Shown in pieces: positions 1 through 64,000 of a stretch of DNA of 64,000 bases. Each line of letters opens with the position of its first letter. Positions within the stretch are counted from its first letter, which is position 1. The position numbers and the translations under genes were made by a program. This stretch comes from Candidatus Nomurabacteria bacterium (GTDB taxonomy: Bacteria > Patescibacteriota > Minisyncoccia > Phycocordibacterales > SBAW01). The notes below the pieces were generated by a model. It saw nothing but the letters and a program-made list of their open reading frames with translations. It made no database searches and was not told the DNA's origin. Where the stretch lies: NCBI GenBank assembly GCA_943356495.1, contig CALRFF010000002.1:165875-229874 (forward strand), in the 5' to 3' direction.

Positions 1-703
1 CGGCTCGTTTGCAGGCAATACCACAGAGCACCGTTTTACCGAAGCGGAGCGTTTTCGCAAGTCGGAGTACTTGTACGCGGAAGAAAAGCGCATTGCGGAG
101 GAGTATTTGGAAGAGCGGTATGCGGCCCGCGCTAATACTAATGTGGCGGTTGCGATAGTGCGTCCGGCCGCTATTACAGGGCCCCGAGGACGTTTTATGC
201 GTATCCGCTTTGGTTTGCAGGCGACGCTTTCCGGACAAATGAAGGATTCTTTTGTATATCGGCTAGTTTCCGCGATGGTGTCGTTTGTGCCTATTACACC
301 CAAGTGGCTGCGGCAGTTTATCCATGAGGACGACGTTGTGGGTATTACAGAGCGTTTGGCGTTCGGGCCGGGCATCGTCGGCTACGAAGCGTACAACATA
401 TGCCCGCCGGGTGATGTGGTACACGGCAAAGACATGGCAAAAGCGGTGGGTAAGCGCGTGTTGCCGGTCTGGCCGTGGATGGTGCGCCTGCCGTTTTTTG
501 TATTTTGGCATCTTACGCGTGGCAAGATCCCAACTGGCAAAGGTGCGTGGCGTGGGTACTCTTATCCGATAGCCGTGGACGGCTCTAAGCTTACGCGGAT
601 GCTCGGGTACCGGTACCGGCATAACTCCTTTGATGCGTTTTTTTATACCGACGGGAAGTATGAGTCGTATGTGCCCGCAGAAAGCCGTCGCCATAACGCA
701 TGA
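1..703 (+). CDS. NAD-dependent epimerase/dehydratase family protein, 5'-truncated by the window edge (reading frame continues upstream of the listed TTG start at 71)
   Basis: Frame 2 is open from position 2 (GSFAGNTTEHRF...). The sequence resembles C-terminal short-chain epimerase/dehydratase motifs (VAIVRPAAITGPRG). The stop overlaps the folD ATG (ATGA at 700-703). Confidence 0.5.
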   Translation, partial: GSFAGNTTEHRFTEAERFRKSEYLYAEEKRIAEEYLEERYAARANTNVAVAIVRPAAITGPRGRFMRIRFGLQATLSGQMKDSFVYRLVSAMVSFVPITPKWLRQFIHEDDVVGITERLAFGPGIVGYEAYNICPPGDVVHGKDMAKAVGKRVLPVWPWMVRLPFFVFWHLTRGKIPTGKGAWRGYSYPIAVDGSKLTRMLGYRYRHNSFDAFFYTDGKYESYVPAESRRHNA

Positions 704-1455
704 TTATCGACGGCAAGAAAATAGCCGAAGAAATTATCGTCTCGCTCGAGCAGGAGCGTGCCGCGTTTGGCCCGCTTAGCCTCGGTGTATTGATGAGCTC
801 CGGCGATGCCGCCACGGAGTCGTTTGTAAAAATAAAATCCCGCGTGGCCGCGCGGCTGCAGGTTGATGTAAGACTGTTTAAGCCCGATGAGCTCGAGCAA
901 GCACTGCAATGCGACGGTATTATCGTGCAGATGCCTATAGATAACGCCGAGGCGTTGATTGCGGCACTGCCGCGCGAAAAAGACGTCGACGCACTCGGCG
1001 AGCGGCCGTTGGTATTGGCGCCGGTTGCCGCGGCTATTGCCGATTTGTTTGTACGGCACAGCATAACCGCCGCCGGTACAAAAGCGGTCGTAGTAGGTGC
1101 CGGCCGTTTGGTAGGAGTGCCGGCCGCCGCACTGTTGCGCGACTTGGGTGCCGAGGTTGAGGTAGTGACAAAAAATGACGGCTCACTCGCGGGTCTTAAA
1201 GACGCCGACATTGTGATACTTGGGGCAGGCGAGCCGGGGATAGTAAAGCCCGAGATGCTAAAAGAGGGCGTTGTGTTGATAGACGCAGGCACGAGTGAGG
1301 CAAGCGGCCGCATCGCCGGCGACGCGGACCCGCGCTGTGCGGAAGTCGCATCCGTATTTACCCCCGTGCCGGGCGGCATCGGCCCTATTGCCGTTGCGAT
1401 GATTTTTAAAAACTTGTTTGCGTTAAAAAAAGCAAAAGAAAACTCCGACCGTTAG
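700..1455 (+). CDS. folD: Bifunctional 5,10-methylene-tetrahydrofolate dehydrogenase/cyclohydrolase
   Basis: The translation is a typical FolD: MIIDGKKIAEEI start, NAD(P)-binding VVGAGRLVGVPAA, and C-terminal TPVPGGIGPIAVAM. Confidence 0.9.
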   Translation: MIIDGKKIAEEIIVSLEQERAAFGPLSLGVLMSSGDAATESFVKIKSRVAARLQVDVRLFKPDELEQALQCDGIIVQMPIDNAEALIAALPREKDVDALGERPLVLAPVAAAIADLFVRHSITAAGTKAVVVGAGRLVGVPAAALLRDLGAEVEVVTKNDGSLAGLKDADIVILGAGEPGIVKPEMLKEGVVLIDAGTSEASGRIAGDADPRCAEVASVFTPVPGGIGPIAVAMIFKNLFALKKAKENSDR

Positions 1456-1462
1456 GTCGGAG
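1443..1462. terminator. Perfect 8-bp hairpin (CTCCGACC-GTTA-GGTCGGAG) between convergent folD and the minus-strand oxygenase; T-tract on the minus strand
   Basis: Read directly from the sequence. The hairpin contains the folD stop codon and is followed on the minus strand by a TTTTCTTTTGCTTTTTTT run. Confidence 0.6.
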
Positions 1463-1469
1463 GTGTTGC

Positions 1470-2327
1470 TTAACCCGGCATCATGACAGGGCGCGGGACG
1501 AAGTATTTGTCGAACTCGTTGAAGGGTATTTCGTAGTTGAAGCCCGGCTCGAAGTCCTTCATGTTGAAGCGCGAGTCGTCGAAACGATGCGTGCCCTGAA
1601 AGTCGACGAAGGTCACCATCGCGAAGCGTTCGCTGGCCGACGACTCGGTCGGCACGACTTGGTGCCACAGAGCCTTGAGCTGGCCCTTTGAGCGGTGCTG
1701 CAACCCCATGCTCGGGAAGATGATGGTCCGCTTTTCGCTCACGGGCCACTCCTTCCACACACGTTCGTGGAGGTCGAGGTATTGGCCGCCCCCCTCGGTT
1801 TCGCCGAGATGGAACGTAAACCCGCCGCGATCGCCGTGCTTGTTGGCCAAGATAGGCTTGTTTTTGGGATACCGCAGATACCGGAACGTCCAGTAATCCT
1901 GGCTTTGCATGACGTCGTCCTCAAAGCCGGGGATGCCGTAACGCTTTTCGACCTCGCGAGCAAAGATCTGCACCACGGGGCCCATCCGGTACAGCAACAC
2001 ATCGACCGCCTCAATGAAGTCGGTCGCGCGCTTGTCGCCGACGAGTTGTGCTTTGGGCAGAAGCTCCGGATAGTTCGCCCGCAGAGCATGAAATAGCTCT
2101 TTTTCATCGGCGTTGGGGCCGGCGTCTTGCCGACACATGTAACCGAAATCTTTGATGCGGTCGCCGCCGGAGAGCAAACGCTTTTGCTCTATTGGCAGCG
2201 TGCAGAACGCTTTCCAAGACTCCATAGCTTCGCCTACCGCATCGCGCAGAAGGATAGGGTAGTCAAACGAGACGAACCCGTTTGTATCGAGTGTACGCAC
2301 GTCCATGCGAGTACTCCTTCGCTTCAA
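1470..2327 (-). CDS. Putative 2-oxoglutarate/Fe(II)-dependent oxygenase (isopenicillin-N-synthase-like fold)
   Basis: HGD (HxD) motif, a downstream His (LWHQVV) and an RFAMVTF (RxS/T-like) motif in a 285-aa protein. No database search was possible. Confidence 0.4.
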   Translation of the reverse strand: MKRRSTRMDVRTLDTNGFVSFDYPILLRDAVGEAMESWKAFCTLPIEQKRLLSGGDRIKDFGYMCRQDAGPNADEKELFHALRANYPELLPKAQLVGDKRATDFIEAVDVLLYRMGPVVQIFAREVEKRYGIPGFEDDVMQSQDYWTFRYLRYPKNKPILANKHGDRGGFTFHLGETEGGGQYLDLHERVWKEWPVSEKRTIIFPSMGLQHRSKGQLKALWHQVVPTESSASERFAMVTFVDFQGTHRFDDSRFNMKDFEPGFNYEIPFNEFDKYFVPRPVMMPG

Positions 2328-2447
2328 ATATCAGTCTGCTCTCAGTATGAGCCCGCCTCGGCAGGGCAAAAGGGGACAACCTGTGGATTACTGGTGGATA
2401 GCTCAGCCGCATTGCCCAAAGGGCTCATTTTTGGTAAGGTAGGCGTC

Positions 2448-3770
2448 ATGTTTGCCATACGGTACGGGGCGGTGGTCGTACTCCTAGTCGCCGGACTGTT
2501 GGGCTTTTTTGTATACAGCACCAATAACCCCGACAGCCGTTTTGCGTTTAAGCTCGGCCTCGACCTTTCCGGCGGTACGCATTTGGTCTACAACGCCGAT
2601 ACGTCCAAGCTTGCGGGCGCCGACATTGCCGATTCTCTGGCGGCACTGCAGGCGGTTATCGAGCGACGCGTCAACGCCTTTGGTGTCGGCGAGCCGGTGG
2701 TGCAGGTACAACAGGGAGGTGCCTTGGGCGGCGGTCAGTACCGTCTTATCGTCGAGTTGCCCGGCATTACCGATGTTAACGAGGCGGTGCGACGCATCGG
2801 CCAGACGCCGACGTTGGAGTTTAAGCTCGTTAAAAAAGAGTTTGAAAATAATTTAGTCGACGCCAACAACGTGCCTAACCCGGAGGCGTTTACCGACACC
2901 GGGCTTACCGGCAAATATCTCTCAAGCGCGTCGCTGCAGTTTAGCGGCTCGACAGGGGTGGCCAGCCAGCCGGTGGTGCAGGTGACCTTTAACAACGAGG
3001 GTGCGAAACTTTTTGGTGATATTACACTGCAAAATAAAGGTAACCTCTTAGCGATATTTCTCGACGGCAACCTTATTTCTGCCCCGACCATACAAGACTC
3101 GATTACCGACGGTAAGGCGATTATCAGCGGCAGCTTTACCGCCCAAACCGCCAAAGAACTGGCGACCAACCTTAACCTCGGCGCACTGCCGGTGCCTATT
3201 GCTCTGGAGTCTACACAAACTATCGGTGCTACCTTGGGCCAAGAGGCCACCCGCGCTGGGCTTGTGGCCGGTATTATCGGCTTTATAGCGCTCGCGGCAT
3301 TTATGATTTTTTGGTACCGCTTGCCCGGCGTTGTGTCGGTGGTGTCGCTTTTTATCTACGTCGTGCTTATGCTCGCGCTCTTTAAACTTATGCCGGTGGT
3401 GCTTACGGCCGCGGGTATTGCGGCGTTTATACTTTCGGTCGGGTTGGCGGTTGACGCTAACGTGCTTATCGCCGAGCGCATGAAGGAGGAGTTGGCGGCC
3501 GGCGCCAAGCCCGAGGCGGCCATCCGCGAGGGCTTTAGCCGTGCATGGCTTGCCATACGCGACAGCAACGTCGCGCACATTATCGCGGCGGTTATTCTCT
3601 TTTGGTTTTCAACCTCGCTTATTAAAGGCTTTGCGTTGGTGTTCGGGCTTGGTGTAGTTATCTCGATGCTTTCGGCTATTACTATCTCGCGCACCTTTAT
3701 GCTGGCGCTCGGAGTCAATACCGACACCACACTGGGTCGCTTCCTGATGCGCTCAGGGCTTCGTAAATAA
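2448..3770 (+). CDS. secD: Protein translocase subunit SecD
   Basis: Start chosen at the ATG (MFAIRYGAVVVLLVAG...) preceding the first TM helix. The long periplasmic domain and C-terminal 6-TM region are typical of SecD. The listed 2127 start would overlap the divergent upstream gene. Confidence 0.85.
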   Translation: MFAIRYGAVVVLLVAGLLGFFVYSTNNPDSRFAFKLGLDLSGGTHLVYNADTSKLAGADIADSLAALQAVIERRVNAFGVGEPVVQVQQGGALGGGQYRLIVELPGITDVNEAVRRIGQTPTLEFKLVKKEFENNLVDANNVPNPEAFTDTGLTGKYLSSASLQFSGSTGVASQPVVQVTFNNEGAKLFGDITLQNKGNLLAIFLDGNLISAPTIQDSITDGKAIISGSFTAQTAKELATNLNLGALPVPIALESTQTIGATLGQEATRAGLVAGIIGFIALAAFMIFWYRLPGVVSVVSLFIYVVLMLALFKLMPVVLTAAGIAAFILSVGLAVDANVLIAERMKEELAAGAKPEAAIREGFSRAWLAIRDSNVAHIIAAVILFWFSTSLIKGFALVFGLGVVISMLSAITISRTFMLALGVNTDTTLGRFLMRSGLRK

Positions 3771-3774
3771 TTCT

Positions 3775-4674
3775 ATGAACATCGCAAAAAATCTTAAATA
3801 CTTTTTTATCCTGCCGGCGGCTCTTACTATTGCGTCGATATTGGCGCTTGCGCTGTGGGGGCTTAAGCCGGGCATCGACCTTTCCGGCGGGTCGCTCCTT
3901 GAGGTGGCGTACCCCGCGGGCCGCCCGCCGGTCGAGCTGGTGCGCTCGGCGGTCAATAACATCGGTCTTGGCGAAGTGCGCGTGCAGGAGAGCGGTGATT
4001 TTGATTACGTACTGCGTCAGCGTAATTTGAGCGAAGAGGAGCGCTTGCAGTTGCTGCAACCCTTGCGCAACCTAGGCGAGATGGAGGAGGTGCAGTTTAC
4101 CTCGGTAGGGCCGACGCTCGGCGCCGAGCTGCTCCACAAGGCATGGATAGCGATTGCGTTGGTGGTGCTGTGCATTATTGCGTTTATCGCTTTTGCGTTC
4201 CGTGGCGTGTCTAAGCCGGTTGCTTCGTGGAAGTACGGCATTGTGGCTATTGTCACGTTGCTGCACGACATTATTATCCCGGCAGGCCTTTTTGCGGCGC
4301 TGGGGCACTTTATCGGCGCCGAGGTTGACTCGTTGTTTATTGTGGCACTTCTGACTATTCTTGGTATTTCTATCAACGACACTATTGTCGTCTTTGATCG
4401 TATCCGCGAGAACTTGCGTCGCAACATCGACCACAATAAAAAAGAGGCGTTTGACGAGGTGGTGGGCCGCTCGATTATGCAGACGCTCGCGCGCTCTATT
4501 AACACCAGCCTTACGGTGGTGATTGTGCTTGTTGCGCTGTACTTCTTTGGCCCTGTAGCGACCCAAAACTTTGCGCTCACGCTTATTGTCGGCATGGTCG
4601 CCGGCACCTACTCGTCGATATTCCTCGCGTCTCCGCTCTTGGTGGCTTGGGAAAAATGGCAGAAAAAGAGCTAA
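3775..4674 (+). CDS. secF: Protein translocase subunit SecF
   Basis: A SecF-like protein (GIDLSGGSLLEV motif, C-terminal TM bundle) immediately downstream of secD. Confidence 0.85.
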   Translation: MNIAKNLKYFFILPAALTIASILALALWGLKPGIDLSGGSLLEVAYPAGRPPVELVRSAVNNIGLGEVRVQESGDFDYVLRQRNLSEEERLQLLQPLRNLGEMEEVQFTSVGPTLGAELLHKAWIAIALVVLCIIAFIAFAFRGVSKPVASWKYGIVAIVTLLHDIIIPAGLFAALGHFIGAEVDSLFIVALLTILGISINDTIVVFDRIRENLRRNIDHNKKEAFDEVVGRSIMQTLARSINTSLTVVIVLVALYFFGPVATQNFALTLIVGMVAGTYSSIFLASPLLVAWEKWQKKS

Positions 4675-4683
4675 ACTAGGCTC

Positions 4684-5229
4684 ATGATTATCGGGATTAC
4701 CGGCACCAACGGGGCAGGCAAGGGCACGGTGGTCGACTATTTGGTTAAGCAAAAAGGTTTTACGCACTACTCGGGGCGAGCTTTTATCACCGAAGAGATT
4801 TTGAAACGCGGTTTGCCGGTTAACCGCGACAATACTAACTTGGTGGGTAATGATTTGCGCAAAACATACGGCGCCGGTTACATCGCCGAACAGCAACTGG
4901 CTCGAGCACAGGCAAAGGGGGGCGATGCGGTTATCGAGAGTATTCGCGCCATTGGCGAGGCGGAGTTTTTAAAATCACAGGGAGCAAAAATATGGGGAGT
5001 CGACGCCGATCGTCGGGAGCGTTATGAGCGCAGTGTCATGCGAGGAACCGATTTGGATAAGATTTCGTTCGAGAAGTTTTGCGAGCAGGAGGATAGGGAG
5101 ATGGCTCAGACCGAAAAGTTTGATATGAACGTCCGCGGCGTTTTTGCCTTGGCCGACGTTATTTTGACCAACAACGGCACCCAAGAGGAGCTTTTTACCC
5201 AGGTAGAGGAAGCCCTGAAAATGGCCTGA
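4684..5229 (+). CDS. P-loop nucleoside/nucleotide kinase-like protein (AAA family ATPase; dephospho-CoA kinase/cytidylate kinase-like)
   Basis: N-terminal Walker A IIGITGTNGAGKGT. Small 181-aa size typical of NMP kinases. Confidence 0.5.
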   Translation: MIIGITGTNGAGKGTVVDYLVKQKGFTHYSGRAFITEEILKRGLPVNRDNTNLVGNDLRKTYGAGYIAEQQLARAQAKGGDAVIESIRAIGEAEFLKSQGAKIWGVDADRRERYERSVMRGTDLDKISFEKFCEQEDREMAQTEKFDMNVRGVFALADVILTNNGTQEELFTQVEEALKMA

Positions 5230-5237
5230 ATAGGCCA

Positions 5238-5270
5238 TTTGACATCCCCTCGGGGCTGTATATACTGTCT
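5238..5270 (+). promoter_or_regulatory. Candidate rRNA promoter (TTGACA -35, TG-extended TATATACT -10) upstream of the 16S leader
   Basis: TTGACATCCCCTCGGGGCTGTATATACT read directly from the sequence. About 300-nt leader before the 16S 5' end. Confidence 0.4.
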
Positions 5271-5573
5271 TTATTACTGCCACACGGCGGTTTTTTATTC
5301 GCCCGGACAGCGACTGGGGTGTAGGAGGCTTGCACGGTAGGGACAGTCGGTCATTGAAAATTGAATAAGAAGAAATTGTAAGAATTGATCACACCAAAGA
5401 CCTTTGCCGTACAAGCGGCGAAGGCAAGCAAGCAAAAGTATCTTCTTAAAAAGCTTTAGGAGAGTTTGAGAGAAGAAAACCAAGAGAAACCTGCCAGCCT
5501 AGCGGCTGGTTACATTTCTCTTGTTCCGTTCATCGAGTCTAGGGAGCGAGATTAAAACCTCGTTCTTATATTC

Positions 5574-7030
<1,457 letters not shown>

Positions 7031-7458
7031 AAATGCATTTCTGTATCTCGTACGAGTACAGAAATTGAATCGGCGATCTCATTCGCAAGAATGAAGGCAT
7101 GATAGTGCTAATGCTAAATTGCACTCGGTTTGTGGCCCATACACGTTAGGGCCCTCGAGACCGCCCCAGTACACTGTGGAGTACACAGTCGGAAGCAAGG
7201 CGGTTCGAACGGAACAAGAGAAAGGTAGTTTCTCACTTTTGCGGGTACTCAGTTTTTACAATCCACACCGCCCCTTTACACTAAAAGGGGTTTGGTGCTA
7301 TGGTCGAGTTAGACGCTTTCGCCGGTTCACCAAGCAGAGGAGAAGCGCATGTCGGCCAGTCGCCGCCAACAGCCCACCGAATTTACGTGGCGGGTGCTTA
7401 TCTTCCACCTCAAGAGAACGAGGAGACTGCTCCGATCCTGATTTTTTATGAACGATGT

Positions 7459-7492
7459 CCCGACCGCGCTTTGCGGTCGGGATTTTTCTTTT
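7459..7492 (+). terminator. Rho-independent terminator closing the 16S transcription unit
   Basis: CCCGACCGC-GCTTT-GCGGTCGGG followed by ATTTTTCTTTT. Confidence 0.7.
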
Positions 7493-7586
7493 CTGTGGAT
7501 AACTGTCCTGCTTTTTCTTGTGCTCGTCGGCAATGGGTGCTAAAAATTACCATTAGTTGCACGAATTTCGGAGGGGGAGAAAAATA

Positions 7587-7877
7587 GTGGATTGTCCGCG
7601 CAAGGTTGAGCGCCGCGTTGGCACTCTGACATCCTTCAACACCAAGCCCGGCGAAAGCCACGCGTACGTGCGCGTAAAAGACACATTACTGCACGTGCCT
7701 ATCAGCGCGCGCGGAGTATTGCAGGACGACGGTCAGACCATTGTCCTGTGCGCTAACGGCGACCGTTACAATCCTCTTAAGCTGGGGAGCGCCATTGCTA
7801 TCGACTTGGTGTTCGATGCCGACGGCAAGAACCCCGCCCCGGGCCTTTGGGCCCCAAAACAAAAGCCGCAGCCCTAG
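7587..7877 (+). CDS. Hypothetical small protein (96 aa)
   Basis: GTG start preceded by a strong SD (GGAGGGGGAG, 6-nt spacer). The listed ORF begins at an upstream in-frame TTG. No recognisable domain. Confidence 0.4.
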   Translation: MDCPRKVERRVGTLTSFNTKPGESHAYVRVKDTLLHVPISARGVLQDDGQTIVLCANGDRYNPLKLGSAIAIDLVFDADGKNPAPGLWAPKQKPQP

Positions 7878-7924
7878 CGCTGCGGCCTTTTTCTTTTGCC
7901 GTATTTTTGCTACTATCCCAGAAC

Positions 7925-7997
7925 GCGCGCTTAGCTCAGTTGGTAGAGCATTCGACTGATACTCGAAAGGTCCTAGGTTCGATCCCTAGAGCGCGCA
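7925..7997 (+). tRNA. tRNA-Ile (anticodon GAU)
   Basis: Cloverleaf folded by hand. Acceptor GCGCGCT/AGCGCGC, D-arm AGCTCAGTTGGTAGAGC, anticodon loop CTGATAC, T-arm CTAGGTTCGATCCCTAG. Preceded by a TG-extended -10 (TGCTACTAT at 7903-7911). CCA not encoded. Confidence 0.8.
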
Positions 7998-8032
7998 CCC
8001 GTCAGATCAGAAAAAGTATTCGTGTATTGAGT

Positions 8033-8114
8033 GGGCATGTGGCGGAACTGGTATACGCGTACGTCTCAGAAGCGTATCCCGTAAGGGTTGGGAGTTCGAG
8101 TCTCCCCATGCCCA
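8033..8114 (+). tRNA. tRNA-Leu (anticodon CAG), long variable arm
   Basis: Acceptor GGGCATG/CATGCCC, anticodon stem TACGT/GCGTA with loop CTCAGAA, variable stem-loop CCCGTAAGGG, T-arm GGGAGTTCGAGTCTCCC. Confidence 0.75.
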
Positions 8115-8204
8115 CTCAGTGCAGGAACCGGTAGTGTCCCCATACTCGTTTTTGTAGTTTTAATCGGGCGTATACTTATAGCTAGTTATTACTAGTGGTC
8201 TTTT

Positions 8205-8813
8205 TTGTATATGAACAAAAAAACTAGAAGCCGTTTTATTGGTCTCGCGGTTATTGTCGGTTTTGCGTTGGGGTTGTGGTGGTTTATAGCGGTGGCGCCG
8301 AATATGGGCATGCCTACCGCGCAAACCGCAACAACTACGCCTGTAGTGCGTAATACCACTGCTTCGGCACCTAAGCCGGCGGGTGGCACCGATATTGTGT
8401 CCGTACTTGGGGGTATTACTAACGCAGGTACTTTTGCCTCGTACCTACGCACAACCGGCGTTGTTAAAACACTTACCGGAGCGGGCCCCTATACGGTGTT
8501 TGCGCCGACTGACTCGTCGTTTGCCCTGCTCGCTAAAGGCAGTATTAGCGGGCTCGGCGCCTTGGCGCAAAAGCGTCTTGTCGAATATCACGTAGTCTCC
8601 GGCAAATTACTCGATGCTGATGCGGTGTACAGCGGCATTTACTACGCTCTCTCGCGCGACGCACTTAACTTCTCGGTGCCGATTAACAGCGGCAAGGTCT
8701 ATATAAACAGCGCTACTGTTGTGGGGCAATACAAAGCCAGCAACGGCATCGTCTACATGATTTCCTCAGTCCTGTTCCCTCCGACCGCAAGTGTTACACC
8801 GACGCCGCACTAA
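8205..8813 (+). CDS. Fasciclin (FAS1) domain-containing membrane-anchored protein
   Basis: N-terminal TM helix, Thr-rich linker, then FAS1 motifs (GPYTVFAPTDSAF ... SNGIVYMISSVLFPP). Confidence 0.75.
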   Translation: MYMNKKTRSRFIGLAVIVGFALGLWWFIAVAPNMGMPTAQTATTTPVVRNTTASAPKPAGGTDIVSVLGGITNAGTFASYLRTTGVVKTLTGAGPYTVFAPTDSSFALLAKGSISGLGALAQKRLVEYHVVSGKLLDADAVYSGIYYALSRDALNFSVPINSGKVYINSATVVGQYKASNGIVYMISSVLFPPTASVTPTPH

Positions 8814-8840
8814 GTAGTTCTCTAGCGTAGATATAAAAGA

Positions 8841-8870
8841 CCCCAAGCTCGCGCTTGGGGTTTGTCGTTT
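8841..8870. terminator. Bidirectional hairpin terminator (CCCCAAGC-TCGC-GCTTGGGG) flanked by A/T runs on both strands
   Basis: Read directly from the sequence. It separates the convergent fasciclin gene and the minus-strand small ORF. Confidence 0.55.
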
Positions 8871-9063
8871 ATCGTGCCGCGATAGTATTGGGGGACCCTT
8901 CGTCGTCATCGTTGTAGTTGGCCTGGGCCTGCTGTTGCTGACCCTCGTTCGAAAGGTTGTTAACGCCGGCCGCCCGACGGAGCATCTGGTCGGCCCGTAT
9001 CCGGACGGGTTGAGATGGTGGGTTGATGGGGAATACCTTCTTGGGGATCCTCTTTTCAGACAT
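8869..9063 (-). CDS. Hypothetical small protein (64 aa, Gln/Asp-rich C-terminus)
   Basis: ORF ends adjacent to the bidirectional terminator and sits between the two fasciclin paralogs. No domain recognised. Confidence 0.25.
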   Translation of the reverse strand: MSEKRIPKKVFPINPPSQPVRIRADQMLRRAAGVNNLSNEGQQQQAQANYNDDDEGSPNTIAAR

Positions 9064-9231
9064 TTTCGTCTTCCACTTGTTTGAGTTGCCGTCGCCGCAC
9101 GCAGTACAAACTTATATAACCCTACAACACTTCTGTTACTGCATCAACCATGAGCGCTTCAGACTCCCTTCACGCGCTGTCTGTACAGTTGAGCTATTAC
9201 CCGCAGTTTTTAACACATCCAATATTATTTT

Positions 9232-9870
9232 ATGGACTCTAACAATACGTGGGGCTGGGTCGTCGGTGTCATTATTGTGCTGCTCGTCATACTGGGCCTT
9301 TGGTGGCTTGTAAGCGCCAACCCTGCTACCGACAATAACGGCATAGCGACTACCACTCCGCAGACGGCTACCACCACTAACACCGGCACCAACCCGGCGC
9401 CGGTCGTTTCAGAGACGCGCACTTCATCGACCGTCGCGGCAATCGCCGCAAGTCTCACCGGCTCAAGCAACTTCGAGGCACTTCTCGTCTCGACCGGCGT
9501 TGCCGCCACCCTTGCAGGCAAGGGTCCGTACACGCTCTTTATCCCGACCGACTCTGCTTACGCGAGCCTTACCCCCGGCACCCTTAGTCAGGCGACTGCC
9601 GCGCAAAAGAAGCGCATCGCACAATACGCGGTCGTCTCGGGCAAGGCGCTCGACATCGACGCGGTTAGCAGCGGCACCTACGCGGCGCTCTCCAAAGACA
9701 TGCTCAACTTTCAGGTCAACCTGCAAAAAAGCACGGTGATGGTTAACAGCGGTACCGCTATCCGCCAGTACAAGGCAAGCAACGGCATTGTCTACGTCAT
9801 CAACGCGGTGCTCGTGCCGCCGCAAACGGGCGCAACCACCACCGGCTCCACCGGCACCCCGCACCCTTAA
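9232..9870 (+). CDS. Fasciclin (FAS1) domain-containing membrane-anchored protein (paralog of 8205-8813)
   Basis: Same architecture as its neighbour (GPYTLFIPTDSAYASL ... SNGIVYVINAVLVPP). Confidence 0.75.
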   Translation: MDSNNTWGWVVGVIIVLLVILGLWWLVSANPATDNNGIATTTPQTATTTNTGTNPAPVVSETRTSSTVAAIAASLTGSSNFEALLVSTGVAATLAGKGPYTLFIPTDSAYASLTPGTLSQATAAQKKRIAQYAVVSGKALDIDAVSSGTYAALSKDMLNFQVNLQKSTVMVNSGTAIRQYKASNGIVYVINAVLVPPQTGATTTGSTGTPHP

Positions 9871-10544
9871 GCCAACTCTTTAAGCGCTCGAATATCGTTG
9901 CTCCAACTCTCCCCGCTCCACCACTGGAGTGGGGAGAAGTTCGTTTTATAGAGCGCTTTCTCTCCGTATACGGTGCCAAGATAGTAATACTCCAGTCCGC
10001 GGTCTTTGGCGCCGCGGATAGCATCAAGCATGAGCCAAAGGCCAAGTGACTGTCGTGCATACGCTAGGTCATAAAAAGAAAACCAGTAATGCGCCATCTT
10101 ATCCTCTGCAACCTCTAGTACATAGGCAACCGTGCTACTGGAACTACTACGATATATCGTAGTAGTTGTGACACTTTTAAATACTTGTGCAAGACGCTCG
10201 CGCGGCATGGCGCGCTCACCGTGCTTTTGCGCAAAATAGGTTAAGCAAAAATCAACGGCGTCTTCCTTAGGTGGGCCGGACAATACCTCTTTGGTAAATT
10301 GCCCGTCAAACTTTTTAGCGATGCGACGATTTTCACTGGTTGGTTCAAATTTTGACAATACTACTCGGGCGCTCCGTGCAGAATAAAAAATATTATCGAC
10401 GCCAACAGCGCCGGAGTAGGGAAGATAGCCCCGCTCATATAATGATTCTAAAGAATCATCCCGTTCGCGCTCGCACCACATAGTCTCCGGTCGGGCTACG
10501 TAGATATCAAAGTCTTGCCGCGGTACCGCTGATAGTATTTTCAT
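9867..10544 (-). CDS. Putative arginyl/leucyl-tRNA--protein transferase-like (Ate/Bpt family) protein
   Basis: ARVVLSKFEPTSENRRIAKK matches the conserved R-x-x-F-x-x-S-x-x-RR segment of ATE_N. C-terminal YYLGTVYGEKALYK resembles ATE_C. Assignment from memory of family motifs. Confidence 0.4.
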   Translation of the reverse strand: MKILSAVPRQDFDIYVARPETMWCERERDDSLESLYERGYLPYSGAVGVDNIFYSARSARVVLSKFEPTSENRRIAKKFDGQFTKEVLSGPPKEDAVDFCLTYFAQKHGERAMPRERLAQVFKSVTTTTIYRSSSSSTVAYVLEVAEDKMAHYWFSFYDLAYARQSLGLWLMLDAIRGAKDRGLEYYYLGTVYGEKALYKTNFSPLQWWSGESWSNDIRALKELA

Positions 10545-11947
10545 TTAGGAAACTTTTCTTCGGCAAGTTTGGGGATCGCCTCGACGAGCCCGCCCATCGC
10601 GCCGGAGGAGGAGAGGAGGATACAGTCGTCGGCTGATAGGTCTTGCTTGATAAGCGCGAGCGCTTCGTCGGCGGTTGAGACACCTACGGCGTCGATACCG
10701 CTTTCGCGTACACGGGCAACTATGTCTTGCAGACTCAGCTCGGTCTCTTTGCCGTCGTGCGGCGGATTGAAAATATATACCTTTGCGGCACCGACAAATG
10801 CCATGTCGTACTGCTCAAGCGTGGCCCGCGAACGCCAGCCTATGGTGTTGGGCTCAAAGACAACCAACAGACGGCGGTCGGTGAAATGCTGGCGCATCGC
10901 GGCGACGGCGCTTTGCAGTTTTTCGAAACTCGAGCCAAAGCCTTCAAAAATAGGAATGGAGGTGCGTTCTGACTTGCGGTCGAGCCGGCGCACGATACCC
11001 TTAAAGCTCGCTACCCCTTTGGCAAACTGCTCGGGGCTCATGAGTTTAAGTGTAAAGACAAGCGCGGCAACACCCACGATATTCTGAATATTGTGTACGC
11101 CCAGCTGGGTCGTTTCGATAGATACTATTATTTTGTCGTTTTGCAAAATGTTGAAATGAGTTTTTTCGCCCCATACGATATTGGCGGTTGTATAGTCGCC
11201 CTCGTGAAGACCGTAGGTAACGACCGGGCGCGTGATGGTGCCCAAGAACTCTTTGCTGAGCGGTCCCTCAACACATACAACCATTGTCGCGCTTGCAGGC
11301 AAGAGTTTAGTAAGTTCATAAAAAGGTTTCAGATAATCGGCCGGCGTGGGGAAGATATTGAAATGGTCGTGCGCGAGCGGGGTCAACAGCAAGTGCGCCG
11401 GCTGCATGAGTAAAAATTTGGAGCGCGGGTCGGTGTTGCTGGCGGGGTACTCGTCGCCCTCAAGCACAAACAACGGGCCACTTTGCATACGGGCACTCGT
11501 TTTTGGGGAGATGGGTACTGCGCCGATAAAGTATGACGGCGCAAGGTCCGCTTGCTCGAGGCAATGTGCCAAGAGTGCTGTCGAAGTCGACTTGCCGTAG
11601 CTCCCCGCGACAACAATGTTTTCTTTGTCTTTGCTTACCTCGGCCAGCACCTCGGGGAAGGAGAGCACGAGCTTTTTTGATTCGAGCGCCGCAGCCACCT
11701 CGGCGTTGGTCTCGGGGATCAGTTTGGCGTTCTTGCCAATAACTATAAGGTCGACATCCGCCGGAATGTTTGTGGCGGCGTAGGGTGTTTTGTAAGCAAT
11801 ACCTTCGGCCTCGAGCATGGTCGAGATAGGCGGGTATACCGCCTCGTCAGAGCCGGAGATAGCAACGCCGGCATCGCGCAGGAGTTTGGCGGTGGCCGAC
11901 ATCCCTACGCCGCCGATGCCTATAAAATGGGCCTTTTTCCACTGCAT
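10541..11947 (-). CDS. murC: UDP-N-acetylmuramate--L-alanine ligase
   Basis: MQWKKAHFIGIGGVGMSATAKLL N-terminus and Mur ligase central/C-terminal regions (GSYGKSTSTALLAH, FEGFGSSFEKL). The listed ORF has a spurious 100-aa N-terminal extension. Confidence 0.8.
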   Translation of the reverse strand: MQWKKAHFIGIGGVGMSATAKLLRDAGVAISGSDEAVYPPISTMLEAEGIAYKTPYAATNIPADVDLIVIGKNAKLIPETNAEVAAALESKKLVLSFPEVLAEVSKDKENIVVAGSYGKSTSTALLAHCLEQADLAPSYFIGAVPISPKTSARMQSGPLFVLEGDEYPASNTDPRSKFLLMQPAHLLLTPLAHDHFNIFPTPADYLKPFYELTKLLPASATMVVCVEGPLSKEFLGTITRPVVTYGLHEGDYTTANIVWGEKTHFNILQNDKIIVSIETTQLGVHNIQNIVGVAALVFTLKLMSPEQFAKGVASFKGIVRRLDRKSERTSIPIFEGFGSSFEKLQSAVAAMRQHFTDRRLLVVFEPNTIGWRSRATLEQYDMAFVGAAKVYIFNPPHDGKETELSLQDIVARVRESGIDAVGVSTADEALALIKQDLSADDCILLSSSGAMGGLVEAIPKLAEEKFPK

Positions 11948-11996
11948 GGCACAACTGTAGCAAAGAAAAACCCTCCGCCAAAGGCGGAGGGGAAGC

Positions 11997-12860
11997 TTAG
12001 TGGCGCACAACCGCGACGAGGTACCTGCCGCCGCCGTTGCGGGTGGTCGGCAGCTCATCGCTGAGGTAGGCGTGCTCGAGCGAGATATTCTGCTCGGGCA
12101 CCCCGTGCTGCATGAACTGGAGTTTGGCGATGGTGGGGATGTCGAGCCAGACATCCTCAACTGACTTTTGCATCCCGCCCACGAGGCCGAGCGTCTCAAG
12201 GTGTGGGACCACGAGCCTGTTGTACACGTGATGCTTTTCGTCATCAAACCGGTGAACGAAGTTCTCCGGCTTGATCGAGTAGAGCACCCATGCCCGTATA
12301 TTACTCAGCACCGGCTCGCTGCCCTCGAATTCAAGAAACGCCTTAACGATGTTATCAACGACGCTTTCGAACGGCCTTGCATCGGGTTCGCCCAGCACGC
12401 GCTTACGATTGATAACGCAGTCGCGCCCCGCGTGAGCAAAGATAACGTAATCGCCGAGCACGGCGACGATGACGCTGCATCCGCTGGCACTGAAGATGCC
12501 GGCATCGCCCCTTTGCCGCAAAAACGTGCCGTCCGCCGGCATGTTGTTGTTACGGAACATCAACATGCCGGGCTCGAGCAGGAACACCTTGGAGAGTTCG
12601 ACAGGCTTGATGATCACCCCGTTGAAGTTCACCGGGTACGGTGCATAGGCGCGGTTGGCGCCCAAGTGCCGCATGGCGCTGCGTAGGCGTGCCGTAAGCA
12701 GGGGATGTTTACGGGCATCCTCCGGCTCTTTGAGCGGCCCGAGTGACAGTTCGTTGCCCGGGCCTTGAAAGCACGCCGCACTAAAGCGGACGCGCTTTGA
12801 CTCAAACGTATTGAAGACGAGCGGCACCAACGGCGCCGTTTCGTGGGTCATGGCGTCCAT
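11997..12860 (-). CDS. Hypothetical protein, possibly YfiH/PgeF (DUF152) family
   Basis: Start supported by a strong SD (AAGGAGG, 5-nt spacer) upstream of MDAMTHET. SGCSVIVAVLGDYVIFAHAGRD loosely resembles the TADCxP...aHAGWRG core. Confidence 0.3.
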   Translation of the reverse strand: MDAMTHETAPLVPLVFNTFESKRVRFSAACFQGPGNELSLGPLKEPEDARKHPLLTARLRSAMRHLGANRAYAPYPVNFNGVIIKPVELSKVFLLEPGMLMFRNNNMPADGTFLRQRGDAGIFSASGCSVIVAVLGDYVIFAHAGRDCVINRKRVLGEPDARPFESVVDNIVKAFLEFEGSEPVLSNIRAWVLYSIKPENFVHRFDDEKHHVYNRLVVPHLETLGLVGGMQKSVEDVWLDIPTIAKLQFMQHGVPEQNISLEHAYLSDELPTTRNGGGRYLVAVVRH

Positions 12861-12934
12861 GACGACCTCCTTATGTAAGAGCCTACTCTTTCCTTTATAT
12901 ACGATATTTTTTGTAAATGTGCTAGTGTAGCCGC

Positions 12935-13582
12935 ATGAACGGCAAACTTTCGGTCGTCGCAACACCCATCGGCAACCTAGAGGATATTACTCTGCGCGCG
13001 CTACGCACGTTTAAAGAGGCTGACTTTGTCGCTTGCGAGGACACCCGCACTACGCGCAAACTCCTCTCGCATTTTGACATCCATACGCCCGCAATCGCCG
13101 ACAGCAAGGTGCTCGGGCTTCTGGCGCAAGGTAAGCATGTCGCGCTGGTAAGCGACGCCGGTACGCCGGGGGTAAGCGACCCCGGCGGTGAGTTGGTAGC
13201 CAAAGCGCGCGAGCAGGGCGCGCAGATAGAAACTATCCCCGGCGCTTCGGCATTGCCCGCGGCGCTTGCTATTGCGGGCATACGCGTACCGTCATTTACG
13301 TTCTACGGATTTTTGCCGCAAAAGAAAGGCCGAGAAAGTTTGTTTAAAGAAATTGCCCAAACCAAGCGCGCCAGTATCTTTTACGAGTCGCCGCACCGGA
13401 TTATGAAAGCGTTGGAGTCGATGGCTAAAGCCATGCCCGAGCGCCGGGTGGGCCTGTACCGCGAGTTGACCAAGATATACGAAGAGGCGCTTATAGGCAC
13501 CGCGGCAGAACTCCATGACCTCTTAACCAACGACCCCCAAAAACAGCGGGGCGAGTTTGTTGTCATTGTAGAAGGGGAGTAA
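12935..13582 (+). CDS. rsmI: 16S rRNA (cytidine1402-2'-O)-methyltransferase
   Basis: LSVVATPIGNLEDITLRA, CEDTR, TPGVSDPG, FYESPHR - tetrapyrrole-methylase-fold RsmI signature. Confidence 0.9.
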   Translation: MNGKLSVVATPIGNLEDITLRALRTFKEADFVACEDTRTTRKLLSHFDIHTPAIADSKVLGLLAQGKHVALVSDAGTPGVSDPGGELVAKAREQGAQIETIPGASALPAALAIAGIRVPSFTFYGFLPQKKGRESLFKEIAQTKRASIFYESPHRIMKALESMAKAMPERRVGLYRELTKIYEEALIGTAAELHDLLTNDPQKQRGEFVVIVEGE

Positions 13583-13668
13583 CGCCTACACAGGCGATAA
13601 CGCCGTCGCTCCGCTCGGGAACAAAGCTGTGCTTTGACCCTCGCTACGCTAGGCGATAGACTAAAGTC

Positions 13669-13920
13669 ATGTCTAAAGAGATGACCATTATTGTCCTCGG
13701 TCTCTTTGTGGTCGTGGTGCCGTACCTCGGCATCCCCGGTGAGTGGCGCGTTATCTTACTGGTACTTTCCGGTCTTGGGCTCGCGGTCACCGGATTTCTC
13801 CTGCGCGGCGAGGCGCTTGCTCGCGGCGGACGCGCACATGCGCACAACTCTTTTGTCGAAAGCGAGCACACTCACTCTACACATGAGCATACCCACGAGG
13901 GCATCACGTCACTCAACTAA
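13669..13920 (+). CDS. Hypothetical small membrane protein (2 TM, His-rich C-terminus)
   Basis: Two hydrophobic helices then HAHNSFVESEHTHSTHEHTHEG. Overlaps the start of the next ORF in another frame, so only one of the two N-terminal models may be right. Confidence 0.3.
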   Translation: MSKEMTIIVLGLFVVVVPYLGIPGEWRVILLVLSGLGLAVTGFLLRGEALARGGRAHAHNSFVESEHTHSTHEHTHEGITSLN

Positions 13921-14995
13921 GCTTCTGTACGCGCTCCTTGCGTGTGTAGGCATCGGCGTACTTTGCGGCGTCTTTTTTTATTTGCCGAAAGTCGGTGCCG
14001 TATCCTACGGCTCCGGGTCGGCCACGCAAACAAAAAAACCGCCGAAGGTAGTGCCGCTTAATACGCTCGAGTACGACACGCGGCTGCTGGCACTTGCACA
14101 TGTGGCAACTTCAAGCCCGTGGCACGCCGCTTTTTTGCAGGGTACCACCAGCGCCTCAACCACCGAGCCCAAGCCCCTGTGGCCCGTGCGCAAAGCCTAC
14201 CCCAACGTCGGCGCGCTACTGCCGTTTAACCGTATTGTCGCGTACTACGGCAACTTTTACTCCAAACAAATGGGCGTGCTCGGCGAGTATCCGGAGGAGG
14301 TAGTGCTGCAAAAACTGCAGGCAGAAGTAGACGCGTGGGAGGCCGCTGATCCCACCACGCCGGTTGTGCCGGCTATCGAGTATATCGATGTCACCGCGCA
14401 GGGCAGCGCCGGTAAAGACGGCAAGTATCGCTTGCGCATGCCTGATACGCAAATAGACAAAGCTATCGCGATGGCCGCAACAATAAACGCCATTGTCATT
14501 CTCGACATCCAAGTCGGACTTTCCTCGGTCGAGGAGGAACTGCCGCTCTTAAAAGACTATCTTGCGCTGCCGCAGGTGCATTTGGCCATAGACCCGGAGT
14601 TTGATATGCAGGGCAACACGCCGCCCGGGCGTGTTATAGGCACCACCGACGCCGCGACCATCAACAATGCCGCGCAATACTTGGCCGCGTTGGTACGCGA
14701 GCATAACTTGCCGCCGAAGATTCTCCTCCTGCACCGTTTTACCGAAGATATGATTACGGGCTACAAGCAGATAACACCCTTGCCGGAGGTGCAGATAATC
14801 GTGCAGATGGACGGTTGGGGCTCGCCGCAACGCAAAATAGGCACCTACCGCCACGTGATATATCCCGAGCCGGTGCAGTTTACGGGGCTAAAAATATTTT
14901 ACAAAAACGACCTTAAAGAAATCCCGAGCCGCCTCTTAACGATGCAAGAAGTGCTCAACCTTACTCCTGCACCGAGCTTTATCCAGTATCAATAA
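13883..14995 (+). CDS. Hypothetical membrane-anchored/exported protein (possible polysaccharide-active hydrolase-like fold)
   Basis: N-terminal TM/signal anchor (LLYALLACVGIGVLCGVFFYL) after ATG 13883. An upstream in-frame ATG at about 13838 is also possible. No confident domain assignment. Confidence 0.4.
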   Translation: MSIPTRASRHSTKLLYALLACVGIGVLCGVFFYLPKVGAVSYGSGSATQTKKPPKVVPLNTLEYDTRLLALAHVATSSPWHAAFLQGTTSASTTEPKPLWPVRKAYPNVGALLPFNRIVAYYGNFYSKQMGVLGEYPEEVVLQKLQAEVDAWEAADPTTPVVPAIEYIDVTAQGSAGKDGKYRLRMPDTQIDKAIAMAATINAIVILDIQVGLSSVEEELPLLKDYLALPQVHLAIDPEFDMQGNTPPGRVIGTTDAATINNAAQYLAALVREHNLPPKILLLHRFTEDMITGYKQITPLPEVQIIVQMDGWGSPQRKIGTYRHVIYPEPVQFTGLKIFYKNDLKEIPSRLLTMQEVLNLTPAPSFIQYQ

Positions 14996-15007
14996 GGGCT
15001 TTACAGT

Positions 15008-15016
15008 TTGCTATAA
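15008..15016 (+). promoter_or_regulatory. TG-extended -10 element (TGCTATAAT) 11 nt upstream of GTG 15027
   Basis: Read directly from the sequence. The spacing implies a leaderless or near-leaderless transcript. Confidence 0.35.
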
Positions 15017-15026
15017 TTAACGGCAA

Positions 15027-16775
15027 GTGGAAGATCCTAATCAAATAACGTTTTTTGCGCAGACCAACTCGCGCGGGAGCGCTATGCCGTTCGGTATTAA
15101 GCGCAAGGACCGCGCCCGCCACATGTACGTCATCGGCAAAACGGGCATGGGCAAAAGCACCCTGCTGGAGAACATGGCCATACAGGACATCCGCAACGGC
15201 GAAGGTATTGCTTTTATCGACCCGCACGGCAGCACAGCAGACCGCATTATGGAGTATGTGCCGGCGCACCGCGTTAAAGACGTAGTGTACTTTGCGCCGT
15301 TTGACATGGAGCATCCGGTGGCCTTTAACGTGATGGAAGACGTCGGCTACGACAAGCGCCACTTGGTGGTCTCCGGCCTGCTCTCCGCGTTTCGCAAAAT
15401 CTGGGTAGACGCATGGAGCGCCCGCATGGAGTACATCCTTTCGAACACACTCCTTGCGCTTTTGGAGTACGAAGGCGCGACACTACTTGATGTTAACCGC
15501 ATGCTTATCAACAAAGCCTTCCGCAAAAAGGTAGTGGAAAATGTTAAAGACCCGATAGTAAAAAGTTTTTGGGTGGACGAGTTTGCCAACTACACCGACC
15601 GCTATACACAGGACGCGACGCCCGCCATACAAAACAAGGTCGGGCAATTTACCTCGAACCCTCTTATCCGCAACATCGTGGGGCAGCCCAAGTCGTCTTT
15701 TGACATACGCAAGTTGATGGACGAAAAGAAGATTCTTATCATGAACCTTTCCAAAGGCCGCGTGGGTGAGGTCAACGCGACACTCCTAGGCTCGATGCTG
15801 GTAACCAAAATTTATTTGGCGGCGATGTCTCGCGCCGATGTATCGCTGGAGGTAATGAACACGCTTCCGAACTTTTACTTTTATGTAGACGAGTTCCAAA
15901 ACTTTGCCAACGAAAGTTTTGCCGACATACTTTCCGAGGCGCGCAAATACAAACTCAACCTGCTTATTGCCCACCAGTACGTCGAGCAAATGGAGGAAGA
16001 GGTACGCGACGCGGTCTTCGGCAACGTGGGCACGACGGTGGCGTTTCGTGTCGGGCCGTTTGATGCCGAGGTGTTGGAAACAATTTTCAACCCGCAGTTT
16101 ACCGCGACCGATTTGGTTAATTTAGGTTTCGCCCAAATTTACTTAACGCTCATGATAGACGGTGTCGGCTCGCCACCTTTTAGCGCTACAACCTTACCTC
16201 CGTTTGACCTGCCGCCGGAGCGTTTTGTCGATCGCGTGCTCGAGTCCTCGCGCTCAACCTACGGTAAGCCGCGCGCCCAGGTAGAGCGTGATATAGACGA
16301 GTGGCACAAGGTAGACCCTGTCGTGCCCGACTTGTCTAAACCTAAAAAATCGTACACCGCTACTGTGCGCGCCACCGCGCCGCGCGTACAAACCGTACCC
16401 GTGCCGGTTGCCCCCGCACATCCCGTGCATCACCCGACGCCGGAATTGAAGAGGGAAGTAGAAATACTGCACAAAGCCGCCGCCGCTCCCGCAGTGCCCC
16501 GTAGCGAAGAGCCCCGCGGCCATAGCTCTTCGGGCGAGGCCCGCAGAACTCCGGCCCCGGCACCTCAACAGCAGCCGCAAAAGCCGCCGCTCGGAGGGGC
16601 TAAAAGTTTGCGCGAAGCGTTGGCGATGGCTACCGGTAAAAAAGCCGAGATACACGCCCCCGACCTTAAGCGCACGCTCGGTAAGGTAGCGCCCGAGGCA
16701 CATAAAACACCCGAGCTGAGCCAAGAAAAAATCCGCGAGATGCTCGCGGTAGAGCCGTTTGATGACGCTGCGTAA
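15027..16775 (+). CDS. TraD/VirD4-like (type IV coupling protein family) P-loop ATPase without an N-terminal TM anchor; Pro-rich disordered C-terminus
   Basis: Walker A YVIGKTGMGKST, hydrophobic Walker-B-like YFYVDEFQNF, and ARKYKLNLLIAHQYVEQM typical of the TrwB/TraD C-terminal motor region. Start is either GTG 15027 or ATG 15084. Confidence 0.55.
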   Translation: MEDPNQITFFAQTNSRGSAMPFGIKRKDRARHMYVIGKTGMGKSTLLENMAIQDIRNGEGIAFIDPHGSTADRIMEYVPAHRVKDVVYFAPFDMEHPVAFNVMEDVGYDKRHLVVSGLLSAFRKIWVDAWSARMEYILSNTLLALLEYEGATLLDVNRMLINKAFRKKVVENVKDPIVKSFWVDEFANYTDRYTQDATPAIQNKVGQFTSNPLIRNIVGQPKSSFDIRKLMDEKKILIMNLSKGRVGEVNATLLGSMLVTKIYLAAMSRADVSLEVMNTLPNFYFYVDEFQNFANESFADILSEARKYKLNLLIAHQYVEQMEEEVRDAVFGNVGTTVAFRVGPFDAEVLETIFNPQFTATDLVNLGFAQIYLTLMIDGVGSPPFSATTLPPFDLPPERFVDRVLESSRSTYGKPRAQVERDIDEWHKVDPVVPDLSKPKKSYTATVRATAPRVQTVPVPVAPAHPVHHPTPELKREVEILHKAAAAPAVPRSEEPRGHSSSGEARRTPAPAPQQQPQKPPLGGAKSLREALAMATGKKAEIHAPDLKRTLGKVAPEAHKTPELSQEKIREMLAVEPFDDAA

Positions 16776-17895
16776 ACATTTTTTACTTATATTCTTTTTT
16801 CTTTTACTCCTGCCTGCGCAGGCGCTTGCCGTTGATTTGGTAAATATTAATACCGCCGACTCGGCGACCCTGCAGACATTAAACGGCATTGGCCCCTCTA
16901 AAGCGCAGGCGATTATCGACTACCGTACGCAATACGGCCTGTTTGCGGCAATAGAGGATATCCAAAACGTCAGCGGCATAGGCACGGCCACATACAACGG
17001 CATTAAAGACTTTATTACGGTAAGCGCCGCCGTGCAGAACCAGCCTCAAACTCAAACCCAAACGCAGACCTCCACCCAAACGCAAGTACAAATAACCGGC
17101 AGTAATTCGCAACCGGCTATCGCCGCCTATATCACCACCGGCGCTAGTGCGCTGGCGGGCGCGGGTACGGTGTTTGACGGATCGGCCGTCGGCAGTAAAG
17201 GAGAGCCCCTTATCGCCAATGTGCGGTATATATGGAACTTCGGTGACGGTGTCGTTGCAGAAGGCGCGCACGCGCTGCACACCTATGCGTACCCGGGCAC
17301 GTACGGAGTACAGTTGTCCGTTGCGTACAACTACTCAAGCGCTACGGCACGACTCGACTTGTCCGTTGCTGTTGCGTCGGTCAAGTTGTTTGCCGAGGGC
17401 GACGGGTCGCTTACCGTTGCCAACACTTCAAACGGAGATCTTGATGTAGGGCTGTGGTCTTTGACGCAAGGCAACAACACCCCGTTTAGTATCCCTGCGC
17501 AGACCGTCGTACTTGCCGGCAAGGGTGTGCGCTTTGCGCCTCTTGTCATGGGGTTTGCGGGCGACACTGCCGCACTATTACGTTACCCAAATGGTGCGCT
17601 TGCCGCGAGTGCCACACCCAGTGCGCAGTCGCCGTTGCGCGGACAACAAGTCGAGATTCCGCAAAAACCTGCCACCGCAGCTGCGGTGGCAGCAAAAACG
17701 GCAGCATCAAAAGAACCAACCACAGCACAAGTTGCCGCAGCAGCACAAGCTCTCCCCGCGGCCGAGGGAGTCTTGTGGAGCTATTTAGTGGGGTTGTCGG
17801 CTATCATTGCGGTAGGGGCCGTTGGGGCCTACTATGCTCATAGGCCGTCAGGACCTGAAACTAGGGCCTTGGCCGAGGAGTTTGAGATTGAATAG
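16759..17895 (+). CDS. ComEA-like helix-hairpin-helix DNA-binding protein fused to a PKD domain with a C-terminal TM anchor
   Basis: Signal peptide, then INTADSATLQTLNGIGPSKAQAIIDYR (ComEA HhH), a TQ-repeat linker, a PKD-like IWNFGDGVVAEGAHALHTYAYPGTYGVQLSVAYN, and a C-terminal hydrophobic helix. Confidence 0.6.
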   Translation: MMTLRKHFLLIFFFLLLLPAQALAVDLVNINTADSATLQTLNGIGPSKAQAIIDYRTQYGLFAAIEDIQNVSGIGTATYNGIKDFITVSAAVQNQPQTQTQTQTSTQTQVQITGSNSQPAIAAYITTGASALAGAGTVFDGSAVGSKGEPLIANVRYIWNFGDGVVAEGAHALHTYAYPGTYGVQLSVAYNYSSATARLDLSVAVASVKLFAEGDGSLTVANTSNGDLDVGLWSLTQGNNTPFSIPAQTVVLAGKGVRFAPLVMGFAGDTAALLRYPNGALAASATPSAQSPLRGQQVEIPQKPATAAAVAAKTAASKEPTTAQVAAAAQALPAAEGVLWSYLVGLSAIIAVGAVGAYYAHRPSGPETRALAEEFEIE

Positions 17896-17899
17896 CCAT

Positions 17900-18751
17900 A
17901 TGGATAAGAAAACTATACTGGTCACCGGCGGCGCCGGATTTATCGGCTCGCACTTGTGTGAGCGTCTTGTCGCGCAAGGGCATAGGGTTATTTCACTTGA
18001 TAATTACTTCGCCGGCTCAAAAGACAATCATGTCGCGGGAGTAGAGTATCGTACGGGCCACACCAAAGACATCGAAACACTGGTCCCCGAGACACCGGAT
18101 GTGGTGTACCACTTAGGCGAGTACTCGCGCGTCGAAATTTCTTTAGAGGAGCCGGCGCTGGTGTGGGACTTAAACAAAGACGGCACGTTCGGCGTAGCGG
18201 AGTTTTGGCGCAAAAAAAAGTGCAAGCTGGTGTACGCGGGCTCAAGCACCAAGTTTGGCGACGGCGGGCTGGGGCGCGTACAAAGCCCTTACGCGTGGAC
18301 CAAAGCAAGCAACACCGAGTTGGTGCAGAATTACGGCCGGTGGTACTCCTTGCCGTACGCTATTACGTACTTTTATAACGTGTACGGTCCGCGCGAGCGC
18401 GCGGGCAAGTACGGTACGGTGATCGAGATATTTAGACAAAAAAAGATGCACGGCGAGCCACTGACCGTGGTTGCTCCGGGTACACAAAAGCGCAATTACA
18501 CGCATGTCGGCGATATTGTGGAAGGATTGCTGGCGGTGGGAGAGCGCGGCGAAGGCGACGAGTACGGACTCGGCGCCGAAGAGCAGTACTCGGTGCTCGA
18601 TGTGGCGCGGATGTTCGGCGGGGAAGTGACGATGCTGCCCGAGCGCGCCGGCAACCGTATGGACGCGACGCTCGATACCACCAAGTCGCAAGCGATAGGG
18701 TGGAGGCCTACACACAAGCTTGCAGATTACATACAAGCCGCTATTGCATGA
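17900..18751 (+). CDS. NAD-dependent nucleotide-sugar epimerase/dehydratase (UDP-glucuronate decarboxylase/UDP-glucose 4-epimerase-like)
   Basis: ILVTGGAGFIGSHLCERL Rossmann motif, YxxxK region. Start at MDKK. Confidence 0.75.
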   Translation: MDKKTILVTGGAGFIGSHLCERLVAQGHRVISLDNYFAGSKDNHVAGVEYRTGHTKDIETLVPETPDVVYHLGEYSRVEISLEEPALVWDLNKDGTFGVAEFWRKKKCKLVYAGSSTKFGDGGLGRVQSPYAWTKASNTELVQNYGRWYSLPYAITYFYNVYGPRERAGKYGTVIEIFRQKKMHGEPLTVVAPGTQKRNYTHVGDIVEGLLAVGERGEGDEYGLGAEEQYSVLDVARMFGGEVTMLPERAGNRMDATLDTTKSQAIGWRPTHKLADYIQAAIA

Positions 18752-19839
18752 AAAAGATTTTAATATTTTCTTTAGCCTACTACCCGCGCGTGGGCGGGGC
18801 CGAGGTGGCTATTAAAGAAATAACCGACCGTATTGCAGACATCGAATTCCACATGGTTACGATGCGTTTTTCACGTACTGATGCGCCGGTCGAACAGGTG
18901 GGCCATGTGCTGGTGCATCGGGTGGGCGGTGGGAGTTCATATATAGACAAAATATTGTTTATCCCGCGCGCGGTACAAACCGCGCGGCGCTTGCACAAAC
19001 AAATCGGGTTTGATGCTTGTTGGTCGATGATGAGTTATATGCTTTTACCTGTAGTTTTGGCGCGGCTCGGCATCCCCTATGCATTAACTCTGCAAGAAGG
19101 AGATACAGAAGAGTACATGTTTGCCCGCGCGCGCATACTGCCGTTTTTATTCTTGTTAAAAAAAGGATTCCGCAATGCCACGGCCGTGTCGGCTCTCTCT
19201 ACTTTTTTGGCGGCGTGGGCAAAACGCATGGGATACGCGGGTAAAGTCGAAGTCATACCCAACGGCGCTGATGTGCAAAAATTTTCAGGAACAAAAGTCT
19301 CGCATCAGGGCACAGTACTTATTACGTCCTCGCGTCTGGTACACAAAAACGCCGTCGACGACGTAATACGAGCGATGGTTTTAGTGCCGGAGGTGCGGTT
19401 TCAAATCGCGGGAGCGGGGCCAGAAGAAGAAAATCTCAAGGCATTAGCTTGCGAGCTTAAGGTCGAGAACCGTATCGAGTGGCTCGGCTATATGGACCAT
19501 AGCCGTTTGGTGTCTCTGCTACATGCCGCGGATATTTATATACGCCCCAGCCGGAGCGAGGGCTTTGGGGCTTCTTTCCCCGAAGCAATGGCGGCGGGGA
19601 TCCCTGTTATTACTACACAAGAAGGGGGTCTTAAAGACTATATAACCCCCGAGGTGGCATGGCCTGTAGAGAAAGATCGGCCCGATCAAATTGCCTTGCA
19701 AATTAAAGCTATTTTGAGTAACCCAGAGCGTACGGCCCAGGTTATAGAAACGGCTCGGGCCATGGTCGTACAAAAATATGACTGGAGCCTCATAGCGCGC
19801 GATATGCGGGAGAAGGTATTCGCCCGTCTTTTTGTATGA
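18748..19839 (+). CDS. Glycosyltransferase family 4
   Basis: C-terminal PSRSEGFGASFPEAMAAGIPVI (E-x7-E GT4 motif). ATG overlaps the upstream stop. Confidence 0.8.
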   Translation: MKKILIFSLAYYPRVGGAEVAIKEITDRIADIEFHMVTMRFSRTDAPVEQVGHVLVHRVGGGSSYIDKILFIPRAVQTARRLHKQIGFDACWSMMSYMLLPVVLARLGIPYALTLQEGDTEEYMFARARILPFLFLLKKGFRNATAVSALSTFLAAWAKRMGYAGKVEVIPNGADVQKFSGTKVSHQGTVLITSSRLVHKNAVDDVIRAMVLVPEVRFQIAGAGPEEENLKALACELKVENRIEWLGYMDHSRLVSLLHAADIYIRPSRSEGFGASFPEAMAAGIPVITTQEGGLKDYITPEVAWPVEKDRPDQIALQIKAILSNPERTAQVIETARAMVVQKYDWSLIARDMREKVFARLFV

Positions 19840-20840
19840 CGCAAAAAAAAGTTTTTATAGCAACCGGCCTGTATCCGCCCCAAAGCGGCGGGCCGGCCAC
19901 CTACAGCAAATTTCTTGAAGAGCGCCTGCCGGCTCTCGGGTTTGCCGTGTCTGTGTTGCCGTACCGCCGCGTGCGCCGTGTGCCGAAGATACTCAGGCAT
20001 GCCGCATATTTTTTTATGAGCATCGGCTACGCGGCCGACGCCGATATAGTGTATGCGCTCGACACGGTAAGCGTCGGGTTCCCCGCGGTGCTGGCGGCCA
20101 TGGTAACGGGTAAACCGTTTGTGGTACGGGTGCCCGGGGATTACGCGTGGGAGCAGGGGCGGCAACGCTTCGGTGTTACCGAGGAGCTCGACGAATTTCA
20201 AACTAAAAAGTACGGTTGGAAGCTGGAGCTCTTGCGCCGCGCGCAGCGGTTTGTGGTTAACCGTGCGCGTGTGGTCGTGGTGCCGAGCGAGTATATGAAA
20301 CAGCTCGTCAGCGCGTGGACAAACCCTGCAAAAGTGCACCGTATCTACACCAGTATCGCGCTCCCGCCGGCGTACGAATTGCCGCAGGACAGACCTCAGG
20401 GTTTTCTTGTGGTGTCGTTCGGGCGCAAGGTACCGTGGAAAGGTTTTGAGGCGCTTGAGCGCGTGGTGTCCCAAGAGCCGCGTTGGAAGCTAAAAATCTT
20501 CAGCGAGTTGCCGCACGCGCAAGCCATGGGATGGCTTAAAACCGCGGACGTGTACGTTAACAACTCTACCTACGAAGGCCTTTCGCACCAGTTAGTCGAG
20601 GCGTTGTCGCTCGGCACGCCGATTATTGCCACCGATGTTGGCGGCAACCCAGAGGTAGTAAAAGACGCAGGGCTTTTAGTGCCGGCTCAAGACGACGAAG
20701 CGCTGTATCAGGCCATACGTAACGTCGAGGCGGACAGAGTTGCGGCCAGCGAGCGCGCGGTACGCGGCTTGGTGCGCGCGAAAGAATTTAACATTGATAG
20801 CGCGCTTACCCGCCTTTCGACACTTCTTAACACCTTATGA
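19836..20840 (+). CDS. Glycosyltransferase (GT4-like)
   Basis: NNSTYEGLSHQLVEALSLGTPIIATDVGG motif. Translationally coupled (ATGA) to its neighbours. Confidence 0.75.
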   Translation: MTQKKVFIATGLYPPQSGGPATYSKFLEERLPALGFAVSVLPYRRVRRVPKILRHAAYFFMSIGYAADADIVYALDTVSVGFPAVLAAMVTGKPFVVRVPGDYAWEQGRQRFGVTEELDEFQTKKYGWKLELLRRAQRFVVNRARVVVVPSEYMKQLVSAWTNPAKVHRIYTSIALPPAYELPQDRPQGFLVVSFGRKVPWKGFEALERVVSQEPRWKLKIFSELPHAQAMGWLKTADVYVNNSTYEGLSHQLVEALSLGTPIIATDVGGNPEVVKDAGLLVPAQDDEALYQAIRNVEADRVAASERAVRGLVRAKEFNIDSALTRLSTLLNTL

Positions 20841-21724
20841 AAGTCCTTATGATAACGGGCGACAAACGGTTCGGCCCCGGCCACCCGCGTTTCGATGCGC
20901 AGGCCGGGGCGGTTGAGCGCTTGGAGGTCATTTTTTGGGGCCGCGGAGCTTTGTGGCCCAAAGTGCCGCAAGGCCCCTTCGATGTGGTGACCGTGCAGGA
21001 CCCCTTTTGGCGGGGGCTGTTTGCCAAGCGAGTCGCGCGCATGTTGGGCGCGCGTTTTAACGTACAAGTCCACACCGACCTTGCGGCCCAGCCGCTGGTG
21101 CGGCGCGTGTTGGCGAGTATGGTGTTGCGCAAGGCGACTTCGGTCCGCGTGGTGTCGGAAACAATTAAAAAACAGGTGCTACGTTTGGGCGTCCGCGCGC
21201 CTATAACCGTATTGCCGGTGTTTGTAGAGTTGGAGCGTTTTAAAGCGATAGTGCCGGTGCCGCACGCGCAAAAAACAATATTGTGGGTCGGCCGTTTTGA
21301 ATATGAAAAAGACCCCTTACGTGCGCTTGAGATTATACAAACCATACCGGAAGCAACGTTGGTTATGTTGGGCAGCGGGAGTTTAGAGCAAAAACTTCGC
21401 ACCGTATCTGGGAGGCTAAACCTTCCAGTGGAGTTTCCCGGCTGGCACGAGCCGGCGGGTTACTTGGCGCGGGCAGACGTCGTACTGTCGACCTCGCGGC
21501 ACGAAAGTTGGGGGCAAAGCATAGTAGAGGCGCTCGCGGCAGGCGTGCCGGTGGTAGCCCCCGATGTCGGCATTGCGCGGGAAGCCGGCGCTGTAGTCGT
21601 ACCAAGGTCAGACCTCGGTCGGGCGGTTGCTCAGGTGTTGGCCTCGGGTACACGCGGGGTACTTGCGCTTTCGTTGCCTACCAAAGAAGCGTGGGCAAAG
21701 GAGTGGGCACAAAGCCTTGTATGA
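20837..21724 (+). CDS. Glycosyltransferase (GT4-like)
   Basis: SRHESWGQSIVEALAAGVPVVAPDVG motif. Confidence 0.75.
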   Translation: MKVLMITGDKRFGPGHPRFDAQAGAVERLEVIFWGRGALWPKVPQGPFDVVTVQDPFWRGLFAKRVARMLGARFNVQVHTDLAAQPLVRRVLASMVLRKATSVRVVSETIKKQVLRLGVRAPITVLPVFVELERFKAIVPVPHAQKTILWVGRFEYEKDPLRALEIIQTIPEATLVMLGSGSLEQKLRTVSGRLNLPVEFPGWHEPAGYLARADVVLSTSRHESWGQSIVEALAAGVPVVAPDVGIAREAGAVVVPRSDLGRAVAQVLASGTRGVLALSLPTKEAWAKEWAQSLV

Positions 21725-22689
21725 AATTACTTATCTGCGCTCAAGCGGTAGACAAAAACGACCCTATGCTCGGGTTTTTTGTCGCGTGGGTGGCCGAGTT
21801 GTCGACGCACTACGAACAGGTAACCGTGCTGTGTCTGCGGGAAGGTGAGCATAAGCTCCCGCCTAATGTTACGGTGCTGTGCTTGGGGCGCGGACGTCTC
21901 ATGCGTTTGGCCCAACTACTACGATATATCGTAGTGCTTCGAAAAAATTACGACGCGGTATTTGTGCACATGAGCCAAGAGTTTGTGCTTGCCGCCGGCT
22001 GGCTGTGGACGCTGCTTGGTAAAAAAATATATCTCTGGCGCAACCATTATGCGGGCTCATTGCTTACCTCGTTCGCCGCACGTAGCGCTGCAACCGTATT
22101 TTATACATCCGCATTTTCGTATACCGCGCGCTACCGCAATGCGGTACGTATGCCGGTCGGAGTAGTACTGCAGGCAGTGCCCGCACTACCCCGCGTCCCG
22201 CACTCGGTGCTCTTTTTGGGCCGCATTGCCCCTAGCAAACGTCCGGAGCTATTGCTCGAGGCCGCGCGCCTGCTTACAACGCCGGTCCAGCTGTCGTTCG
22301 TTGGTCCTGCAGACAAGGCCTACCTAGCCTCGCTTACGGCCCGCGCACCGGAGGGTACGCAGTTTTCCGCCGGTGTGCCGCACGCCGACACACCGCGGGT
22401 GTTTGCGGCGCACGAACTGTTCGTCAACCTTTCTCCGTCGGGGATGTTTGATAAAACTATCTTCGAGGCCGCGAGCGCGGGCTGTGTACCCTTTGCCACC
22501 AGTAAAGACTGGGGGGCGCTTATGCCGGAGTTGTATGTTGATGGCGCCGTGGCGCTCGCGCGCGCGGTAGACCGTTTTTTTGCGCTGCCGGAGGAAGAAA
22601 GGGCGCGTCTGCGCAACGCGGCACGCGCCGAGGCCGAGCGCCAGAGCCTGCCGCGCCTTGCAAAGCGCCTCGTGGAAGAGATGTCCTGA
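21721..22689 (+). CDS. Glycosyltransferase (GT-B fold, GT4-like)
   Basis: Start at MKLLICAQAV (ATGA overlap with upstream stop). FEAASAGCVPFATS in the C-terminal half. The listed ORF start is a spurious in-frame extension. Confidence 0.6.
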   Translation: MKLLICAQAVDKNDPMLGFFVAWVAELSTHYEQVTVLCLREGEHKLPPNVTVLCLGRGRLMRLAQLLRYIVVLRKNYDAVFVHMSQEFVLAAGWLWTLLGKKIYLWRNHYAGSLLTSFAARSAATVFYTSAFSYTARYRNAVRMPVGVVLQAVPALPRVPHSVLFLGRIAPSKRPELLLEAARLLTTPVQLSFVGPADKAYLASLTARAPEGTQFSAGVPHADTPRVFAAHELFVNLSPSGMFDKTIFEAASAGCVPFATSKDWGALMPELYVDGAVALARAVDRFFALPEEERARLRNAARAEAERQSLPRLAKRLVEEMS

Positions 22690-22707
22690 ATAGCCTATAC
22701 TCACCCT

Positions 22708-23304
22708 ATGCGCATGCCTTGGGACGCGTTTGTAGACAGCCATATACGCGAGTTGGCCCGCAAGCGGGACGTGCTTGATGTGGGCGGCGGGGAGCGGTTT
22801 CAAAAGTGGCTGGCTCCGTACCGCGACCTGTTTGCCGGGTCTAACTACCGTACGTTCGACACCGACAAAGTGTCGGGGGCGGACATCGTGGGCGACATAC
22901 ATCACCTGCCGATGCCGGAGCATTCGCTCGACGGGATTATCTGCCAAAGCGTACTCGAGCATGTACACGACCCGCTGCGCGCGATGGCCGAACTTAAGCG
23001 CGTGTTGCGCCCCGGCGGCGCCATGCTGTTGTATGTGCCGTCTATATATCCGTATCATGCACGCAAAGGCGCGTACGGCGACTATTGGCGGTTTTTTGAC
23101 GACACCATAGCGCTTTTATTCGAAGGTTTTGCCGAGGTCGCGGTGTGCAAACGCGGCGGGTACTTTACCGCACTTTCTTTTTTTGTACCGTTCCAACACA
23201 AGATGCGCTTTGTACTCGACCCGCTGGCCTATGTGCTTGATACGTTGCTTGGGACCGTGCGCCGCACGACCACCGCGGGGTACTACGTGTACGCCATCAA
23301 ATGA
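22708..23304 (+). CDS. Class I SAM-dependent methyltransferase
   Basis: VLDVGGGE (motif I), SLDGIICQSVLEHV, LRPGGAMLLYVP - Methyltransf_11-like. Confidence 0.7.
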   Translation: MRMPWDAFVDSHIRELARKRDVLDVGGGERFQKWLAPYRDLFAGSNYRTFDTDKVSGADIVGDIHHLPMPEHSLDGIICQSVLEHVHDPLRAMAELKRVLRPGGAMLLYVPSIYPYHARKGAYGDYWRFFDDTIALLFEGFAEVAVCKRGGYFTALSFFVPFQHKMRFVLDPLAYVLDTLLGTVRRTTTAGYYVYAIK

Positions 23305-24464
23305 AACAACCGCTTACGGTAGTATATGTAGCCGATACGCGGCTCCCGACCGAAAAGGCTCACGGCCTCGCGCTTATGAAGCTGTGCGAAGCGTTTGCCC
23401 GCGCGGGTACGCGCGTCGAGGTGGTGGCGCCGCGCCTGCTGCGTTTGAGTAAAAAAGACCCGTACGAGTATTACGGCGTCAAGCCGCTCTTTACCATTAC
23501 GCGCGTGCCGAGCATCGACCTGCACCCGCTGCGCGTTGCACGGCGCTTGTTGTATCTGGTGCAGATGGTCTCCTTTTCGCTGTGTGCCGCGGCGTACTGC
23601 GCGTGGCAGTACCGTGGCCGTACCGTGGTTTACTTTTCGCACGACTATATGCCGCTATACTTCCTCTCGTTTCTTGGAGTGCCGGTGTATTACGACATTC
23701 ATCACTTCCCCGGCACAAATTTTATGTATCGCCGGATTATGCGCCGTGCAGCCGGGTTTGCGGTGCAGACTAAATGGAAAATAGACGAGTTGCACCGCCG
23801 GTTCGGCATAGCAAAAGAAAAAATAGTGTATTGGCCGAACGGCACCGACGTAGACATCTTTGCGATAGAAGAGAGTGTTGCCGAGGCGCGGCACGCGGTC
23901 GGTTTAAAGGCGCAGGGCCCCGTGGCGCTGTATGTGGGGCAATTTTTTGCATGGAAGGGCGTGGCCACGCTGGTGCGCGCGCTCGCGCATATGCCCCCGG
24001 CCGTACAGTTGGTGCTGGTCGGGGGCACCGAGGAAGACACCAAGCAATTGCAAAAAGAAGTACCCGAAAGCAACAACCCGCGTATATTGTTTGTGCCGTT
24101 TCAAAAACGGGAGACTGTCCCGCATTGGCTGCGCGCCGCCGATGTGCTCGTCTTGCCCAACACCGGCACGCAGGCGGTGTCCAAGTATTACACTTCGCCT
24201 ATGAAATTGTTCGAGTATTTGGCCTCCGGCCGCCCCGTAGTCGCTTCGGACTTACCGAGTATCCGAGAAATTGTGTCTGAAGATACGGCGTACTTGGTGG
24301 CGGCCGACGACCCCGCGGCGCTTGCCCGCGGCATTACGCATGCGCTTACAGACGTGGCAGACGCGGCCGCGCGTGCGGCCCGCGCGCGGGTGCATGGCGC
24401 GCGCTTTACGTGGGACGCCCGCGCACAGGCCATACTGCCGCACCTGCAGCACTGCTCGCTATGA
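23301..24464 (+). CDS. Glycosyltransferase family 4
   Basis: N-terminal GT4 donor domain, C-terminal FEYLASGRPVVASDLPSIREIV. Confidence 0.75.
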   Translation: MKQPLTVVYVADTRLPTEKAHGLALMKLCEAFARAGTRVEVVAPRLLRLSKKDPYEYYGVKPLFTITRVPSIDLHPLRVARRLLYLVQMVSFSLCAAAYCAWQYRGRTVVYFSHDYMPLYFLSFLGVPVYYDIHHFPGTNFMYRRIMRRAAGFAVQTKWKIDELHRRFGIAKEKIVYWPNGTDVDIFAIEESVAEARHAVGLKAQGPVALYVGQFFAWKGVATLVRALAHMPPAVQLVLVGGTEEDTKQLQKEVPESNNPRILFVPFQKRETVPHWLRAADVLVLPNTGTQAVSKYYTSPMKLFEYLASGRPVVASDLPSIREIVSEDTAYLVAADDPAALARGITHALTDVADAAARAARARVHGARFTWDARAQAILPHLQHCSL

Positions 24465-25549
24465 AGATTTGCTTTCTTGCGCACAATTTGCGGCACGACA
24501 ACGGCGGGGGAGTCTTTTCCGCGCATATTATCGAGGCGGCCCAAGCGGCGGGCGCCGAGGTTGTGGCCCTTACGACTCTGCAGTCGGGTAAACCCTACGA
24601 ACGGCCGCTGTTTACCGGCGGCACGTTTGCGCTGGTACGCGATTTGCTGCGCGTGCGCGCCGCGCTTAAAGAAGCCGATATCGTGCATCCGCTCGACACC
24701 TACCCCTACGGCGTTATCGCCGCGTTTGCGGGGTTGGGGCTAAAAAAGAAGTTTATTATCACGGCGGTCGGTACCGGCGCAATAGCCGGACTCTACCGGT
24801 GGCCGAAAAGTTGGCTCATGCGCTTTGCATATGCGCGGGCGGACACGGTGGTTGCTATAAGCACGTTCGTCCGCGACGAAATACAAAAACGGATACCGCA
24901 CCTTGCTATCAAGGTCATTACCCACGGGGTAGAGTACGAGCAGTTTGCCGCACCGGCGCCGGAGTATGTCCCCGCTGCCGCGCACCGGCCGTATATTATT
25001 TCGGTCGGCTCGTTGCGCTGGCGTAAGGGATACAAGTTTAGTATCCGCGGCTTTGCCGAGATACGCGCGCAGATGCCCTCGCTTCACTACCTTATCGTCG
25101 GCAAACGCTATACGGAAAAAGAGTTTAACAATCTCACCGCGCTGATAACGCAACTGGGACTCCAAGATGCAGTGACTATATTGGAGCAGGTAGACTCCGC
25201 CGAAGATATGCGCGCGCTGTATCAGGGCGCCGAGGCCTTTGGATTGTTGTCGCAAAATGACGACCATGACGTAGAAGGCTTTGGCCTTGTCTTTTTGGAG
25301 GCGGCCGCCGCGGGCTTGCCGGTGGTCGGCAGCAGCGGCTGCGGCGTCGCGGATGCTATGGCCGACGGCATTAACGGGTATTTGGTGCCGCCGCGCGACA
25401 CACACGCCTTTGCCCAAGCGATGCTGAAGATACTGCAGACGCCGGGTTTGCGCGGCAAGATGGCGGACGCATCGCGCGCCTTTGCACGCGACAATACATG
25501 GGACAAAAAAATCCCGCAGTACCTAGCGCTGTGGGGGTTACCGCACTAA
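24461..25549 (+). CDS. Glycosyltransferase family 4
   Basis: Start at MKICFLAHNL (ATGA overlap). FLEAAAAGLPVVGSSGCGVADAMADGINGYLVPP. Confidence 0.8.
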   Translation: MKICFLAHNLRHDNGGGVFSAHIIEAAQAAGAEVVALTTLQSGKPYERPLFTGGTFALVRDLLRVRAALKEADIVHPLDTYPYGVIAAFAGLGLKKKFIITAVGTGAIAGLYRWPKSWLMRFAYARADTVVAISTFVRDEIQKRIPHLAIKVITHGVEYEQFAAPAPEYVPAAAHRPYIISVGSLRWRKGYKFSIRGFAEIRAQMPSLHYLIVGKRYTEKEFNNLTALITQLGLQDAVTILEQVDSAEDMRALYQGAEAFGLLSQNDDHDVEGFGLVFLEAAAAGLPVVGSSGCGVADAMADGINGYLVPPRDTHAFAQAMLKILQTPGLRGKMADASRAFARDNTWDKKIPQYLALWGLPH

Positions 25550-26091
25550 CGTTGTTTCGATATTTTCGGCGGGGAAGAGTCCCGAAAGGAAAGACAGTTC
25601 GTACAGGCGCATGCGGCGGCGGTTGGCGTTTACCCAGCGCTCAACCAACCGGTTAAGGAACAGCAGTTTTGAGCCGCGGGGGAAGGTGATGCGCATGCGC
25701 GCGATAGAGGAAAAATGAAAGTCGGTGTAGTAGGTAAGCGCGTGGTTAAACTCGGGCTCGGCCAAAAAAAACTCAAACGTATCGATACTAAAAGTTTTGC
25801 AGTGGGTCGGGTCGACCGCGTTGTTGCGCGAGGTGTAGTGCGGCACGCGCACCACCAAGCGGCCTCCCGGCGCAAGGACGCGATGGATTTCTTTAAGCAG
25901 GGGCAGGTAGTCTATATGCTCGAGCACGTCTTGGCACAACACCTCGTCGCACGAGCCGTCGGCAAAAGGCAGGGGCGCCGCCGCCACGTTAAGTACCATG
26001 TCGACGCCGGGGAGCGCTACGGAGTCTATGTTGACGTAGCCTTGCCGTATATCGCGTCCGCATCCGAGGTTGAGTTTTTGTGCCTCCATGT
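25538..26091 (-). CDS. Class I SAM-dependent methyltransferase (one of only two minus-strand genes in the island)
   Basis: LNLGCGRD (motif I), VLCQDVLEHIDY, LAPGGRLVVRVPHY. Start at MEAQK. Confidence 0.7.
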
Positions 26092-26111
26092 TAGGGTATA
26101 CTAGCGTAAAA

Positions 26112-27137
26112 ATGGCGAAAAAACGAGCATTTATAACAGGCATTACGGGGCAGGACGGGTCGTATTTAGCCGAGCTTCTGCTTGCAAAAGGCTATACCGT
26201 GTACGGCCTTATCCGCCGCAGTTCCAACGATCCGTTGGTGCGGCTGCCTCAGCGTGTCCGCAAAGACATTACCTACTTGTACGGCAACTTGCGCGACAGC
26301 GCCTCGCTGCGCCGCGCGCTCGAGGTGGCGCGGCCGGACGAGATATATAACTTGGCGGCCCAATCGGATGTCGGCGTCTCTTTTAAAATTCCTGAAGAAA
26401 CGTTTGAGATAAACTACCACGGTCTTGGCCGGCTTATACACGAGGCGGTCGCGATTAACCCGAAGGTCCGCATATATCAGGCTTCCACCAGCGAAATGTA
26501 CGGTTCGACCAAGCCGCCGCAGAACGAGCGCTCGCCCTTTAATCCTGTGTCGCCGTACGGCGAAGCAAAGCTGCGCGCACATGAAGACTATGTGGTCGGC
26601 TACCGCGACCGGTACGGCCTGTTTATCTGCTCGGGCATACTTTTTAATCACGAGTCGCCGCGGCGCGGGGAACATTTTGTCACCCGCAAAATAACGCAGT
26701 CGCTCGCCAAGATAAAACTGGGGCTCCAAAAACAGCTCGAGCTCGGAAACCTAGACGCCAAGCGCGACTGGGGGTTTGCCGGCGATTATGTAGAGGCGAT
26801 GTGGCGCATGCTCCAGCAAAAAAAGCCGGTTGACTATGTTATCAGTACGGGCGAAACGCACACGGTGCGTGAGTTTTTGGCCGCGGCCGCTAAGGCACTG
26901 GGTATGACGCTGACGTTTACAGGCAAAGGTCTGCGCGAAACCGCGATGGATGAAAAAGGCCGCGTGCTGGTAAAAATAAATAAAAATTTTTACCGTCCGC
27001 GCGAGGTCCACAGCCTGCGCGGCGACAGCCGCAAGGCGCGCAAAGAACTCGGTTGGGATCCGCAGGTTTCCTTTGACGAGCTGGTAACCATGATGGCGCT
27101 TGCCGACTTTGAGCGCGTGCGACGGGAGCAAAAATGA
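26112..27137 (+). CDS. gmd: GDP-mannose 4,6-dehydratase
   Basis: RAFITGITGQDGSYLAELLLAKGYTVYGLIRRSS plus conserved YGEAKL and NHESPRRG motifs. Confidence 0.9.
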   Translation: MAKKRAFITGITGQDGSYLAELLLAKGYTVYGLIRRSSNDPLVRLPQRVRKDITYLYGNLRDSASLRRALEVARPDEIYNLAAQSDVGVSFKIPEETFEINYHGLGRLIHEAVAINPKVRIYQASTSEMYGSTKPPQNERSPFNPVSPYGEAKLRAHEDYVVGYRDRYGLFICSGILFNHESPRRGEHFVTRKITQSLAKIKLGLQKQLELGNLDAKRDWGFAGDYVEAMWRMLQQKKPVDYVISTGETHTVREFLAAAAKALGMTLTFTGKGLRETAMDEKGRVLVKINKNFYRPREVHSLRGDSRKARKELGWDPQVSFDELVTMMALADFERVRREQK

Positions 27138-28354
27138 ATATCGCCATTATCGTCAGGCGCCTGGACCGCATCGGGGGCGTTGAGCGGCAGGCGTTGTGTC
27201 TTGCCAAGGGCTTGCGCGAGCGCGGACACACCGTAACGCTGTATACTTTTTTCTATAACCCCGAGGCGCTGTTCGGCGGGCTCCGTGATGTTGCGCCGGT
27301 CGTCTCTTTGGGCGCACGGCAGGGCGCGCTGGAGCGGTTTTTGCTTGCGGTGCCGCTCGTCTCTTTTTTTGTGATGGCATATGTCGACCGCCGCCGCTCG
27401 CACGCATTGGCGTTGCGCATTGACCGGTCGACCGAGGTGTTAAACCCCCACGACCAAGTGGTGTATCAGGTGGCGCACTATTATAAAACGTTGGTGCGCG
27501 ACATACCGTCGGTGTGGACGATGGACGACTTGCCCACGCGCGCGTTTACCCGTTACCGCGATGCCGCCTGTTCGGGCCGTAGTGTAGGACTTTTGCATCG
27601 TGTCGTGGACCGCGCGCTTGACGCGGTGGCGGTGCTGCCGTTTATCCCCGCGCAAACAGCGGTTGCCGTGCTTGATGAGCGTGACAAAGCGTGGGTGCGC
27701 GAGCAGTTTGGTAAAGACGCAGTCGTGGTGCGCCCCGGCGCCGACACTGCGGGCTTTGCCTACCGCGCCCGCACGGCGGCAGGGCGTCCGCTGCGTATGC
27801 TTATGGCGGGGATTTATTTCCCGCATCGCCGGTTCGAGGACGGTATTAGAGCGCTCGCACTGTTGCGCGAGCGCGGCATAGAGGCGACGCTTACTATTGT
27901 CGGGCGTTCGCACGCGGCCGATCCGTACGTGTTGCGCGTGCGCGCATTGATAACACAGTTGGGTCTTGAGTCGCAGGTGACTTTGCGGGGAGAAGTAACC
28001 GAAGAAGAGCTGCACGCGCTCCATAGCGCGGCGGACGCGTTTGTGTTTGCCAGCCATTTGCAGTCGTGGGGTATTGCCGTATTTGAGGCCATGGCCTCGG
28101 GTACGCCGGTAGTGGTGTCGCGTAGTGCGGGGGCTTCTGAGGTGCTTACCCACGGACAGACGGCTTTGTTGGTGAAGCCGCTTTCGCCGGTGCAGATTGC
28201 CGACGCCGCAGAGGCATTGGCGGGCGACCCCGCGCTGTATGGGCGCTTAAGCGCGCAAGGCAGGGCGTTTGTCGAGGGGAACCTGCGCTGGGATACAATG
28301 GTTACACAGATGGAGGCGCTTCTGCGGAGCGCCTCTGCTACGTATGGACACTAA
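27134..28354 (+). CDS. Glycosyltransferase family 4
   Basis: FEAMASGTPVVVSRSAGASEVL motif. Confidence 0.75.
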   Translation: MNIAIIVRRLDRIGGVERQALCLAKGLRERGHTVTLYTFFYNPEALFGGLRDVAPVVSLGARQGALERFLLAVPLVSFFVMAYVDRRRSHALALRIDRSTEVLNPHDQVVYQVAHYYKTLVRDIPSVWTMDDLPTRAFTRYRDAACSGRSVGLLHRVVDRALDAVAVLPFIPAQTAVAVLDERDKAWVREQFGKDAVVVRPGADTAGFAYRARTAAGRPLRMLMAGIYFPHRRFEDGIRALALLRERGIEATLTIVGRSHAADPYVLRVRALITQLGLESQVTLRGEVTEEELHALHSAADAFVFASHLQSWGIAVFEAMASGTPVVVSRSAGASEVLTHGQTALLVKPLSPVQIADAAEALAGDPALYGRLSAQGRAFVEGNLRWDTMVTQMEALLRSASATYGH

Positions 28355-29723
28355 TATTTCTCTTACAAAAAAATTTCTGACGGGAGAGTCGTACTACCGG
28401 TTTTCTTCCATTGCCACAAAAGGGCTCGGCTTTATGACGACCTTGTTCGTCTTGCACTCGCTGACGCTGTACCAGTACGGCGTCTTTCAACTGTTGTTGT
28501 CTATCTTTGGAGCGGGTATGGTGGTTTTTTATTTGGCGGGCAATGTCGTGGGCAACGACATACAGCGTTTTATAGCGGCAGGGCAGGAGGGGCGGGCAAA
28601 AAAACTTTTTACCGAGTACAATATCATACGCTTAAGCCTTGGCGTGCTGCTGACGCTCGGCATGGTGCTCGGCGCACCGCTGTTGTCGCGCTGGTACCAG
28701 CCGGACTTTATCCAGATGCTCCAGATAGTAGGGTTGTACTTTTTTGTCGAAGCGCTTTCAGGCTCGCTGTTGTCGTTGGTCAAGGTACGCCTTAACTTCA
28801 GGGCGGCGGCCATGGAGCCCGCCTACGGCAAAGTGGGCCAACTCGCTTTGCTTATAGTATTTTCGCTCACCATAGGCATCTCGACGCGCGAGGCGCTTAT
28901 TGCGGGGCTTATCGGCAACATAGTCGCGGCGCTTACCATGCTCCCCGGCGCCCGCGCCTCGTGGCGGCAATGGCGCGGTGTGCCGCTCCATCATGTGTCG
29001 GTGCTGTGGGGAGTATTGCGCGGCTACGGCAAGTGGGATACTGCGCGGCAAGTCGTGTCTAATTTGGTTTCCAACATACAGCCGTGGCTTATCAAAGTAT
29101 TTATCTCTACCGAAGCGGTGGCTATTTATAGCGTTGCGCTTACCATGGTTGATCTTAGTAAAACCTTTTTGTCTTTTAATACGCTCAGTTCTATCGTGCC
29201 GCGCCAGCTTGCCGACGCGGCGGCTTCGCGCAGGACCTTTGTGCTTAGCATTAAATACCTGTTGTGGATGGCGGTAGTCTGTACCGCCGTAGCGCTTGTC
29301 GCGGGCCCGCTTGGTATAGCGACATTCTTCCCTAAATACCTGGCGGCACTCCCGTATTTTGCCGCGCTGGTGTGGACCGTGCCGTTGGTGGTGTTTACCA
29401 TGCAGGCGGAAACGTTTTTGGTGGCGCTGCGCGAACAGCGGTTTCTCTTTTTGGCGTCGCTGTCGCGCAATGCCGTAACGCCGTTGCTTTTGGTCGCGAC
29501 GCTGCCGGTGCTTGGTTTGTGGGGGGTGGTGGCGACCAAACTGCTGGTAACCGCAAGTTTAATTGTGGCGGAGTTGCGATACCTGTTTCGCAAGCACGCG
29601 CATCTACGGTTTGTGCCCCGCGAACTCCTTACGTTTACCGCCGCCGATACGGTGTTTTTGACCGGTCTTTGGCGCCACAGCCGCGAGCTCCTATCGGTCA
29701 AAGTACGCTCTGTGTTAGGATAA
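28344..29723 (+). CDS. Oligosaccharide/polysaccharide flippase (Wzx-like, MOP superfamily)
   Basis: About 12 predicted hydrophobic helices. Start at MDTNIS. Confidence 0.6.
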   Translation: MDTNISLTKKFLTGESYYRFSSIATKGLGFMTTLFVLHSLTLYQYGVFQLLLSIFGAGMVVFYLAGNVVGNDIQRFIAAGQEGRAKKLFTEYNIIRLSLGVLLTLGMVLGAPLLSRWYQPDFIQMLQIVGLYFFVEALSGSLLSLVKVRLNFRAAAMEPAYGKVGQLALLIVFSLTIGISTREALIAGLIGNIVAALTMLPGARASWRQWRGVPLHHVSVLWGVLRGYGKWDTARQVVSNLVSNIQPWLIKVFISTEAVAIYSVALTMVDLSKTFLSFNTLSSIVPRQLADAAASRRTFVLSIKYLLWMAVVCTAVALVAGPLGIATFFPKYLAALPYFAALVWTVPLVVFTMQAETFLVALREQRFLFLASLSRNAVTPLLLVATLPVLGLWGVVATKLLVTASLIVAELRYLFRKHAHLRFVPRELLTFTAADTVFLTGLWRHSRELLSVKVRSVLG

Positions 29724-29727
29724 TTTT

Positions 29728-30432
29728 ATGAGCGGCAAGGAGCCTTTTATGACCGTGGCCGAGATGCGCGCCAACCCCGAGCGGGTGCGGGCGCTTGATG
29801 TCAGCCCCAAAGACGGCAAGGCAAAAAGCCGCCGTTTTGACGGTTCAACCCGCCCGTCGCTTGTGTATGAGTTTGTAGACAAAGACGCCAAGTTGCTCGA
29901 GCTGGGGCCCTTCGGCGGCCCGCTCACCAAAGAGCTGCAGGAGCAGGGCTACAACCGCATCTCGACGCTCGATTTTATAGACTTGCTCGAGCTGCCTGAC
30001 CGCTCGAAGCTCGAAGCTATAGGCGTCGTCGATTTTAATCGCGACACCTTCCCGCACCCGGACAACACGTTTGACGCGGTAGTGTCCTTCGGTATGTTTG
30101 AGCATTTGGAAAATCCGTTCCATGCGGCGCGCGAGGCGGCGCGCGTGCTTAAGCCCGGAGGTGTGTTTGTTATGGCGATACCGAACGTATTCCATATCGT
30201 CAGCAAGTTAGTCTTTTTGCGTCGGGGGATGTTCCCGCGCTGGAGTTACGGCAATAACCATATTTCCATACTGCCGCACGGCGTGTTTGAAAAGACGATC
30301 CTGCGCGATTTTAAGCTTAAAAAGACCCTGTACTACAAACCTTTCTTGCATTGGTTAGGAGCAAACGCAAAATATCTGCCCGCCAACGAGTGGTTTAGCG
30401 ACTACGTCGCGTACGTGCTGGTAAAAAAATGA
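29728..30432 (+). CDS. Class I SAM-dependent methyltransferase (paralog A)
   Basis: FDAVVSFGMFEHLENP, LKPGGVFVMAIPN. C-terminal 110 aa almost identical to 31368-32078. Confidence 0.65.
   Translation: MSGKEPFMTVAEMRANPERVRALDVSPKDGKAKSRRFDGSTRPSLVYEFVDKDAKLLELGPFGGPLTKELQEQGYNRISTLDFIDLLELPDRSKLEAIGVVDFNRDTFPHPDNTFDAVVSFGMFEHLENPFHAAREAARVLKPGGVFVMAIPNVFHIVSKLVFLRRGMFPRWSYGNNHISILPHGVFEKTILRDFKLKKTLYYKPFLHWLGANAKYLPANEWFSDYVAYVLVKK
30100..30313 (+). repeat. Near-identical 214-bp direct repeat copy A (inside methyltransferase paralog A)
   Basis: Aligned by eye to 31746-31959 with only about 6 mismatches, while flanking gene sequence is much more diverged. Confidence 0.8.
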
Positions 30433-31361
30433 TAACGCGCATAAAAAATGCCTTGGCGCGTCGGTATTGGCGGGTGCGCATGAGCCCCCCGCTGTGGCGT
30501 TTTATCAACCGTGGCCGCAGGCGCACGTGGCAGGCGTTGGCTCTGCGGGAGGCGCCGCACGAGCGGCGCATTGCCGACGCATTACGTGCCGACGGTATCG
30601 CGTTTTCATCGCTCCAAGAGCTGGGGCTCGACCATCTTTGGCCGGCCATGCAGGAAAACGCGCGTGCGCTCAAACAACGCTGGGTCAGTGACGCGTCGTT
30701 TAGAGAACATATTTTAGGCGAACTTGAAAGTAAAGAAATAGCCAAAGGCGCCAAAAAAACATTTTTACTTCCGCTCTACGGCGGCGGCTGGACCACGCCT
30801 ATGCTTGAACCGGAAAATCCGTACATACAGTTTTCTCTTTCCGACACGGTGCTTACTATTGCGGGGATGTACCTCGGTCTTATGCCGAAGTTTGACTCGT
30901 TTAACCTTTCTGAGACGGTGTTGGTCGCGGGGGATGCAAAATTTTCCCAGCGATGGCACCGCGACCCGGAGGACCGCCGGCTGCTCAAAGCTTTTATTTA
31001 TGTCTCCGACGTGCTCGACGACGGTGTGGGGCCGTTTACGTATGTGCGGGGAAGTCAGGAGGGCGGCAGGTACCACCACCTTTTTCCGCAGCAATTTCCG
31101 CAGGGGAGTTATCCGGCGCCCGAGGCACTTGAGCGCACGGTGCATCCCAAGGATATCCAAAAAGCTTTCGGAAAAGCGGGCACGGTGGTGTTTGCCGACA
31201 CCGCGGGTCTGCATCGCGGCGGCTTTAGCACCACGCGGGAGCGTATGATGTACACCGCCGGATACGTCGCTGCAACCTCGACCCAGCCGCGCAAGTTTAC
31301 TATAGGGGAGGCCCCCGCCCATCTATCGGTATTGGCGGACGCGTCGCTCAGAGTATACTAA
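30429..31361 (+). CDS. Phytanoyl-CoA dioxygenase (PhyH)-like Fe(II)/2OG oxygenase family protein
   Basis: WHRDPED (HxD) and a distal HRGG histidine. Size and spacing fit PhyH. Confidence 0.45.
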   Translation: MITRIKNALARRYWRVRMSPPLWRFINRGRRRTWQALALREAPHERRIADALRADGIAFSSLQELGLDHLWPAMQENARALKQRWVSDASFREHILGELESKEIAKGAKKTFLLPLYGGGWTTPMLEPENPYIQFSLSDTVLTIAGMYLGLMPKFDSFNLSETVLVAGDAKFSQRWHRDPEDRRLLKAFIYVSDVLDDGVGPFTYVRGSQEGGRYHHLFPQQFPQGSYPAPEALERTVHPKDIQKAFGKAGTVVFADTAGLHRGGFSTTRERMMYTAGYVAATSTQPRKFTIGEAPAHLSVLADASLRVY

Positions 31362-31367
31362 ACCCTT

Positions 31368-32078
31368 ATGCGCATCGAACCTTTTACACTTATCCGCGGT
31401 CGCCACCCCTTTGTAACGGTCGAAGAGCTCCGTCGCGATTCCACGCTCCTTTTAGAGCCCAAGGGCGATTGGACGGGGCCGCGGTTTGAGGGTTCTACAA
31501 CCACCTCACTGGTCGAAAAGTACTGCCCTAAAGAAAGGCCAATACTTGAATGCGGCCCTATTTGGGGAAAGTTTACAGAATGGCTGCAGAATTACGGCTA
31601 CCGCGATGTACGCGTACTCGATTTTGCAGATATGCTCCGGTGGGGCGACCGCGCCAAGATGCAGTTTGCGGTAACCGATTTTAACAAGGACCGCATGCCG
31701 TATGCGGACAATACCATCGGGAGTGCGGTCGCGTGGGGGATATGCGAGCATTTGGAAAATCCGTTCCATGCGGCCCGCGAGGTAGCACGCGTGCTTAAGC
31801 CCGGAGGTGTGTTTGTTATGGCGATACCGAACGTATTCCATATCGTCAGCAAGTTGGTCTTTTTGCGTCGGGGGATGTTTCCGCGCTGGAGTTACGGCAA
31901 CAACCATATTTCCATACTGCCGCACGGCGTGTTTGAAAAGACAATTCTGCGCGATTTTACGCTTGTCGAAACACGCTACTACAAGCCGTTCTTGCATTGG
32001 CTGGGTGCAAAGGCAAAGTACCTGCCGGCAAACGAGTGGTTTAGCGATTATGTCGCCTATGTGCTGGTAAAAAAATAA
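31368..32078 (+). CDS. Class I SAM-dependent methyltransferase (paralog B)
   Basis: N-terminal half about 35% identical to paralog A, C-terminal half about 95% identical. Confidence 0.65.
   Translation: MRIEPFTLIRGRHPFVTVEELRRDSTLLLEPKGDWTGPRFEGSTTTSLVEKYCPKERPILECGPIWGKFTEWLQNYGYRDVRVLDFADMLRWGDRAKMQFAVTDFNKDRMPYADNTIGSAVAWGICEHLENPFHAAREVARVLKPGGVFVMAIPNVFHIVSKLVFLRRGMFPRWSYGNNHISILPHGVFEKTILRDFTLVETRYYKPFLHWLGAKAKYLPANEWFSDYVAYVLVKK
31746..31959 (+). repeat. Near-identical 214-bp direct repeat copy B (inside methyltransferase paralog B)
   Basis: See copy A. Copies are 1.65 kb apart in the same orientation. Confidence 0.8.
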
Positions 32079-32091
32079 CTACACGAGCCGC

Positions 32092-33441
32092 ATGAAGACC
32101 CTGCTTATTACCAGCTTTCATCCGGTTGTGTTGCGCAACCTGCTGATGACCGAGGCCCTGAGTCTGCTTATGGCGCGCACCGACGTGCGGGTGGTGGTGC
32201 TTGTGCCGGGATATAAAAAAGAGTATTTTGCCGCGCAACTTCAGTACCCGAACCTTATAGTCGAGGGCATTACGCTCGGTTCGCCTTCAAAACAGTTTGT
32301 TACGCTTATTATAAAACGGCTCGCAAAACTTTCTATCGATACTGCATCGGCCAAAATTCAGCGCCGTATGAAGTGGGAGCGCGAGGGCAAGTGGTGGTAC
32401 TATGCGGCCGCTGCCGTACCGGCATGGTTGTCACGTCACGGGTGGTACCGCGCCGCGTTGCGCTATGCCGACCGCGTACTTACCGCTACAAATCGCTACG
32501 AGGAACTCTTTAACACCTACGCTCCCGACTTGGTATTGGTAACCGACGTGCAGAACGAGCGCGATGTCGAGGTGTCGCAATACGCCAAGCGCCGCGGTAT
32601 CCGCACCTACGCGCTGGTGCGCAACTGGGACAACCTTACAAGTCACGGGCTTATCCGTAGCGTGCCGGATGTGCTGCTGGTGGGGAGCGGCGAGTTGCGT
32701 CGGCAGGCAATACATTTAAACGGCCTGCGGCAGGAGCGGGTGCGGTTGGTGGGCAACCCGCACCATGACCGTTGGGTTAAAGGATCACCCCAAAGTCGCG
32801 AGGCTTTTTTTGCCGAGCACGGTTTTGACCAAAAAAAGCCGCTTATTCTCCTCGCTCTTATCGGCGATTGGTATATCCCCGACAACGATACCGACGCCTA
32901 CTTGCTTGAGCTTGCTGCAACGTGGGACGCAAATGTGATGGTGCGTTTTCATCCGACGGTAGAAGTGGCGGCGTTGCGGGACGCCAAACCAGCCCCTAAT
33001 ATGGCGTTTGACCGGCCGGGACAGGCGTTTAGTAGCGAGTATGCCGACCGTGTACTCGACACCAAAGACGACGAGCGGCTTATGTGCGAGCTTTCTTACA
33101 GTGACATGGTGGTGTGCGGGCCGACTACGTTGGGCATGGAGGCGATGTTGTTCGGCAAGCCGGTTGCGCTTATTAACTTTCACCGCCGCAGCCGTTCGCT
33201 CAAAGAGGGTATTGTACTGTACGAGTATGACCACCTGCGTTTTGTGCGGCAGTATCGCGCCGCGTGGTTGACCGAAAGCGCCGAAGAGCTCGGCCGCGCG
33301 ATAACAACCTATCTCAAAAATCCTGAGTTACATGCAGAGGGACGCGCGGTTGTGGCAAATGCCTACGGCGGCCCGCAGGACGGCCGCTCGGGCAAGCGTC
33401 TTGCGCAGGAGCTGCTCGACGGCCTCGGGCTCTTGACGTAA
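32092..33441 (+). CDS. CDP-alditol:polymer alditol-phosphotransferase-like protein (TagB/TagF 'Glyphos_transf' family), paralog 1
   Basis: KPLILLALIGDWY, VMVRFHPT, SYSDMVVCGPTTLGMEAMLFGKPVALINFH resemble the TagF K-x-vLYAPTwR / HP / ADvLITDYSSvfFDf motifs. Confidence 0.4.
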   Translation: MKTLLITSFHPVVLRNLLMTEALSLLMARTDVRVVVLVPGYKKEYFAAQLQYPNLIVEGITLGSPSKQFVTLIIKRLAKLSIDTASAKIQRRMKWEREGKWWYYAAAAVPAWLSRHGWYRAALRYADRVLTATNRYEELFNTYAPDLVLVTDVQNERDVEVSQYAKRRGIRTYALVRNWDNLTSHGLIRSVPDVLLVGSGELRRQAIHLNGLRQERVRLVGNPHHDRWVKGSPQSREAFFAEHGFDQKKPLILLALIGDWYIPDNDTDAYLLELAATWDANVMVRFHPTVEVAALRDAKPAPNMAFDRPGQAFSSEYADRVLDTKDDERLMCELSYSDMVVCGPTTLGMEAMLFGKPVALINFHRRSRSLKEGIVLYEYDHLRFVRQYRAAWLTESAEELGRAITTYLKNPELHAEGRAVVANAYGGPQDGRSGKRLAQELLDGLGLLT

Positions 33442-33467
33442 ACGCCCGCCAGCGACACCATCACCCT

Positions 33468-35168
33468 ATGAACGTACTCGGACTCAAAATAGCTAACCAC
33501 GACACGGGCGCCGCGCTTATTGCGCACGGGCGCGTCGTCGCCGTCTCCGAAGAGCGGCTTAACCGGGTTAAGCACTCGTTTAATATGTTCCCCACGCTCG
33601 CGATAGACTACTGCCTTGCGGAGTTGGGGCTTACACCGGCAGAGCTGGACCTTATTGTTATCGATCAAACCGGCGTGCGCGAAGAGGCACCGATGAAAGA
33701 AATTTTTGCGCGCGAGACAGGTGCCCGCTTTGCGGGCGTGCGGGTGGAGGTTATCAACCACCACGACGCGCACGCGGCATCGGCTTTTTTTGCATCACCG
33801 TTTAGCGAGTCGGCGGTGCTGGTGTACGACGGCTCGGGCGAGCGCTTTTTGACGCAAGAAGGCGTAGTGGTAGAAACAGAGACGCTCTACCAAGGCCGCG
33901 ACAACACGCTTACCGAACTGCAGAAAGTGCGCCACTTGCGCGACGGACGCCGCGCGACCATCGGCATCGGCAAAGTGTACAGTCTGCTTTCAAGCTCGTA
34001 CCTCGGCTTCGGCAACTACAACGAAGGCAAAATGATGGGGTTAGCGCCGTTTGGGGACCTGTCGTTGCTACAAAAAATCCCCGAACACCGCTGGTGGAAA
34101 GAGGTAGACGGCGAAATTGTCTGCAACGCGCAGATATTCCCCGCATGGCGTATTCCGCTTATCGGCGGCGCATTGGCGGCGCTGTGGCACCGCGCACGTT
34201 TGGGCAGCAGTGTCTTTGCCCCTATTATCCTGCCGCGCCCGGCGCGCAATGGGGAGCAGCTACCCGACACGTACTATGCAAGCGTGGCGCGCACCGCCCA
34301 GCATGTGCTCGAGGCCGTTGCGGTCGCGCTCGGTTTAAAACTTAAAGCGCTGACCGGCTCGGATAATTTGGCGATAGCCGGCGGCATCGGCCTTAACATC
34401 GACGCCAATAAAAACTTTTTAGACAAAGCGGGTTTTAAGCGCTTGTTCGTACAGCCCGGCAGCTCCGACAGCGGAGTACCGCTTGGGTGCGCGCTGTGGG
34501 GCTACCATGTACTCCTTAAACAGCCGCGCTTTTGGGAGATGAAGCATGCCTATCTCGGACGCGCCTACTCTACCCTAGAGGTTGAAGCGGCCCTAGACGC
34601 TTTTAAAGATAAGGTGCGCTGGAGACGCTCCGCCACGATAGCCAAAGACGCGGCCGCGCTGTTGGCCGACGGCAAAGTGGGGGCGTGGTTTCAGGGCGGG
34701 AGCGAGTATGGGCCGCGCGCGCTCGGGCACCGCTCGATTATTGCCGATGCCCGCCGCCCCGACATGGCCGACACGCTTAACTATCGCGTCAAGCACCGCG
34801 AGGCGTGGCGGCCGTTTGCCACCTCGATGCTTAAAGACAAGTTGAGCGAGTGGTTTGACCTTGCGCACGAAAGTCCGTACATGCTGCTTGCGGCGCAGGC
34901 GCTCCCCGGCGTAGCCGCGCAGGTGCCGTCGGTCATACACGTCGACAACACCTCGCGCATACAAACCGTGACCAAAGAAGACAATGGGCGGTACTTCGAG
35001 CTGATAGACGAGTTTTACAAACTGACCGGTGTGCCTATTATCCTCAACACCTCCTTTAACCTCGGCGGCGAGCCTATTGTCGAAAGCCCGCAAGACGCCC
35101 TGCGCACCTTTACCTCGACCGACATGGATTACTTGGTGCTCGAGGAGTATGTGGTAGAGAAGCTCTAA
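33468..35168 (+). CDS. Carbamoyltransferase (NodU/CmcH/TobZ family)
   Basis: N-terminal LGLKIANHDTGAALI (ASKHA-like) and C-terminal EYGPRALGHRSIIADARRP ... NTSFN..GEPIV, characteristic of O-carbamoyltransferases. Confidence 0.85.
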   Translation: MNVLGLKIANHDTGAALIAHGRVVAVSEERLNRVKHSFNMFPTLAIDYCLAELGLTPAELDLIVIDQTGVREEAPMKEIFARETGARFAGVRVEVINHHDAHAASAFFASPFSESAVLVYDGSGERFLTQEGVVVETETLYQGRDNTLTELQKVRHLRDGRRATIGIGKVYSLLSSSYLGFGNYNEGKMMGLAPFGDLSLLQKIPEHRWWKEVDGEIVCNAQIFPAWRIPLIGGALAALWHRARLGSSVFAPIILPRPARNGEQLPDTYYASVARTAQHVLEAVAVALGLKLKALTGSDNLAIAGGIGLNIDANKNFLDKAGFKRLFVQPGSSDSGVPLGCALWGYHVLLKQPRFWEMKHAYLGRAYSTLEVEAALDAFKDKVRWRRSATIAKDAAALLADGKVGAWFQGGSEYGPRALGHRSIIADARRPDMADTLNYRVKHREAWRPFATSMLKDKLSEWFDLAHESPYMLLAAQALPGVAAQVPSVIHVDNTSRIQTVTKEDNGRYFELIDEFYKLTGVPIILNTSFNLGGEPIVESPQDALRTFTSTDMDYLVLEEYVVEKL

Positions 35169-35169
35169 G

Positions 35170-36543
35170 ATGAAAACTGTTTTTATTACGAGCTTTCATG
35201 CGCTTATATCGCGCAATATCCTAATGGCCGGCGTACCCGCGCTGTTGGCTAATACACACCGCGTGGTGCTGTTGGTCCCGCAGGAAAAAGTATCCTACTT
35301 TGCCGACGAGTTCGGCCTGCCTGCCGGCAAGGCAGGCGGTGGCGAAATTATAGTTGAAGGCGTGGATACGACGCTTACCCGCCGCGACCGCCTGCTGCGG
35401 TATGCAGTGCTGGCAATTACCCGTACCAAAGGCCTTGCGATAAAAAGACGCGCTAAATATGCCGCCGGCGGGAACTTACTTTCCTATATCGGCTCGGCAC
35501 TGCCCTCGGCGCTGCTGCGCGGCGCGCGGCCGGTTGTTGCCGCTTTACGTTTTTTTGACCCATTGGTGCTGCGCTCGCGCCGTTTTGCACCGTTGTTTGC
35601 AAAGTATCAGCCGGCGCTCGTGTTTGCTACCGACCTGCAAAACGAAATGGATGTGCGCCTGCTCGAAGAGGCAAAGGCCCGCGGTGTTGCCACTGCGGGC
35701 ATGATCCGCTCGTGGGACAACGTGTCATCAAAGGGTTTGTTGCGCGCGGTGCCCGCGCTGGTGGTGGTACACAACGAGTCTTTGAAGCGCCAAATGATTG
35801 AAAAAAATTTCATACCAGCAGACACTATTGCGGTGGTAGGTATCCCGCATTACGACCGGTATGCGGAGCCCGCCGTTACCGTGCGGGAAGATTTTTTTGC
35901 CCCGCTCGGGCTCGATAAAAACCGGAAACTTGTTTTGTTCGCGCCGATAGGCGACCGCTATATCCGCGACAACAAGCTCGATGCGCTTATACTCGAGACA
36001 CTTTCCCACCTCGATGTAAACGTTCTGGTGCGTTTGCCGCCGACCGACACTATCGCGTACCTGCCGGTGCCGAATAATCGCGCGCATATAGTAGTGCAAA
36101 AAACCGGCGACCGTCCGTGGAAGAATGCTCATGGAGGGGGAGCTTCTAAACTCAATGAGATAACGCGCCAAGACGAACAGACGCTTATAGACTCGCTCTA
36201 CTACGCCGACGTATTAGTGACAGGGCAGTCGACCATGGTTATCGATGCGGCGGCCTTTGATACCCCGAGCATTATTATCGACTTTGACACCGAGCCGCGC
36301 GAGTACTACGACAGCATGCATCGCTACTACGACTACGAGTACTATCCGCCGGTTATACAAAGCGGCGGGGTGTTTGTGGCGCGCTCACCCGAGGAGTTGC
36401 GTATACTGGTCGAGTCTTCGCTTACGGACCGCGCACTCGGCCACGATGGCCGTATGCGGCTGTTTGCTGAGCAAGCGGGGGAGTTAGGGGGCGGTTCGGC
36501 GGAACGACTTGTGGAGGCGTTGCGGTCGGCGATATACTCCTAA
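35170..36543 (+). CDS. TagB/TagF-family alditol-phosphotransferase-like protein, paralog 2
   Basis: RKLVLFAPIGDRY, VLVRLPPTD, YYADVLVTGQSTMVIDAAAFDTPSIIIDFDTEPREYY. Confidence 0.45.
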   Translation: MKTVFITSFHALISRNILMAGVPALLANTHRVVLLVPQEKVSYFADEFGLPAGKAGGGEIIVEGVDTTLTRRDRLLRYAVLAITRTKGLAIKRRAKYAAGGNLLSYIGSALPSALLRGARPVVAALRFFDPLVLRSRRFAPLFAKYQPALVFATDLQNEMDVRLLEEAKARGVATAGMIRSWDNVSSKGLLRAVPALVVVHNESLKRQMIEKNFIPADTIAVVGIPHYDRYAEPAVTVREDFFAPLGLDKNRKLVLFAPIGDRYIRDNKLDALILETLSHLDVNVLVRLPPTDTIAYLPVPNNRAHIVVQKTGDRPWKNAHGGGASKLNEITRQDEQTLIDSLYYADVLVTGQSTMVIDAAAFDTPSIIIDFDTEPREYYDSMHRYYDYEYYPPVIQSGGVFVARSPEELRILVESSLTDRALGHDGRMRLFAEQAGELGGGSAERLVEALRSAIYS

Positions 36544-36547
36544 TATC

Positions 36548-37807
36548 ATGGAAGGGCCTCTTATAAGCGTATATATACCCACCAACGGGCGTCCGGAGCT
36601 GGAGTATGCGATTGATTCGATACTCAATCAGGATATACCGGGAGTCGAGATAGTGGTGAGTAGTTGCGCCAAACAAGAGGAGGTTGCTCGGCTCATCAGG
36701 AGATATAATAACCCTTTAATTAAAAACGCTCCCTTGCCGGAGGGGATGCCGACTAACGGTACTTTTGATTATGCGGCGCGACACACGACCGGGCGGTATA
36801 TTTTTTTCCTGAGCGACGACGACTGTTTTTTGCCGGGGGCGCTTGCTTTGATGGTCGCCGTGGCGCGCTCTACCGGCGCCGACCTAGTGGCGGGCAACCA
36901 CCTGTACTTTTACGACAACAGGCATGCGCGCCGCTATTTGTGGCATGCGATGGGCGTCGTTCCGTACACCGGCACTACACGCACTTTTAATCCGTTTCAG
37001 GCTATCCGGGCGTTTTTTGCCTTCGATCGCATAGGTCCCAAGCATCAAATTCCGCGTCTCCATCCGTCTACGATTATGGTCGAGCGGGGCGTGATGGAGC
37101 GGGCGTGGAAACAGATAGGGACGATTATGTTCGACGATTTGCCGAACGGGCTTTCGCATCAGCCGATTCTTCTCGCGCATGCGCAGCGCTGCGTGTCGGT
37201 TGATTACCCCGTGGTCATCGTCGGACGCCTCGGCGTCTCTATGAGTCAGGTGTGGTCGACGGCTGCCCGCAACCGCTTTCGCAAAACACCGTTTCCTTTG
37301 GAATATTCGCCGGTCATCGGCTACACGCGCATTAACGGCTCGATAGAAAATTATCTCCGCCTGCAAAAACGGTATCCGGAGGTGTTCGGTGATATTCCCA
37401 TCAATTACAATGTATTTGCCCGTATTTATGTGCAGGAGTTGCGGTACTTGGACATGGAGTGGAACATGATGGTGCCGGTATGGCGCGACGCCTTTGCGTT
37501 TTTGCGCACCTTGCCGGAGCCGGTACGCACCGAACTGCTCGCCAAAGCGCGGCGTTTTGCGCTTCTGTATCCTGTCGTATTCGTTGCGCGGCGCACGGGG
37601 CTGCATCACCTGTGGCGGGTACTGCTCGGACGGCGGATCGCCGCTCGCGCTCCGTCTCCTGCGGTGGAGTTTGCACACAAGCGGGAATTTTATATACCGC
37701 TTGCAAAGTATCCAACGGTTCGCACCATCAGCGATGTGGCGGCCAACGCCTTTTCTATTTTGCGCCATGAGATAGGCCAAGGCCTTCCTTCGGCACCAAG
37801 TATATGA
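36548..37807 (+). CDS. Glycosyltransferase family 2 with extended C-terminal domain
   Basis: ISVYIPTNGRPELEYAIDSILNQ, and FLSDDD (DxD). Confidence 0.7.
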   Translation: MEGPLISVYIPTNGRPELEYAIDSILNQDIPGVEIVVSSCAKQEEVARLIRRYNNPLIKNAPLPEGMPTNGTFDYAARHTTGRYIFFLSDDDCFLPGALALMVAVARSTGADLVAGNHLYFYDNRHARRYLWHAMGVVPYTGTTRTFNPFQAIRAFFAFDRIGPKHQIPRLHPSTIMVERGVMERAWKQIGTIMFDDLPNGLSHQPILLAHAQRCVSVDYPVVIVGRLGVSMSQVWSTAARNRFRKTPFPLEYSPVIGYTRINGSIENYLRLQKRYPEVFGDIPINYNVFARIYVQELRYLDMEWNMMVPVWRDAFAFLRTLPEPVRTELLAKARRFALLYPVVFVARRTGLHHLWRVLLGRRIAARAPSPAVEFAHKREFYIPLAKYPTVRTISDVAANAFSILRHEIGQGLPSAPSI

Positions 37808-39006
37808 AGATACAACACTGCAGACTCTGTAAGGGGACTTTGAGCGAACCCAAACTCAAATTTCCACCCACTCCTCTGGCGAACGAGTATTTAAAAGACC
37901 CTACTCCGCAGGAACTTTTTCCGCTCGAGGTGTGCGTATGTACGGTGTGCGGGCATTATCAGCTGAACGAAAGCGTCGACCCTGCGCGGCTGTTTCGCTA
38001 TTATCAATATGTAGCGGGGCATTCGGCGGTTAACAAAGAGCATTTTGTACGCTACGCCGGGCATGTGGTAGAGCGTTTTGCGTTGCCGGAGGGCAGCGCG
38101 GTGCTCGATATCGCCAGCAACGACGGCATATTGCTGCAGGCGTTTAAAGAGCGGGGTATGCGGGTACTCGGCATTGATCCGGCGGAGAACTTGGCCGCGC
38201 TGGCGAATGCAAACGGCATCGAAACCATCCCCGACTTTTTTACCGAGGCGAAAGCGTTAGAAATGCGCGCACACTACGGCACATTCGACCTTGTCACGGC
38301 AAACAATGTCTTTGCGCATGTGCCCGATTTGGAGGACTTTGCAAAAGGGGTACAGGTCATGCTCGCGCCCCGCGGCGTATTTTCTTTCGAGGTGTCTTAT
38401 TTTCTCGATGTGTGTGACAAGACGCTGTTTGACACTATTTATCACGAACACTCCTCGTACCACACTCTTACGCCGCTCGTTCCGTTTTTTAAACGGCTCG
38501 GTATGGAACTCTTTGACGTAGAGCATATCGAAAATCACGGGGGCTCTGTCCGGGTGTTTGTTACGCGCGCGGGCGCGCGGCCCGTTGAGTTGCAGGTTGC
38601 TGAGCTTTTGGCAAAAGAGCAGGATATGGAAGGCAAGGTTGCACGGCTGGGGGTAAAAGTGGAGGAGTTGGGGCAGGCTTTGCGCGCCAAACTCAATGAG
38701 CTCAAGAGTGCGGGCAAGCGGATAGCAATTTTCGGCGTGCCGGCAAAGGCCACGACGTTGATATACGCGCTCGGCATCGACGAAAGAACAATAGAGTTTG
38801 CGGTAGATGATACAACGCTTAAACAAGGCACCTATACGCCGGGCAAACATATCCCGATACTGCCCTCGAACGCCATCTATGAGCGCAAGCCCGATGTCCT
38901 GCTGGTGCTGGCGTGGAATTTTGCCGATAGTATCATGCAGAAGCATGCGGCATTTACGGGTACATGGATCGTCCCTATCCCCGAATTGAAAGAATACGGT
39001 ATATGA
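37804..39006 (+). CDS. SAM-dependent sugar C-methyltransferase (TylCIII/NDP-hexose 3-C-methyltransferase-like: Zn-ribbon + MT + C-terminal domain)
   Basis: N-terminal CRLC...CTVCGH zinc ribbon, VLDIASNDG motif I, and a C-terminal domain typical of Methyltransf_13/14 C-methyltransferases. Confidence 0.65.
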   Translation: MKIQHCRLCKGTLSEPKLKFPPTPLANEYLKDPTPQELFPLEVCVCTVCGHYQLNESVDPARLFRYYQYVAGHSAVNKEHFVRYAGHVVERFALPEGSAVLDIASNDGILLQAFKERGMRVLGIDPAENLAALANANGIETIPDFFTEAKALEMRAHYGTFDLVTANNVFAHVPDLEDFAKGVQVMLAPRGVFSFEVSYFLDVCDKTLFDTIYHEHSSYHTLTPLVPFFKRLGMELFDVEHIENHGGSVRVFVTRAGARPVELQVAELLAKEQDMEGKVARLGVKVEELGQALRAKLNELKSAGKRIAIFGVPAKATTLIYALGIDERTIEFAVDDTTLKQGTYTPGKHIPILPSNAIYERKPDVLLVLAWNFADSIMQKHAAFTGTWIVPIPELKEYGI

Positions 39007-39962
39007 AAAAAATATTAGTGACCGGAAGCTGCGGGTTTATCTTTAGTAATTTTATGCGCAAAGTGATGCGCGAGAAGACGCCGTACACATTCGTGAGCGT
39101 CGACAAAGTTATTGCTCCGTATAATTTATATAACGTCGGGCTTAATAGGGACCACGCGTTTTACATGGGGGATATCGCCGATGAGGCGTTTATTAATAAC
39201 GTATTTTTGCTTGAAAAGCCGGACATCGTCATCCACGGCGCCGCCGAGAGCTTTGTCGACGCCTCGATACAAAGCGCCGGACCGTTTATCCACTCAAACG
39301 TGGTTGGCACGCAGGTGATGGTCGATATGGCGCTGAGGCACGGCGTCGAGCGTTTTGTCTATGTAAGCACCGACGAGGTCTACGGACAGCTGGGGAAGGA
39401 CGAACCGTCCTGGACCGAGGAGACTCCCATCAACCCGCGCAATCCGTACTCCGCCTCTAAAGCGGCAGGGGAGCTTATCGTGCGCGCCGCCGGCGAAACG
39501 CACGGTCTGCAATACACTATTACCCGCTGTTGCAATAATTACGGGCCGGGTCAGCCGCCCCGCAACTTGGTACCGAGGGCAATCAAATCTATTCTGGCGG
39601 ATGAACCGGTACCTATTCACGGGAGCGGCAAGTATATCCGCGAGTGGCTGTATGTTGATGACCATTGCACGGCGATACTTGCGATTCTGGAGAAATCTCC
39701 CTACAACGAAATCTACAACATCGGTTCCGGCATATCCTGTTCTAATTTGGACATGGTGCAAAAAATCGGAACGTGTCTTAACAAGACTCCGAAAATCGAA
39801 TTTATGAAAGATAGGCTCGGTCAGGACTTCAGATACTCGGTAGAGTTCTCAAAAACTCAGAAACTCGGATGGAAAATCGCGCACACGTTTGATGCGGGTA
39901 TTGAAAAGTGCGTCAAGTGGTATGTCGACAACGGATGGTTTTTACAGAGCACCGGTATGTAA
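39003..39962 (+). CDS. dTDP-glucose 4,6-dehydratase-like NDP-sugar dehydratase (extended SDR)
   Basis: ILVTGSCGFIFSNF, YVSTDEVYG, YSASKAAGE. ATGA overlap with the upstream stop. Confidence 0.7.
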   Translation: MKKILVTGSCGFIFSNFMRKVMREKTPYTFVSVDKVIAPYNLYNVGLNRDHAFYMGDIADEAFINNVFLLEKPDIVIHGAAESFVDASIQSAGPFIHSNVVGTQVMVDMALRHGVERFVYVSTDEVYGQLGKDEPSWTEETPINPRNPYSASKAAGELIVRAAGETHGLQYTITRCCNNYGPGQPPRNLVPRAIKSILADEPVPIHGSGKYIREWLYVDDHCTAILAILEKSPYNEIYNIGSGISCSNLDMVQKIGTCLNKTPKIEFMKDRLGQDFRYSVEFSKTQKLGWKIAHTFDAGIEKCVKWYVDNGWFLQSTGM

Positions 39963-41327
39963 CACATCAGGGAGAGCCTGAAGTATCGCTTGTGCGATGC
40001 GTTCCCCCGCTTTGCCGTCTTGCAATGGCCCGTACTGCTCTCGCGAGAGCAACTCGCGCCGTTCGCGGTCGAGCTCGGGATGTGCGAGATACTTCAGCAG
40101 CCACTCCAAAAGCTCCACTTTGCTTTTGACGATACGAAAGCCGCCGGTAGCGACCGCGTTACTATGGTGCTCGGTGCCGTAATAAAAGGTAGGGGTCTTG
40201 AGCCACTCTTTTACGGGCTTTAATAAAAAATCGATATTTATGACCGGCGTACCGACCACGGCGGCGTCGACGCTGATTGACGAGGTGTAGGTAACCAACA
40301 CGGCGGCATGCTTGAGCGATGAGTTGAGGTCGCGCAGGTCGGCGTCTGTCATGTCCCAGTCGCCGCCGCGCTCGGGCCCTAGCCGTATGCCCGGCAAGTC
40401 GTAGATAAGCCACGGGCGTTTAGCAATTTCCTCTTTATCTAAAAAGTCGTTGGGCTGAAAGCGCACCAACATCTGCGCATCGGGGACCTCCTTTGTTTCG
40501 TCGATCATCCGGTGCAAGAGGTCGATGAGCTCCCAGTCACTGTCGCTAAAGGTGGCACCCATGGGGGCGACCAGTACCAGTTTTTTGGCGGGATCGAGGC
40601 CCTTTTTTGCAAAAAATGTCTCCCGCGGCTCGGGCTCTTCGGTGATGTAGCGGTCGTACTGCGGTATACCAGTGAGCACGATACGCTCGGCCGGCATGTC
40701 CGCATGCCGCACAGCGTCCCTTTTAACGGCCTCGTTGTACACAATCATCACGTCGGGCAGTAGCCGCACAGTCCAACGGGCCGTCAGGCGGTCCCATGAG
40801 TTGATAAACCCAACGGTCTTGATACCGAGCCGCTTGGCCTCGCGCAGGAGCGATATCTCCACATCGTCGAAAAGGTTGGTGCACACCAACAAATCCGGCG
40901 CCTCGGCGCGCAAAAGTTCTGATACCCGCGGATCGCGGATAAGATGACGGTCGAGCGTGCGGATCACTCGGCGCACTGGCCCCATCGAGCAGATGCGATT
41001 GAGCAGAACGCCGCCGATAAAGTTGGCGTACCGCCCAGTGTCGTGAGCCAGCATGCGGCGGCGCAAGTCGGTGGTCTTGGTACGTATCGTGTATTTTTTT
41101 AGAAAGCCGAACAGCTTCTCGAACATGCCTGGCGGCGCCTCATAAAACGCGATATACGAGGTGCGCGGCAGGGTAAACTCTTGCGCATAATGAAAGGCAC
41201 GTTCCTCGCTTTGCACGAGCATCTGTAGCTCGACCTGTGGGTCGGCAAGAAGGGTCTTTACAATATCGGTCCGCAGGACATTTTTGACCGTAACGGCCTG
41301 CGTAATGGTTACAAGGACTTTTTGCAT
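39942..41327 (-). CDS. TagB/TagF-family alditol-phosphotransferase-like protein, paralog 3 (minus strand)
   Basis: KKLVLVAPMGATF, MLVRFQPNDF, LKHAAVLVTYTSSISVDAAVVGTPVINIDF. Confidence 0.45.
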   Translation of the reverse strand: MQKVLVTITQAVTVKNVLRTDIVKTLLADPQVELQMLVQSEERAFHYAQEFTLPRTSYIAFYEAPPGMFEKLFGFLKKYTIRTKTTDLRRRMLAHDTGRYANFIGGVLLNRICSMGPVRRVIRTLDRHLIRDPRVSELLRAEAPDLLVCTNLFDDVEISLLREAKRLGIKTVGFINSWDRLTARWTVRLLPDVMIVYNEAVKRDAVRHADMPAERIVLTGIPQYDRYITEEPEPRETFFAKKGLDPAKKLVLVAPMGATFSDSDWELIDLLHRMIDETKEVPDAQMLVRFQPNDFLDKEEIAKRPWLIYDLPGIRLGPERGGDWDMTDADLRDLNSSLKHAAVLVTYTSSISVDAAVVGTPVINIDFLLKPVKEWLKTPTFYYGTEHHSNAVATGGFRIVKSKVELLEWLLKYLAHPELDRERRELLSREQYGPLQDGKAGERIAQAILQALPDVLHTGAL

Positions 41328-41359
41328 GTGGTGTAGTTATATACTACTATTGCCGCTGT

Positions 41360-42538
41360 ATGAAGGTAACCTCGGTAGACATGCTGCACGCCGACGCGGG
41401 TTGGCGCCCGTGGTCGTTCGTTAAAATCGTGACCGACACGGGGCTTGTGGGCTGGAGCGAGTGCACCGACTCGCACGGTTCGCCGCGGGGCATGGAGGGG
41501 GTGGTGCGCGACTTGGCGCCGCTTATTGTGGGAGAGGACCCGCGCCGCATCGAATTGTTGCTTGCCCGCATGCACGCGCGCACGCGCCAAAGCCCCGGTA
41601 GTGTAGTCCAAAAAGCAATCGGCGGGATAGAAAACGCATTGTGGGATATTACCGGCAAGGCGCTCGGCGTGCCGGTGCACGCCCTTTTTGGCGGCGCGGT
41701 GCGTGACCAGATACCGCTGTATTGGTCGCACTGCGGCACGTCGCGCGTGCGCGCGTGGCAGACCGTAGGGAAGCCCCAGATTAAAACGCAGGCGGACCTC
41801 GACTTGTTTGGCGCAGAAGTGAAAGCCTCGGGATTTACCGCGCTCAAGACGAATATCGGCATACTCTCCGGCGAGCCGCGGGTGTATATGCCGGGATTTT
41901 ATAAAAGCGAAGGCGGCCCCGAACGTAACGCCGACACAGCGCTGCTAAAAGAAATAGACGCCTGGGTCGGCGGCATGCGCCGCGCGGTGGGGGACGATAT
42001 CGGCATTGCGCTCGACCTTAACTTTAACTTTAAGACCGAAGGGTACATTAAGGTCGGCCGCATGTTAGAGAAATATAATTTATTGTGGCTCGAGATAGAC
42101 ACCTACGACCCCGATGCCCTGCGGCAGATAAAAGACGCAGTACGCACGCCGGTTACTTCGTGCGAAAACCTGTACGGTTTGCGCCAATATCGCCCCTATT
42201 TTGAAAAGCATGCCATGGACGTCGCTTCGGTAGATGTTATTTGGAACGGATTTTCCGAATCAAAAAAAATAGCCGACATGGCCAACTTGTATGAAATGAA
42301 CGTCACCCCGCACAACTACAACGGGCATCTTTCGACCGCGATAAGCGCTCATTTTTGCGCGCTGGTACCGAACCTGCGCATGATGGAAGTCGACGTGGAC
42401 GACGTGCCGTGGCGCGACGAGTTGTTTACCGCGGTGCCTAAGGTGGTAAACGGCATGCTCGGCGTACCGCAAAGTCCCGGTTGGGGAGTCGATGTCAATG
42501 AAGAGGTACTTAAAGCGCATCCGTGGCCAAAACCATAA
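41360..42538 (+). CDS. Enolase-superfamily enzyme (mandelate racemase/muconate lactonizing enzyme family; acid-sugar dehydratase-like)
   Basis: SFVKIVTDTGLVGWSEC, ALDLNFNF, metal-ligand spacing typical of the galactonate/rhamnonate dehydratase subgroup. Confidence 0.75.
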   Translation: MKVTSVDMLHADAGWRPWSFVKIVTDTGLVGWSECTDSHGSPRGMEGVVRDLAPLIVGEDPRRIELLLARMHARTRQSPGSVVQKAIGGIENALWDITGKALGVPVHALFGGAVRDQIPLYWSHCGTSRVRAWQTVGKPQIKTQADLDLFGAEVKASGFTALKTNIGILSGEPRVYMPGFYKSEGGPERNADTALLKEIDAWVGGMRRAVGDDIGIALDLNFNFKTEGYIKVGRMLEKYNLLWLEIDTYDPDALRQIKDAVRTPVTSCENLYGLRQYRPYFEKHAMDVASVDVIWNGFSESKKIADMANLYEMNVTPHNYNGHLSTAISAHFCALVPNLRMMEVDVDDVPWRDELFTAVPKVVNGMLGVPQSPGWGVDVNEEVLKAHPWPKP

Positions 42539-43365
42539 TCCCTAAGACTATAGGCATACTCGGCCCCGGCGCCATCGGGGGTCTTTTGGCGCAGCGCTTG
42601 GCCGCCTGCGGGCATCGCATGGTGCTACTTGGCCGCGGCGAACGGCTTACCGAGCCGGTCGACCTGCTTTTTATAACCGTTAAGTCGCCGCATCTTGTCG
42701 AGGCGCTTGCCCAAGTGCCGCGCGAGCATGTGGTGGGCGCGGTAACCGTGCCGCTCTTAAACGGCGCGGGTCATGCGGCAGCCGTCCGCGCCGCGCTCGG
42801 CACGCCGGTTGCTGCAGGCACTATCGGTTCGGTCGAGGCAGTAGTTGAAGACGGTGTGGCAAAACAGTTGTCGGTTAATCCGCCGCATATAGACCTTGCC
42901 TCGCGCGAAGTGTCGCGCGAAATGCTCAATACTATAGCCGAGATACTGCGCGACGCGGGGCTGAGCGTCTCGGTCTTAGATAGCGAAGAAGAAGTGGTAT
43001 GGAAAAAGTTGGTGCGGCTTAACGCGATAGCCACCGCCACCGCCGCGGCAGGCCAGCCACTGGGTATGGTGCGCACCGACCCTGTGTGGCGCCCCGTGCT
43101 TGAAGCGTTAGTGCAAGAAAGTTCTGCGGTTGCCGCCGCCGAAGGGGTTGCGGTACCGCCCGCACAAGTACTTGCCGACATCGACAAGTTGCCGGCATCG
43201 CTTATGACGTCGCTCCAACGCGATATCGCGGCGGGGAAACCATCGGAACTCGATGCCATACCGGGCGGGGTGCTTGCGCTTGCGGCGCGCTACGGCGTGG
43301 CGTGCCCCGTGCTTGCGGCGCAGTATGCCGCCTTGATAAAACACACAAAGTCGCCAATAGTATAA
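42523..43365 (+). CDS. 2-dehydropantoate 2-reductase (ketopantoate reductase, ApbA/PanE) family oxidoreductase
   Basis: IGILGPGAIGGLLAQRLAACGH Rossmann N-terminus, ApbA_C-like VWKKLVRLNAIATATAAAG. Confidence 0.65.
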   Translation: MAKTIIPKTIGILGPGAIGGLLAQRLAACGHRMVLLGRGERLTEPVDLLFITVKSPHLVEALAQVPREHVVGAVTVPLLNGAGHAAAVRAALGTPVAAGTIGSVEAVVEDGVAKQLSVNPPHIDLASREVSREMLNTIAEILRDAGLSVSVLDSEEEVVWKKLVRLNAIATATAAAGQPLGMVRTDPVWRPVLEALVQESSAVAAAEGVAVPPAQVLADIDKLPASLMTSLQRDIAAGKPSELDAIPGGVLALAARYGVACPVLAAQYAALIKHTKSPIV

Positions 43366-43369
43366 CGGT

Positions 43370-44104
43370 ATGGATAGCGCGCCGAAGATTATGGTGCTTG
43401 TGGGCATACGCTCGGGCTCTAAGGGCGTGCCTAATAAAAATATACGGCCCTTGGCGGGCAAGCCCTTGGTCGGCTGGATACTTGAGGCCGCCGCGCGCTC
43501 AAAGCACGTCAATCGGATTGTCGTGTCGACCGACAGCGAAGAGTATGCCGCAGTAGCGCGTAGCTTTGGCGCCGAGGTGCCGGTGCTGCGCCCTGTCGAG
43601 CTTGCGGCAGACCGCTCTCCGGAGTTTGAGTATGTCAAACACATGCTGGCGTGGTTGCGCGAACACGAAGGCTACGAGCCCGACCTTGTGGTGCGTGCGA
43701 TGGCGACGGTGCCGCTACAATCAACCGAGGACATCGACGGCGTGGTGGAGCTGTTGCTCGGCGACTCCGCGGCGGACTCGGCGGTAGTCGTTGCCGAGGC
43801 GCATCAGCATCCGCACAAAGCGTTAAAAATAGTAGAGGAGGGAGGGCATAAAAAAGTACTCACCTATTTTACCGACAGCGGCCGCGAGGTAACGCCGCTT
43901 GCGCGCCAAGGGTACGAAAAAGCCTACTTCCGCGCCAACATTATCGCGTTCCGTCCGCGGGTTATTAAAGACACCGACTCGCTTACCGGCGACACCGTGC
44001 GGCCGTACGTCATACCGCAGGACCGTGCGGTCGATATAGACAGTGAAGCGGATTTTTTTATCATCGAACAGCTTATCAATAGCCGCCGCGGGGAAAACCG
44101 ATAA
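43370..44104 (+). CDS. Acylneuraminate cytidylyltransferase-like (CMP-ulosonic acid synthetase family, CTP_transf_3), copy 1
   Basis: VGIRSGSKGVPNKNIRPLAGKPLVGW (NeuA/KdsB-type motif). Confidence 0.75.
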   Translation: MDSAPKIMVLVGIRSGSKGVPNKNIRPLAGKPLVGWILEAAARSKHVNRIVVSTDSEEYAAVARSFGAEVPVLRPVELAADRSPEFEYVKHMLAWLREHEGYEPDLVVRAMATVPLQSTEDIDGVVELLLGDSAADSAVVVAEAHQHPHKALKIVEEGGHKKVLTYFTDSGREVTPLARQGYEKAYFRANIIAFRPRVIKDTDSLTGDTVRPYVIPQDRAVDIDSEADFFIIEQLINSRRGENR

Positions 44105-44109
44105 TTCGT

Positions 44110-44526
44110 ATGGCCGTACATATTATAAAAGCGCAGATAGACGAAACGCTTGCCGCGGCGCCGCTGCAGGGCAAACATCTCGTCGAGCCGCTCAAAAGCA
44201 TTGCCGCCCAAACCGGCTTCCCGCTTAAAGTGCTTGAGGACGTTGCCGTAGTAAACGAGGCCGAGATACATAAGACCGAAGGCGACCTCTGGCAATGCGT
44301 CGAAGGAGAGGTGGAGTTTATATGCGGGGGCGAATTGGTTGACCCGCGTTTTGTTAAACGCGCCGACGGCTCGGACAATACTGATGAGCTTAAGGCGGCG
44401 GAGATACGCGGCGGCGTTAAAACTATACTGCGTCCCGGCGATTGGCTGTGGATACCTCCGGGCGAGCCGCACGTGCACTCATGTGCCGGCGTCGCGCGGT
44501 TGCTTATAGTTAAAATTCCGCGGTAA
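44110..44526 (+). CDS. Cupin-fold protein
   Basis: Small beta-rich protein ending LRPGDWLWIPPGEPHVH. Cupin assignment is tentative. Confidence 0.35.
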   Translation: MAVHIIKAQIDETLAAAPLQGKHLVEPLKSIAAQTGFPLKVLEDVAVVNEAEIHKTEGDLWQCVEGEVEFICGGELVDPRFVKRADGSDNTDELKAAEIRGGVKTILRPGDWLWIPPGEPHVHSCAGVARLLIVKIPR

Positions 44527-44529
44527 TCT

Positions 44530-44578
44530 TGACAAAAATAATTTTTGTGATTACTGTATGCGCAGAGTCAACTGAGGA
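44530..44578 (+). promoter_or_regulatory. Internal sigma70-like promoter (TTGACA-17-TACTGT) plus strong SD (GAGGAG) ahead of the second cupin gene
   Basis: TTGACAAAAATAATTTTTGTGATTACTGT ... TGAGGAGATCTTCCATG read directly from the sequence. Confidence 0.45.
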
Positions 44579-44586
44579 GATCTTCC

Positions 44587-45018
44587 ATGGCTAAACACAT
44601 CGGTGTTGAGTTCGTTGAGCCCAAAGAAGTCGGCCCGCGGCCATGGGGGCGCGAGCTCCTTATCGGCGTGGTACCGGGGCACTACAGCTTCAAGATTCTG
44701 GAAGTGAAGGCCGGCAACAAGGGCGGCCTCCAGAAGCATCACCAGAAGGACGAGATGGGGTATCTGGTGTCGGGGCGGCTTATTGTGCGCTTTGACCCCG
44801 GCACCGGCACGATTGAGGAGAAGGTACTCGGTCCCGGCGCCTGCTTCCACTTTCCGCCCGGGGCGGTGCATCAGGAAGAGGCTCTGACCGACTGCGTCAT
44901 CATCGAAGCCTCGACCCCGCACTTTAACGACCGGGTGCGGATGGAGCCCCAGTACGGGATGGAAATCCCGCCGGGTGGGCTCCCTTCAACCAAGCCCGAG
45001 GACGTCGAAACCCGCTGA
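44587..45018 (+). CDS. Cupin_2 domain protein (resembles the C-terminal cupin of mannose-6-phosphate isomerase/GDP-mannose pyrophosphorylase)
   Basis: PWGRELLIG ... KAGNKGGLQKHHQKDEMGYLVSGRL ... FHFPPGAVHQEE. Confidence 0.55.
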   Translation: MAKHIGVEFVEPKEVGPRPWGRELLIGVVPGHYSFKILEVKAGNKGGLQKHHQKDEMGYLVSGRLIVRFDPGTGTIEEKVLGPGACFHFPPGAVHQEEALTDCVIIEASTPHFNDRVRMEPQYGMEIPPGGLPSTKPEDVETR

Positions 45019-45107
45019 ATATGCAACCTTTTCCCCCGTGTGCCGTTATAAATGGCACCCGGGGTATTTTCTTGATAGAAACAAAACCTTGTGGTACAGT
45101 GCGACCC

Positions 45108-46244
45108 ATGTCAGAGAGCCCAAAACCCAACTTCCGGGAGCAATTGCGCGGTGCTAAAAGCACCTTTTATCTCAGTGCTCAAAAGATAGGTCACGGCCAG
45201 CCGGCGTACTTTATCGCCGAGATAGGCAACAACCACAACGGAGACTTTTTTCTTGCCAAACGCAGTATCGAAGAAGCGGCCAAGGCGGGCGCTCACGCGG
45301 TCAAATTTCAAAAACGCTCTATCAACGACACGTTTGCAAAAGAGTTGCGCGATAAGCCCCAGACCAAAGGTGACATTAAAGGCACTACGTACGGCACCTA
45401 TCGCGAAGGGCTTGAGCTTTCGTTCGAGCAGTTTGTCGAGCTTAAAAAGGTCGCCGAGTTCCACAAGGTCGCCTTTTTTGCGACTCCGTTTGATATACCG
45501 AGCGTCGACTTTTTGGAAAAGGTAGGGGTGCCGTTTTATAAAATAGCGTCCTTCGATGTTACTAACCTGCCGCTTCTTGCGCGCGTTGCCGAAACAAAGA
45601 AGCCGGTCATACTCTCGACCGGCATGGCCACACTCGAAGAGATAGATGAGGCTGTCTCCACGATACTTGCGCACCACAACGAGCTCGCAATTTTGCACTG
45701 CGTTTCTATTTACCCGTCTCCGGACGAGGTTATTAATATCGGCGGCATCAAAATTTTGGAGCGGCGCTACCACCCGTTGCCGATAGGCTACTCGGGCCAC
45801 GAGCAGGACATATTGGCCAGCCTGACCGCCGTCGCGCTCGGCGCATCTATTGTCGAGCGGCATTTTACCCTGTCGCGTTTGCTCCCCGGCCCCGACCATG
45901 CGTCGGTGTCGATAGAACCCCACACCTTTGCCGAGATGGTGCGCTCGGCCGCGCGTATGCGCACTATCCGCGGCACTCGCGGCAAAGAGCTTCTTGATGC
46001 GGAAAAAGTAACCCGCGACAAGCACGGCAAAAGCGTCGTTGCAAAAGTCGCCATACCTAAAGGTGCGATCATTACCGAAGCTATGCTTACCTGCAAGAGC
46101 CCCGGGTACGGACTGAAGCCCCGCGACCTACCGGCGTTGGTCGGTTTGCGTACCACGTGCGCTATTGATGCCGACGCCGTTATCCGACGCGAGGACATCG
46201 CTTGGGAAGACCGCTTGGTCCCCGCCGTACACCCGCAGTCATGA
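45108..46244 (+). CDS. N-acetylneuraminate synthase family (NeuB/LegI/PseI-like PEP-condensing synthase) with C-terminal SAF domain
   Basis: YFIAEIGNNHNGDFFLAKRSIEEAAKAGAHAVKFQKR, plus a C-terminal antifreeze-like/SAF region. Start at MSESPK. Confidence 0.8.
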   Translation: MSESPKPNFREQLRGAKSTFYLSAQKIGHGQPAYFIAEIGNNHNGDFFLAKRSIEEAAKAGAHAVKFQKRSINDTFAKELRDKPQTKGDIKGTTYGTYREGLELSFEQFVELKKVAEFHKVAFFATPFDIPSVDFLEKVGVPFYKIASFDVTNLPLLARVAETKKPVILSTGMATLEEIDEAVSTILAHHNELAILHCVSIYPSPDEVINIGGIKILERRYHPLPIGYSGHEQDILASLTAVALGASIVERHFTLSRLLPGPDHASVSIEPHTFAEMVRSAARMRTIRGTRGKELLDAEKVTRDKHGKSVVAKVAIPKGAIITEAMLTCKSPGYGLKPRDLPALVGLRTTCAIDADAVIRREDIAWEDRLVPAVHPQS

Positions 46245-46990
46245 GCGTCCCAAAAATTTTAGCCGTTATACCCGTGCGCGGGGGCTCTAAGTCGGTCCCG
46301 CGCAAAAATATCCGCCTGCTCGGAGGCAAGCCTTTGGTTGCGCACGTACTCGATGCGGCGCTCGACTCGAAGATGCTTACTTGTGTGGCGGTGTCCTCTG
46401 AAGACCCGGAGATTCTTGCGGTCGCCGCCCAGCACGGCCGCGGTCGCGCGGAAATTATTACCCGCCCCGCGGCGTTGGCTCAGGACGACACGCCCTCCTT
46501 GCCGGTTATTGTGCACGCGGTCGAGGAGCTGGAAAAAAAGCACGGCCGCTTTGACTACGTGGTCATGTTGCAGGCGACTACTCCTTTTGTGCGCACGGAA
46601 GACATAGACGCCTCTCTGAAACTCCTTTTAGATGCCGGCACCGACTCGGTGTTTTCGGTCTGCAAGGCGACCTCGTATCATCCTGCAAAAATGAAGCGCA
46701 TTACCGACGATAACCGCTTGGTGCAGTATGTCGAAGGTATGCCTGAAACCCAGTTTACCCGACAGAAGTTAGATCCAGTATACCGCCGCAACGGCGGGAT
46801 ATACGCGCACAAGCGCGCGGTCGTTATGGAGCGGGGGCTCCTGTACGGTTCGGACAGTACGGTGTGCCGGCCGTATATCATGAGCGACGAACGCTCGGTC
46901 GACATAAACAGCATGGCCGACTTTTTGGCGGCTGAAGCCATTTTCGGCTATTTGCAGGCAGGAGGAGAAGAAAAGTTCGGTAAAAAATAA
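46241..46990 (+). CDS. Acylneuraminate cytidylyltransferase-like (CTP_transf_3), copy 2
   Basis: LAVIPVRGGSKSVPRKNIRLLGGKPLVAHVL. ATGA overlap with the upstream stop. Confidence 0.75.
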   Translation: MSVPKILAVIPVRGGSKSVPRKNIRLLGGKPLVAHVLDAALDSKMLTCVAVSSEDPEILAVAAQHGRGRAEIITRPAALAQDDTPSLPVIVHAVEELEKKHGRFDYVVMLQATTPFVRTEDIDASLKLLLDAGTDSVFSVCKATSYHPAKMKRITDDNRLVQYVEGMPETQFTRQKLDPVYRRNGGIYAHKRAVVMERGLLYGSDSTVCRPYIMSDERSVDINSMADFLAAEAIFGYLQAGGEEKFGKK

Positions 46991-46991
46991 T

Positions 46992-48707
46992 ATGCCCGCC
47001 CATAAAAATATAGACACTATTTGCATAGCGCCCGACACCGCGATAGCGGACACGTTGCGGGTGCTTGCCCGCAACAAGCCGCAAAAAAGCGGTATCCCCG
47101 GCGGCATCGCATTAGTGGTCGACGATTCCCGCACGCTTTTAGGGCTCGTCACCAGCGGAGACTTGCTGCGCGCGGTCGCCAAAGGCACGCCTTTGGCGCG
47201 GCCGGTGCGGAGCATTATGAATAAGGACCCGTTTGTGATTGTCGGCCGGCAGCCCGCCGCCGAGGTGGTGCGCCTTGCGGTGCAAAAAACCCGCGAAGAG
47301 GGCTGGCACAAAGACAGGCTGGAAAAAATTGTCATTGTCGACGCCAAGCGCAAGGTGCTTGATTTGGTCGACCTGTATGACCTGTGGCAGGGCAGCGACA
47401 TACGTCTGCGCCGTATCGCGGTCGTGGGGCTCGGCTACGTAGGGCTTACGTTGGGCCTGACGCTCGCGGATTTGGGCTTTGAAGTGCGGGGGTTTGATCT
47501 GAACGAAAAAGTGCGTGCCATGGTGTCGCGCAAAAAAGCGCCGTTTTTTGAGCTGGGGCTCCCCGAGCTTTTGACCACGCATGTGGGCAAGCGCTTTGCG
47601 GCCGTGGGCACGCTTACCGGCAACGAGTGCGAGGCGTATTTTATTGCCGTCGGTACGCCGCTTAACGCCGCTAAAAAGCCGGACCTCGGACACTTGCGCG
47701 CCGCGGCACAAAGCGTCGGTAAAGTATTAAAGCAAGGTGATGTCGTTATATTGCGTTCGACCGTGCCGCTCGGCACCACGCGCACGGTGGTAGTGCCGAT
47801 ACTGGAAAAGGCATCGGGGCTTACGGCGGGCGAAGACTTTTATGTCGCGTTTGCGCCGGAGCGCACGGTCGAGGGCAAGGCGCTCGAAGAGCTGCGCACC
47901 CTGCCGCAGGTTATCGGCGGTATTAACCGCGCCTCGGCCAACGTGGCGGCGGATATTTTTAACCTGATGACGCGCACTATCCACTTGGTGGACACGCTCG
48001 AAGAGGCCGAGGTGATAAAACTTATCAACAACACCTACCGCGACGTGTCCTTTGCTTTTGCCAACGAAGTGGCGCTTATCTGCCAACGCTGGGGGATAGA
48101 TACCAACAAAGTCATTACCGCGGCCAACGCCGGCTACGAGCGCAGCCGCGTCCCCAAGCCGTCCCCCGGGGTGGGCGGGTACTGTTTGGACAAAGATCCG
48201 TACATTTTTATCGAAGGCGGCAAAGCAAAACAGTACGAGTCCGCGCTGTTTAAAGAAGCGCGCGCGGTTAATACCGCTATTTTGCAGGTAGTGGTCGCTG
48301 ACGCCGTGGCGCACTTGCGTGCCGCGGGCAAAAAAAATCCGAAAGTCTTCGTGCTCGGCTTTGCCTTTAAGGGCAAGCCGGCCACCTCCGACCTGCGCGG
48401 CTCCTCCACGCTTATATTGGTCGAGGGTCTGCGTAAAGCGGGATACAAAAACATCCACGGCTTTGACCCGGTGGTCGGCGCTGCCGAGCTGCGCAAACTG
48501 CGCGTGCGCCCCGTTGCCGACCCGAAAGAAGGGTTTAAAGCTGCCGACTTGGTGATTATTATGAACAATCACGCGTACTTCGAGCAGCCCGACATGGTGC
48601 GCCACCTGCGCCACGCCGCCAAAGGCGCGCTCTTTTTTGACACTTGGGCGCTCCACAATCCGGAAGAAGTCGCCAAAATCTCCAACATCAAGTACCGCCG
48701 CCTATAA
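46992..48707 (+). CDS. CBS-pair domain fused to a UDP-glucose/GDP-mannose dehydrogenase family nucleotide-sugar dehydrogenase
   Basis: N-terminal about 130 aa CBS pair, then IAVVGLGYVGLTLGLTLADLGFEV Rossmann motif and catalytic PGVGGYCLDKDP. Confidence 0.8.
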   Translation: MPAHKNIDTICIAPDTAIADTLRVLARNKPQKSGIPGGIALVVDDSRTLLGLVTSGDLLRAVAKGTPLARPVRSIMNKDPFVIVGRQPAAEVVRLAVQKTREEGWHKDRLEKIVIVDAKRKVLDLVDLYDLWQGSDIRLRRIAVVGLGYVGLTLGLTLADLGFEVRGFDLNEKVRAMVSRKKAPFFELGLPELLTTHVGKRFAAVGTLTGNECEAYFIAVGTPLNAAKKPDLGHLRAAAQSVGKVLKQGDVVILRSTVPLGTTRTVVVPILEKASGLTAGEDFYVAFAPERTVEGKALEELRTLPQVIGGINRASANVAADIFNLMTRTIHLVDTLEEAEVIKLINNTYRDVSFAFANEVALICQRWGIDTNKVITAANAGYERSRVPKPSPGVGGYCLDKDPYIFIEGGKAKQYESALFKEARAVNTAILQVVVADAVAHLRAAGKKNPKVFVLGFAFKGKPATSDLRGSSTLILVEGLRKAGYKNIHGFDPVVGAAELRKLRVRPVADPKEGFKAADLVIIMNNHAYFEQPDMVRHLRHAAKGALFFDTWALHNPEEVAKISNIKYRRL

Positions 48708-49813
48708 TGGAACCCTGCATTGTCACTAACTTCGCGTACGGCACGGGGCCGTACCTGCGCACGACCGAGCTTGCGCTCGCCTTTAACGACGAGCTCGAGC
48801 GCCGCGGGCACAAGCGCATGAAGATAGTGGTGCCCTTGGTGTACGGCGAGCGGCAAAAACAAGTATTGGCAGAGGAATTCGGCGAGCATCCTGAAATTAT
48901 ATTTGACGAAACGCTCGGTGCGCTGTTAAAGAGCGTGTTTTATACGGGCGAGAAAAAATATGAAGAGAGTCTGCGTACGTGGATAACAAAGGCAGACGAG
49001 GTGTCGCGCGCCGCGCATGAGTATTTGAAAGACAAAAACGTCGCGGTCGAGATTAACCGCTCTCCGCGCGTGCGCTACGATGTGGCGCCCAGCTACTCGA
49101 CCGGCTTTGGCTACGTCGCCGATATTCTGGAGCATGCGCTGGCCGCGGGCCGTAGTGTGGTCGATGTAGACCCCGAGTTGCTTAAGGCCGGTATTGCGCT
49201 TGCCGACCGCATCGAGGGTAAGCAAGATTTGCGTTGCATGGCGTATCCCGCAACCTTTTCGTCGTTCCAAAACTACAAGCCGCGCTACGACGGCGAGGTG
49301 CTTGTCCCGCCGATTACCGACCTGCCCAAGGCGCGCGTGCACGAGCCGATGGAAGACGGTTTGTTTGTAACGATTACCGGTATTGAAGGGCTCGAACGTT
49401 TGTACGCCGAGGCCCGCGCGCTGGGGCTAAAGCTGTACTCCAACGACACCGGTGCCGTAGCGGGTGCGGTTAAAGCGTTACCGCACGTGCTCGGTAACCC
49501 CGCTATTAAACTGCAGTTTGCGCGCGCGGGCTGGGGGTCGGTATGGCTGTCGATGTTTACCGGCGTGCCGGTAGTGGTGCCGCAATACGACAAAACCGAT
49601 GACCCGGAGATTTATTGCAACAACAAAGCGGTCGAAGCAACCGGCATCGGTGTGGTGTACCGCGGCCAGCCGCTTGTGGAGATTATGGCGCAGGGCGACG
49701 CCGTGCGCGCAGCCCAAAAAAAGATGCGGGACGCTATTGTGGCGCGGTGGGGGACGCTTAGCGGCAACGAGGTGTGCGCCAAACTCATGGCCGACCGGTT
49801 TCTTGCCAAGTAG
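48707..49813 (+). CDS. Hypothetical GT-B-fold-like protein (possible nucleotide-sugar hydrolase/glycosyltransferase such as PseG/MurG-like)
   Basis: C-terminal ARAGWGSVWLSMFTGVPVVVPQY resembles the GT28 C-terminal donor-binding motif. Start chosen at MEPCIV. Weak assignment. Confidence 0.3.
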   Translation: MEPCIVTNFAYGTGPYLRTTELALAFNDELERRGHKRMKIVVPLVYGERQKQVLAEEFGEHPEIIFDETLGALLKSVFYTGEKKYEESLRTWITKADEVSRAAHEYLKDKNVAVEINRSPRVRYDVAPSYSTGFGYVADILEHALAAGRSVVDVDPELLKAGIALADRIEGKQDLRCMAYPATFSSFQNYKPRYDGEVLVPPITDLPKARVHEPMEDGLFVTITGIEGLERLYAEARALGLKLYSNDTGAVAGAVKALPHVLGNPAIKLQFARAGWGSVWLSMFTGVPVVVPQYDKTDDPEIYCNNKAVEATGIGVVYRGQPLVEIMAQGDAVRAAQKKMRDAIVARWGTLSGNEVCAKLMADRFLAK

Positions 49814-49840
49814 GCGGTTTTTATGTACAGTGTTTCGGCT

Positions 49841-50821
49841 ATGACAAAGCTGATAGTCGAGATTTGCCAAAACCACAACGGCTCGCGCGAGACCGTGCGC
49901 GAAATGATACAGGCCGCCGCACTGGCCGGCGCCGATATTATTAAAATGCAGTCTATGTGGTCGGCCGACCTACCTAAGCGCGAGCGCTTTGAGGAAGGCG
50001 AAGTGCACGCGCAGACCGGTATCCGCACCGCTATTAAGCGCCCCCACGGCCCCGAGCAGGAGCGTCTTGCCACACTTGACCTCTCTATAGACGACCATCA
50101 GTTTTTTATCGACACCTGCCACCGGTACGGGGTGTTGCCGATGACCACTATTTTCTCGCGGCACCGTATTGCGGAGGTTGCGGGCCCCAAAGCCCCCGGC
50201 AAATGGGTTAAGGTGGCAAGTTACGATTGCGCCAGTTACCCCATGCTGCGCGAGCTTGCCGAGCATTTTGATAACTTTATTATCTCGACCGGCGCAACCT
50301 ACGACCACGAGATACAAAAAACCGCCGAGCTTATGAAAAGTTTGGGTAAAAACTTTTCCTTTTTGCATTGCGTCACCAGCTACCCTAACGCGCTCGAAAT
50401 CTGCAACCTTGCGCGCATGGAGTGGTTGCGGCAGTTTACGCCGACGGTCGGTTGGAGCGACCACACCAAGATAGCCGACACCGGTTTGGCGGCGGCAAAA
50501 ATCGCCATTATGCTCGGTGCCGACTACGTCGAGCGGCACTTTACTATTTTGCCCGCCGATCAGACCAAAGACGGACCGGTTTCGATTAATCCCGCGATGC
50601 TCCGCGAGCTCTCCGCGTTTCGCAATCTTTCCAAAGCGCAGCAGCAGGAGCAGATAGCAAAAGAATATCCTAACTGGAAGTCTGCCGTAGGCGTGCCGGT
50701 GCGCGAGATGGGCCATATCGAGCTCCTCAACCGCGACTATTACCGTGGTCGCTTCGCCAGCCCCGACGGCAACGGCGGGTGGATATATAATTGGGAGGAA
50801 AAGCCGGTGCGCTTTGCCTAA
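49841..50821 (+). CDS. Divergent NeuB-family (N-acetylneuraminate synthase-like TIM barrel) protein without SAF domain
   Basis: LIVEICQNHNGSRETVREMIQAAALAGADIIKMQ and HCVTSYP parallel the first NeuB-like gene (IAEIGNNHNGD ... AVKFQ, HCVSIYP). Confidence 0.55.
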   Translation: MTKLIVEICQNHNGSRETVREMIQAAALAGADIIKMQSMWSADLPKRERFEEGEVHAQTGIRTAIKRPHGPEQERLATLDLSIDDHQFFIDTCHRYGVLPMTTIFSRHRIAEVAGPKAPGKWVKVASYDCASYPMLRELAEHFDNFIISTGATYDHEIQKTAELMKSLGKNFSFLHCVTSYPNALEICNLARMEWLRQFTPTVGWSDHTKIADTGLAAAKIAIMLGADYVERHFTILPADQTKDGPVSINPAMLRELSAFRNLSKAQQQEQIAKEYPNWKSAVGVPVREMGHIELLNRDYYRGRFASPDGNGGWIYNWEEKPVRFA

Positions 50822-51765
50822 TGAAAATTCTCAACCTGGTCGAACAATTTAGCGAGGAAGCAAAAAGCGTCCTTGCGGCGCTCGGCGAGGTTGACTATCG
50901 CTCGGTACGCCAAGAGGAGCTTGCGGCCGCAGTGGCGCCGTATGAGGCGCTCTTTGTGCGTCTCGGTCTCCAATACGACAAGACGGTTATAGACGCCGCG
51001 CCGAATCTGAAATACATCGCGACCGCTACGACCGGTCTTAACCATATCGATGTCGCGTATGCCGAGTCTAAAGGTATCAAGGTCATATCGCTGCGCGGCG
51101 AGAACCAATTTTTAGACACCATTACCTCGACCGCCGAGCTTGCCTTTGGTTTGCTGATAGATCTCGCGCGTTACACGCCGTGGGCCTACGACTCTATCCG
51201 CCGCTACGAAATGAAGATGGACGATTTTAGGGGCACCAGCCTGTTCGGCAAAACACTGGGCATTGTCGGCATGGGGCGCTTGGGCAAGATTATCGCCGCG
51301 GGCGCCGCGGGTTGGCGCATGAACGTTGTCTTTACCGACCCCAATGTTCCGCAGGAAAAATTTCCGCAGTATACAAAAGTATCGATGGACGAGCTGCTTG
51401 GCCAAAGCGACTTCGTAAGCCTGCACGTGCACCTGCTGCCGGAAACCGCGGGGCTACTGGGGGAGTCGGCGATAGGAAAAATGAAAAAAGGCGCACTGCT
51501 GGTTAACACCTCGCGCGGCGAGTTGGTGGACGAGGCAGCGGTGTTGCGCGCGCTAGAGAACGGGCACTTGGGCGGCTACGCCACCGACGTGCTTACCCGC
51601 GAGCTCGATTTTACTAAAAAGTTTGAGAACCATCCGCTCGTTGAGTACGCCAAAAAAAGCCACAACTGCATTATGGTCCCGCACACCGGCGGCCTTACGC
51701 ACGAGTCGCGCCGCGACACCGACGTCTTTATAGCCACCAAGCTCGCTGCTGCGGTGCGCGGGTAG
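50821..51765 (+). CDS. D-isomer-specific 2-hydroxyacid dehydrogenase family protein
   Basis: GKTLGIVGMGRLGKIIA NAD motif and catalytic region LLVNTSRGELVD ... HTGG. Confidence 0.8.
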   Translation: MKILNLVEQFSEEAKSVLAALGEVDYRSVRQEELAAAVAPYEALFVRLGLQYDKTVIDAAPNLKYIATATTGLNHIDVAYAESKGIKVISLRGENQFLDTITSTAELAFGLLIDLARYTPWAYDSIRRYEMKMDDFRGTSLFGKTLGIVGMGRLGKIIAAGAAGWRMNVVFTDPNVPQEKFPQYTKVSMDELLGQSDFVSLHVHLLPETAGLLGESAIGKMKKGALLVNTSRGELVDEAAVLRALENGHLGGYATDVLTRELDFTKKFENHPLVEYAKKSHNCIMVPHTGGLTHESRRDTDVFIATKLAAAVRG

Positions 51766-51857
51766 GGTACTTGCTTTTTTATATTATACGTGCTATAATA
51801 GAAGCAGACGGCCATTACTAATACAACCGCCCCTCAGTGGGCAGAAAGAGGTGACTC

Positions 51858-52901
51858 GTGGCGAAGATTGTGCTCGCGGCCCACGATGCGGGTCCGTCGA
51901 ACGCGCTTGGCGCGTTTGCCAAGGTGCTCGACTCTCCGGCGGTGTTTCTCGCGAACGCCGGCAAGACCTACCTGAACGAAAAGGCGACGGATGCCATGCG
52001 TTACAGCATACGCACCGCCGACTTCGTGCTTATCGGGATGTCGTTCCCGGAGGCTAATGCCGCCATCGAACTGATGGCGGCAAAGACCGCCGCGGAAGCG
52101 CGGATCCCGTACGGTTTCTGCGCCGACATACCGGGCGCGTGGAACCGTGTATGGTTTGCACCGTACCGCGCGTCGGCATCATTGTTGCTTACGGTGGGCG
52201 GCGTTGAGGAGATTGCCAAAGCGACGGCGCTCTTCCCCAAAGCCTACATCACCCGCACGGGCAACCCCGAGTGGGAGAAGTACTTCCTGCCCGCGAGCCG
52301 GAGTGCGGCCCGCGGCGCAATGGGCGCAAGTGATGACGAGTTTGTCATCCTTTCGCCCGGCGGCAAAGACGCGGTGCTCAATATCCAGTCATGGTCGACG
52401 GTGGTCGAGGCCGCCTCCTTGTACCGGAGTAATGTGGCGGTCGTGCTGACTTGCCACCCCGGCGACCGCACTCCGAAGGACGTGTACCAGTCGTTGGCAC
52501 ACTACGGCCAAAAGCTCGGCGTGCGGGTGCTCTGCTCGGAAACGCCAAGCGATGTACTGGTACCCGGCGTTGATGTGGTGGTACAGACACCAAACTTTTC
52601 GGTCGGCCTGCACGCGATGTGCAGGCGAGTCCCCGTCATCGATATGATGGGGGCCATGGCCGCGGAGCGGGTGTTTGAAAACACGGGTACGCGCGAAGGT
52701 CAGTTTGCGGGTACCGAGGCGGTGTTGTCGCTGTATTACGAAGAGGCGACCGCCCCCGCTCTGGCGCAAGCATTGGTGTCGGTGCGCACCAACACCGTCA
52801 TGCGCGAAGCGCAAGAGCGGTTGCTTCCGCCGCTTAAGCAAGGCGGTGCGGTCGCGGCGATGAAAGCCGCGGTCGAAGAAGTGCTCAATAAGAAGCGTTA
52901 G
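51858..52901 (+). CDS. Hypothetical protein (last gene of the ulosonic-acid-like sub-cluster)
   Basis: GTG start with SD AAAGAGG. No recognisable motif. Followed by a strong terminator. Confidence 0.4.
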   Translation: MAKIVLAAHDAGPSNALGAFAKVLDSPAVFLANAGKTYLNEKATDAMRYSIRTADFVLIGMSFPEANAAIELMAAKTAAEARIPYGFCADIPGAWNRVWFAPYRASASLLLTVGGVEEIAKATALFPKAYITRTGNPEWEKYFLPASRSAARGAMGASDDEFVILSPGGKDAVLNIQSWSTVVEAASLYRSNVAVVLTCHPGDRTPKDVYQSLAHYGQKLGVRVLCSETPSDVLVPGVDVVVQTPNFSVGLHAMCRRVPVIDMMGAMAAERVFENTGTREGQFAGTEAVLSLYYEEATAPALAQALVSVRTNTVMREAQERLLPPLKQGGAVAAMKAAVEEVLNKKR

Positions 52902-52908
52902 CCAGCAG

Positions 52909-52937
52909 CCCCTCCGTCAAACGGAGGGGCTTTTTTC
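52909..52937 (+). terminator. Rho-independent terminator (CCCCTCCGT-CAA-ACGGAGGGG + CTTTTTTC)
   Basis: Read directly from the sequence. Confidence 0.7.
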
Positions 52938-52941
52938 TATA

Positions 52942-52951
52942 ACGCCCCGTG
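52942..52951 (+). promoter_or_regulatory. GTGGTATAGT extended -10 motif 16 nt upstream of the ligase-like gene ATG
   Basis: The same 10-mer recurs at 55199-55208 and 56687-56696. Confidence 0.35.
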
Positions 52952-52967
52952 GTATAGTCTCTGTCAT

Positions 52968-55199
52968 ATGCAATACACCACGTACTTGCGCTGGGGCGTC
53001 ATAGCCGGCGTTTTTTTGGTTCTTATTACTCCGTTTTTGGTCGCCGGTTCCTGGGGCATACCGCCGTACTTTTTCCCTTTTATAACGGCTAAAAACTTTA
53101 CTTTCCGCATACTGGTCGAGTTGTCGCTCCTGTTGTACGTGATACTCGCCCTGCGCGAGCCCAAGTACCGCCCCCGCCCGTCGCTCATTATGTGGGCGGT
53201 GCTCGGGCTTGTGGTGTGGATGGGCTTGTCGACCATTACCAGCGTCGACCCGATAAAAAGCTTTTGGAGCAACTTCGAGCGCATGGACGGTTATGTTAAC
53301 CTCCTACACCTCTTTGCGTGGTTTGTTATCACCGGCGCGGTATTAACCGCCGAGAACTTGTGGGGGCGTTTTATTAATACCTCCATCGGTCTTAGTGCCG
53401 TGCAAGGGCTTGTGGCGCTTTTGCAGGTGATGCACCTGTTTGGGTTTGCCCCGAGTTCGCAAAGCGGCATACGCGCCGACACCACGTTCGGTAACGCGAC
53501 CTACTTGGCCGTGTTTATGCTGTTTAACATCTTCCTTACACTCTTTATGCTCGCGGGCCGTCTGCAAAAAGGCCGCCTCAGCGGCGGGTGGCAGGCGCTC
53601 TATGGTTTGGCGTTGGTGCTGCAGTTTGCGGGGCTCTTCTTTACCGAAACGCGCGGTGCACAACTTGGCGTTATCGGCGGGCTTATCGTCAGCGCGCTTT
53701 GGATAGCGGTATTTGCGGGGGCCAACCTTAAGGCGGCGCGGCGCTACGCGCTCTATACGCTCGGCGGACTCGCGGTGCTTATCGCGGTGTTTATAGGCAT
53801 CCGCGACACGCAGTTTGTCCAAAGCTCTTCGACGCTCAGTCGCTTGGCCTCTATCTCGCTCAGCGACTCTACCATCGCGGCCCGCATTCACTTTATCTGG
53901 CCGACGGCCATTAAAGGCATTATGGAAAAACCGGTAACCGGCTGGGGTGCGGAGAACTTTAGTTTCGTCTTCAATAAATATTACGAGCCGGGTATGTACA
54001 ACCAAGAGCAGTGGTTTGACCGCGCGCACAACCAATTCCTCGACTTCGGGATCGCGGGCGGCGTGCCGGCGCTCCTGTTGTACCTGTCACTCTTCTTCCT
54101 CGGTCTGTGGGCGCTGTGGCGCTCAAATCTCGGCGTGGCCGAGCAGGCGGTGCTCGTGGGGCTGTTGGCCGCATACGGGTTTAACAACTTGGCGGTCTTT
54201 GACAACGTAGTGAGCTTTATCTACTTCTTCGCGTTGATGGCGTACCTGCACAGCATCTCGCGCAAGGAGCTGCCGGGGTGGTTGTTCCTGTCGCGCAAAG
54301 TAGGCGAGCAGCCGCTGGCCATAGCCGCGCCGGTGCTCGCGATACTGATACTCGGCGCGGGCTTTGTGGTAAACGCGCCGGCGATGGCGCGCGCCTCGCA
54401 GCTGGTGCAGGCGCTCGGCTCGCAAAGCTCGGCCGACAAAAACTTGGCGCTCTTTGCCGCCTCGCTTGAAAACACAAAGCTGCCGGGCAACCCGATAGGG
54501 CTGCAGGAGGCGGTCGAGCAGTTGTCGCAGTTCAGCGTTAACACGGTGGCGCCTTCCTCCGTCGCCCCGGGCGTTAAGCAGCAGTACTTCTCGCTTACCG
54601 CCGGCAATCTTGAAATATTGATGCAGCAGCGCCGGCACGACGCGCGCCTCGAGCTCTTTATGGGGTTGCTGCTTTCGACCTTCGGCGACTATCAAAACTC
54701 AATCTCCTACCTTAACCAAGCCCTTGCCGACAGCCCTAAAAAACAGCAGATACTTATGCAGCTGGGCCTTACCCAAATACAAAGCGGTCAGCTTATAGAT
54801 GCGGTTGCAACGTTGCGCACCGCGTTTGAGTCGGAGAAAAACTATGACACCGCGCGCGTACTGTACGCCAGCGCGTACTACTATGCGGGGGATACCGCGC
54901 AAGGCGACGCGCTCCTGATAGAAAAGTGGGGTTCGGTCGTGGTAGACAACGACCAACTGATGCAGGTGTACACCAACACCAAGCAATGGTCGCGCGCCGT
55001 CGCTATCTGGAAGCTCCGCATCAGCAAAGACGACACCAACGTCCAGCTCCGCCTTGGCCTTGCGGGCGTGTACTTTGCCTCGGGTGACAATGCCTCGACT
55101 ATCGCCGAGTTGCGCGCCGTGGCCAAACTCCAGCCCGCTTCCGCCGGCCAAATGGAGACACTTATAAAGCAGATTCAAGACGGCACCCTAAAGCCCTAG
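52968..55199 (+). CDS. O-antigen ligase/PglL-like (Wzy_C) polytopic membrane protein with C-terminal TPR repeats
   Basis: About 12 hydrophobic helices with a large loop (HNQFLDFGIAGGVPALLLYL) typical of Wzy_C, then about 200-aa TPR-like helical repeats (YLNQALADSPKKQQILMQLGLTQIQSGQLIDA...). Confidence 0.6.
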   Translation: MQYTTYLRWGVIAGVFLVLITPFLVAGSWGIPPYFFPFITAKNFTFRILVELSLLLYVILALREPKYRPRPSLIMWAVLGLVVWMGLSTITSVDPIKSFWSNFERMDGYVNLLHLFAWFVITGAVLTAENLWGRFINTSIGLSAVQGLVALLQVMHLFGFAPSSQSGIRADTTFGNATYLAVFMLFNIFLTLFMLAGRLQKGRLSGGWQALYGLALVLQFAGLFFTETRGAQLGVIGGLIVSALWIAVFAGANLKAARRYALYTLGGLAVLIAVFIGIRDTQFVQSSSTLSRLASISLSDSTIAARIHFIWPTAIKGIMEKPVTGWGAENFSFVFNKYYEPGMYNQEQWFDRAHNQFLDFGIAGGVPALLLYLSLFFLGLWALWRSNLGVAEQAVLVGLLAAYGFNNLAVFDNVVSFIYFFALMAYLHSISRKELPGWLFLSRKVGEQPLAIAAPVLAILILGAGFVVNAPAMARASQLVQALGSQSSADKNLALFAASLENTKLPGNPIGLQEAVEQLSQFSVNTVAPSSVAPGVKQQYFSLTAGNLEILMQQRRHDARLELFMGLLLSTFGDYQNSISYLNQALADSPKKQQILMQLGLTQIQSGQLIDAVATLRTAFESEKNYDTARVLYASAYYYAGDTAQGDALLIEKWGSVVVDNDQLMQVYTNTKQWSRAVAIWKLRISKDDTNVQLRLGLAGVYFASGDNASTIAELRAVAKLQPASAGQMETLIKQIQDGTLKP

Positions 55200-55246
55200 T
55201 GGTATAGTAAGAGAGTGGGTACAGGGGAGCTCCCTGCCATTGTCCG

Positions 55247-55277
55247 CAACAAGCCGCCGCAAGGCGGCTTGTTGTTT
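55247..55277 (+). terminator. Hairpin (CAACAAGCCGCC-GCAA-GGCGGCTTGTTG) followed by a short T run
   Basis: Read directly from the sequence. Lies 40 nt downstream of a GTGGTATAGT motif. Confidence 0.45.
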
Positions 55278-55396
55278 GCGCTATATACTACAGAGGTAGC
55301 GCTTTGAGCGGGGAGCGGAGCACTCACATTAGGACAATGTATTGGAGCTCGCTTTCCGCTTCCCGTTCAGAGCACAACTCGGTACACTGGTTGTGT

Positions 55397-56383
55397 ATGA
55401 CTATCGAAGAGCATGTGCCGCTTGCCCCGTTGACCACGTTTGGTCTTGGCGGCGCGGCGCGTTTTTTATTGCGGGTGGGCGATGTCGTGCAGTTGCAAGA
55501 AGCCATTACCTTTGCGCAAGAAAAAAAACTCAACACGTTGTTGCTTGGGGGTGGGTCTAATCTGCTGGTGGGCGACGGCGGGTTTGACGGACTGGTTATT
55601 AAAATAGAAATGCGAGGCGTAGTGCAAGACGGCGACACGCTGGTAGCGGGTGCGGGAGAGAGTTGGGATGCACTGGTGGCGCGTAGTGTCGCGGACGGTT
55701 TGTGGGGGCTCGAAAATCTTTCCGGCATCCCCGGCACGGTAGGTGCCGCGCCCATACAAAACATCGGCGCGTACGGCGCAGAAGTTGCGGATACGCTTGC
55801 GTGGCTCGATGCTTTTGATACGCACGAAGACAAGACGGTACGTTTTTTGGCGCAAGAGTGCGGCTTTGCGTACCGCACCAGCCGGTTTAAACAGGAGTCG
55901 GGGCGCTATGTGGTGCTGCAAGTTGCGTTTGCTCTTAAGAAAAACGGCGTACCAAACCTATCGTACAAAGACCTTGCGGGATTGAAGCAACCGACTCTCG
56001 CCGGCATACGAGCGCAGGTGCTTTCGGTGCGCGCGCAAAAGTTCCCCGACCTCGCCAAAGAGGGCACTGCAGGCTCGTTTTTTCTTAATCCTATTGTGTC
56101 CGGCGAAGTCGCGGGCCGTTTGGCCGCGCAGTATCCGGAGTTGCCGCAGTTCCCCGCAGAGGGCGGCGTAAAACTATCGCTCGCATGGCTGCTCGACGAA
56201 GTATTGCACCTCAAAGGCGCACGTGTCGGCGGCGCGCGGACCTTTGAGCGTCAGCCGCTGGTGCTGGTTGCGACGCCCGACGCGCGCGCAGGCGATGTGT
56301 GCGCGCTTGCCGAACAAATAAAAAAAGAAGCAAAAGAAAAATTAGGAATCGAAATCCAAGAAGAAGTGCGTATCGTGCGGTAA
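55397..56383 (+). CDS. murB: UDP-N-acetylenolpyruvoylglucosamine reductase
   Basis: PLAPLTTFGLGGAARFLL, LLLGGGSNLLV FAD-binding motifs. Start at MTIEEHV. Confidence 0.85.
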   Translation: MTIEEHVPLAPLTTFGLGGAARFLLRVGDVVQLQEAITFAQEKKLNTLLLGGGSNLLVGDGGFDGLVIKIEMRGVVQDGDTLVAGAGESWDALVARSVADGLWGLENLSGIPGTVGAAPIQNIGAYGAEVADTLAWLDAFDTHEDKTVRFLAQECGFAYRTSRFKQESGRYVVLQVAFALKKNGVPNLSYKDLAGLKQPTLAGIRAQVLSVRAQKFPDLAKEGTAGSFFLNPIVSGEVAGRLAAQYPELPQFPAEGGVKLSLAWLLDEVLHLKGARVGGARTFERQPLVLVATPDARAGDVCALAEQIKKEAKEKLGIEIQEEVRIVR

Positions 56384-56554
56384 ATCAGTCGAAGCAGTTA
56401 TCCACAGTTAGAGATTATTTTTCGTTGTATAAGCAGACATAACGTTCGATACTTATTACTAGAGCATCGAATTGCTCTTCTGAGATACTCCTAGGATATT
56501 TCTTTAGAGCGGTCGAGCGATGCGCAACCCAATGCGGTGCAAACCGCCACTATT

Positions 56555-56608
56555 ATGGCCAAGAAAAAGAAGGCAAAGAAAAAGAAGGCAAAGAAGTCGC
56601 GCCGCTAA
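56555..56608 (+). CDS. Micro-ORF encoding a 17-aa poly-lysine peptide (MAKKKKAKKKKAKKSRR)
   Basis: Intact ATG...TAA frame built from a duplicated AAGAAAAAGAAGGCA unit. Followed by two hairpins. Could be a coding peptide, a leader peptide or chance. Confidence 0.2.
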   Translation: MAKKKKAKKKKAKKSRR

Positions 56609-56654
56609 GCGCGAATGTCCCGCACTATTGTGCGGGCATCCTCTCGAAAGAAAA

Positions 56655-56680
56655 GCCGCCGAGCAATCGGCGGTTTTTCT
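56655..56680 (+). terminator. Rho-independent terminator (GCCGCCGA-GCAA-TCGGCGGT + TTTTTCT) just upstream of the secA promoter
   Basis: Read directly from the sequence. A second 7-bp hairpin (CCCGCAC-TATT-GTGCGGG) lies at 56619-56636. Confidence 0.6.
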
Positions 56681-56686
56681 TATAGT

Positions 56687-56696
56687 GTGGTATAGT
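56687..56696 (+). promoter_or_regulatory. GTGGTATAGT extended -10 motif 16 nt upstream of the secA ATG
   Basis: Read directly from the sequence. No SD before secA, consistent with a very short leader. Confidence 0.35.
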
Positions 56697-56711
56697 ATTT
56701 GCCTCACTGGT

Positions 56712-59198
56712 ATGTCATTTCTAACAAAACTATGGGGCGATCCTGCTCAAAAAATAGTAGCCGCAAGTCGCGGCATAGTCGAGGCGGTAAACGGCTTCGA
56801 ACCCGAGTATAAAGCGCTCTCTACCGAGGAGCTGTACGACCGCACCCACAAGTTCCGCAACCGCATATCGGCGGGGGAGACGCTGGAGGATTTGTTGCCC
56901 GAGGCTTTTGCGGCGGTACGCGAAGCGTCGGTGCGCACGGCTGGGCTCCGGCATTTTGACGTACAACTGGTGGGCGGCGTGGTGCTAAACAACCGCGGTA
57001 TTGCGGAAATGAAGACCGGCGAAGGTAAAACCTTGGTCGCCACTTTGCCGGCGTACCTTAACGCGCTTATGGCCAAGGGCGTGCACGTGGTAACGGTCAA
57101 CGATTACTTGGCGCGTCGCGACGCGGCGTGGATGGGGCAGATATACGCGGCGCTCGGCATGTCGGTGGGGATTATCGGCGCCGACGGCTCGTACCGCTAC
57201 GACCCCAAGCATATCGAGACCGACAAAGAGCGTGACCAAGAGGGGAGCTTTAAAGTATTTTATGACTTTTTGCGCCCCTGCACACGGCGCGAGGCGTACG
57301 AGGCCGACATTACCTACGGCACCAACTCGGAATTCGGCTTTGACTACCTGCGCGACCATATTTCCTACGATGCCAAAGATCTGCGCCAGCGCGGCCACTT
57401 TTTTGCGCTGGTAGACGAGATAGACTCTATCCTTATCGACGAGGCGCGCACACCGCTTATTATCTCCGCGCCCACCACCGAGTCGGAAGACCTCTACCGC
57501 ACCTTCGCGCGCATTGCCGGTACGCTCGAGCCCCTACGCGACTACACGGTAGACGAAAAACAACGGGCGATACAGCTGACTGACGAGGGCATTACCCGTG
57601 CGGAAAAGGCACTGGGCGTAGACAATATATACAGCGAGGGCGGTATTAAGTACGTGCACCATTTAGAAACCGCGGTGCGGGCGCAAGCGCTCTTTCATTT
57701 GGACAAAGAGTACGTTATCCGCAGCGGCGAGGTGGTGATAGTCGACGAGTTTACGGGCAGGCTCCAACCGGGGCGCCGCTGGAGCGAGGGGCTCCATCAG
57801 GCCATCGAGGCAAAAGAGGGTGTGGCGGTACAAAAAGAGTCCCGTACTTTTGCGTCTATTACCTACCAAAACTACTTCCGTCTGTACGACAAGCTTGCGG
57901 GCATGACGGGCACCGCTAAAACAAGCTCCGAGGAGTTTTATAAAGTGTACGGGCTCGAGGTTATCGAGGTGCCGACCAACCGCCCCGTACAGCGCAAGGA
58001 CGACAACGACCGCATCTTCCAGACCGAAAACGGCAAGTTTCAGGCGATAGCCTATGGGGTTAAGGAGCTGCATAAAAAAGGCCAGCCGGTGCTTATAGGC
58101 ACGGTGAGCATCGAAAAGAACGAGCTTCTGTCGAACTTTCTAAAGCGCGAGGGCGTGCCGCACGAAATGCTTAACGCCAAAAACCACGAGCGCGAAGGCG
58201 AGATAATCGCGCAGGCCGGGCAAAAAGGCAAAGTTACGGTAGCGACCAACATGGCGGGCCGCGGCGTCGACATTAAGCTCGGCGGTGCTTTGGCTACCCC
58301 TGAGCAGGCCGAAGAGGTCAAGAAACTCGGCGGCCTTTTTGTGCTGGGCACCGAGCGCCACGAGGCGCGGCGCATAGACAACCAGCTGCGCGGCCGCTCG
58401 GGCCGCCAAGGCGACCCGGGCGAAACGCAGTTTTTTGTGTCGCTCGAAGACAGCCTGATGCGTATTTTTGCCCCCGACTCTATTAAGACCATGATGGGCC
58501 GCTTCGGGATACCGGAGGACGAGCCGATAGAAAACCGGATAGTTAACCGCGCACTCGAAAGCGCCCAAAGCAAAATCGAGGGCTTTAACTTCGACGCGCG
58601 TAAGCACGTGCTCGAGTTTGACAACGTGCTCGACAAACAGCGCCGCGCGATATACGACCGCCGCACAAAAATTTTGACCGGCGGGCCGGAGCGCGTTACC
58701 GATGTCCTTACGGAGTTGGCGGCGGACAGTACCGAAGCCCTCGAGCTGCTCAACAAAAAGTCGCACGAGGTGGGGGAGGAGAAGTTTCTTGCCATGGCGC
58801 GCGGCATACTCCTGCAGACGCTCGATTTGCTGTGGGTCGACCACTTGGAGTCAATGGAGTACCTGCGCGGCAGTGTTAACCTGCGCGCCTACGGCCAACG
58901 CGACCCGTTAACCGAGTACCGCCGCGAGGGCACCCGCCTGTATAAAGACCTCGAGGAGATGTACCGTACCCGCGTATTTGAGTTGTTGGAAAAGTTGTCC
59001 GACCTGCCTGCCGGCCAGGCAGGCCAGCCTGCCGCCACGCCGATGCCGAGCCCCGCGCAGGTGTTTACCGTGCGCGCGCCGGGGGCCGACAAAATCGAGC
59101 GCAACGACCCGTGCCCGTGCGGCTCCGGCAAAAAATGGAAGTCCTGCGGGCTACTCAACACCTCCGAGCACCAAACGCTCTTAGCCGCAAAACACTAG
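56712..59198 (+). CDS. secA: Preprotein translocase ATPase SecA
   Basis: TGEGKTLVATLPAYLNAL (Walker A), DEIDSILIDEARTPLIIS, C-terminal zinc finger CPCGSGKKWKSCG. Confidence 0.9.
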   Translation: MSFLTKLWGDPAQKIVAASRGIVEAVNGFEPEYKALSTEELYDRTHKFRNRISAGETLEDLLPEAFAAVREASVRTAGLRHFDVQLVGGVVLNNRGIAEMKTGEGKTLVATLPAYLNALMAKGVHVVTVNDYLARRDAAWMGQIYAALGMSVGIIGADGSYRYDPKHIETDKERDQEGSFKVFYDFLRPCTRREAYEADITYGTNSEFGFDYLRDHISYDAKDLRQRGHFFALVDEIDSILIDEARTPLIISAPTTESEDLYRTFARIAGTLEPLRDYTVDEKQRAIQLTDEGITRAEKALGVDNIYSEGGIKYVHHLETAVRAQALFHLDKEYVIRSGEVVIVDEFTGRLQPGRRWSEGLHQAIEAKEGVAVQKESRTFASITYQNYFRLYDKLAGMTGTAKTSSEEFYKVYGLEVIEVPTNRPVQRKDDNDRIFQTENGKFQAIAYGVKELHKKGQPVLIGTVSIEKNELLSNFLKREGVPHEMLNAKNHEREGEIIAQAGQKGKVTVATNMAGRGVDIKLGGALATPEQAEEVKKLGGLFVLGTERHEARRIDNQLRGRSGRQGDPGETQFFVSLEDSLMRIFAPDSIKTMMGRFGIPEDEPIENRIVNRALESAQSKIEGFNFDARKHVLEFDNVLDKQRRAIYDRRTKILTGGPERVTDVLTELAADSTEALELLNKKSHEVGEEKFLAMARGILLQTLDLLWVDHLESMEYLRGSVNLRAYGQRDPLTEYRREGTRLYKDLEEMYRTRVFELLEKLSDLPAGQAGQPAATPMPSPAQVFTVRAPGADKIERNDPCPCGSGKKWKSCGLLNTSEHQTLLAAKH

Positions 59199-59199
59199 C

Positions 59200-59901
59200 A
59201 TGCCGGCACGCACCATCGGCGCATCGACCGGTTGTTTTTGGAAGCTGGGCGCATCACTGTCGGAGTCGTTGCGCGGATTGAGAGAGAAGGGTATTACCGC
59301 CGTGGAGTTGCACCTTGACGCAGGCTTCGACACTGTAACGCAGGGAGACCTGTCGGGATTTTCGTATATAAGCGTGCATGCCCCGAAACACGATTACAGA
59401 AACAATGCGGAAACACGCGAGCTGCTCGGTCGCATTGCCGCTCTGCATGCGCGGGCGCCGCTGAGTCTAGTGCTCTTTCATCCCGATGTTGTGGCGGAAT
59501 CCGATATGCTTGAAGGTTTGCCGTTTCCTATCGGATTTGAAAACATGGACAGTCGCAAGAGTATGGGCCAGCAGCCCGAAGATCTCCGCCCGCTACTGGA
59601 GCGTTTTCCCGAGTCAAAGTTTGTCTTTGATGTTAACCACATTATGACCAACGACCCGACTATGGCGCTTGCGGAAGAGTTTTACCGCGTGTGGGGTCAT
59701 CGGCTCGGGCAGGTCCACATCAGCGGTTTTGGCGGATTTGCCGACGGCCAGGACCATGTCCCCCTGTTTAAGACAAAACAAACCGAAATTATCAAGGCTG
59801 CCGCGCGGGCTCGTGCTCCGTTTATTATAGAAAGCGCGTTGAGCTTGTTTGACGATATAGTACAAGAATCCGCGTACATTAACGAAGTACTGGCAACATG
59901 A
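59200..59901 (+). CDS. Hypothetical protein, possibly xylose-isomerase-like TIM-barrel (sugar-phosphate isomerase/epimerase) family
   Basis: Weak resemblance only (AVELHLDAG ... SVHAP ... VLFHPD). Confidence 0.3.
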   Translation: MPARTIGASTGCFWKLGASLSESLRGLREKGITAVELHLDAGFDTVTQGDLSGFSYISVHAPKHDYRNNAETRELLGRIAALHARAPLSLVLFHPDVVAESDMLEGLPFPIGFENMDSRKSMGQQPEDLRPLLERFPESKFVFDVNHIMTNDPTMALAEEFYRVWGHRLGQVHISGFGGFADGQDHVPLFKTKQTEIIKAAARARAPFIIESALSLFDDIVQESAYINEVLAT

Positions 59902-60317
59902 CCCCCAGAGAAACAGCGGGTGGTGTGGTATTGGGCCCCGATGGTCGTATCGTGCTGGTTAACCAAGGGAGCAACGTGTGGTCCTTGCCCAAAGGCGGTG
60001 TGGACGAGGGCGAGTCGCTTGCCGATGCGGCGCGCCGCGAGGTAACCGAAGAATGCGGGCTTACCGACCTTACGTTGCGTAAAGAGCTTGGCTCATACTC
60101 CCGCTACCGCACCGGCAAGGGCGGCATCGGCGAGGTTACGACCGAGCCTATAAAACACATCACTATATTTTTGTTTACCACCGCGCAGACGGCTCTTGTC
60201 CGCCAAGAGGGCGAGACCGTGGAGGTGCGCTGGGCCACTGTTGATGAAGCTACTGAGATGCTTACCCACCCTAAAGACAAAGAGTTCCTCCGTTCCGTAC
60301 GCGGTATAATCGGGTAA
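59898..60317 (+). CDS. NUDIX hydrolase
   Basis: Nudix box GGVDEGESLADAARREVTEECGL. Confidence 0.75.
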   Translation: MTPRETAGGVVLGPDGRIVLVNQGSNVWSLPKGGVDEGESLADAARREVTEECGLTDLTLRKELGSYSRYRTGKGGIGEVTTEPIKHITIFLFTTAQTALVRQEGETVEVRWATVDEATEMLTHPKDKEFLRSVRGIIG

Positions 60318-61033
60318 TGCTTTCCTTGACGCTTATATTCGGAGCGTTTGCCGCCGGTATATTGATGTTTCTTGCGCCGTGCACGCTCCCTATTGTACCG
60401 GGGTACTTGGCGTTTATAGCGGGGGAGCGCAAGCGGGTCATGCGCAACGCACTGGCATTTGTGCTCGGGTTTTCTGTGGTGTTTATAGTGCTCGGCGCGT
60501 CTGCGGGACTTTTCGGTATTATTGTCGGACCGTGGCGCTATGCGCTCGGGCAACTCGGTGGGGCGCTTATTATACTCTTCGGGCTTACGATGCTGGGGCT
60601 GCTGCGCATACCTTTCCTTAGCGGCGAGCGGCATATCAAACTGCCGAAGTATATTACCGTCGGCAACCCTTCGAGCTCGCTCCTTATCGGCGTTCTTTTT
60701 GCGCTCGGGTGGAGCCCGTGCATCGGGCCGATACTGGGCACGATACTGTTTTTTGCATCTTCTTCGGCCACCGCCCTTTCGGGCGCACTGCTGCTCACGG
60801 TCTTTAGCGCGGGGCTTGCATTGCCGTTTATCCTTACGGCACTACTGTTGTCGCATGCGCAGAGTATCGTGGTGCACGCGGGCAAAGTGTCGCGGGTCCT
60901 TTCGGTCGTGGGGGGTATCTTTTTAATACTCATCGGTACCGCTATGCTTTTGGGCATGCAAGGACAATTGGTTGCGTGGGCGTACGGAGCACTCGATGTT
61001 GTGGGGTATGACCGATTGCTCAACTACTTGTAA
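60317..61033 (+). CDS. ccdA: Cytochrome c-type biogenesis/thiol-disulfide transfer membrane protein CcdA (DsbD family)
   Basis: Six TM helices with the CTLP and WSPCIGP cysteine motifs. Confidence 0.7.
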   Translation: MLSLTLIFGAFAAGILMFLAPCTLPIVPGYLAFIAGERKRVMRNALAFVLGFSVVFIVLGASAGLFGIIVGPWRYALGQLGGALIILFGLTMLGLLRIPFLSGERHIKLPKYITVGNPSSSLLIGVLFALGWSPCIGPILGTILFFASSSATALSGALLLTVFSAGLALPFILTALLLSHAQSIVVHAGKVSRVLSVVGGIFLILIGTAMLLGMQGQLVAWAYGALDVVGYDRLLNYL

Positions 61034-61050
61034 TAGACTACAGTGTCTGT

Positions 61051-61188
61051 ATGCCGTGGATCGAGATAGCCGTCATCATCGTCGTGGGATTTCTAGCCTT
61101 AAAGTTTTTGGTTAAGCCTTTATTTAAAGTTATCGCGATAGCGGTGATTGGATTTTTTGTATGGCGTTTGTTGATGAACTTTCTATAG
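61051..61188 (+). CDS. Candidate 45-aa two-helix membrane micro-protein overlapping the obg start
   Basis: ATG at 61051 gives MPWIEIAVIIVVGFLALKFLVKPLFKVIAIAVIGFFVWRLLMNFL*. Not in the supplied ORF list (under 60 aa). Overlaps obg by 28 nt in another frame. Confidence 0.25.
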   Translation: MPWIEIAVIIVVGFLALKFLVKPLFKVIAIAVIGFFVWRLLMNFL

Positions 61189-62138
61189 ACGCGCGTGCCG
61201 GCAAGGGCGGCGACGGTGTGGTGCGCTGGCTCCACCTTAAGGGCAAGGAGTACTCGGGCCCCGCGGGGGGTAACGGCGGCAACGGCGGCGATGTATATAT
61301 CCGCGGGGTGCGCGACATTGCGCTCCTTGGCCGCTACCGCGGCGAAAAAAACTTTAAAGCCGGCGACGGCGACGACGGCCAAAGTTACAGCATGGACGGC
61401 AAGCAAGGCAAAGATTTAATTATCGACCTGCCGGTAGGCTCGGTGGTGGAAAACAAAACCACCGGCGAACTCTTTGAGCTCCTTACCGAAGGCGAGCCCA
61501 AAATGATTTTAAAAGGCGGCCGCGGCGGCGCGGGCAACGTGGTGTTTAAGTCCTCCGTTAATACGGCTCCTACCGAATGTACGCCGGGGGCCATGGGGGA
61601 GTCAGCGCCGTTGCATATAGAGTTGCGGCTTATAGCCGACGCGGGATTTGTCGGGCTCCCCAACGCGGGCAAGACGTCGCTTCTTAACGCGCTTACTAAT
61701 GCCGCTGCGAAAGTGGGTGCCTATGCTTTTACTACCCTTGACCCAAATCTTGGAGTATTGCCCGGTGGGTACATACTTGCCGACATCCCCGGCCTTATCG
61801 AAGGGGCCTCGGAAGGGAAGGGTCTTGGCTCTAAGTTCCTCCGCCACGTCTCCCGCACCCGCGAATTAATACACTGCGTTTCGCTCGAATCCGAGAATCC
61901 GGCCGAGGATTATCGGGTAGTACGGGCAGAACTGGAGCAATTCTCGGCAGAATTGGCTCAAAAACCCGAGATTATCGTATTAACGAAGTCGGATACCCGA
62001 GAACCACCGGCTATTAAGGAGATACAGGCATTGTTTAAAAAAGACAAAAAAGAAACTTTGGTGGTAAGTGTTATAGATGACGCATCGGTCAAAGCTTTAC
62101 GCGACCGGTTGGCGGCACTGTTGAGCAAGAGCGTCTAG
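61161..62138 (+). CDS. obg: GTPase Obg/CgtA
   Basis: Obg-fold N-terminus (FVDELSIDARAGKGGDGVV ... GGNGGNGGDVY) and G domain (GLPNAGKTSLLNAL, DIPGLIEGA, TKSD). Confidence 0.85.
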   Translation: MAFVDELSIDARAGKGGDGVVRWLHLKGKEYSGPAGGNGGNGGDVYIRGVRDIALLGRYRGEKNFKAGDGDDGQSYSMDGKQGKDLIIDLPVGSVVENKTTGELFELLTEGEPKMILKGGRGGAGNVVFKSSVNTAPTECTPGAMGESAPLHIELRLIADAGFVGLPNAGKTSLLNALTNAAAKVGAYAFTTLDPNLGVLPGGYILADIPGLIEGASEGKGLGSKFLRHVSRTRELIHCVSLESENPAEDYRVVRAELEQFSAELAQKPEIIVLTKSDTREPPAIKEIQALFKKDKKETLVVSVIDDASVKALRDRLAALLSKSV

Positions 62139-62156
62139 CGCGGTATCCTACTCTAC

Positions 62157-63539
62157 ATGTCCGAGTATCGCCTGACCGTTGGCCTCGAGGTCCATGCCGA
62201 GTTGCGCACGGAGACCAAAATGTTTTGTGCCTGCCGCAATGCGCCCGATGAGCGCGCGCCCAATGTGCACGTGTGCCCGGTATGCTTGGCGCACCCCGGC
62301 ACCTTGCCGGTTATCAACAAACAAGCGGTGCATAACGTGCTCCGCATGGGCGTTGCCATGGACGGCACGCTCGCCGACTACACGGAGTTTGACCGTAAAA
62401 ATTATTTTTACCCCGACATACCCAAGGGCTACCAGATAAGTCAGTATCAACATCCGCTTGTGCGCGGCGGTACGCTTGCGGGCGTTGCGCTTACGCGCGT
62501 GCACCTCGAGGAGGACACCGCCCGTTCGCAACATACCCTTGGTAAGGGCACAAGCGAGGGAGAAAAAAGTTTAGTCGACTACAACCGTGCCGGCGTGCCG
62601 CTCCTCGAGCTGGTGACCGAGCCGGTGATACATAGTGCCGAAGACGCGGGCCGGTTTGCCCGCGAACTGCAGCTGCTGTTGCGATCGGTCGGGGCAGGGG
62701 AAGCCAATATGGAAAAGGGCGAAATGCGCCTAGAGGCAAATATTTCAGTATCAAAGGACGGCACGCTCGGTACAAAGGTAGAGGTCAAAAATATTAATTC
62801 CTTCCGCTCGGTAGAACGGGCTATTGCGTTTGAGGCGGCACGGCAAAGTGCCGCACTGGAGAAGGGGGAAGTGATAGTGCAGGAAACGCGCGGATGGGAC
62901 GAGGCCGCTCAAAAAACATTCTCCCAGCGCAAAAAAGAAAGCAGTCACGACTACCGCTATTTTCCCGACCCCGATTTGCCTAAGCTCGTACTCTCCGAGT
63001 TGCCCGAATGTTCTGCCGCCGCGTTGCGCGCAGGTTTGCCCGAGTTGCCCGCCGCAAAGCGCGCTCGCTTGCAAGCGTTGGGTATCCTGCAAAACCAAGA
63101 CATCGCGCAGCTGGTGGAAGACGCCGTATTGTCCGATTTTTTCAGCAAGGTGGAAACAGAGCTTGATACGCCGGAATTGCTTAAGACAGCGGCCAATTTC
63201 ATACTTAACGACATTGCCGGAGAGCGAAAAAAGAATCCGGATTGGATGCCGCAGGCTGCTCATGTTGTTGCGGTAGTACGCGCGTACCAGAGCGGCGCGC
63301 TGGCGTCTCCGCAAGCAAAAAGTTCTATCTTAAGCGGTACTATGGCGTCAGTAACTGCCGCAGAAACGCTACCCGCGCTGGTCGCCGGTATTATTGACGC
63401 GCACCCGCAGGTCGTCGCCGACTATAAAGCGGGGAAGGGGGCGGCACTCCAATTCCTTATAGGGCAAGGCATGAAAGAGAGTAAAGGCTCGGCTAATCCC
63501 CAGGCCTTGCGCGAGGCTATACAAAAAATTCTCGGATAG
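62157..63539 (+). CDS. gatB: Aspartyl/glutamyl-tRNA(Asn/Gln) amidotransferase subunit B
   Basis: RLTVGLEVHAEL, cysteine-rich CACRNAPD ... CPVC segment, C-terminal GatB/YqeY domain. Confidence 0.9.
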   Translation: MSEYRLTVGLEVHAELRTETKMFCACRNAPDERAPNVHVCPVCLAHPGTLPVINKQAVHNVLRMGVAMDGTLADYTEFDRKNYFYPDIPKGYQISQYQHPLVRGGTLAGVALTRVHLEEDTARSQHTLGKGTSEGEKSLVDYNRAGVPLLELVTEPVIHSAEDAGRFARELQLLLRSVGAGEANMEKGEMRLEANISVSKDGTLGTKVEVKNINSFRSVERAIAFEAARQSAALEKGEVIVQETRGWDEAAQKTFSQRKKESSHDYRYFPDPDLPKLVLSELPECSAAALRAGLPELPAAKRARLQALGILQNQDIAQLVEDAVLSDFFSKVETELDTPELLKTAANFILNDIAGERKKNPDWMPQAAHVVAVVRAYQSGALASPQAKSSILSGTMASVTAAETLPALVAGIIDAHPQVVADYKAGKGAALQFLIGQGMKESKGSANPQALREAIQKILG

Positions 63540-63554
63540 GAGTATACTGTCCGC

Positions 63555-64000
63555 ATGGACGAACTCCAGATATCGGGCAAGCGATTTATCTCGTCGCGCC
63601 GCGTTGCAAAAGAAAACGGCTATCACACCGACTATATCGGCCAACTGATACGTGGCGGAAAAATCAAAGGTCAAAAAGTCGGCCGGGCGTGGTATGTCGA
63701 GGCGTCGTCGCTTGCCGAGTTTTTGGGTACCGAAAGTGCTCCTGCGTTGGTCGAGGCTTCGGTAGAGCAAGTCCCCGAGGTTCCGGCCGCTCCTGTGGTG
63801 CAGACGCCGAGTATGGTGGAGCAAGCCGAGAAGAAAGAGATTACTGTTCCGGTTGCAGAAAAAATAGAAGAAGTAAAAGTCGAGATAGCGGCAGAACCGA
63901 TACCGGAGACAAAGGTTGTAATTAACAAGGAAGAAAAAAAAGTTCTCCCGCATATCTCGGCAGGACTTAAGTATCTTGCCGACGACGAGCCTCTATTGCC
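63555..64000 (+). CDS. Hypothetical protein, 3'-truncated by the window end (possible small HTH-like N-terminus, acidic/Pro-rich tail)
   Basis: Open frame from ATG 63555 to the window edge (MDELQISGKRFISSRRVAKENGYHTDYIGQLIRGGKIKGQKVGRAWYVE...). Confidence 0.35.
   Translation, partial: MDELQISGKRFISSRRVAKENGYHTDYIGQLIRGGKIKGQKVGRAWYVEASSLAEFLGTESAPALVEASVEQVPEVPAAPVVQTPSMVEQAEKKEITVPVAEKIEEVKVEIAAEPIPETKVVINKEEKKVLPHISAGLKYLADDEPLL

Follow-up and report, generated by a model that had tools for sequence, protein, structure and literature searches.

Three open reading frames of about 450 amino acids lie in the 64-kb window (the whole stretch of DNA that was analyzed): P1 (positions 32092 to 33441, forward strand, 449 amino acids), P2 (35170 to 36543, forward strand, 457 amino acids), and P3 (39942 to 41327, 461 amino acids), the last encoded on the reverse strand, opposite to P1 and P2. 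Each is a called gene in public assemblies. As the first-pass annotation had proposed, the three are paralogs, with 36% amino acid identity between P1 and P2, 27% between P1 and P3, and pairwise phmmer E values of 1e-48 to 1e-68, far beyond chance. The conserved blocks that it had listed are likewise present in the alignment, namely, ITSFH..RN, R(N/S)WDN, KLVL.AP.G, and VRF(H/P/Q)P, as well as a C-terminal V(V/L)V.G.ST...A...P..I.F. We refer to P1, P2, and P3 as the H type, P type, and Q type, respectively. P1 to P3 are single-domain proteins; elsewhere, loci of the family hold 2 to 4 paralogs each, and some members are tandem self-fusions. An H/P/Q-type triad in the same gene order was found in 12 loci. 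The paralog expansion suggested earlier is better read as an old, conserved set of three orthologous groups.

HMM matches bore out the functions first assigned to the interleaved genes. Between P1 and P2 is a NodU/CmcH-type O-carbamoyltransferase (33468 to 35168, forward strand; Carbam_trans_N/C, with Carbam_trans_C at 226 bits), an accessory glycan-modifying enzyme. Following P2 on the forward strand are a GT2 glycosyltransferase (36509 to 37807; PF00535, 53 bits), an NDP-hexose C-methyltransferase (37804 to 39006; Methyltransf_14 at 146 bits, a SAM methyltransferase domain, and a Zn-binding Methyltransf_13 domain), and an RmlB-like NDP-hexose 4,6-dehydratase (38964 to 39962; TIGR01181 at 326 bits, under the 365-bit cutoff). 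These four are accessory genes particular to this genome. Seven GT4 enzymes accompany the GT2 enzyme in the glycan locus. The gene at 28269 to 29723 (forward strand) had no Pfam match here and is probably a Wzx-type flippase, by analogy with locus L005, in which the P1 homologue has, two genes upstream, a 461-amino-acid gene annotated Polysacc_synt. A membrane protein with TPR repeats and a Wzy_C match (O-antigen ligase/polymerase-like; 52968 to 55199, forward strand) probably marks the end of the glycan locus.

Within 10 kb downstream of the paralogs, all on the forward strand, are two NeuB-family ulosonate synthases and two CMP-ulosonate synthetases. The first CMP-synthetase (43370 to 44104) is preceded by a gene pair (41360 to 43365, also forward strand) encoding an enolase-superfamily sugar-acid dehydratase (41360 to 42538) and, directly upstream of the synthetase, an ApbA/PanE-type reductase (42523 to 43365); the same trio is found in loci L010, L012, and L081. 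The first NeuB-family synthase (45021 to 46244) has NeuB and SAF domains and is followed by the second CMP-synthetase (46202 to 46990), whereas the second NeuB-family synthase (49823 to 50821) is without the SAF domain. Both CMP-synthetases contain CTP_transf_3, and PseF is the top NCBIfam model for each. A D-2-hydroxyacid dehydrogenase (50791 to 51765, forward strand) is the conserved last gene of a cassette in which the H, P, and Q types are followed by NeuB, CMP-synthetase, and dehydrogenase genes.

The family to which P1 to P3 belong comprises approximately 1,950 clusters at 50% identity (E ≤ 1e-30). With the Pfam model PF04464 (Glyphos_transf; gathering threshold, 22.1 bits), P2 scored 26.4 bits and P3 scored 30.6 bits, while P1 had no match at an E value of ≤0.1; two of the three proteins thus pass the threshold of the model that the first-pass annotation had named. 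These matches cover only profile positions of about 135 to 366 and never reach the N-terminal domain, which in TagF bears the W-H dyad. The NCBIfam model NF046086 (BFO_1060), which represents pseudaminic/legionaminic acid transferases of Tannerella, is the best-matching curated family, giving 49.0, 30.7, and 43.4 bits for P1, P2, and P3, higher than PF04464 for all three, though both sets of scores are weak and all three lie far under the curated cutoff of 200 bits, so that P1 to P3 fall outside the family as curated. Among 25 family members, 20 matched PF04464 and 24 matched BFO_1060 (best E value, 4e-18). P1 to P3 have a GT-B fold similar to that of TagF and TarL, and hhalign aligned the C-terminal domain with that of TagF at 96.4% probability. 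The family is a large, uncharacterized sister to the TagF-like phosphotransferases and the Tannerella BFO_1060 transferases.

TagB, TagF, and TarL are reported to have two invariant, critical histidines (PMC10901376), and this pair is absent from the paralogs. The first (TagF H444, TarL H300) stacks on the preceding Trp in a W-H dyad, part of a QTWHG motif that was verified in the PDB entry of a TagF mutant (3L7J), and is replaced in P1 by aspartate (W179-D180), H444 being mapped to D180 by the order of β4/β5/β6 in the AF2 models of the two proteins, without superposition. The extension of the alignment by hhalign itself places H444 near T151-D152 instead, where histidine is also absent. P2 and P3 retain the W-D dyad, and the residue is aspartate in all 130 family representatives, giving S-W-D (S/N-W-D in P1) for the W-H of TagF. 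The second histidine (TagF H584, TarL H433), which contacts the α-phosphate, is paired by hhalign through R-M-H584-Y with R285-F-H287-P288 of P1, which retains an HP motif; the position is Pro in P2 and Gln in P3, and it is Pro in 83, His in 33, and Gln in 8 of the 130 representatives. The histidine of HP is missing from most CPR members, but non-CPR relatives at ulosonate loci mostly have it. The other TagF active-site motifs (GYPRND, APTWRD, TDYSS, and RGFY) are partly kept, as G221-x-P-(H/Q)-x-D226, A-P-x-G, and S345-T346 with D350 after it. APTWRD of TagF is altered to AP(I/M)G(D/A), or ALIGD in P1; in P1 and P2, TDYSS is altered to (T/C)G(P/Q)(S/T)T, and in P3 it is TYTSS; the aligned block contains no conserved equivalent of RGFY.

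The association with ulosonate genes extends to other genomes. Full 10-kb flanks were available for 37 Patescibacteria loci, of which 33 contain a NeuB or CMP-synthetase gene, the nearest at a median gap of 1.1 kb and often as a direct neighbor. Counting the CMP-synthetase alone, it was found in 32 of these 37 and in 45 of all 77 related loci, versus 12/77 for the C-methyltransferase and 10/77 for the carbamoyltransferase. The reverse test started from metagenome loci that were 10 kb or longer and had been picked solely by CMP-synthetase similarity; of these 31 loci, 9 (approximately 30%) contain a family member scoring at least 75 bits, for a chance expectation of about 1e-4 per locus. All nine members have W-D, and most have R-x-H-P. 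Because many genes cluster in glycan loci, co-location is no proof of donor use.

The loss of the histidines and the adjoining genes for sialic acid-like sugars make attachment of an acidic sugar, not polyol-phosphate transfer, the most likely activity. We therefore propose P1 to P3 as candidate CMP-ulosonic (nonulosonic) acid glycosyltransferases, with a probability of roughly 0.58. They would be cytoplasmic GT-B enzymes, presumably in peripheral association with the membrane, that take a CMP-activated, nonulosonic-type acid, the product of the NeuB and CMP-synthetase genes just downstream, and move it to a lipid-linked surface glycan with release of CMP. The acceptor glycan may be assembled by the GT4 and GT2 enzymes of the locus and exported by a Wzx/Wzy-type route. 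The C-terminal domain retains the elements for binding a cytidine nucleotide that it has in common with TagF (invariant Arg285, S-T at 345 and 346, and Asp/Glu350), and Asp180, invariant within the W-D dyad, is the putative general base in place of the TagF histidine. The H, P, and Q types presumably differ in acceptor, linkage, or donor specificity. Alternatively, the real ulosonate transferases of this locus could be encoded by the unannotated open reading frames at 48644 to 49813 and 51858 to 52901.

Among the closest known systems are Tanf_01245 and TFUB4_00887 of Tannerella forsythia (NF046086), Pse/Leg-derivative transferases of general O-glycosylation whose role is known from genetic evidence only: deletion of either gene leads to loss of Pse or Leg from the O-glycan (PMC5420450). 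Like these, P1 to P3 have a GT-B, "TagB-superfamily" domain and NeuB-type and CMP-synthetase genes alongside, and P1 shares the HP motif. In contrast to the single BFO_1060 gene of Tannerella, a member of the Bacteroidota, the loci here are in Patescibacteria and carry multiple paralogs, most of the CPR copies being without the histidine. HP is one of two motifs reported as characteristic of bacterial sialyltransferases, the other being D/E-D/E-G (PMC5420450). The GT-B sialyltransferases of GT38, GT52, and GT80 resemble P1 to P3 in the inferred CMP-sugar donor and resemble the broader family in an acidic N-domain residue and C-domain H-P and S-S/T motifs; however, D/E-D/E-G is not literally present in P1 to P3, these GT families gave no Pfam match, and the hhalign alignment to NeuS of Escherichia coli was insignificant.

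The first-pass annotation had read the paralogs as alditol-phosphate transferases of a polyol-phosphate-bridged glycan. If they were genuine TagB/TagF-type phosphotransferases, a CDP- or UDP-activated donor would be used to build a teichoic acid-like polymer with glycerol-, ribitol-, or sugar-phosphate bridges. Along with TagF, TagB, TarF, and TarL (PF04464; PDB entries 3L7I and 8VA1), with which the C-terminal nucleotide-binding half aligns, P1 to P3 have G-x-P-x-x-D, A-P, R-x-(H)-x, and S-S/T followed by Asp, and enzymes of both kinds would release CMP. P2, P3, and most of the 25 family members pass the PF04464 gathering score, and CPR bacteria, which have genes for peptidoglycan (the window encodes MurB and a Mur ligase), could carry wall polymers. 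The earlier remark that such chemistry is not expected here is moot, because the host belongs to the ultrasmall Patescibacteria (CPR) and TagF-like polymerases are known outside the Firmicutes and Actinobacteria (PMC5974469). Against this reading, which we consider quite improbable, stand the exchange of both critical histidines, the changes in the remaining motifs, and the confinement of the Pfam matches to the region outside the W-H-bearing domain. The N-domain of P1 to P3 also differs from that of TagF-type enzymes in keeping an extra, 2-epimerase-like helix, α4, and in bearing a four-helix insertion (residues 69 to 130). CDP-polyol synthesis genes were lacking, with no TagD- or IspD-like open reading frame (PF01467, PF01128) at an E value of ≤10 in the window; among the 77 related loci, a TagD-family gene occurs in 2, in one case fused to a PEP-mutase-like barrel, and an IspD-family gene in none. 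Since UDP-hexoses, too, can serve as donors for TagF-like domains (PMC5974469), the missing tagD is not decisive. The Gram-negative capsule polymerases Cps3D (8QOY), Bcs3 (8A0C), and CslB show that TagF-type domains occur outside Gram-positive bacteria in multienzyme glycan loci, but unlike P1 to P3 they retain all five motifs of TagF, including the two histidines, and occur as fusions with GT-A or GT-B domains. Alditol-phosphate chemistry is thus not supported, given the absent histidine pair, which the first-pass annotation had itself set as a refutation, the lack of a PF04464 match in P1, and the absence of a tagD/tarI-like gene from the window.

It is also conceivable, though unlikely, that the paralogs transfer another sugar made by the locus, such as a 6-deoxyhexose bearing a C-methyl or carbamoyl group or a sugar derived from GDP-mannose, and share only a glycan island with the CMP-ulosonate genes. 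Their fold is a generic GT-B fold, the best Foldseek matches being MshA, 2-epimerases, and macrolide glycosyltransferases; dehydratase, C-methyltransferase, and carbamoyltransferase genes are interleaved with them here; and in many loci the paralogs outnumber the CMP-sugar pathways (1 or 2). The rarity of those modifying genes relative to the CMP-synthetase in related loci argues against this, as does the recovery of the family in the reverse test, and the matched families, BFO_1060 and Glyphos_transf, both have characterized CMP-releasing members with cytidine-nucleotide donors. That P1 to P3 are instead NeuC/WecB-like (hydrolyzing) NDP-sugar 2-epimerases supplying the NeuB synthases is very improbable, even though 3 of 25 family members weakly match TIGR03568 (NeuC) and the window is without an Epimerase_2 gene. 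The only match to Epimerase_2 (PF02350) was an insignificant one for P3 (13.5 bits; E value, 0.033), the conserved motifs differ from those of UDP-GlcNAc 2-epimerases and, in the C-domain, align with TagF instead, and true NeuC-like genes at ulosonate loci lack the family motifs and reach scores of only 25 to 37 bits with the family HMM. Several divergent copies per locus would also ill fit a single-step precursor enzyme.

Within the preferred reading of P1 to P3 as CMP-ulosonate transferases, a more speculative and rather unlikely extension is that the triad is a dedicated machine for a phosphate-free, ulosonic acid-rich anionic wall polymer, a "teichulosonic acid-like" analogue of teichoic acid in CPR/Patescibacteria. 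The H type would then work as a CMP-sugar transferase of the classical kind, whereas the P and Q types, having lost the HP histidine, would have evolved other catalysis or another role (priming, polymerizing, or scaffolding). A new glycosyltransferase family would thereby be defined, one that descends from the TagF lineage and whose catalytic base has switched from His to Asp.

For the enzymes that transfer pseudaminic, legionaminic, and related nonulosonic acids, knowledge "is scarce" (PMC5420450), and a large unstudied family is here tied genomically, in both directions, to CMP-ulosonate synthesis. Its S-W-D signature, as opposed to the W-H of TagF, is clear and testable, and the H/P/Q triad is compact enough to be expressed and assayed for CMP release. 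The automatic label "CDP-glycerol glycerophosphotransferase" is probably misleading for proteins of the P1 to P3 type, which touches predictions of teichoic acid-like polymers in CPR bacteria. If the proposed function is true, many Patescibacteria would carry sialic acid-like sugars on their surfaces, which bears on the attachment of these episymbionts to their hosts.

The three open reading frames reported by the first-pass annotation were all recovered, P1 at 32092-33441 (+, 449 aa), P2 at 35170-36543 (+, 457 aa), and P3 at 39942-41327 (-, 461 aa). Their paralogy is borne out by amino acid identities of 36% (P1-P2) and 27% (P1-P3) and by pairwise phmmer E values of 1e-48 to 1e-68, and the conserved blocks cited for them are visible in the alignments. 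The interleaved genes are likewise those named, encoding a NodU/CmcH-type carbamoyltransferase, a GT2 enzyme, a C-methyltransferase (architecture Methyltransf_13 plus Methyltransf_14), and an RmlB-like 4,6-dehydratase. All lie in a glycan locus at about 17.8 to 55.2 kb of the window, which also encodes seven GT4 enzymes, a GDP-mannose 4,6-dehydratase, several SAM methyltransferases, a probable flippase, and a Wzy_C-TPR protein. The stretch directly downstream of P3 encodes a sugar-acid dehydratase and an ApbA-type reductase, two PseF-like CMP-ulosonate synthetases, two cupins, two NeuB-family synthases, a CBS-containing NDP-sugar dehydrogenase, and a 2-hydroxyacid dehydrogenase; no aminotransferase was found within the window. 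At the window end, GatB shares about 70% identity with proteins from Candidatus Adlerbacteria, Parcubacteria, and Paceibacterota.

Several other features of the window were recorded. At 41360-44104, the dehydratase, here of the enolase superfamily, and the reductase (ApbA/PanE type) stand immediately upstream of the first CMP-synthetase gene; this trio recurs in related loci L010, L012, and L081, a possible sign of another pathway, independent of NeuB, leading to a CMP-activated 2-keto-3-deoxy acid. A 389-aa protein without a Pfam or NCBIfam match (48644-49813), encoded between the CBS-containing dehydrogenase and the second NeuB, has homologs in the corresponding position in L009, L031, L032, L037, and L072 and may act either in the pathway or as an alternative transferase. 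Two further ORFs in or beside the locus lack a family match (51858-52901, 347 aa; 13691-14995, 434 aa), as does a 310-aa ORF (30429-31361) flanked by two SAM methyltransferase genes (29728-30432 and 31368-32078). The 3' 300 nt of these two genes (30091-30390 and 31737-32036) share 89% DNA identity, a pattern, just upstream of P1, that is suggestive of recent duplication or gene conversion. The region immediately before the glycan locus (15027-17895) encodes a VirD4/TrwB-like coupling ATPase and, after it, a PKD-domain protein of the ComEA-like helix-hairpin-helix type, and neighboring genes at 8205-8813 and 9232-9870 encode fasciclin-domain proteins. A complete bacterial 16S rRNA gene (5567-7029, +) is solitary, with two tRNAs (7925-7997 and 8033-8114) about 0.9 kb on and no 23S rRNA gene downstream of it within the window; the rRNA arrangement here is unlinked.

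The first-pass annotation had aligned the paralogs with the Pfam family Glyphos_transf (PF04464). Matches to it were obtained for P2 (26.4 bits) and P3 (30.6 bits), just over the gathering score of 22.1 and only at profile positions of about 135 to 366, whereas P1 had no match in Pfam. For all three proteins a better score was obtained with the NCBIfam model NF046086, "BFO_1060 family glycosyltransferase" (P1, 49 bits; P2, 31 bits; P3, 43 bits), all far below its 200-bit cutoff, with the P1 match spanning nearly the whole model. Among 25 members of the family that P1 to P3 form with their homologues, the BFO_1060 model matched 24 and Glyphos_transf matched 20. BFO_1060 is the Tannerella forsythia FDC 92A2 homolog of Tanf_01245 and TFUB4_00887, deletion of which leaves an O-glycan without its terminal pseudaminic or legionaminic acid derivative; a TagB-superfamily domain and the sialyltransferase motifs D/E-D/E-G and HP were noted in these proteins by the authors (PMC5420450). 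An exhaustive profile search put the size of the family at 1,955 (E of ≤1e-30) or 5,392 (E of ≤1e-10) clusters at 50% identity. The only fusions found were tandem self-fusions, as in P0033, P0034, P0058, P0059, and P0085 (about 900 aa, two family domains each), and fusions with a domain of either the SAM methyltransferase or the polysaccharide deacetylase type, as in P0049 and P0128, so that fusions are uninformative on the donor.

Searches of PDB sequences returned nothing meaningful for P1 and P3 by phmmer and only a weak match to Cps3D (E of 0.018) with the family profile. Fold comparisons gave scores of 22 to 24 for NeuC and UDP-GlcNAc 2-epimerases, 20.7 for TarL (at 18% identity), 20.1 for TagF, 17.7 for Bcs3, and 17.2 for the polysialyltransferase SiaD. 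By these figures the family falls within GT-B, in its epimerase/TagF branch; the fold does not settle the chemistry. Streptomyces SCO4879, from a teichulosonic-acid cluster, has been described as NeuE-like (PMC3479208); kinship of the family to Escherichia coli NeuE was rejected, as the hhalign probability was <1% for both NeuE and NeuS of UTI89.

TagB, TagF, and TarL are reported to depend critically on two invariant histidines, and in TarL W299 stacks on H300 (PMC10901376). In the TagF sequence taken from PDB, mutant entries locate H444 in QTWHGTPLK (3L7J) and H584 in LLRMHYL (3L7M). Alignment of the family profile with 13 full-length TagF/TarF proteins by hhalign (96.4% probability, 246 columns) paired TagF R-M-H584-Y with P1 R285-F-H287-P288; P2 has Pro and P3 has Gln at position 287, and 130 representatives include 83 with Pro, 33 with His, and 8 with Gln. 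The W-H motif of TagF falls just outside the aligned block, which begins after it in local, global, and low-mact modes. In AlphaFold2 models of P1 and TagF, the strand order is β4, β5, then W-x, then α5 and β6, and by this order TagF W138-H139 (numbering of protein P0181) would correspond to P1 W179-D180. The S-W-D containing this dyad is conserved more strongly than anything else in the family (Asp in 130/130, Trp in 128/130). A collinear extension of the hhalign alignment places H444 at T151-D152 instead; neither site has a histidine, and the conclusion that this histidine is missing is therefore independent of the choice. The TagF invariants TWRD, DYSS, and RGFY are changed as well, and elements of the nucleotide site are retained (Arg285, the S-T pair at 345-346, and Asp350). 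The TagF-type assignment had been made to hinge on the catalytic histidine pair, and on that pair it fails.

No TagD-like or IspD-like ORF was detected in the window, even at an E of ≤10. The TagF, TagD, and IspD baits, used solely as probes for authentic sequences, were validated by PDB match and Pfam. We also retrieved, with a closer subset of family sequences, 77 related loci from species-representative genomes, all of them Patescibacteria-type MAGs (two labeled Gammaproteobacteria). An IspD-family gene was present in none of the 77 and a TagD-family gene in two, once fused to an HpcH/PK-like (PEP-mutase-type) barrel (L075, 19678-20676, -), which suggests phosphonate or other non-glycerol cytidylyl chemistry. 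NeuB or a CMP-ulosonate synthetase was found in 33 of the 37 loci whose 10-kb flanks were complete (NeuB in 26, synthetase in 32), and at least two family paralogs in 30 of them. The median gap to the nearest such gene was 1.1 kb over the 49 of 77 loci having one, many being directly adjacent, and six loci with precomputed Pfam annotation gave the same pattern. In L044 (17045-18925) and L085 (15902-17782), NeuB-like and CMP-synthetase-like sequences share a single 627-codon open frame, either a fusion protein or two same-frame genes. In L007, which has three family paralogs, a 422-aa gene beside NeuB (16695-17963, -) has a weak α-2,8-polysialyltransferase Pfam match and is possibly an additional type of CMP-sugar transferase in CPR. 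We found no paper in the literature linking nonulosonic acids with Patescibacteria.

The association was also examined in reverse, in 80 metagenome loci chosen solely for a CMP-synthetase homolog, of which the 31 of at least 10 kb were counted. The family HMM matched in 13 of the 31, nine of them at ≥75 bits; as family members make up about 3e-6 of the proteins in the reference library, the chance expectation is about 1e-4 per locus. The W-D dyad is present in all of the strong matches and R-x-H-P at 285-288 in most of them; the weak ones, at 25 to 37 bits, correspond to NeuC-like epimerases. The matches point to a broader family with an acidic base, an HP motif, and an S-S/T motif, tied to ulosonate synthesis. 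The HP motif is ancestral and kept by P1 (H287-P288), and P2 and P3 are derived.

Position 287 in 171 family ORFs of CPR loci is Pro (66), His (31), Tyr (23), Arg (18), or Gln (16), and H plus P plus Q is the commonest combination per locus. Twelve loci have this trio, ten in that order, with NeuB, CMP-synthetase, and 2-hydroxyacid dehydrogenase genes after it in most. The window has the identical order (P1, H; P2, P; P3, Q), with accessory genes intervening and the Q-type gene inverted. This shared composition and order indicate a long-standing triad composed of three orthologous groups rather than a recent paralog expansion. The carbamoyltransferase (10/77 loci) and C-methyltransferase (12/77) are optional companions.

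CPR bacteria possess peptidoglycan. As TagF-like polymerases are moreover known in Gram-negative bacteria (PMC5974469), the remark that polyol-phosphate chemistry is not expected here is a weak argument in either direction. P1 to P3 share ancestry with TagF-like enzymes; they fail, however, the histidine pair that defines those enzymes, and we regard a phosphotransferase function as distinctly improbable. An epimerase function is very improbable indeed. Glycosyl transfer from another NDP-sugar appears rather unlikely.

In sequence, P1 to P3 detectably match BFO_1060 and Glyphos_transf; the members of these two families that have been studied act on cytidine-nucleotide donors, with CMP release shown for the TagF-type enzymes. 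The conserved half of the family proteins is the nucleotide-binding domain, and no cytidine-activated donor other than CMP-ulosonates is encoded in or near the loci. From these points, we propose that P1 to P3 are CMP-ulosonate (nonulosonic acid) glycosyltransferases, with a probability of roughly 0.58. They would transfer the glycosyl group from CMP-ulosonate onto a lipid-linked glycan, with Asp180 as the putative base, and an amphipathic, basic, aromatic helical insertion (69-130) may serve membrane or acceptor binding. Their closest functional counterparts would be the Tannerella TagB-superfamily nonulosonic-acid transferases, although they fall outside that curated family. Paralogs outnumber the CMP-sugar pathways, and they may differ from one another in acceptor, linkage, or donor.

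What the first reader, a model, noticed from the sequence alone, without database searches (positions are those of the whole stretch)
41360..52901. Atypical ulosonic-acid-like sub-cluster with duplicated NeuB and NeuA homologs and non-canonical partner enzymes
Two NeuB-family PEP-condensing synthases, one canonical with a SAF domain (45108-46244) and one divergent without SAF (49841-50821), sit beside two CTP_transf_3 cytidylyltransferases (43370-44104, 46241-46990).
- The expected legionaminic/pseudaminic/Neu5Ac partners (PseB/PseC-type aminotransferases, NeuC 2-epimerase) are absent.
- Instead the neighbours are an enolase-superfamily acid-sugar dehydratase, a ketopantoate-reductase-like oxidoreductase, a CBS-fused UDP-sugar 6-dehydrogenase, a D-2-hydroxyacid dehydrogenase, two cupins and two hypothetical proteins.
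- This gene content does not match any textbook nonulosonic-acid or Kdo/KDN pathway. It may make an unusual activated 2-keto-3-deoxy acid sugar, or two different ones, for the glycan built by the upstream genes.
Basis: partly seen in the sequence, partly recalled or inferred. Interest (0 to 1): 0.8.

Follow-up and report, generated by a model that had tools for sequence, protein, structure and literature searches.

The report
Two uncharacterised CMP-sugar-acid gene cassettes
One operon joins two separate, recurring gene sets that each look able to build and CMP-activate a sialic-acid-like sugar, using helper enzymes not seen in any described pathway, so the surface sugars they make are probably of an unknown type.

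Summary
Twelve co-directional, tightly packed genes (41360-52901) end at a strong terminator-like hairpin. They include two NeuB-family synthases (one without a SAF domain) and two NeuA-like cytidylyltransferases. No PseB, PseC or NeuC is detectable in the window.

The new result is that the region is two cassettes, and each recurs on its own elsewhere.

- **Cassette A:** enolase-superfamily enzyme, 2-ketoacid reductase, cytidylyltransferase, plus a NeuB+SAF synthase. It was found in 42 metagenome loci of 29-62% GC. The usual order there is NeuB, HAD phosphatase, SDR, aldehyde dehydrogenase, enolase-family enzyme, KPR, CT.
- **Cassette B:** CT, CBS-fused NDP-sugar 6-dehydrogenase, a new GT-B-fold protein ("HYP368", no Pfam family), SAF-less NeuB, and often a D-2-hydroxyacid dehydrogenase. 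It was found in 63 genome loci, almost all Patescibacteria/DPANN. One archaeon has HYP368 fused to the dehydrogenase.

No protein reaches any NCBIfam equivalog cut-off for NeuB, PseI, PseF or KdsB.

Best reading: two CMP-activated ulosonic acids, handed to TagF-like transferases. As an inference, they are tailored at a second, distal carboxylate (an "ulosaric" acid). No chemistry was tested. I found no literature on either cassette. It is a new variant of CMP-nonulosonate biosynthesis, possibly a new sugar class.

The parts
41360..42538 (+). Cassette A: enolase-superfamily (MR subgroup) enzyme, putative acid-sugar dehydratase ('ENO')
   Evidence: Pfam MR_MLE_N/C. Best NCBIfam hit is galactonate dehydratase, 163.7 bits, below the 311 cut-off. 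Best PDB hit is 2oo6/3sn0-4, of unknown function, E 4e-107. D219/E245/E269, D287, H318 and K163 are invariant in 39 cassette orthologs, and 9 substitutions are cassette-specific.
42523..43365 (+). Cassette A: ketopantoate-reductase-like 2-ketoacid reductase ('KPR')
   Evidence: ApbA/ApbA_C. TIGR00745 subfamily 146.4 bits vs 141.35; no equivalog is reached. It follows ENO in 40 of 42 loci. It is replaced by a 2-Hacid_dh in L100/L101.
43391..44104 (+). Cassette A: NeuA-like cytidylyltransferase ('CT1')
   Evidence: CTP_transf_3. PseF model 114 bits, below 205.7. Closest PDB entries are NeuA enzymes at E 4e-25, while KdsB scores only 1e-6. Orthologs at 55-72% identity follow KPR in 31-32 loci.
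44110..44526 (+). Cassette A: cupin 1 (role unknown; candidate sugar isomerase/epimerase)
   Evidence: Cupin_2. Homologs lie next to CTs in L100, L036, L021, L023 and L057.
44587..45018 (+). Cassette A: cupin 2 (weak PMI-type similarity)
   Evidence: Cupin_2 plus a weak MannoseP_isomer hit. Homologs lie just upstream of ENO in L083, L086 and L089, and downstream in L106.
45108..46244 (+). Cassette A: NeuB-family synthase with SAF domain ('NeuB1')
   Evidence: NeuB+SAF. TIGR03569 308 bits, below 399.65; PseI 244 bits, below 340. The Arg314 position of N. meningitidis NeuB is Ser331. Orthologs at 58-61% identity lie beside ENO in L077, L104, L106 and L107.
46241..46990 (+). Cassette B: NeuA-like cytidylyltransferase ('CT2')
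   Evidence: CTP_transf_3. PseF model 131 bits, below 205.7. Closest PDB entries are NeuA enzymes. A CT lies in nearly every cassette-B locus.
46992..48707 (+). Cassette B: CBS-pair fused NDP-sugar 6-dehydrogenase ('CBS-DH')
   Evidence: CBS + UDPG_MGDP_dh N/central/C domains. TIGR03026 355.6 bits vs 189.8. The best specific models are UDP-ManNAc dehydrogenases, below their cut-offs. Present in 44 of 63 loci. Fused to HYP368 in P0282.
48707..49813 (+). Cassette B: 'HYP368', a new GT-B-fold family (candidate NDP-sugar-processing enzyme or glycosyltransferase)
49823..50821 (+). Cassette B: SAF-less NeuB-family synthase ('NeuB2')
   Evidence: NeuB domain only. TIGR03569 137 bits, below 399.65. 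More than 2700 homologs, the listed ones 59-80% identical. All catalytic residues are invariant, and a conserved Arg-rich C-terminal tail takes the place of SAF.
50821..51765 (+). Cassette B: D-2-hydroxyacid dehydrogenase ('HADH')
   Evidence: 2-Hacid_dh/2-Hacid_dh_C. Closest PDB entries are 3-phosphoglycerate dehydrogenase catalytic domains. Present in 30 of 63 cassette-B loci, often between CT and HYP368.
51858..52901 (+). 'HYP347': rare GT-B-fold protein, leaning towards NDP-sugar 2-epimerase
52907..52931 (+). Terminator-like hairpin closing the operon
   Evidence: 11-bp stem, 8 G-C pairs, T-run; the top-ranked site of the region.
52968..55199 (+). Wzy_C (O-antigen ligase/polymerase-like) + TPR membrane protein; recurrent neighbour of cassette B
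   Evidence: Pfam. Homologs in 19 of 63 cassette-B loci.
39942..41327 (-). TagF-like (Glyphos_transf) transferase, divergent from ENO; candidate CMP-sugar-acid transferase
   Evidence: Pfam. A Glyphos_transf protein recurs in 31 of 63 cassette-B loci. There is one in L155 and two in L104 next to cassette A.
35170..36543 (+). Second TagF-like (Glyphos_transf) transferase
   Evidence: Pfam. Same recurrence as above.

Best explanation
The 11.5-kb operon is a fusion of two independent biosynthetic cassettes. Each makes its own CMP-activated, NeuB-derived ulosonic acid for the large glycan locus upstream. The likely users are the two TagF-like transferases and the Wzy_C-TPR protein.

Shown here:
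- Each cassette has its own PEP-condensing synthase with intact catalytic residues and its own NeuA-type cytidylyltransferase.
- Each cassette recurs as a unit in many unrelated contigs.

Inferred chemistry, cassette A:
1. NeuB1 condenses PEP with an aldose. In the commoner marine version the substrate is an aldose phosphate, followed by a HAD phosphatase.
2. The far end of the chain is turned into a carboxylate. This is done by SDR + aldehyde dehydrogenase, or in other loci by an NDP-sugar 6-dehydrogenase acting before condensation.
3. The enolase-superfamily enzyme removes the proton next to that new carboxylate and eliminates the beta-hydroxyl.
4. KPR, or a D-2-hydroxyacid dehydrogenase in some loci, reduces the resulting 2-keto acid.
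5. CT1 adds CMP.
The product would be a deoxy 'ulosaric' (dicarboxylic) acid.

Inferred chemistry, cassette B:
1. The CBS-fused dehydrogenase makes a UDP-HexNAc-uronic acid.
2. The GT-B protein HYP368 releases or rearranges it, in a role like that of NeuC or PseG.
3. SAF-less NeuB2 condenses the uronic acid with PEP.
4. HADH tailors the alpha-hydroxy-acid end.
5. CT2 adds CMP.

My confidence is about 0.75 for 'two separate non-canonical CMP-ulosonate cassettes' and about 0.3 for the distal-carboxylate chemistry.
For: Gene content and packing. Terminator at 52907.

Cassette A recurrence:
- ENO homologs of about 56% identity or more are followed by KPR (40 of 42 loci) and CT1 (31-32 of 42, at 55-72% identity). 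Lower-identity ENO homologs have neither.
- NeuB lies upstream in 18 of 22 loci with at least 3 kb of flank.
- The common gene order NeuB, HAD, SDR, ALDH, ENO, KPR, CT matches the proposed order of reactions.
- ALDH is present in 13 of those 22 loci and an NDP-sugar dehydrogenase in 3. They never occur together.
- KPR is replaced by a 2-Hacid_dh directly after ENO in L100/L101.
- ENO keeps its metal ligands and acid/base residues, with cassette-specific changes in the capping loop.

Cassette B recurrence:
- 63 loci: HYP368 62, CBS-DH 44, NeuB2 41, a CT in about 50, HADH 30.
- A natural HYP368::CBS-DH fusion exists.
- NeuB2 catalytic residues are invariant across 120 homologs, and an Arg-rich tail replaces SAF.
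- HYP368 has a GT-B fold.

Other points:
- Both CTs are closest to NeuA, not KdsB.
- Both cassettes occur together again on JGI contig Ga0209515_10000436.
- TagF-like transferases recur next to both cassettes.
Against: - No product was observed and no enzyme was assayed.
- The window's own cassette A lacks the SDR, ALDH and HAD genes. The source of a second carboxylate there is only guessed: the CBS-DH next door, or a uronic-acid substrate.
- Six of 22 cassette-A loci show neither an ALDH nor an NDP-sugar dehydrogenase within the fetched flank.
- To my knowledge no natural nonulosaric acid has been described.
- Gene order is suggestive, not proof of reaction order.
- Co-occurrence counts come from my own BLAST tallies on stop-to-stop ORFs.
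Confidence: 0.5

Rival explanations
1. Cryptic canonical pathway. HYP347 and/or HYP368 are very divergent hydrolysing 2-epimerases (NeuC/LegG analogues). NeuB1 and NeuB2 then make ordinary Neu5Ac- or Leg-type sugars. The enolase-family enzyme, KPR, HADH and CBS-DH make other components of the glycan, such as uronic acids or hydroxy-acid substituents, rather than acting on the nonulosonate.
For: - Both hypothetical proteins have the GT-B fold of NeuC.
- Both CTs are closest to CMP-Neu5Ac synthetases.
- NeuB1 is closest to N. meningitidis NeuB.
Against: - NeuB1 and NeuB2 fall well below the NeuB and PseI equivalog cut-offs.
- NeuB1 has Ser at the Arg314 position, and NeuB2 lacks the whole SAF domain.
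- ENO and KPR sit between the synthase and the CT in a conserved order in dozens of loci. That is hard to explain if they serve another sugar.
- HYP347 is too rare (3 homologs) to be the general partner of cassette B.
- 18 of 63 cassette-B loci carry a normal Epimerase_2 + NeuB + CT set in addition. Cassette B is therefore not simply that pathway.
Confidence: 0.2
2. HYP368 is a true glycosyltransferase. It uses the UDP-uronic acid made by the dehydrogenase it is sometimes fused to, and transfers it to a small acceptor or lipid carrier. This resembles BshA or MshA, with HADH supplying a hydroxy-acid acceptor. NeuB2 + CT2 make an unrelated CMP-sugar from a different precursor.
For: - Fusion of a donor-making enzyme to its transferase is a plausible alternative meaning of P0282.
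- More distant HYP368 homologs in DPANN archaea (L056, L064, L066-L068, L071) have no NeuB2 or CT nearby.
Against: - HYP368 is 45-72% identical across most of the bacterial (Patescibacteria) loci, and NeuB2 51-80%. That is more typical of a core metabolic enzyme than of glycan-specific transferases.
- It sits directly between the dehydrogenase and NeuB2 in most loci.
- By inspection, the N-terminal loop (YGTGPYLR) has no His where inverting GT1 enzymes have their catalytic His. I did not test this rigorously.
Confidence: 0.2
3. The enolase-family and KPR genes are an unrelated sugar-acid catabolic or pantothenate-related pair that lies next to a nonulosonate cluster by chance.
For: Both families are best known from catabolism and cofactor synthesis. 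KPR just passes the generic 2-dehydropantoate reductase subfamily cut-off (146.4 vs 141.35 bits).
Against: - The ENO/KPR/CT1 order is conserved in 31-40 of 42 loci spanning 29-62% GC, inside glycan loci.
- ENO overlaps KPR by 16 nt, and the whole set is one terminator-bounded operon.
- ENO homologs outside the cassette (55% identity or less) lack KPR and CT1.
Confidence: 0.03

Closest known systems
Bacterial CMP-Neu5Ac / CMP-legionaminic acid pathways (NeuC/LegG, NeuB/LegI, NeuA/LegF)
   Same: A PEP-condensing NeuB-family synthase with all catalytic residues, followed by a NeuA-type CTP_transf_3 cytidylyltransferase. The GT-B-fold proteins are possible counterparts of the hydrolysing 2-epimerase.
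   Different: - No Epimerase_2, PseB/LegB or PseC/LegC by sequence.
- The synthases and CTs score below every equivalog cut-off.
- NeuB2 has no SAF domain, and NeuB1 lacks the Arg314 equivalent.
- Extra enzymes not used in those pathways: an enolase-superfamily enzyme, KPR, a D-2-hydroxyacid dehydrogenase and an NDP-sugar 6-dehydrogenase.
Kdn pathway (Kdn-9-P synthase, HAD-family Kdn-9-P phosphatase, CMP-Kdn synthetase), as described in Bacteroides thetaiotaomicron and Prymnesium parvum (from my own knowledge, plus the title/abstract of PMC6200933)
   Same: The commoner form of cassette A has NeuB+SAF directly followed by a small HAD phosphatase, with a CT further on. That is the Kdn logic of condensing a sugar phosphate and then dephosphorylating.
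   Different: - SDR, aldehyde dehydrogenase, enolase-family enzyme and KPR are inserted between the phosphatase and the CT.
- The window's own copy has no HAD phosphatase, SDR or ALDH. It has two cupins instead.
Enolase-superfamily acid-sugar dehydratases (galactonate, mannonate, glucarate/galactarate dehydratases) and PDB 2oo6/3sn0-3sn4 from Burkholderia xenovorans (function unassigned)
   Same: Two-domain MR_MLE fold. Metal ligands and the His/Asp pair are conserved. E 4e-107 to 2oo6.
   Different: - Below all equivalog cut-offs.
- Nine conserved substitutions, mostly in the capping loop, separate cassette members from the non-cassette group.
- The context is biosynthetic (synthase, CT), not catabolic.
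3-deoxy-D-lyxo-hept-2-ulosaric acid (Dha) of plant RG-II and green-algal scales (known dicarboxylic 2-keto-3-deoxy sugar; and my own knowledge)
   Same: It is a 2-keto-3-deoxy sugar with a second carboxylate at the far end. That is the type of product proposed here.
   Different: Dha has seven carbons and is eukaryotic, and its biosynthesis is not known to use NeuB or enolase-family enzymes. No nine-carbon ulosaric acid is known to me.
Teichulosonic acids of Gram-positive actinomycetes (cell-wall polymers of Kdn or Pse/Leg-type residues; my own knowledge) and TagF-type polymerases
   Same: CMP-ulosonate genes sit beside TagF-like (Glyphos_transf) GT-B transferases, in organisms that appear to be Patescibacteria.
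   Different: No polymer has been characterised in these organisms. Use of CMP-sugar acids by these TagF-like proteins is an inference.

Membership tests
N-acetylneuraminate/legionaminate synthase (NCBIfam TIGR03569, equivalog) | Whole-protein score at or above the curated cut-off of 399.65 bits | tested here: not met
   NeuB1 308.4 bits; NeuB2 137.3 bits.
NeuB family (Pfam PF03102) | NeuB TIM-barrel domain with the PEP/metal/catalytic residues of N. meningitidis NeuB (E25, K53, Q55, K129, S132, S154, Y186, S213, H215, E234, H236, D247) | tested here: met
   Domain scores 257.9 bits (NeuB1) and 151.9 bits (NeuB2). The residues map to E13, K41, Q43, K130, S133, S155, Y187, S212, H214, E237, H239 and D250 in NeuB2, and are conserved in at least 97% of 120 homologs. 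They are also present in the NeuB1 alignment.
Canonical bacterial sialic acid synthase architecture | C-terminal SAF (antifreeze-like) domain supplying Arg314 to the sugar site | tested here: not met
   NeuB1 has SAF, but Ser331 aligns with Arg314. NeuB2 has no SAF; a conserved NR.YYRGRF tail is there instead. The role of Arg314 is from my own knowledge; 4ipi/4ipj are its mutants.
Pseudaminic acid synthase PseI (TIGR03586) | Score at or above 340.25 bits | tested here: not met
   NeuB1 243.8 bits; NeuB2 113.1 bits.
CMP-nonulosonate synthetases (PseF TIGR03584; NeuA type) | CTP_transf_3 fold and an equivalog score at or above 205.7 bits | tested here: inconclusive
   CTP_transf_3 is met for both. 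PseF model scores are 114.3 and 130.9 bits, below the cut-off. The closest solved structures are NeuA enzymes, E 1e-22 to 1e-25.
CMP-Kdo synthetase KdsB | KdsB equivalog/subfamily cut-offs (155-281 bits) | tested here: not met
   Best scores 52-53 bits. PDB KdsB E-values are only 1e-6 to 1e-10.
Canonical Pse/Leg/Neu5Ac gene set | Presence of a PseB/LegB 4,6-dehydratase (Polysacc_synt_2), a PseC/LegC aminotransferase (DegT) or a NeuC/LegG (Epimerase_2) with the synthase | tested here: not met
   None was found among the ORFs of the 64-kb window that were scanned. The rest of the genome is not available to me.
Enolase superfamily, acid-sugar dehydratases | MR_MLE N- and C-domains, three carboxylate metal ligands, a general base/acid, and an equivalog score for a named dehydratase | tested here: inconclusive
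   Domains are met. D219/E245/E269, K163, D287 and H318 are invariant. Galactonate dehydratase scores 163.7 bits (cut-off 311) and ManD 131.8 bits (cut-off 550), so neither is met. The substrate is unknown.
2-dehydropantoate 2-reductase (PanE/ApbA) | TIGR00745 subfamily cut-off of 141.35 bits; equivalog cut-offs of 252-500 bits | tested here: inconclusive
   146.4 bits just passes the subfamily model. No equivalog is reached; the best is 118 bits against 252. The context argues against pantothenate synthesis.
NDP-sugar 6-dehydrogenase (TIGR03026 subfamily) | Three UDPG_MGDP_dh domains and a score at or above 189.8 bits | tested here: met
   355.6 bits. All three domains plus an N-terminal CBS domain. 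The specific UDP-ManNAc, UDP-GlcNAc and UDP-Glc dehydrogenase equivalogs are not reached.
UDP-GlcNAc 2-epimerase / NeuC (Pfam Epimerase_2) | Sequence match to PF02350; GT-B fold with the epimerase active site | tested here: inconclusive
GT1 UDP-glycosyltransferases | GT-B fold, a C-terminal nucleotide-sugar motif, and an N-terminal catalytic His | tested here: inconclusive

The most novel reading that the evidence does not exclude
Both cassettes make nine-carbon 2-keto-3-deoxy sugars that carry a second carboxylate at the far end ('nonulosaric acids'). No such sugar class has been described.

The distal carboxylate would be installed by SDR + aldehyde dehydrogenase or by an NDP-sugar 6-dehydrogenase. 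It would then be tailored by enzymes that act only next to carboxylates: an enolase-superfamily dehydratase, and KPR or D-2-hydroxyacid dehydrogenases.

Cassette B, with its new GT-B family and SAF-less synthase, would be a signature surface-sugar pathway of Patescibacteria and some DPANN archaea.
Probability: 0.25. Interest if true: 0.85.

Novelty: new variant of a known kind. Interest (0 to 1): 0.7.

Why it matters
Nonulosonic acids cap bacterial surface glycans and control recognition by hosts, phages and partner cells. All described routes to them use a small set of partner enzymes.

Here two recurrent gene sets pair NeuB/NeuA-type enzymes with partners never linked to these sugars. One set is spread through marine and freshwater bacteria. 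The other is nearly confined to the ultra-small, episymbiotic Patescibacteria and DPANN archaea, whose surface chemistry and attachment to hosts are poorly understood.

The work yields:
- testable enzyme orders;
- a new GT-B protein family with a confident structural model;
- a SAF-less synthase family with more than 2700 members;
- a functional context for an orphan enolase-superfamily group close to PDB 2oo6.

If the distal-carboxylate idea holds, it adds a new class of acidic sugar and new biocatalysts for making it.

Tried and rejected
1. **Sequence searches of the two hypothetical proteins.** Searches against Pfam, NCBIfam and PDB gave nothing. Only structure prediction was informative.
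2. **Naming the source organism.** Exact-protein look-ups returned only unnamed ENA/Logan metagenome contigs, and the cluster-member list carried no names. The window's 16S rRNA could not be compared with any reference collection using these tools. 'Patescibacteria-like' rests only on the best relatives of NeuB2, HYP368 and Wzy.
3. **Literature searches.** I searched nonulosonic acid + Patescibacteria, enolase superfamily + cytidylyltransferase + NeuB, the PDB codes 2OO6/3SN0/3SN4/3GO2, mandelate racemase/KPR + sialic acid synthase terms, and 'ulosaric acid'. Nothing on either cassette turned up. The SugarBase preprint shows that new CMP-ulosonic acids are still being found, but it does not link to these genes.
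4. **'Enolase/KPR is a neighbouring catabolic operon'.** Rejected on the neighbourhood counts.
5. **'One pathway with duplicated NeuB/NeuA'.** Rejected because each half recurs alone. No ENO or KPR was found in the 63 cassette-B loci. No HYP368 or NeuB2 was found in the 80 ENO loci.
6. **Formal phylogeny.** Placing the NeuB and CT copies against reference NeuB/LegI/PseI/Kdn-9-P synthase clades was not possible, because no reference sequences could be fetched. HMM cut-offs and PDB ranking were used instead.
7. **Single-linkage clustering of stop-to-stop ORFs.** It merged some families through overlapping ORFs. Counts were therefore taken from best-hit tallies.

Full report
**1. What is in the sequence**

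Between 41360 and 52901 there are twelve co-directional genes. They are separated by at most 93 nt and several overlap.

- The strongest terminator-like hairpin of the region lies at 52907-52931, right after the last gene.
- Upstream (17.8-41.3 kb) is a large glycan locus. It holds many GT4 and methyltransferase genes, a GDP-mannose 4,6-dehydratase, a C-methyltransferase, a carbamoyltransferase and two TagF-like Glyphos_transf proteins. Downstream are a Wzy_C-TPR protein, MurB and SecA.
- No PseB, PseC or NeuC-type domain was found in any scanned ORF of the window.

**2. The region is two cassettes, each recurrent on its own**

*Cassette B (46241-51765)*

- The SAF-less NeuB has more than 2700 homologs. 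The listed ones are 59-80% identical, and many come from Parcubacteria/Paceibacterota MAGs.
- The hypothetical protein next to it (HYP368) has 307 homologs, all unnamed and without Pfam domains, on the same contigs.
- Its true start is ATG 48707.
- A scan of one genome per species with the HYP368 alignment returned 63 loci. Nearly all are Patescibacteria. Seven archaeal loci (six labelled DPANN lineages), one Bdellovibrio MAG and one fragment labelled Gammaproteobacteria make up the rest.
- My BLAST tally of window proteins in those loci was: HYP368 62, CBS-dehydrogenase 44, SAF-less NeuB 41, a CT in about 50, D-2-hydroxyacid dehydrogenase 30, Wzy_C-TPR 19, enolase-family 0, KPR 0.
- A TagF-like transferase recurs in 31 loci. 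A normal Epimerase_2 + NeuB + CT set is present in addition in 18.
- In one Woesearchaeota genome HYP368 is fused to the CBS-dehydrogenase. In P0282 (985 aa), residues 415-979 are 43% identical to the window dehydrogenase.
- The HYP368 family is small and isolated: 214 cluster representatives at E up to 1e-3 among 1.84 billion proteins.

*Cassette A (41360-46244)*

- A metagenome scan with the enolase-family protein gave 80 loci.
- Where the homolog is about 56% identical or more, it is followed by KPR (40 of 42 loci) and by a CT1 ortholog of 55-72% identity (31-32 of 42). Homologs of 55% or less have neither.
- These loci span 29-62% GC, so many taxa are involved.
- The commonest order is NeuB+SAF, small HAD phosphatase, SDR, aldehyde dehydrogenase, enolase-family enzyme, KPR, CT. 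A transketolase-like gene often follows.
- Among the 22 loci with at least 3 kb upstream, NeuB is present in 18, an aldehyde dehydrogenase in 13, and an NDP-sugar dehydrogenase in 3. The two kinds of dehydrogenase never occur together.
- In L100/L101 a D-2-hydroxyacid dehydrogenase takes KPR's place directly after the enolase-family gene.
- The window's flavour has a NeuB1 of about 60% identity, cupins, and no SDR, ALDH or HAD. It recurs in L077, L104, L106 and L107.
- L106 lies on the same JGI contig as L155, which carries cassette B. The two cassettes are therefore neighbours in a second genome.

**3. The proteins**

- *Synthases.* Both keep every catalytic, PEP-binding and metal-binding residue of N. 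meningitidis NeuB. Both score far below the NeuB and PseI equivalog cut-offs. NeuB1 has Ser where NmNeuB has Arg314 of the SAF domain. NeuB2 has no SAF. It has an invariant Arg-rich tail (N303 R304. Y306 Y307 R308 G309 R310 F311) and several other invariant arginines. That would suit an anionic substrate, but this is an inference.
- *Cytidylyltransferases.* Both are closest to CMP-Neu5Ac synthetases and only remotely similar to KdsB.
- *Enolase-family protein.* It keeps its metal ligands (D219, E245, E269) and K163, D287 and H318. It differs from the non-cassette group at nine conserved positions, mostly in the capping loop at 18-39. That non-cassette group resembles PDB 2oo6, E 4e-107.

**4. 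Most likely mechanism**

*Shown:* two synthase + CT pairs, each embedded in its own conserved neighbourhood and joined here into one operon.

*Inferred:* the unusual partner families share one property. Each either creates a carboxylate from a primary alcohol or aldehyde, or acts on the carbon next to a carboxylate.

- Carboxylate-forming: NDP-sugar 6-dehydrogenase; SDR + aldehyde dehydrogenase.
- Acting next to a carboxylate: the enolase-superfamily enzyme, which needs an alpha-proton; KPR and D-2-hydroxyacid dehydrogenases, which interconvert 2-keto and 2-hydroxy acids.

The C1 carboxylate of an ulosonic acid has a keto group at C2 and no alpha-proton. These enzymes therefore need a second carboxylate.

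Three observations fit a route in which the distal end of the NeuB product is oxidised to a carboxylate, then dehydrated and reduced (net deoxygenation), and the sugar is then CMP-activated:

- the gene order NeuB, HAD, SDR, ALDH, ENO, KPR, CT;
- the ALDH and NDP-sugar dehydrogenase never occurring together;
- the swap of KPR for a 2-Hacid_dh.

For cassette B the same logic gives: UDP-HexNAc to UDP-HexNAc-uronic acid (CBS-DH), release or epimerisation (HYP368), condensation with PEP (NeuB2), tailoring (HADH), CMP activation (CT2). The two TagF-like transferases and the Wzy_C-TPR protein are the likely users.

I put about 0.75 on 'two separate non-canonical CMP-ulosonate cassettes' and about 0.3 on the distal-carboxylate chemistry.

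**5. Weak points**

- Nothing was assayed.
- The window's cassette A has no SDR, ALDH or HAD.
- Six of 22 cassette-A loci show no carboxylate-forming enzyme in the fetched flank.
- HYP368 looks more like a transferase than like NeuC or PseG.
- The HYP347 model rests on three sequences.
- The organism could not be named.

**6. Comparison with what is known**

- The system works like CMP-nonulosonate biosynthesis (NeuB + NeuA chemistry). The marine form of cassette A begins like the Kdn pathway (synthase + HAD phosphatase).
- It is not a member of the Neu5Ac, Leg, Pse, Kdn or Kdo pathways as defined by equivalog models or partner genes (see the membership table).
- Seven literature searches found no description of either cassette.
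[quoted passage not shown] This chemical space is evidently still open, though that paper makes no link to these genes.

**7. Verdict**

It is a new variant of a known kind of pathway. There is about a one-in-four chance that it encodes a new class of dicarboxylic nine-carbon sugar. Interest 0.7.

Noticed in passing
window 5567-7029 (+), 7925-7997, 8033-8114: A complete bacterial 16S rRNA gene (1463 nt) is followed by two tRNAs and then protein genes. No 23S rRNA lies beside it, so the rRNA operon is unlinked. The 16S could name the organism but could not be compared with any reference collection here.
   Followed up: partly
L061 9968-12946; protein P0282: A Woesearchaeota genome encodes a single 985-aa protein that fuses the HYP368 GT-B domain to the CBS-NDP-sugar dehydrogenase. 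It lies directly after a CT and a SAF-less NeuB.
   Followed up: yes
L073, L075, L076, L078, L079, L084 and others; e.g. L075 5473-7419 and 7412-8827: In 13 marine/freshwater cassette-A loci, the CT is followed by a transketolase-like ThDP enzyme (about 650 aa) and a conserved 472-aa protein with no Pfam family. This hints at further carbon-chain chemistry. Both are absent from the window.
   Followed up: partly
L056, L064, L066, L067, L068, L071: More distant HYP368 homologs (28-34% identity) in six archaeal loci (five labelled DPANN lineages) have no NeuB2, CT or CBS-dehydrogenase nearby. They may have a different role.
   Followed up: partly
window 17822-39962: The upstream glycan locus is unusually rich in modifying enzymes: at least six methyltransferases, a sugar C-methyltransferase (37804-39006), a carbamoyltransferase (33468-35168), a GDP-mannose 4,6-dehydratase (26070-27137) and seven GT4 genes. 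Three ORFs of 310-484 aa have no Pfam family: 28269-29723, 30429-31361 and 32092-33441.
   Followed up: no
window 8205-8813 and 9232-9870: Two tandem fasciclin-domain proteins lie just after the rRNA/tRNA genes.
   Followed up: no
window 13691-17895: This stretch holds a 434-aa ORF with no family, a HerA/TraG-like coupling ATPase (15027-16775) and a ComEA-like HHH + PKD protein (16759-17895). It may be a DNA-uptake or secretion module placed between housekeeping genes and the glycan locus.
   Followed up: no
window 41327-41360: Only 32 nt separate the divergently oriented TagF-like gene (start at 41327, minus strand) from the enolase-family gene (start at 41360). No promoter-like site was reported there.
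   Followed up: no
L008/L009 227-1756 and 7466-8983; L012 6027-7676: B12-binding radical-SAM enzymes flank cassette B in several Paceibacterota loci (9 loci in the cluster tally). They may methylate or otherwise modify the sugar.
   Followed up: no

Follow-up and report, generated by a model that had tools for sequence, protein, structure and literature searches.

The window, that is, the whole 64-kb stretch of DNA analysed here, contains a gene encoding a 743-aa membrane protein (52968-55199, + strand, as are the other parts of the locus described below), in which a WaaL-type fold (Wzy_C) is followed by an additional transmembrane helix (TM13) and a TPR tail. The ATG start of this ligase gene is supported by the orthologue alignment, because the orthologues all begin at the same Met. 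As the first-pass annotation of this DNA had pointed out, the gene stands directly downstream of glycan genes: it is preceded by a variable glycan island roughly 35 kb long (17822-52901, i.e., 17.8-52.9 kb). On the other side lies a conserved backbone block (55304-59198) consisting of murB, which starts at 55304 or 55397 and ends at 56383, and secA (56712-59198, with the start as called). The transferases of the island comprise six GT4, one GT2, two TagF-like genes, a carbamoyltransferase and methyltransferases; its sugar genes comprise epimerases/dehydratases, a UDP-sugar dehydrogenase, two NeuB and two CMP-sugar synthetase-like genes, and the glycan product of the island probably contains nonulosonic acids in this genome. 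A polytopic ORF of the island (28269-29723), which has at least eight hydrophobic peaks and no Pfam or NCBIfam match, aligns weakly but collinearly in BLASTP (E 0.47) with a Polysacc_synt flippase from a relative and is tentatively considered a candidate flippase. In Pfam searches of the 64-kb window, neither a priming phosphoglycosyltransferase nor an LCP ligase, pilin or S-layer gene was found, and lpx, kdt and waa genes are likewise absent from the window. Two fasciclin proteins are encoded at 8205-9870. No second Wzy_C-like ORF was detected when the family HMM was run on all ORFs of the window and of 85 related loci, a search that a divergent Wzy would escape.

Two hairpins frame the ligase gene, consistent with the earlier observation of terminators on both sides. 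The first, a strong intrinsic-terminator-like hairpin (52907-52931) with an 11-bp stem including 8 G-C pairs and followed by the T-run TTTTTTCT, stands between the last island gene (51858-52901) and the ligase gene. The second, 3' of the ligase stop (55249-55272, scan core 55256-55268), has a perfect 10-bp stem, a GCAA loop and a weak T-tract, and is probably the terminator of the ligase gene. The promoter motif that had been ascribed to the gene is present as the extended -10-like motif TGGTATAGT (52950-52958), located 9 nt 5' of the ATG, but its function is less secure: a consensus sigma-70 scan called no promoter before the ligase gene, because there is no -35 match at TGGTATAGT. The exact 9-mer occurs three times in the window against 0.16 expected, always on the + strand and intergenic, namely before the ligase gene, after the ligase stop and before secA. 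The degenerate motif TGNTATANT has five sites, all in intergenic gaps of the + strand, three of which (15009, 52950, and 56688) lie 9-15 nt ahead of a start codon. Overall, TGNTATANT is not enriched in the window (5 sites versus 3.3 expected), and what stands out is the exact 9-mer and its placement. From these sequence patterns a promoter at TGGTATAGT is plausible, in which case the ligase mRNA would be leaderless or nearly so.

Both parts of the Wzy_C plus TPR architecture proposed in the first-pass annotation were detected by Pfam. The Wzy_C domain (PF04932; 53607-54086, aa 214-373) was found with E 5e-19 and 69 bits (gathering score, 31.7), and the model is covered fully (1-149 of 149), placing the protein in this superfamily. 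TPR_19, TPR_14, and TPR_20 match at aa ~548-650, with more TPR-like matches at 666-732, and weak NCBIfam matches of the TPR region were obtained to PgaA, BcsC, and PrsT. The PglL-type domains PglL_A (PF15864) and Wzy_C_2 (PF11846) were both absent at E<=1 from the Pfam search of the protein. The AF2 model (pLDDT 88.6, pTM 0.83) shows 13 transmembrane helices followed by paired helices at 489-737; the C-terminal tail measures about 250 aa, and roughly 190 aa of it are recognisable as TPR by sequence, close to the roughly 200 aa of repeats estimated before. Full-length queries were dominated by TPR proteins: Foldseek with the full-length model against PDB returned TPR proteins only, and TPR matches likewise swamped a search of PDB sequences with the full-length profile. 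The transmembrane core was therefore modelled and profiled separately, and its best PDB match by structure and by sequence is WaaL of Cupriavidus metallidurans (PDB 7TPG/7TPJ), with 16% identity; phmmer with the single core sequence against PDB gave no match. The core (TM1-TM12; 52968-54305, aa 1-446) thus has a WaaL-like, polytopic GT-C(B) fold. In public databases the family is annotated as 'O-antigen ligase family protein'.

The residues that characterise this fold are also retained. R229 (53652-53654), R306 (53883-53885), and H354 (54027-54029), all within the Wzy_C domain, align with WaaL R191, R265, and H313, respectively; they are predicted on the outside face of the membrane and are invariant among orthologues, which bears out the earlier description of a polytopic ligase-like protein. 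That this Arg/Arg/His set would serve to bind Und-PP and in catalysis follows the WaaL comparison in a previous study (PMC12800693). TM9 and TM10 are joined by a large extracytoplasmic loop (53802-54032, aa 279-355) that carries the motifs WGxENF and QEQWFDRAHN and has a mean column conservation of 0.71; the outside loops overall (0.66-0.86) are the most conserved part of the protein. TM13 (54306-54377, aa 447-470), identified by topology prediction and AF2, is an extra helix that carries the C-terminal domain outside: the segment is hydrophobic in 84/84 orthologues (mean KD 1.57), and the loop before it is K/R-rich. The K/R density is 0.194 in predicted inside loops and 0.062 in outside loops, and, because of this bias together with the 13 transmembrane helices, the tail (54432-55178, aa 489-737) is predicted to be extracytoplasmic. 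Its assignment as a helical-repeat domain is based on the TPR matches and on paired helices with pLDDT >90. TM13 and the outside tail domain are invariant among orthologues, and the tail residues E514, E517, R560, P590, K592, and Y633 are kept in at least 97% of them. In the model, the TPR domain is predicted to sit outside the membrane beside the catalytic loop, a position that fits the earlier suggestion that it could select the acceptor; for a TPR motif C-terminal to Wzy_C, the predicted S-layer O-oligosaccharyltransferase WsfB offers a precedent (PMC2943079).

The match to WaaL and the public annotation of the family could indicate a genuine WaaL, transferring O-antigen to lipid A-core in a diderm envelope. 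This role is highly improbable because lipid A is reportedly missing from CPR bacteria. Candidatus Adlerbacteria and other Paceibacteria are the closest relatives, in agreement with the earlier recognition of a CPR organism; according to previous studies, lpxC, kdsA and the synthesis of lipid A are absent from CPR bacteria, whose envelope is reported to be Gram-positive-like (PMC5220378, PMC10221324, PMC8871954). The lack of lipid A genes in the window, which the first-pass annotation had noted, agrees with the reported absence of lipid A/LPS synthesis in CPR (PMC5220378, PMC10221324), and lpx and waa genes are missing from all 64 kb. The architecture differs as well: WaaL sensu stricto has about 400 aa and ends after the last core transmembrane helix without an outside domain, whereas the CPR protein, with 743 aa and 13 transmembrane helices, adds TM13 and, outside the membrane, a TPR tail of roughly 250 aa. 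Moreover, its gene adjoins murB/secA and not a waa core-oligosaccharide cluster, and a CPR host would offer no lipid A acceptor. We are highly confident that the acceptor is something other than lipid A-core.

The first-pass annotation had further regarded the gene as closing the island. The ligase as an island gene was rejected, since its synteny and conservation follow the backbone, and the island is swapped from genome to genome. Orthologues with 35-70% identity over the full length are present in at least 451 Paceibacteria (Parcubacteria) species, and the conservation of the protein is in the same range as that of murB. Genomes carrying the gene include GCA_943356795.1 and the complete Campbellbacteria genome CP011215.1. 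Downstream of the ligase gene lie secA (59/60 loci) and murB (52/70 loci); upstream, glycan genes occur in 57 of 63 loci. They occupy a median of 26% of the 10 kb upstream versus 0% downstream, and their families differ between loci; even in a relative with a 69%-identical ligase, the adjoining island is entirely different. The ligase gene marks a fixed chromosomal site at which strain-variable glycan islands are exchanged.

This arrangement also bears on whether the protein could be a Wzy-type polymerase of surface-polysaccharide repeat units, with the TPR tail as a chain-length or export scaffold. Pfam Wzy_C includes polymerases, TPR scaffolds are common in polysaccharide export, and no separate polymerase is visible, as no other Wzy_C-like ORF occurs in the window or in the 85 related loci. 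However, Wzy polymerases are encoded within the variable cluster and co-vary with the repeat unit. The ligase gene instead keeps its backbone position and its 35-70% identity while the island changes, it is conserved in the same range as murB, and conservation is highest in its outside loops, so a polymerase is very unlikely. A conserved enzyme next to variable glycan genes points to a terminal ligase that is glycan-promiscuous but uses a conserved acceptor, and speaks against a Wzy polymerase; the protein is very probably a ligase-type terminal transferase. Most likely, it joins the sugars of the island to a conserved surface acceptor.

Among characterised or predicted Wzy_C proteins, WsfB of Paenibacillus alvei and WsaB of Geobacillus stearothermophilus were predicted to be S-layer O-oligosaccharyltransferases; for WsfB, as for PglL, a TPR motif C-terminal to Wzy_C was described, whereas WsaB has a separate TPR protein encoded next door (PMC2943079). 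These are monoderm Wzy_C proteins encoded with an S-layer glycan gene cluster, and, judging from their published descriptions, they are the closest match to the CPR protein in architecture and genomic logic: a Wzy_C domain with C-terminal TPR, encoded with a surface-glycan cluster, is also what is found here. Unlike them, the CPR family is a class-wide backbone gene outside the glycan cluster, and the window contains no recognisable S-layer gene. The PglL, PilO (TfpO), and PglS enzymes of Proteobacteria share the WaaL-like core and the catalytic His with the CPR protein. The PglS model has 13 transmembrane helices and a C-terminal periplasmic domain with a cleft over the active site, its catalytic His is positioned as in WaaL, and broad glycan tolerance was reported (PMC12800693). 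The layout of PglS, a WaaL-like core with an extra transmembrane helix and an outside C-terminal domain, is reproduced in the CPR protein, but the tail fold differs: the C-terminal domain of PglL/PilO/PglS is Wzy_C_2, with PglL_A as a further PglL-type domain, and in the CPR protein it is a TPR solenoid. TfpO and PglS also adjoin their pilin genes, whereas the CPR ligase is flanked by murB/secA and glycan genes.

Taken with the reported absence of lipid A, these likenesses make an O-oligosaccharyltransferase similar to WsfB, PglL, and PglS the best reading and our leading hypothesis, held at slightly less than even confidence. In such a pathway, the enzymes of the adjacent island would build oligosaccharides on undecaprenyl pyrophosphate, and the lipid-linked glycan would then be flipped to the outer side of the membrane. 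There, R229 and R306 of the WaaL-fold core would bind the Und-PP-glycan, with H354 as the catalytic base, and the glycan would be transferred en bloc to a hydroxyl of the acceptor. The acceptors would be one or more secreted or surface proteins, such as pilins, S-layer proteins or further proteins of the envelope, which the TPR domain would hold or select. The Und-PP route is inferred from the family, because Pfam detected no priming enzyme in the window and the flippase assignment is tentative. A protein is the most likely acceptor, since lipid A is reportedly lacking and TM13 would put the TPR solenoid beside the active-site loop, but we give it somewhat less than an even chance. TPR domains also serve as polysaccharide-export scaffolds, and the tail, with its weak matches to PgaA, BcsC, and PrsT, need therefore not bind a protein acceptor. 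Three further points count against an O-oligosaccharyltransferase: the closest solved structure, WaaL, is a lipid-acceptor ligase; PglL_A and Wzy_C_2 are missing at E<=1; and no pilin or S-layer gene, as a candidate acceptor, lies beside the ligase gene here or in relatives with annotated neighbours. Of the PglL/PilO-type O-oligosaccharyltransferase originally proposed, the enzymatic activity is thus retained as the leading hypothesis, but the domains typical of PglL and a neighbouring pilin or S-layer gene are not seen.

The more general rule from which that proposal started, that Wzy_C proteins of bacteria without LPS act as O-oligosaccharyltransferases, was too broad, because TacL of Streptococcus pneumoniae, a 397-aa Wzy_C ligase, transfers Und-PP-linked teichoic acid to a glycolipid (PMC5727136). 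The CPR protein resembles TacL as a monoderm Wzy_C ligase that would move an Und-PP-linked polymer to a non-LPS acceptor. It might accordingly be a lipoglycan ligase that joins the Und-PP-glycan to a membrane glycolipid anchor, yielding an LTA-like or lipoglycan polymer in a monoderm cell; the TPR tail would then scaffold either the polymer, as it grows or is exported, or partner enzymes. The lipid acceptor of WaaL, the two TagF-like genes of the glycerophosphotransferase family in the island, and the weak resemblance of the TPR region to the export scaffolds PgaA and BcsC are in favour of this possibility, as is the same job done by TacL in a monoderm (PMC5727136), and a conserved lipid anchor would equally account for the conservation of an enzyme whose glycans vary. 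Nevertheless, we consider it unlikely. TacL and the matched WaaL chain (403 residues) are both too short for TM13 and an outside domain, so the compact form of about 400 aa is not the one found in this 743-aa protein with its outside TPR; genes for glycolipid-anchor synthesis are not seen nearby; and CPR bacteria are thought to lack their own fatty-acid synthesis (PMC10221324), with which a scavenged lipid anchor would still be compatible.

The deeply conserved murB adjacency (52/70 loci) raises another candidate acceptor, peptidoglycan or lipid II, to which the Und-PP-glycan would be ligated in the role that LCP phosphotransferases have in Firmicutes and Actinobacteria, with the TPR domain binding the wall or the wall-synthesis machinery. 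No LCP gene occurs within the 64-kb window, and a point mutant of E. coli WaaL led to peptidoglycan on LPS, which ties the WaaL reaction to peptidoglycan precursors (PMC4296511). Such a cell-wall ligase is nonetheless improbable: the murB/secA synteny may simply be the frozen gene order of streamlined genomes, and the ligase, murB, and secA genes each seem to have a promoter motif and hairpin of their own. Furthermore, no Wzy_C-family enzyme is known to ligate onto peptidoglycan. A wider version, which we hold to be just as doubtful, envisages a class-wide Paceibacteria envelope ligase that would couple hypervariable Und-PP-linked glycans either to peptidoglycan/lipid II or, co-translocationally, to nascent Sec substrates; docking of the outside TPR domain on the Sec machinery or on that of wall synthesis would account for the almost universal linkage of murB and secA. 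If true, it would amount to a functional LCP replacement, a previously unknown route of wall glycosylation, and a new acceptor class for the WaaL fold.

The construction of the CPR/Patescibacteria envelope is still described as unclear (PMC5220378), and a literature search on CPR/Patescibacteria with Wzy_C/O-antigen ligase, oligosaccharyltransferase or LCP returned nothing relevant. The present gene represents one conserved, structurally confident enzyme in hundreds of Paceibacteria species, at a locus whose arrangement resembles an O-antigen locus, although these bacteria are reported to lack LPS. Should the acceptor be a protein, as the O-oligosaccharyltransferase hypothesis holds, the family would represent a general system of O-glycosylation for a major lineage that is uncultured and would provide a candidate for a glycan-tolerant O-oligosaccharyltransferase with a new acceptor-recognition module. 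The border formed by the Wzy_C-TPR gene, murB, and secA also offers a practical anchor for locating and comparing surface-glycan loci in CPR metagenomes.

The ligase gene (52968-55199, + strand) starts with ATG and encodes a protein of 743 aa, in which Pfam matched both parts described in the first-pass annotation: a Wzy_C domain at aa 214-373 (69 bits, gathering score 31.7) and, at aa 548-650, several TPR families. Matches in NCBIfam were all below threshold and concerned the TPR parts of PrsT, MamA, PgaA, PilW, BcsC, and NlpI, and neither PglL_A nor Wzy_C_2 was matched in Pfam even at E<=1. When a core profile built from 36 ligase orthologues was searched against all PDB sequences, WaaL (7TPG/7TPJ) was the sole match (E 1.3e-7), and the profile alignment placed R229, R306, and H354 of the ligase on R191, R265, and H313 of WaaL; these residues are invariant in three orthologue sets (n = 46, 84, and 36). 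In a recent study of PglS, arginines were put forward as possible ligands of the Und-PP pyrophosphate, and the catalytic role was assigned to a histidine that aligns with the one proposed to be catalytic in WaaL (PMC12800693). By analogy, R229, R306, and H354 are taken to be the counterparts of these arginines and histidine.

According to hydropathy and the positive-inside rule, the N-terminus lies inside, with a K/R density of 0.194 in predicted inside loops versus 0.062 in outside loops (84 orthologues), and the long loop of aa 279-355 is predicted outside. The thirteenth TM helix is hydrophobic in every orthologue and brings the TPR tail to the predicted outside, near the catalytic loop. 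Conservation is highest in the outside loops of the ligase (mean column conservation 0.66-0.86); the tail scores 0.51, and its residues E514, E517, R560, P590, K592, and Y633 are kept in at least 97% of orthologues, which points to a conserved ligand of the tail.

The closest relatives of the ligase protein are from Patescibacteria, the named matches coming from Candidatus Adlerbacteria (68%), Paceibacterota, Kaiserbacteria, Campbellbacteria, Taylorbacteria, and Yonathbacteria. The family comprises more than 3190 proteins at E<=0.001, publicly annotated as "O-antigen ligase family protein" or "O-antigen ligase/TPR repeat protein"; the best 120 matches are all full length with 50-70% identity, and at least 451 species-representative genomes carry the ligase, with identity down to 35%. 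In the window, the ligase gene is followed by murB, secA, a NUDIX gene, a DsbD-type membrane protein gene, obg, and gatB. Five further relatives each have a different glycan gene set 5' of the ligase gene, often with a divergently transcribed Polysacc_synt flippase, while murB and secA lie 3' in all four with downstream sequence. Among 85 non-redundant loci (denominators vary by measure), secA was found on the same strand within 7.5 kb downstream in 59/60, and murB within 3 kb in 52/70. Of the 10 kb upstream, a median of 26% was covered by a set of 31 glycan-pathway queries (matches in 57/63 loci, at least 20% coverage in 39), with family composition varying from locus to locus, whereas downstream coverage was 0%, with any match in one locus only. 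The last four island genes of the window have no counterpart in a 69%-identical relative, with which the window shares MurB, SecA, Obg, and GatB at 65-84% identity; divergence of the ligase is in the same range as that of MurB. Because the murB/secA synteny is conserved and the upstream glycan genes are swapped, the ligase gene is a conserved backbone gene bordering a hot spot of glycan-island exchange, and the earlier view that it closes the island as one of its members was rejected.

The glycan island itself (~35 kb, 17.8-52.9 kb) lies directly upstream of the ligase gene, as first described. It encodes six GT4 and one GT2 glycosyltransferases, a GDP-mannose dehydratase, other epimerases, a UDP-sugar dehydrogenase, several methyltransferases, one carbamoyltransferase, and two TagF-like proteins. 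Nonulosonic acid genes include two NeuB-family synthases (45021-46244, with a SAF domain, and 49823-50821) and two CMP-sugar synthetase-like genes (43370-44104 and 46202-46990), and the island product may contain two different nonulosonic or ulosonic acids. Cupin proteins, a 2-hydroxyacid dehydrogenase, and the UDP-sugar dehydrogenase, which is fused to a CBS domain, are encoded in the same stretch (43370-50821). Just upstream of it are ORF 32092-33441, with a sub-threshold NCBIfam match to "BFO_1060 family glycosyltransferase" (49 bits, cut-off 200), and the two TagF-like (PF04464) genes (35170-36543; 39942-41327, - strand), which may be putative transferases for these sugars. ORF 28269-29723, the sole other polytopic membrane ORF in the island (at least eight hydrophobic peaks), has no Pfam or NCBIfam match and only a weak, collinear BLASTP match to the Polysacc_synt flippase of a relative (E 0.47); it could be a flippase or a polymerase. 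At the left edge of the island (15027-17895), a gene for a TrwB/TraG-like coupling-ATPase-family protein (582 aa) precedes one for a ComEA-like helix-hairpin-helix protein fused to a PKD domain. The 64-kb window yielded no recognisable lpx/waa, LCP, pilin, S-layer, or priming-transferase gene, in agreement with the absence of lipid A genes noted at first.

The pairing of an interchangeable glycan locus with a conserved enzyme whose WaaL-type active site is intact fits a terminal ligase, which would recognise a common lipid carrier and a conserved acceptor and tolerate many glycans. Wzy polymerases co-vary with the repeat unit and are encoded inside the cluster; the conservation of the ligase outside it, beside an interchangeable island, makes a Wzy polymerase improbable, even though no second Wzy_C-like gene was found near the ligase gene, a search that divergent polymerases would escape. 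Joining of the glycan to the cell wall, for which we know of no precedent in the Wzy_C family, is rated only slightly higher. Ligation to a glycolipid, the non-LPS role of the Wzy_C-family protein TacL (PMC5727136), is favoured by the lipid acceptor of WaaL, the closest solved relative; however, TacL and WaaL (~400 aa) are too short for TM13 and an outside tail such as those of the 743-aa ligase, and we consider this role unlikely, though less so than the preceding two. A true WaaL acting in LPS is very improbable, as the first-pass annotation held in preferring a protein or wall target, because Parcubacteria/CPR are reported to lack lpxC/kdsA and lipid A synthesis and to have a Gram-positive-like envelope (PMC5220378, PMC10221324, PMC8871954).

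Tentatively, we favour a protein O-oligosaccharyltransferase (O-OTase), given the extra TM helix, the large outside domain, the precedents of WsfB, PglL, and PglS, and the shortness of WaaL and TacL. O-OTases of the Wzy_C family act on S-layers (WsaB/WsfB, as predicted) or on pilins and in general glycosylation (PglL, PilO, PglS), and TPR domains also act as scaffolds in polysaccharide export. In an O-OTase, the TPR solenoid would be the acceptor- or partner-binding module. The layout resembles the PglS model, in which 13 TM helices are joined to a periplasmic C-terminal domain that forms a cleft (PMC12800693), and a C-terminal TPR motif has been reported for WsfB and PglL (PMC2943079). The PglL/PilO-type assignment made earlier stands in its domain layout, but the ligase lacks the PglL_A/Wzy_C_2 accessory domains of PglL-type enzymes and no acceptor was identified; together with the export role of TPRs and the lipid acceptor of the closest solved relative, this leaves the preference over other non-LPS roles not decisive, and part of the probability falls on none of these readings. 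The Wzy_C and TPR architecture is already known (PMC2943079), and the ligase is an uncharacterised enzyme of known type. Judging from literature searches, its class-wide conservation in Paceibacteria, its fixed position between a hypervariable glycan locus and murB-secA, and its predicted outside TPR domain appear to be undescribed, and it offers a concrete, testable entry point into CPR envelope glycobiology.

Terminators on both sides and an own promoter had also been proposed. The upstream hairpin (52907-52931) is strong and terminator-like, while the downstream one (55249-55272) is a perfect 10-bp hairpin with a weak T-tract. The extended -10-like motif TGGTATAGT lies 9 nt 5' of the ligase ATG, but a consensus promoter scan made no call there because no -35 was matched, so that an own, near-leaderless transcript is plausible only. 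The window has three exact copies of the 9-mer (0.16 expected), all intergenic and on the + strand: one before the ligase gene, one directly after its stop, and one 15 nt ahead of the start called for secA. All five sites of its degenerate form TGNTATANT (15009, 51791, 52950, 55200, and 56688) are likewise intergenic and on the + strand, and three (15009, 52950, and 56688) sit 9-15 nt ahead of a start codon, a position suggestive of transcription units with no leader or a very short one. For a murB promoter, the placement of the copy at 55200 would be unusual: it begins one base past the ligase stop, with the hairpin at 55249-55272 still to follow.

Read from TTG 55304, murB encodes 359 aa; MurB of most relatives has 330-337 aa, which points to ATG 55397 as the start. 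The longest secA ORF starts at 56520, but the start set by gene callers (56712) directly follows a hairpin (about 56653-56676) and TGGTATAGT, and the first 64 codons are probably not translated. In two related metagenome contigs, secA is broken into several short called genes (L007, 13763-15779; L008, 14207-16391), probably through assembly frameshift errors and not biology. Peptidoglycan genes are scattered across the window, with murB at about 55.4 kb and a FemAB-like acetyltransferase-fold gene (Acetyltransf_6) adjoining a Mur-ligase-family gene at 9867-12247 (- strand).

In the stretch 5567-8115, a bacterial 16S rRNA gene (5567-7029, 1463 nt) is followed, ~900 nt downstream, by tRNA-Ile(GAT) and tRNA-Leu(CAG); the gap holds two small ORFs without family matches, and protein-coding genes follow the tRNAs. 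No 23S gene was found in the window, including the remaining 57 kb after the 16S gene, and the rRNA genes therefore appear unlinked. Two adjacent genes (8205-8813 and 9232-9870) encode fasciclin-domain proteins with one N-terminal hydrophobic segment each; they are probably secreted or located at the surface, and may be candidates for glycoproteins. From ~12.9 kb to the window end (12900-64000), strand bias is strong, with the + strand carrying nearly all genes, and cumulative GC skew increases near-monotonically across the window.
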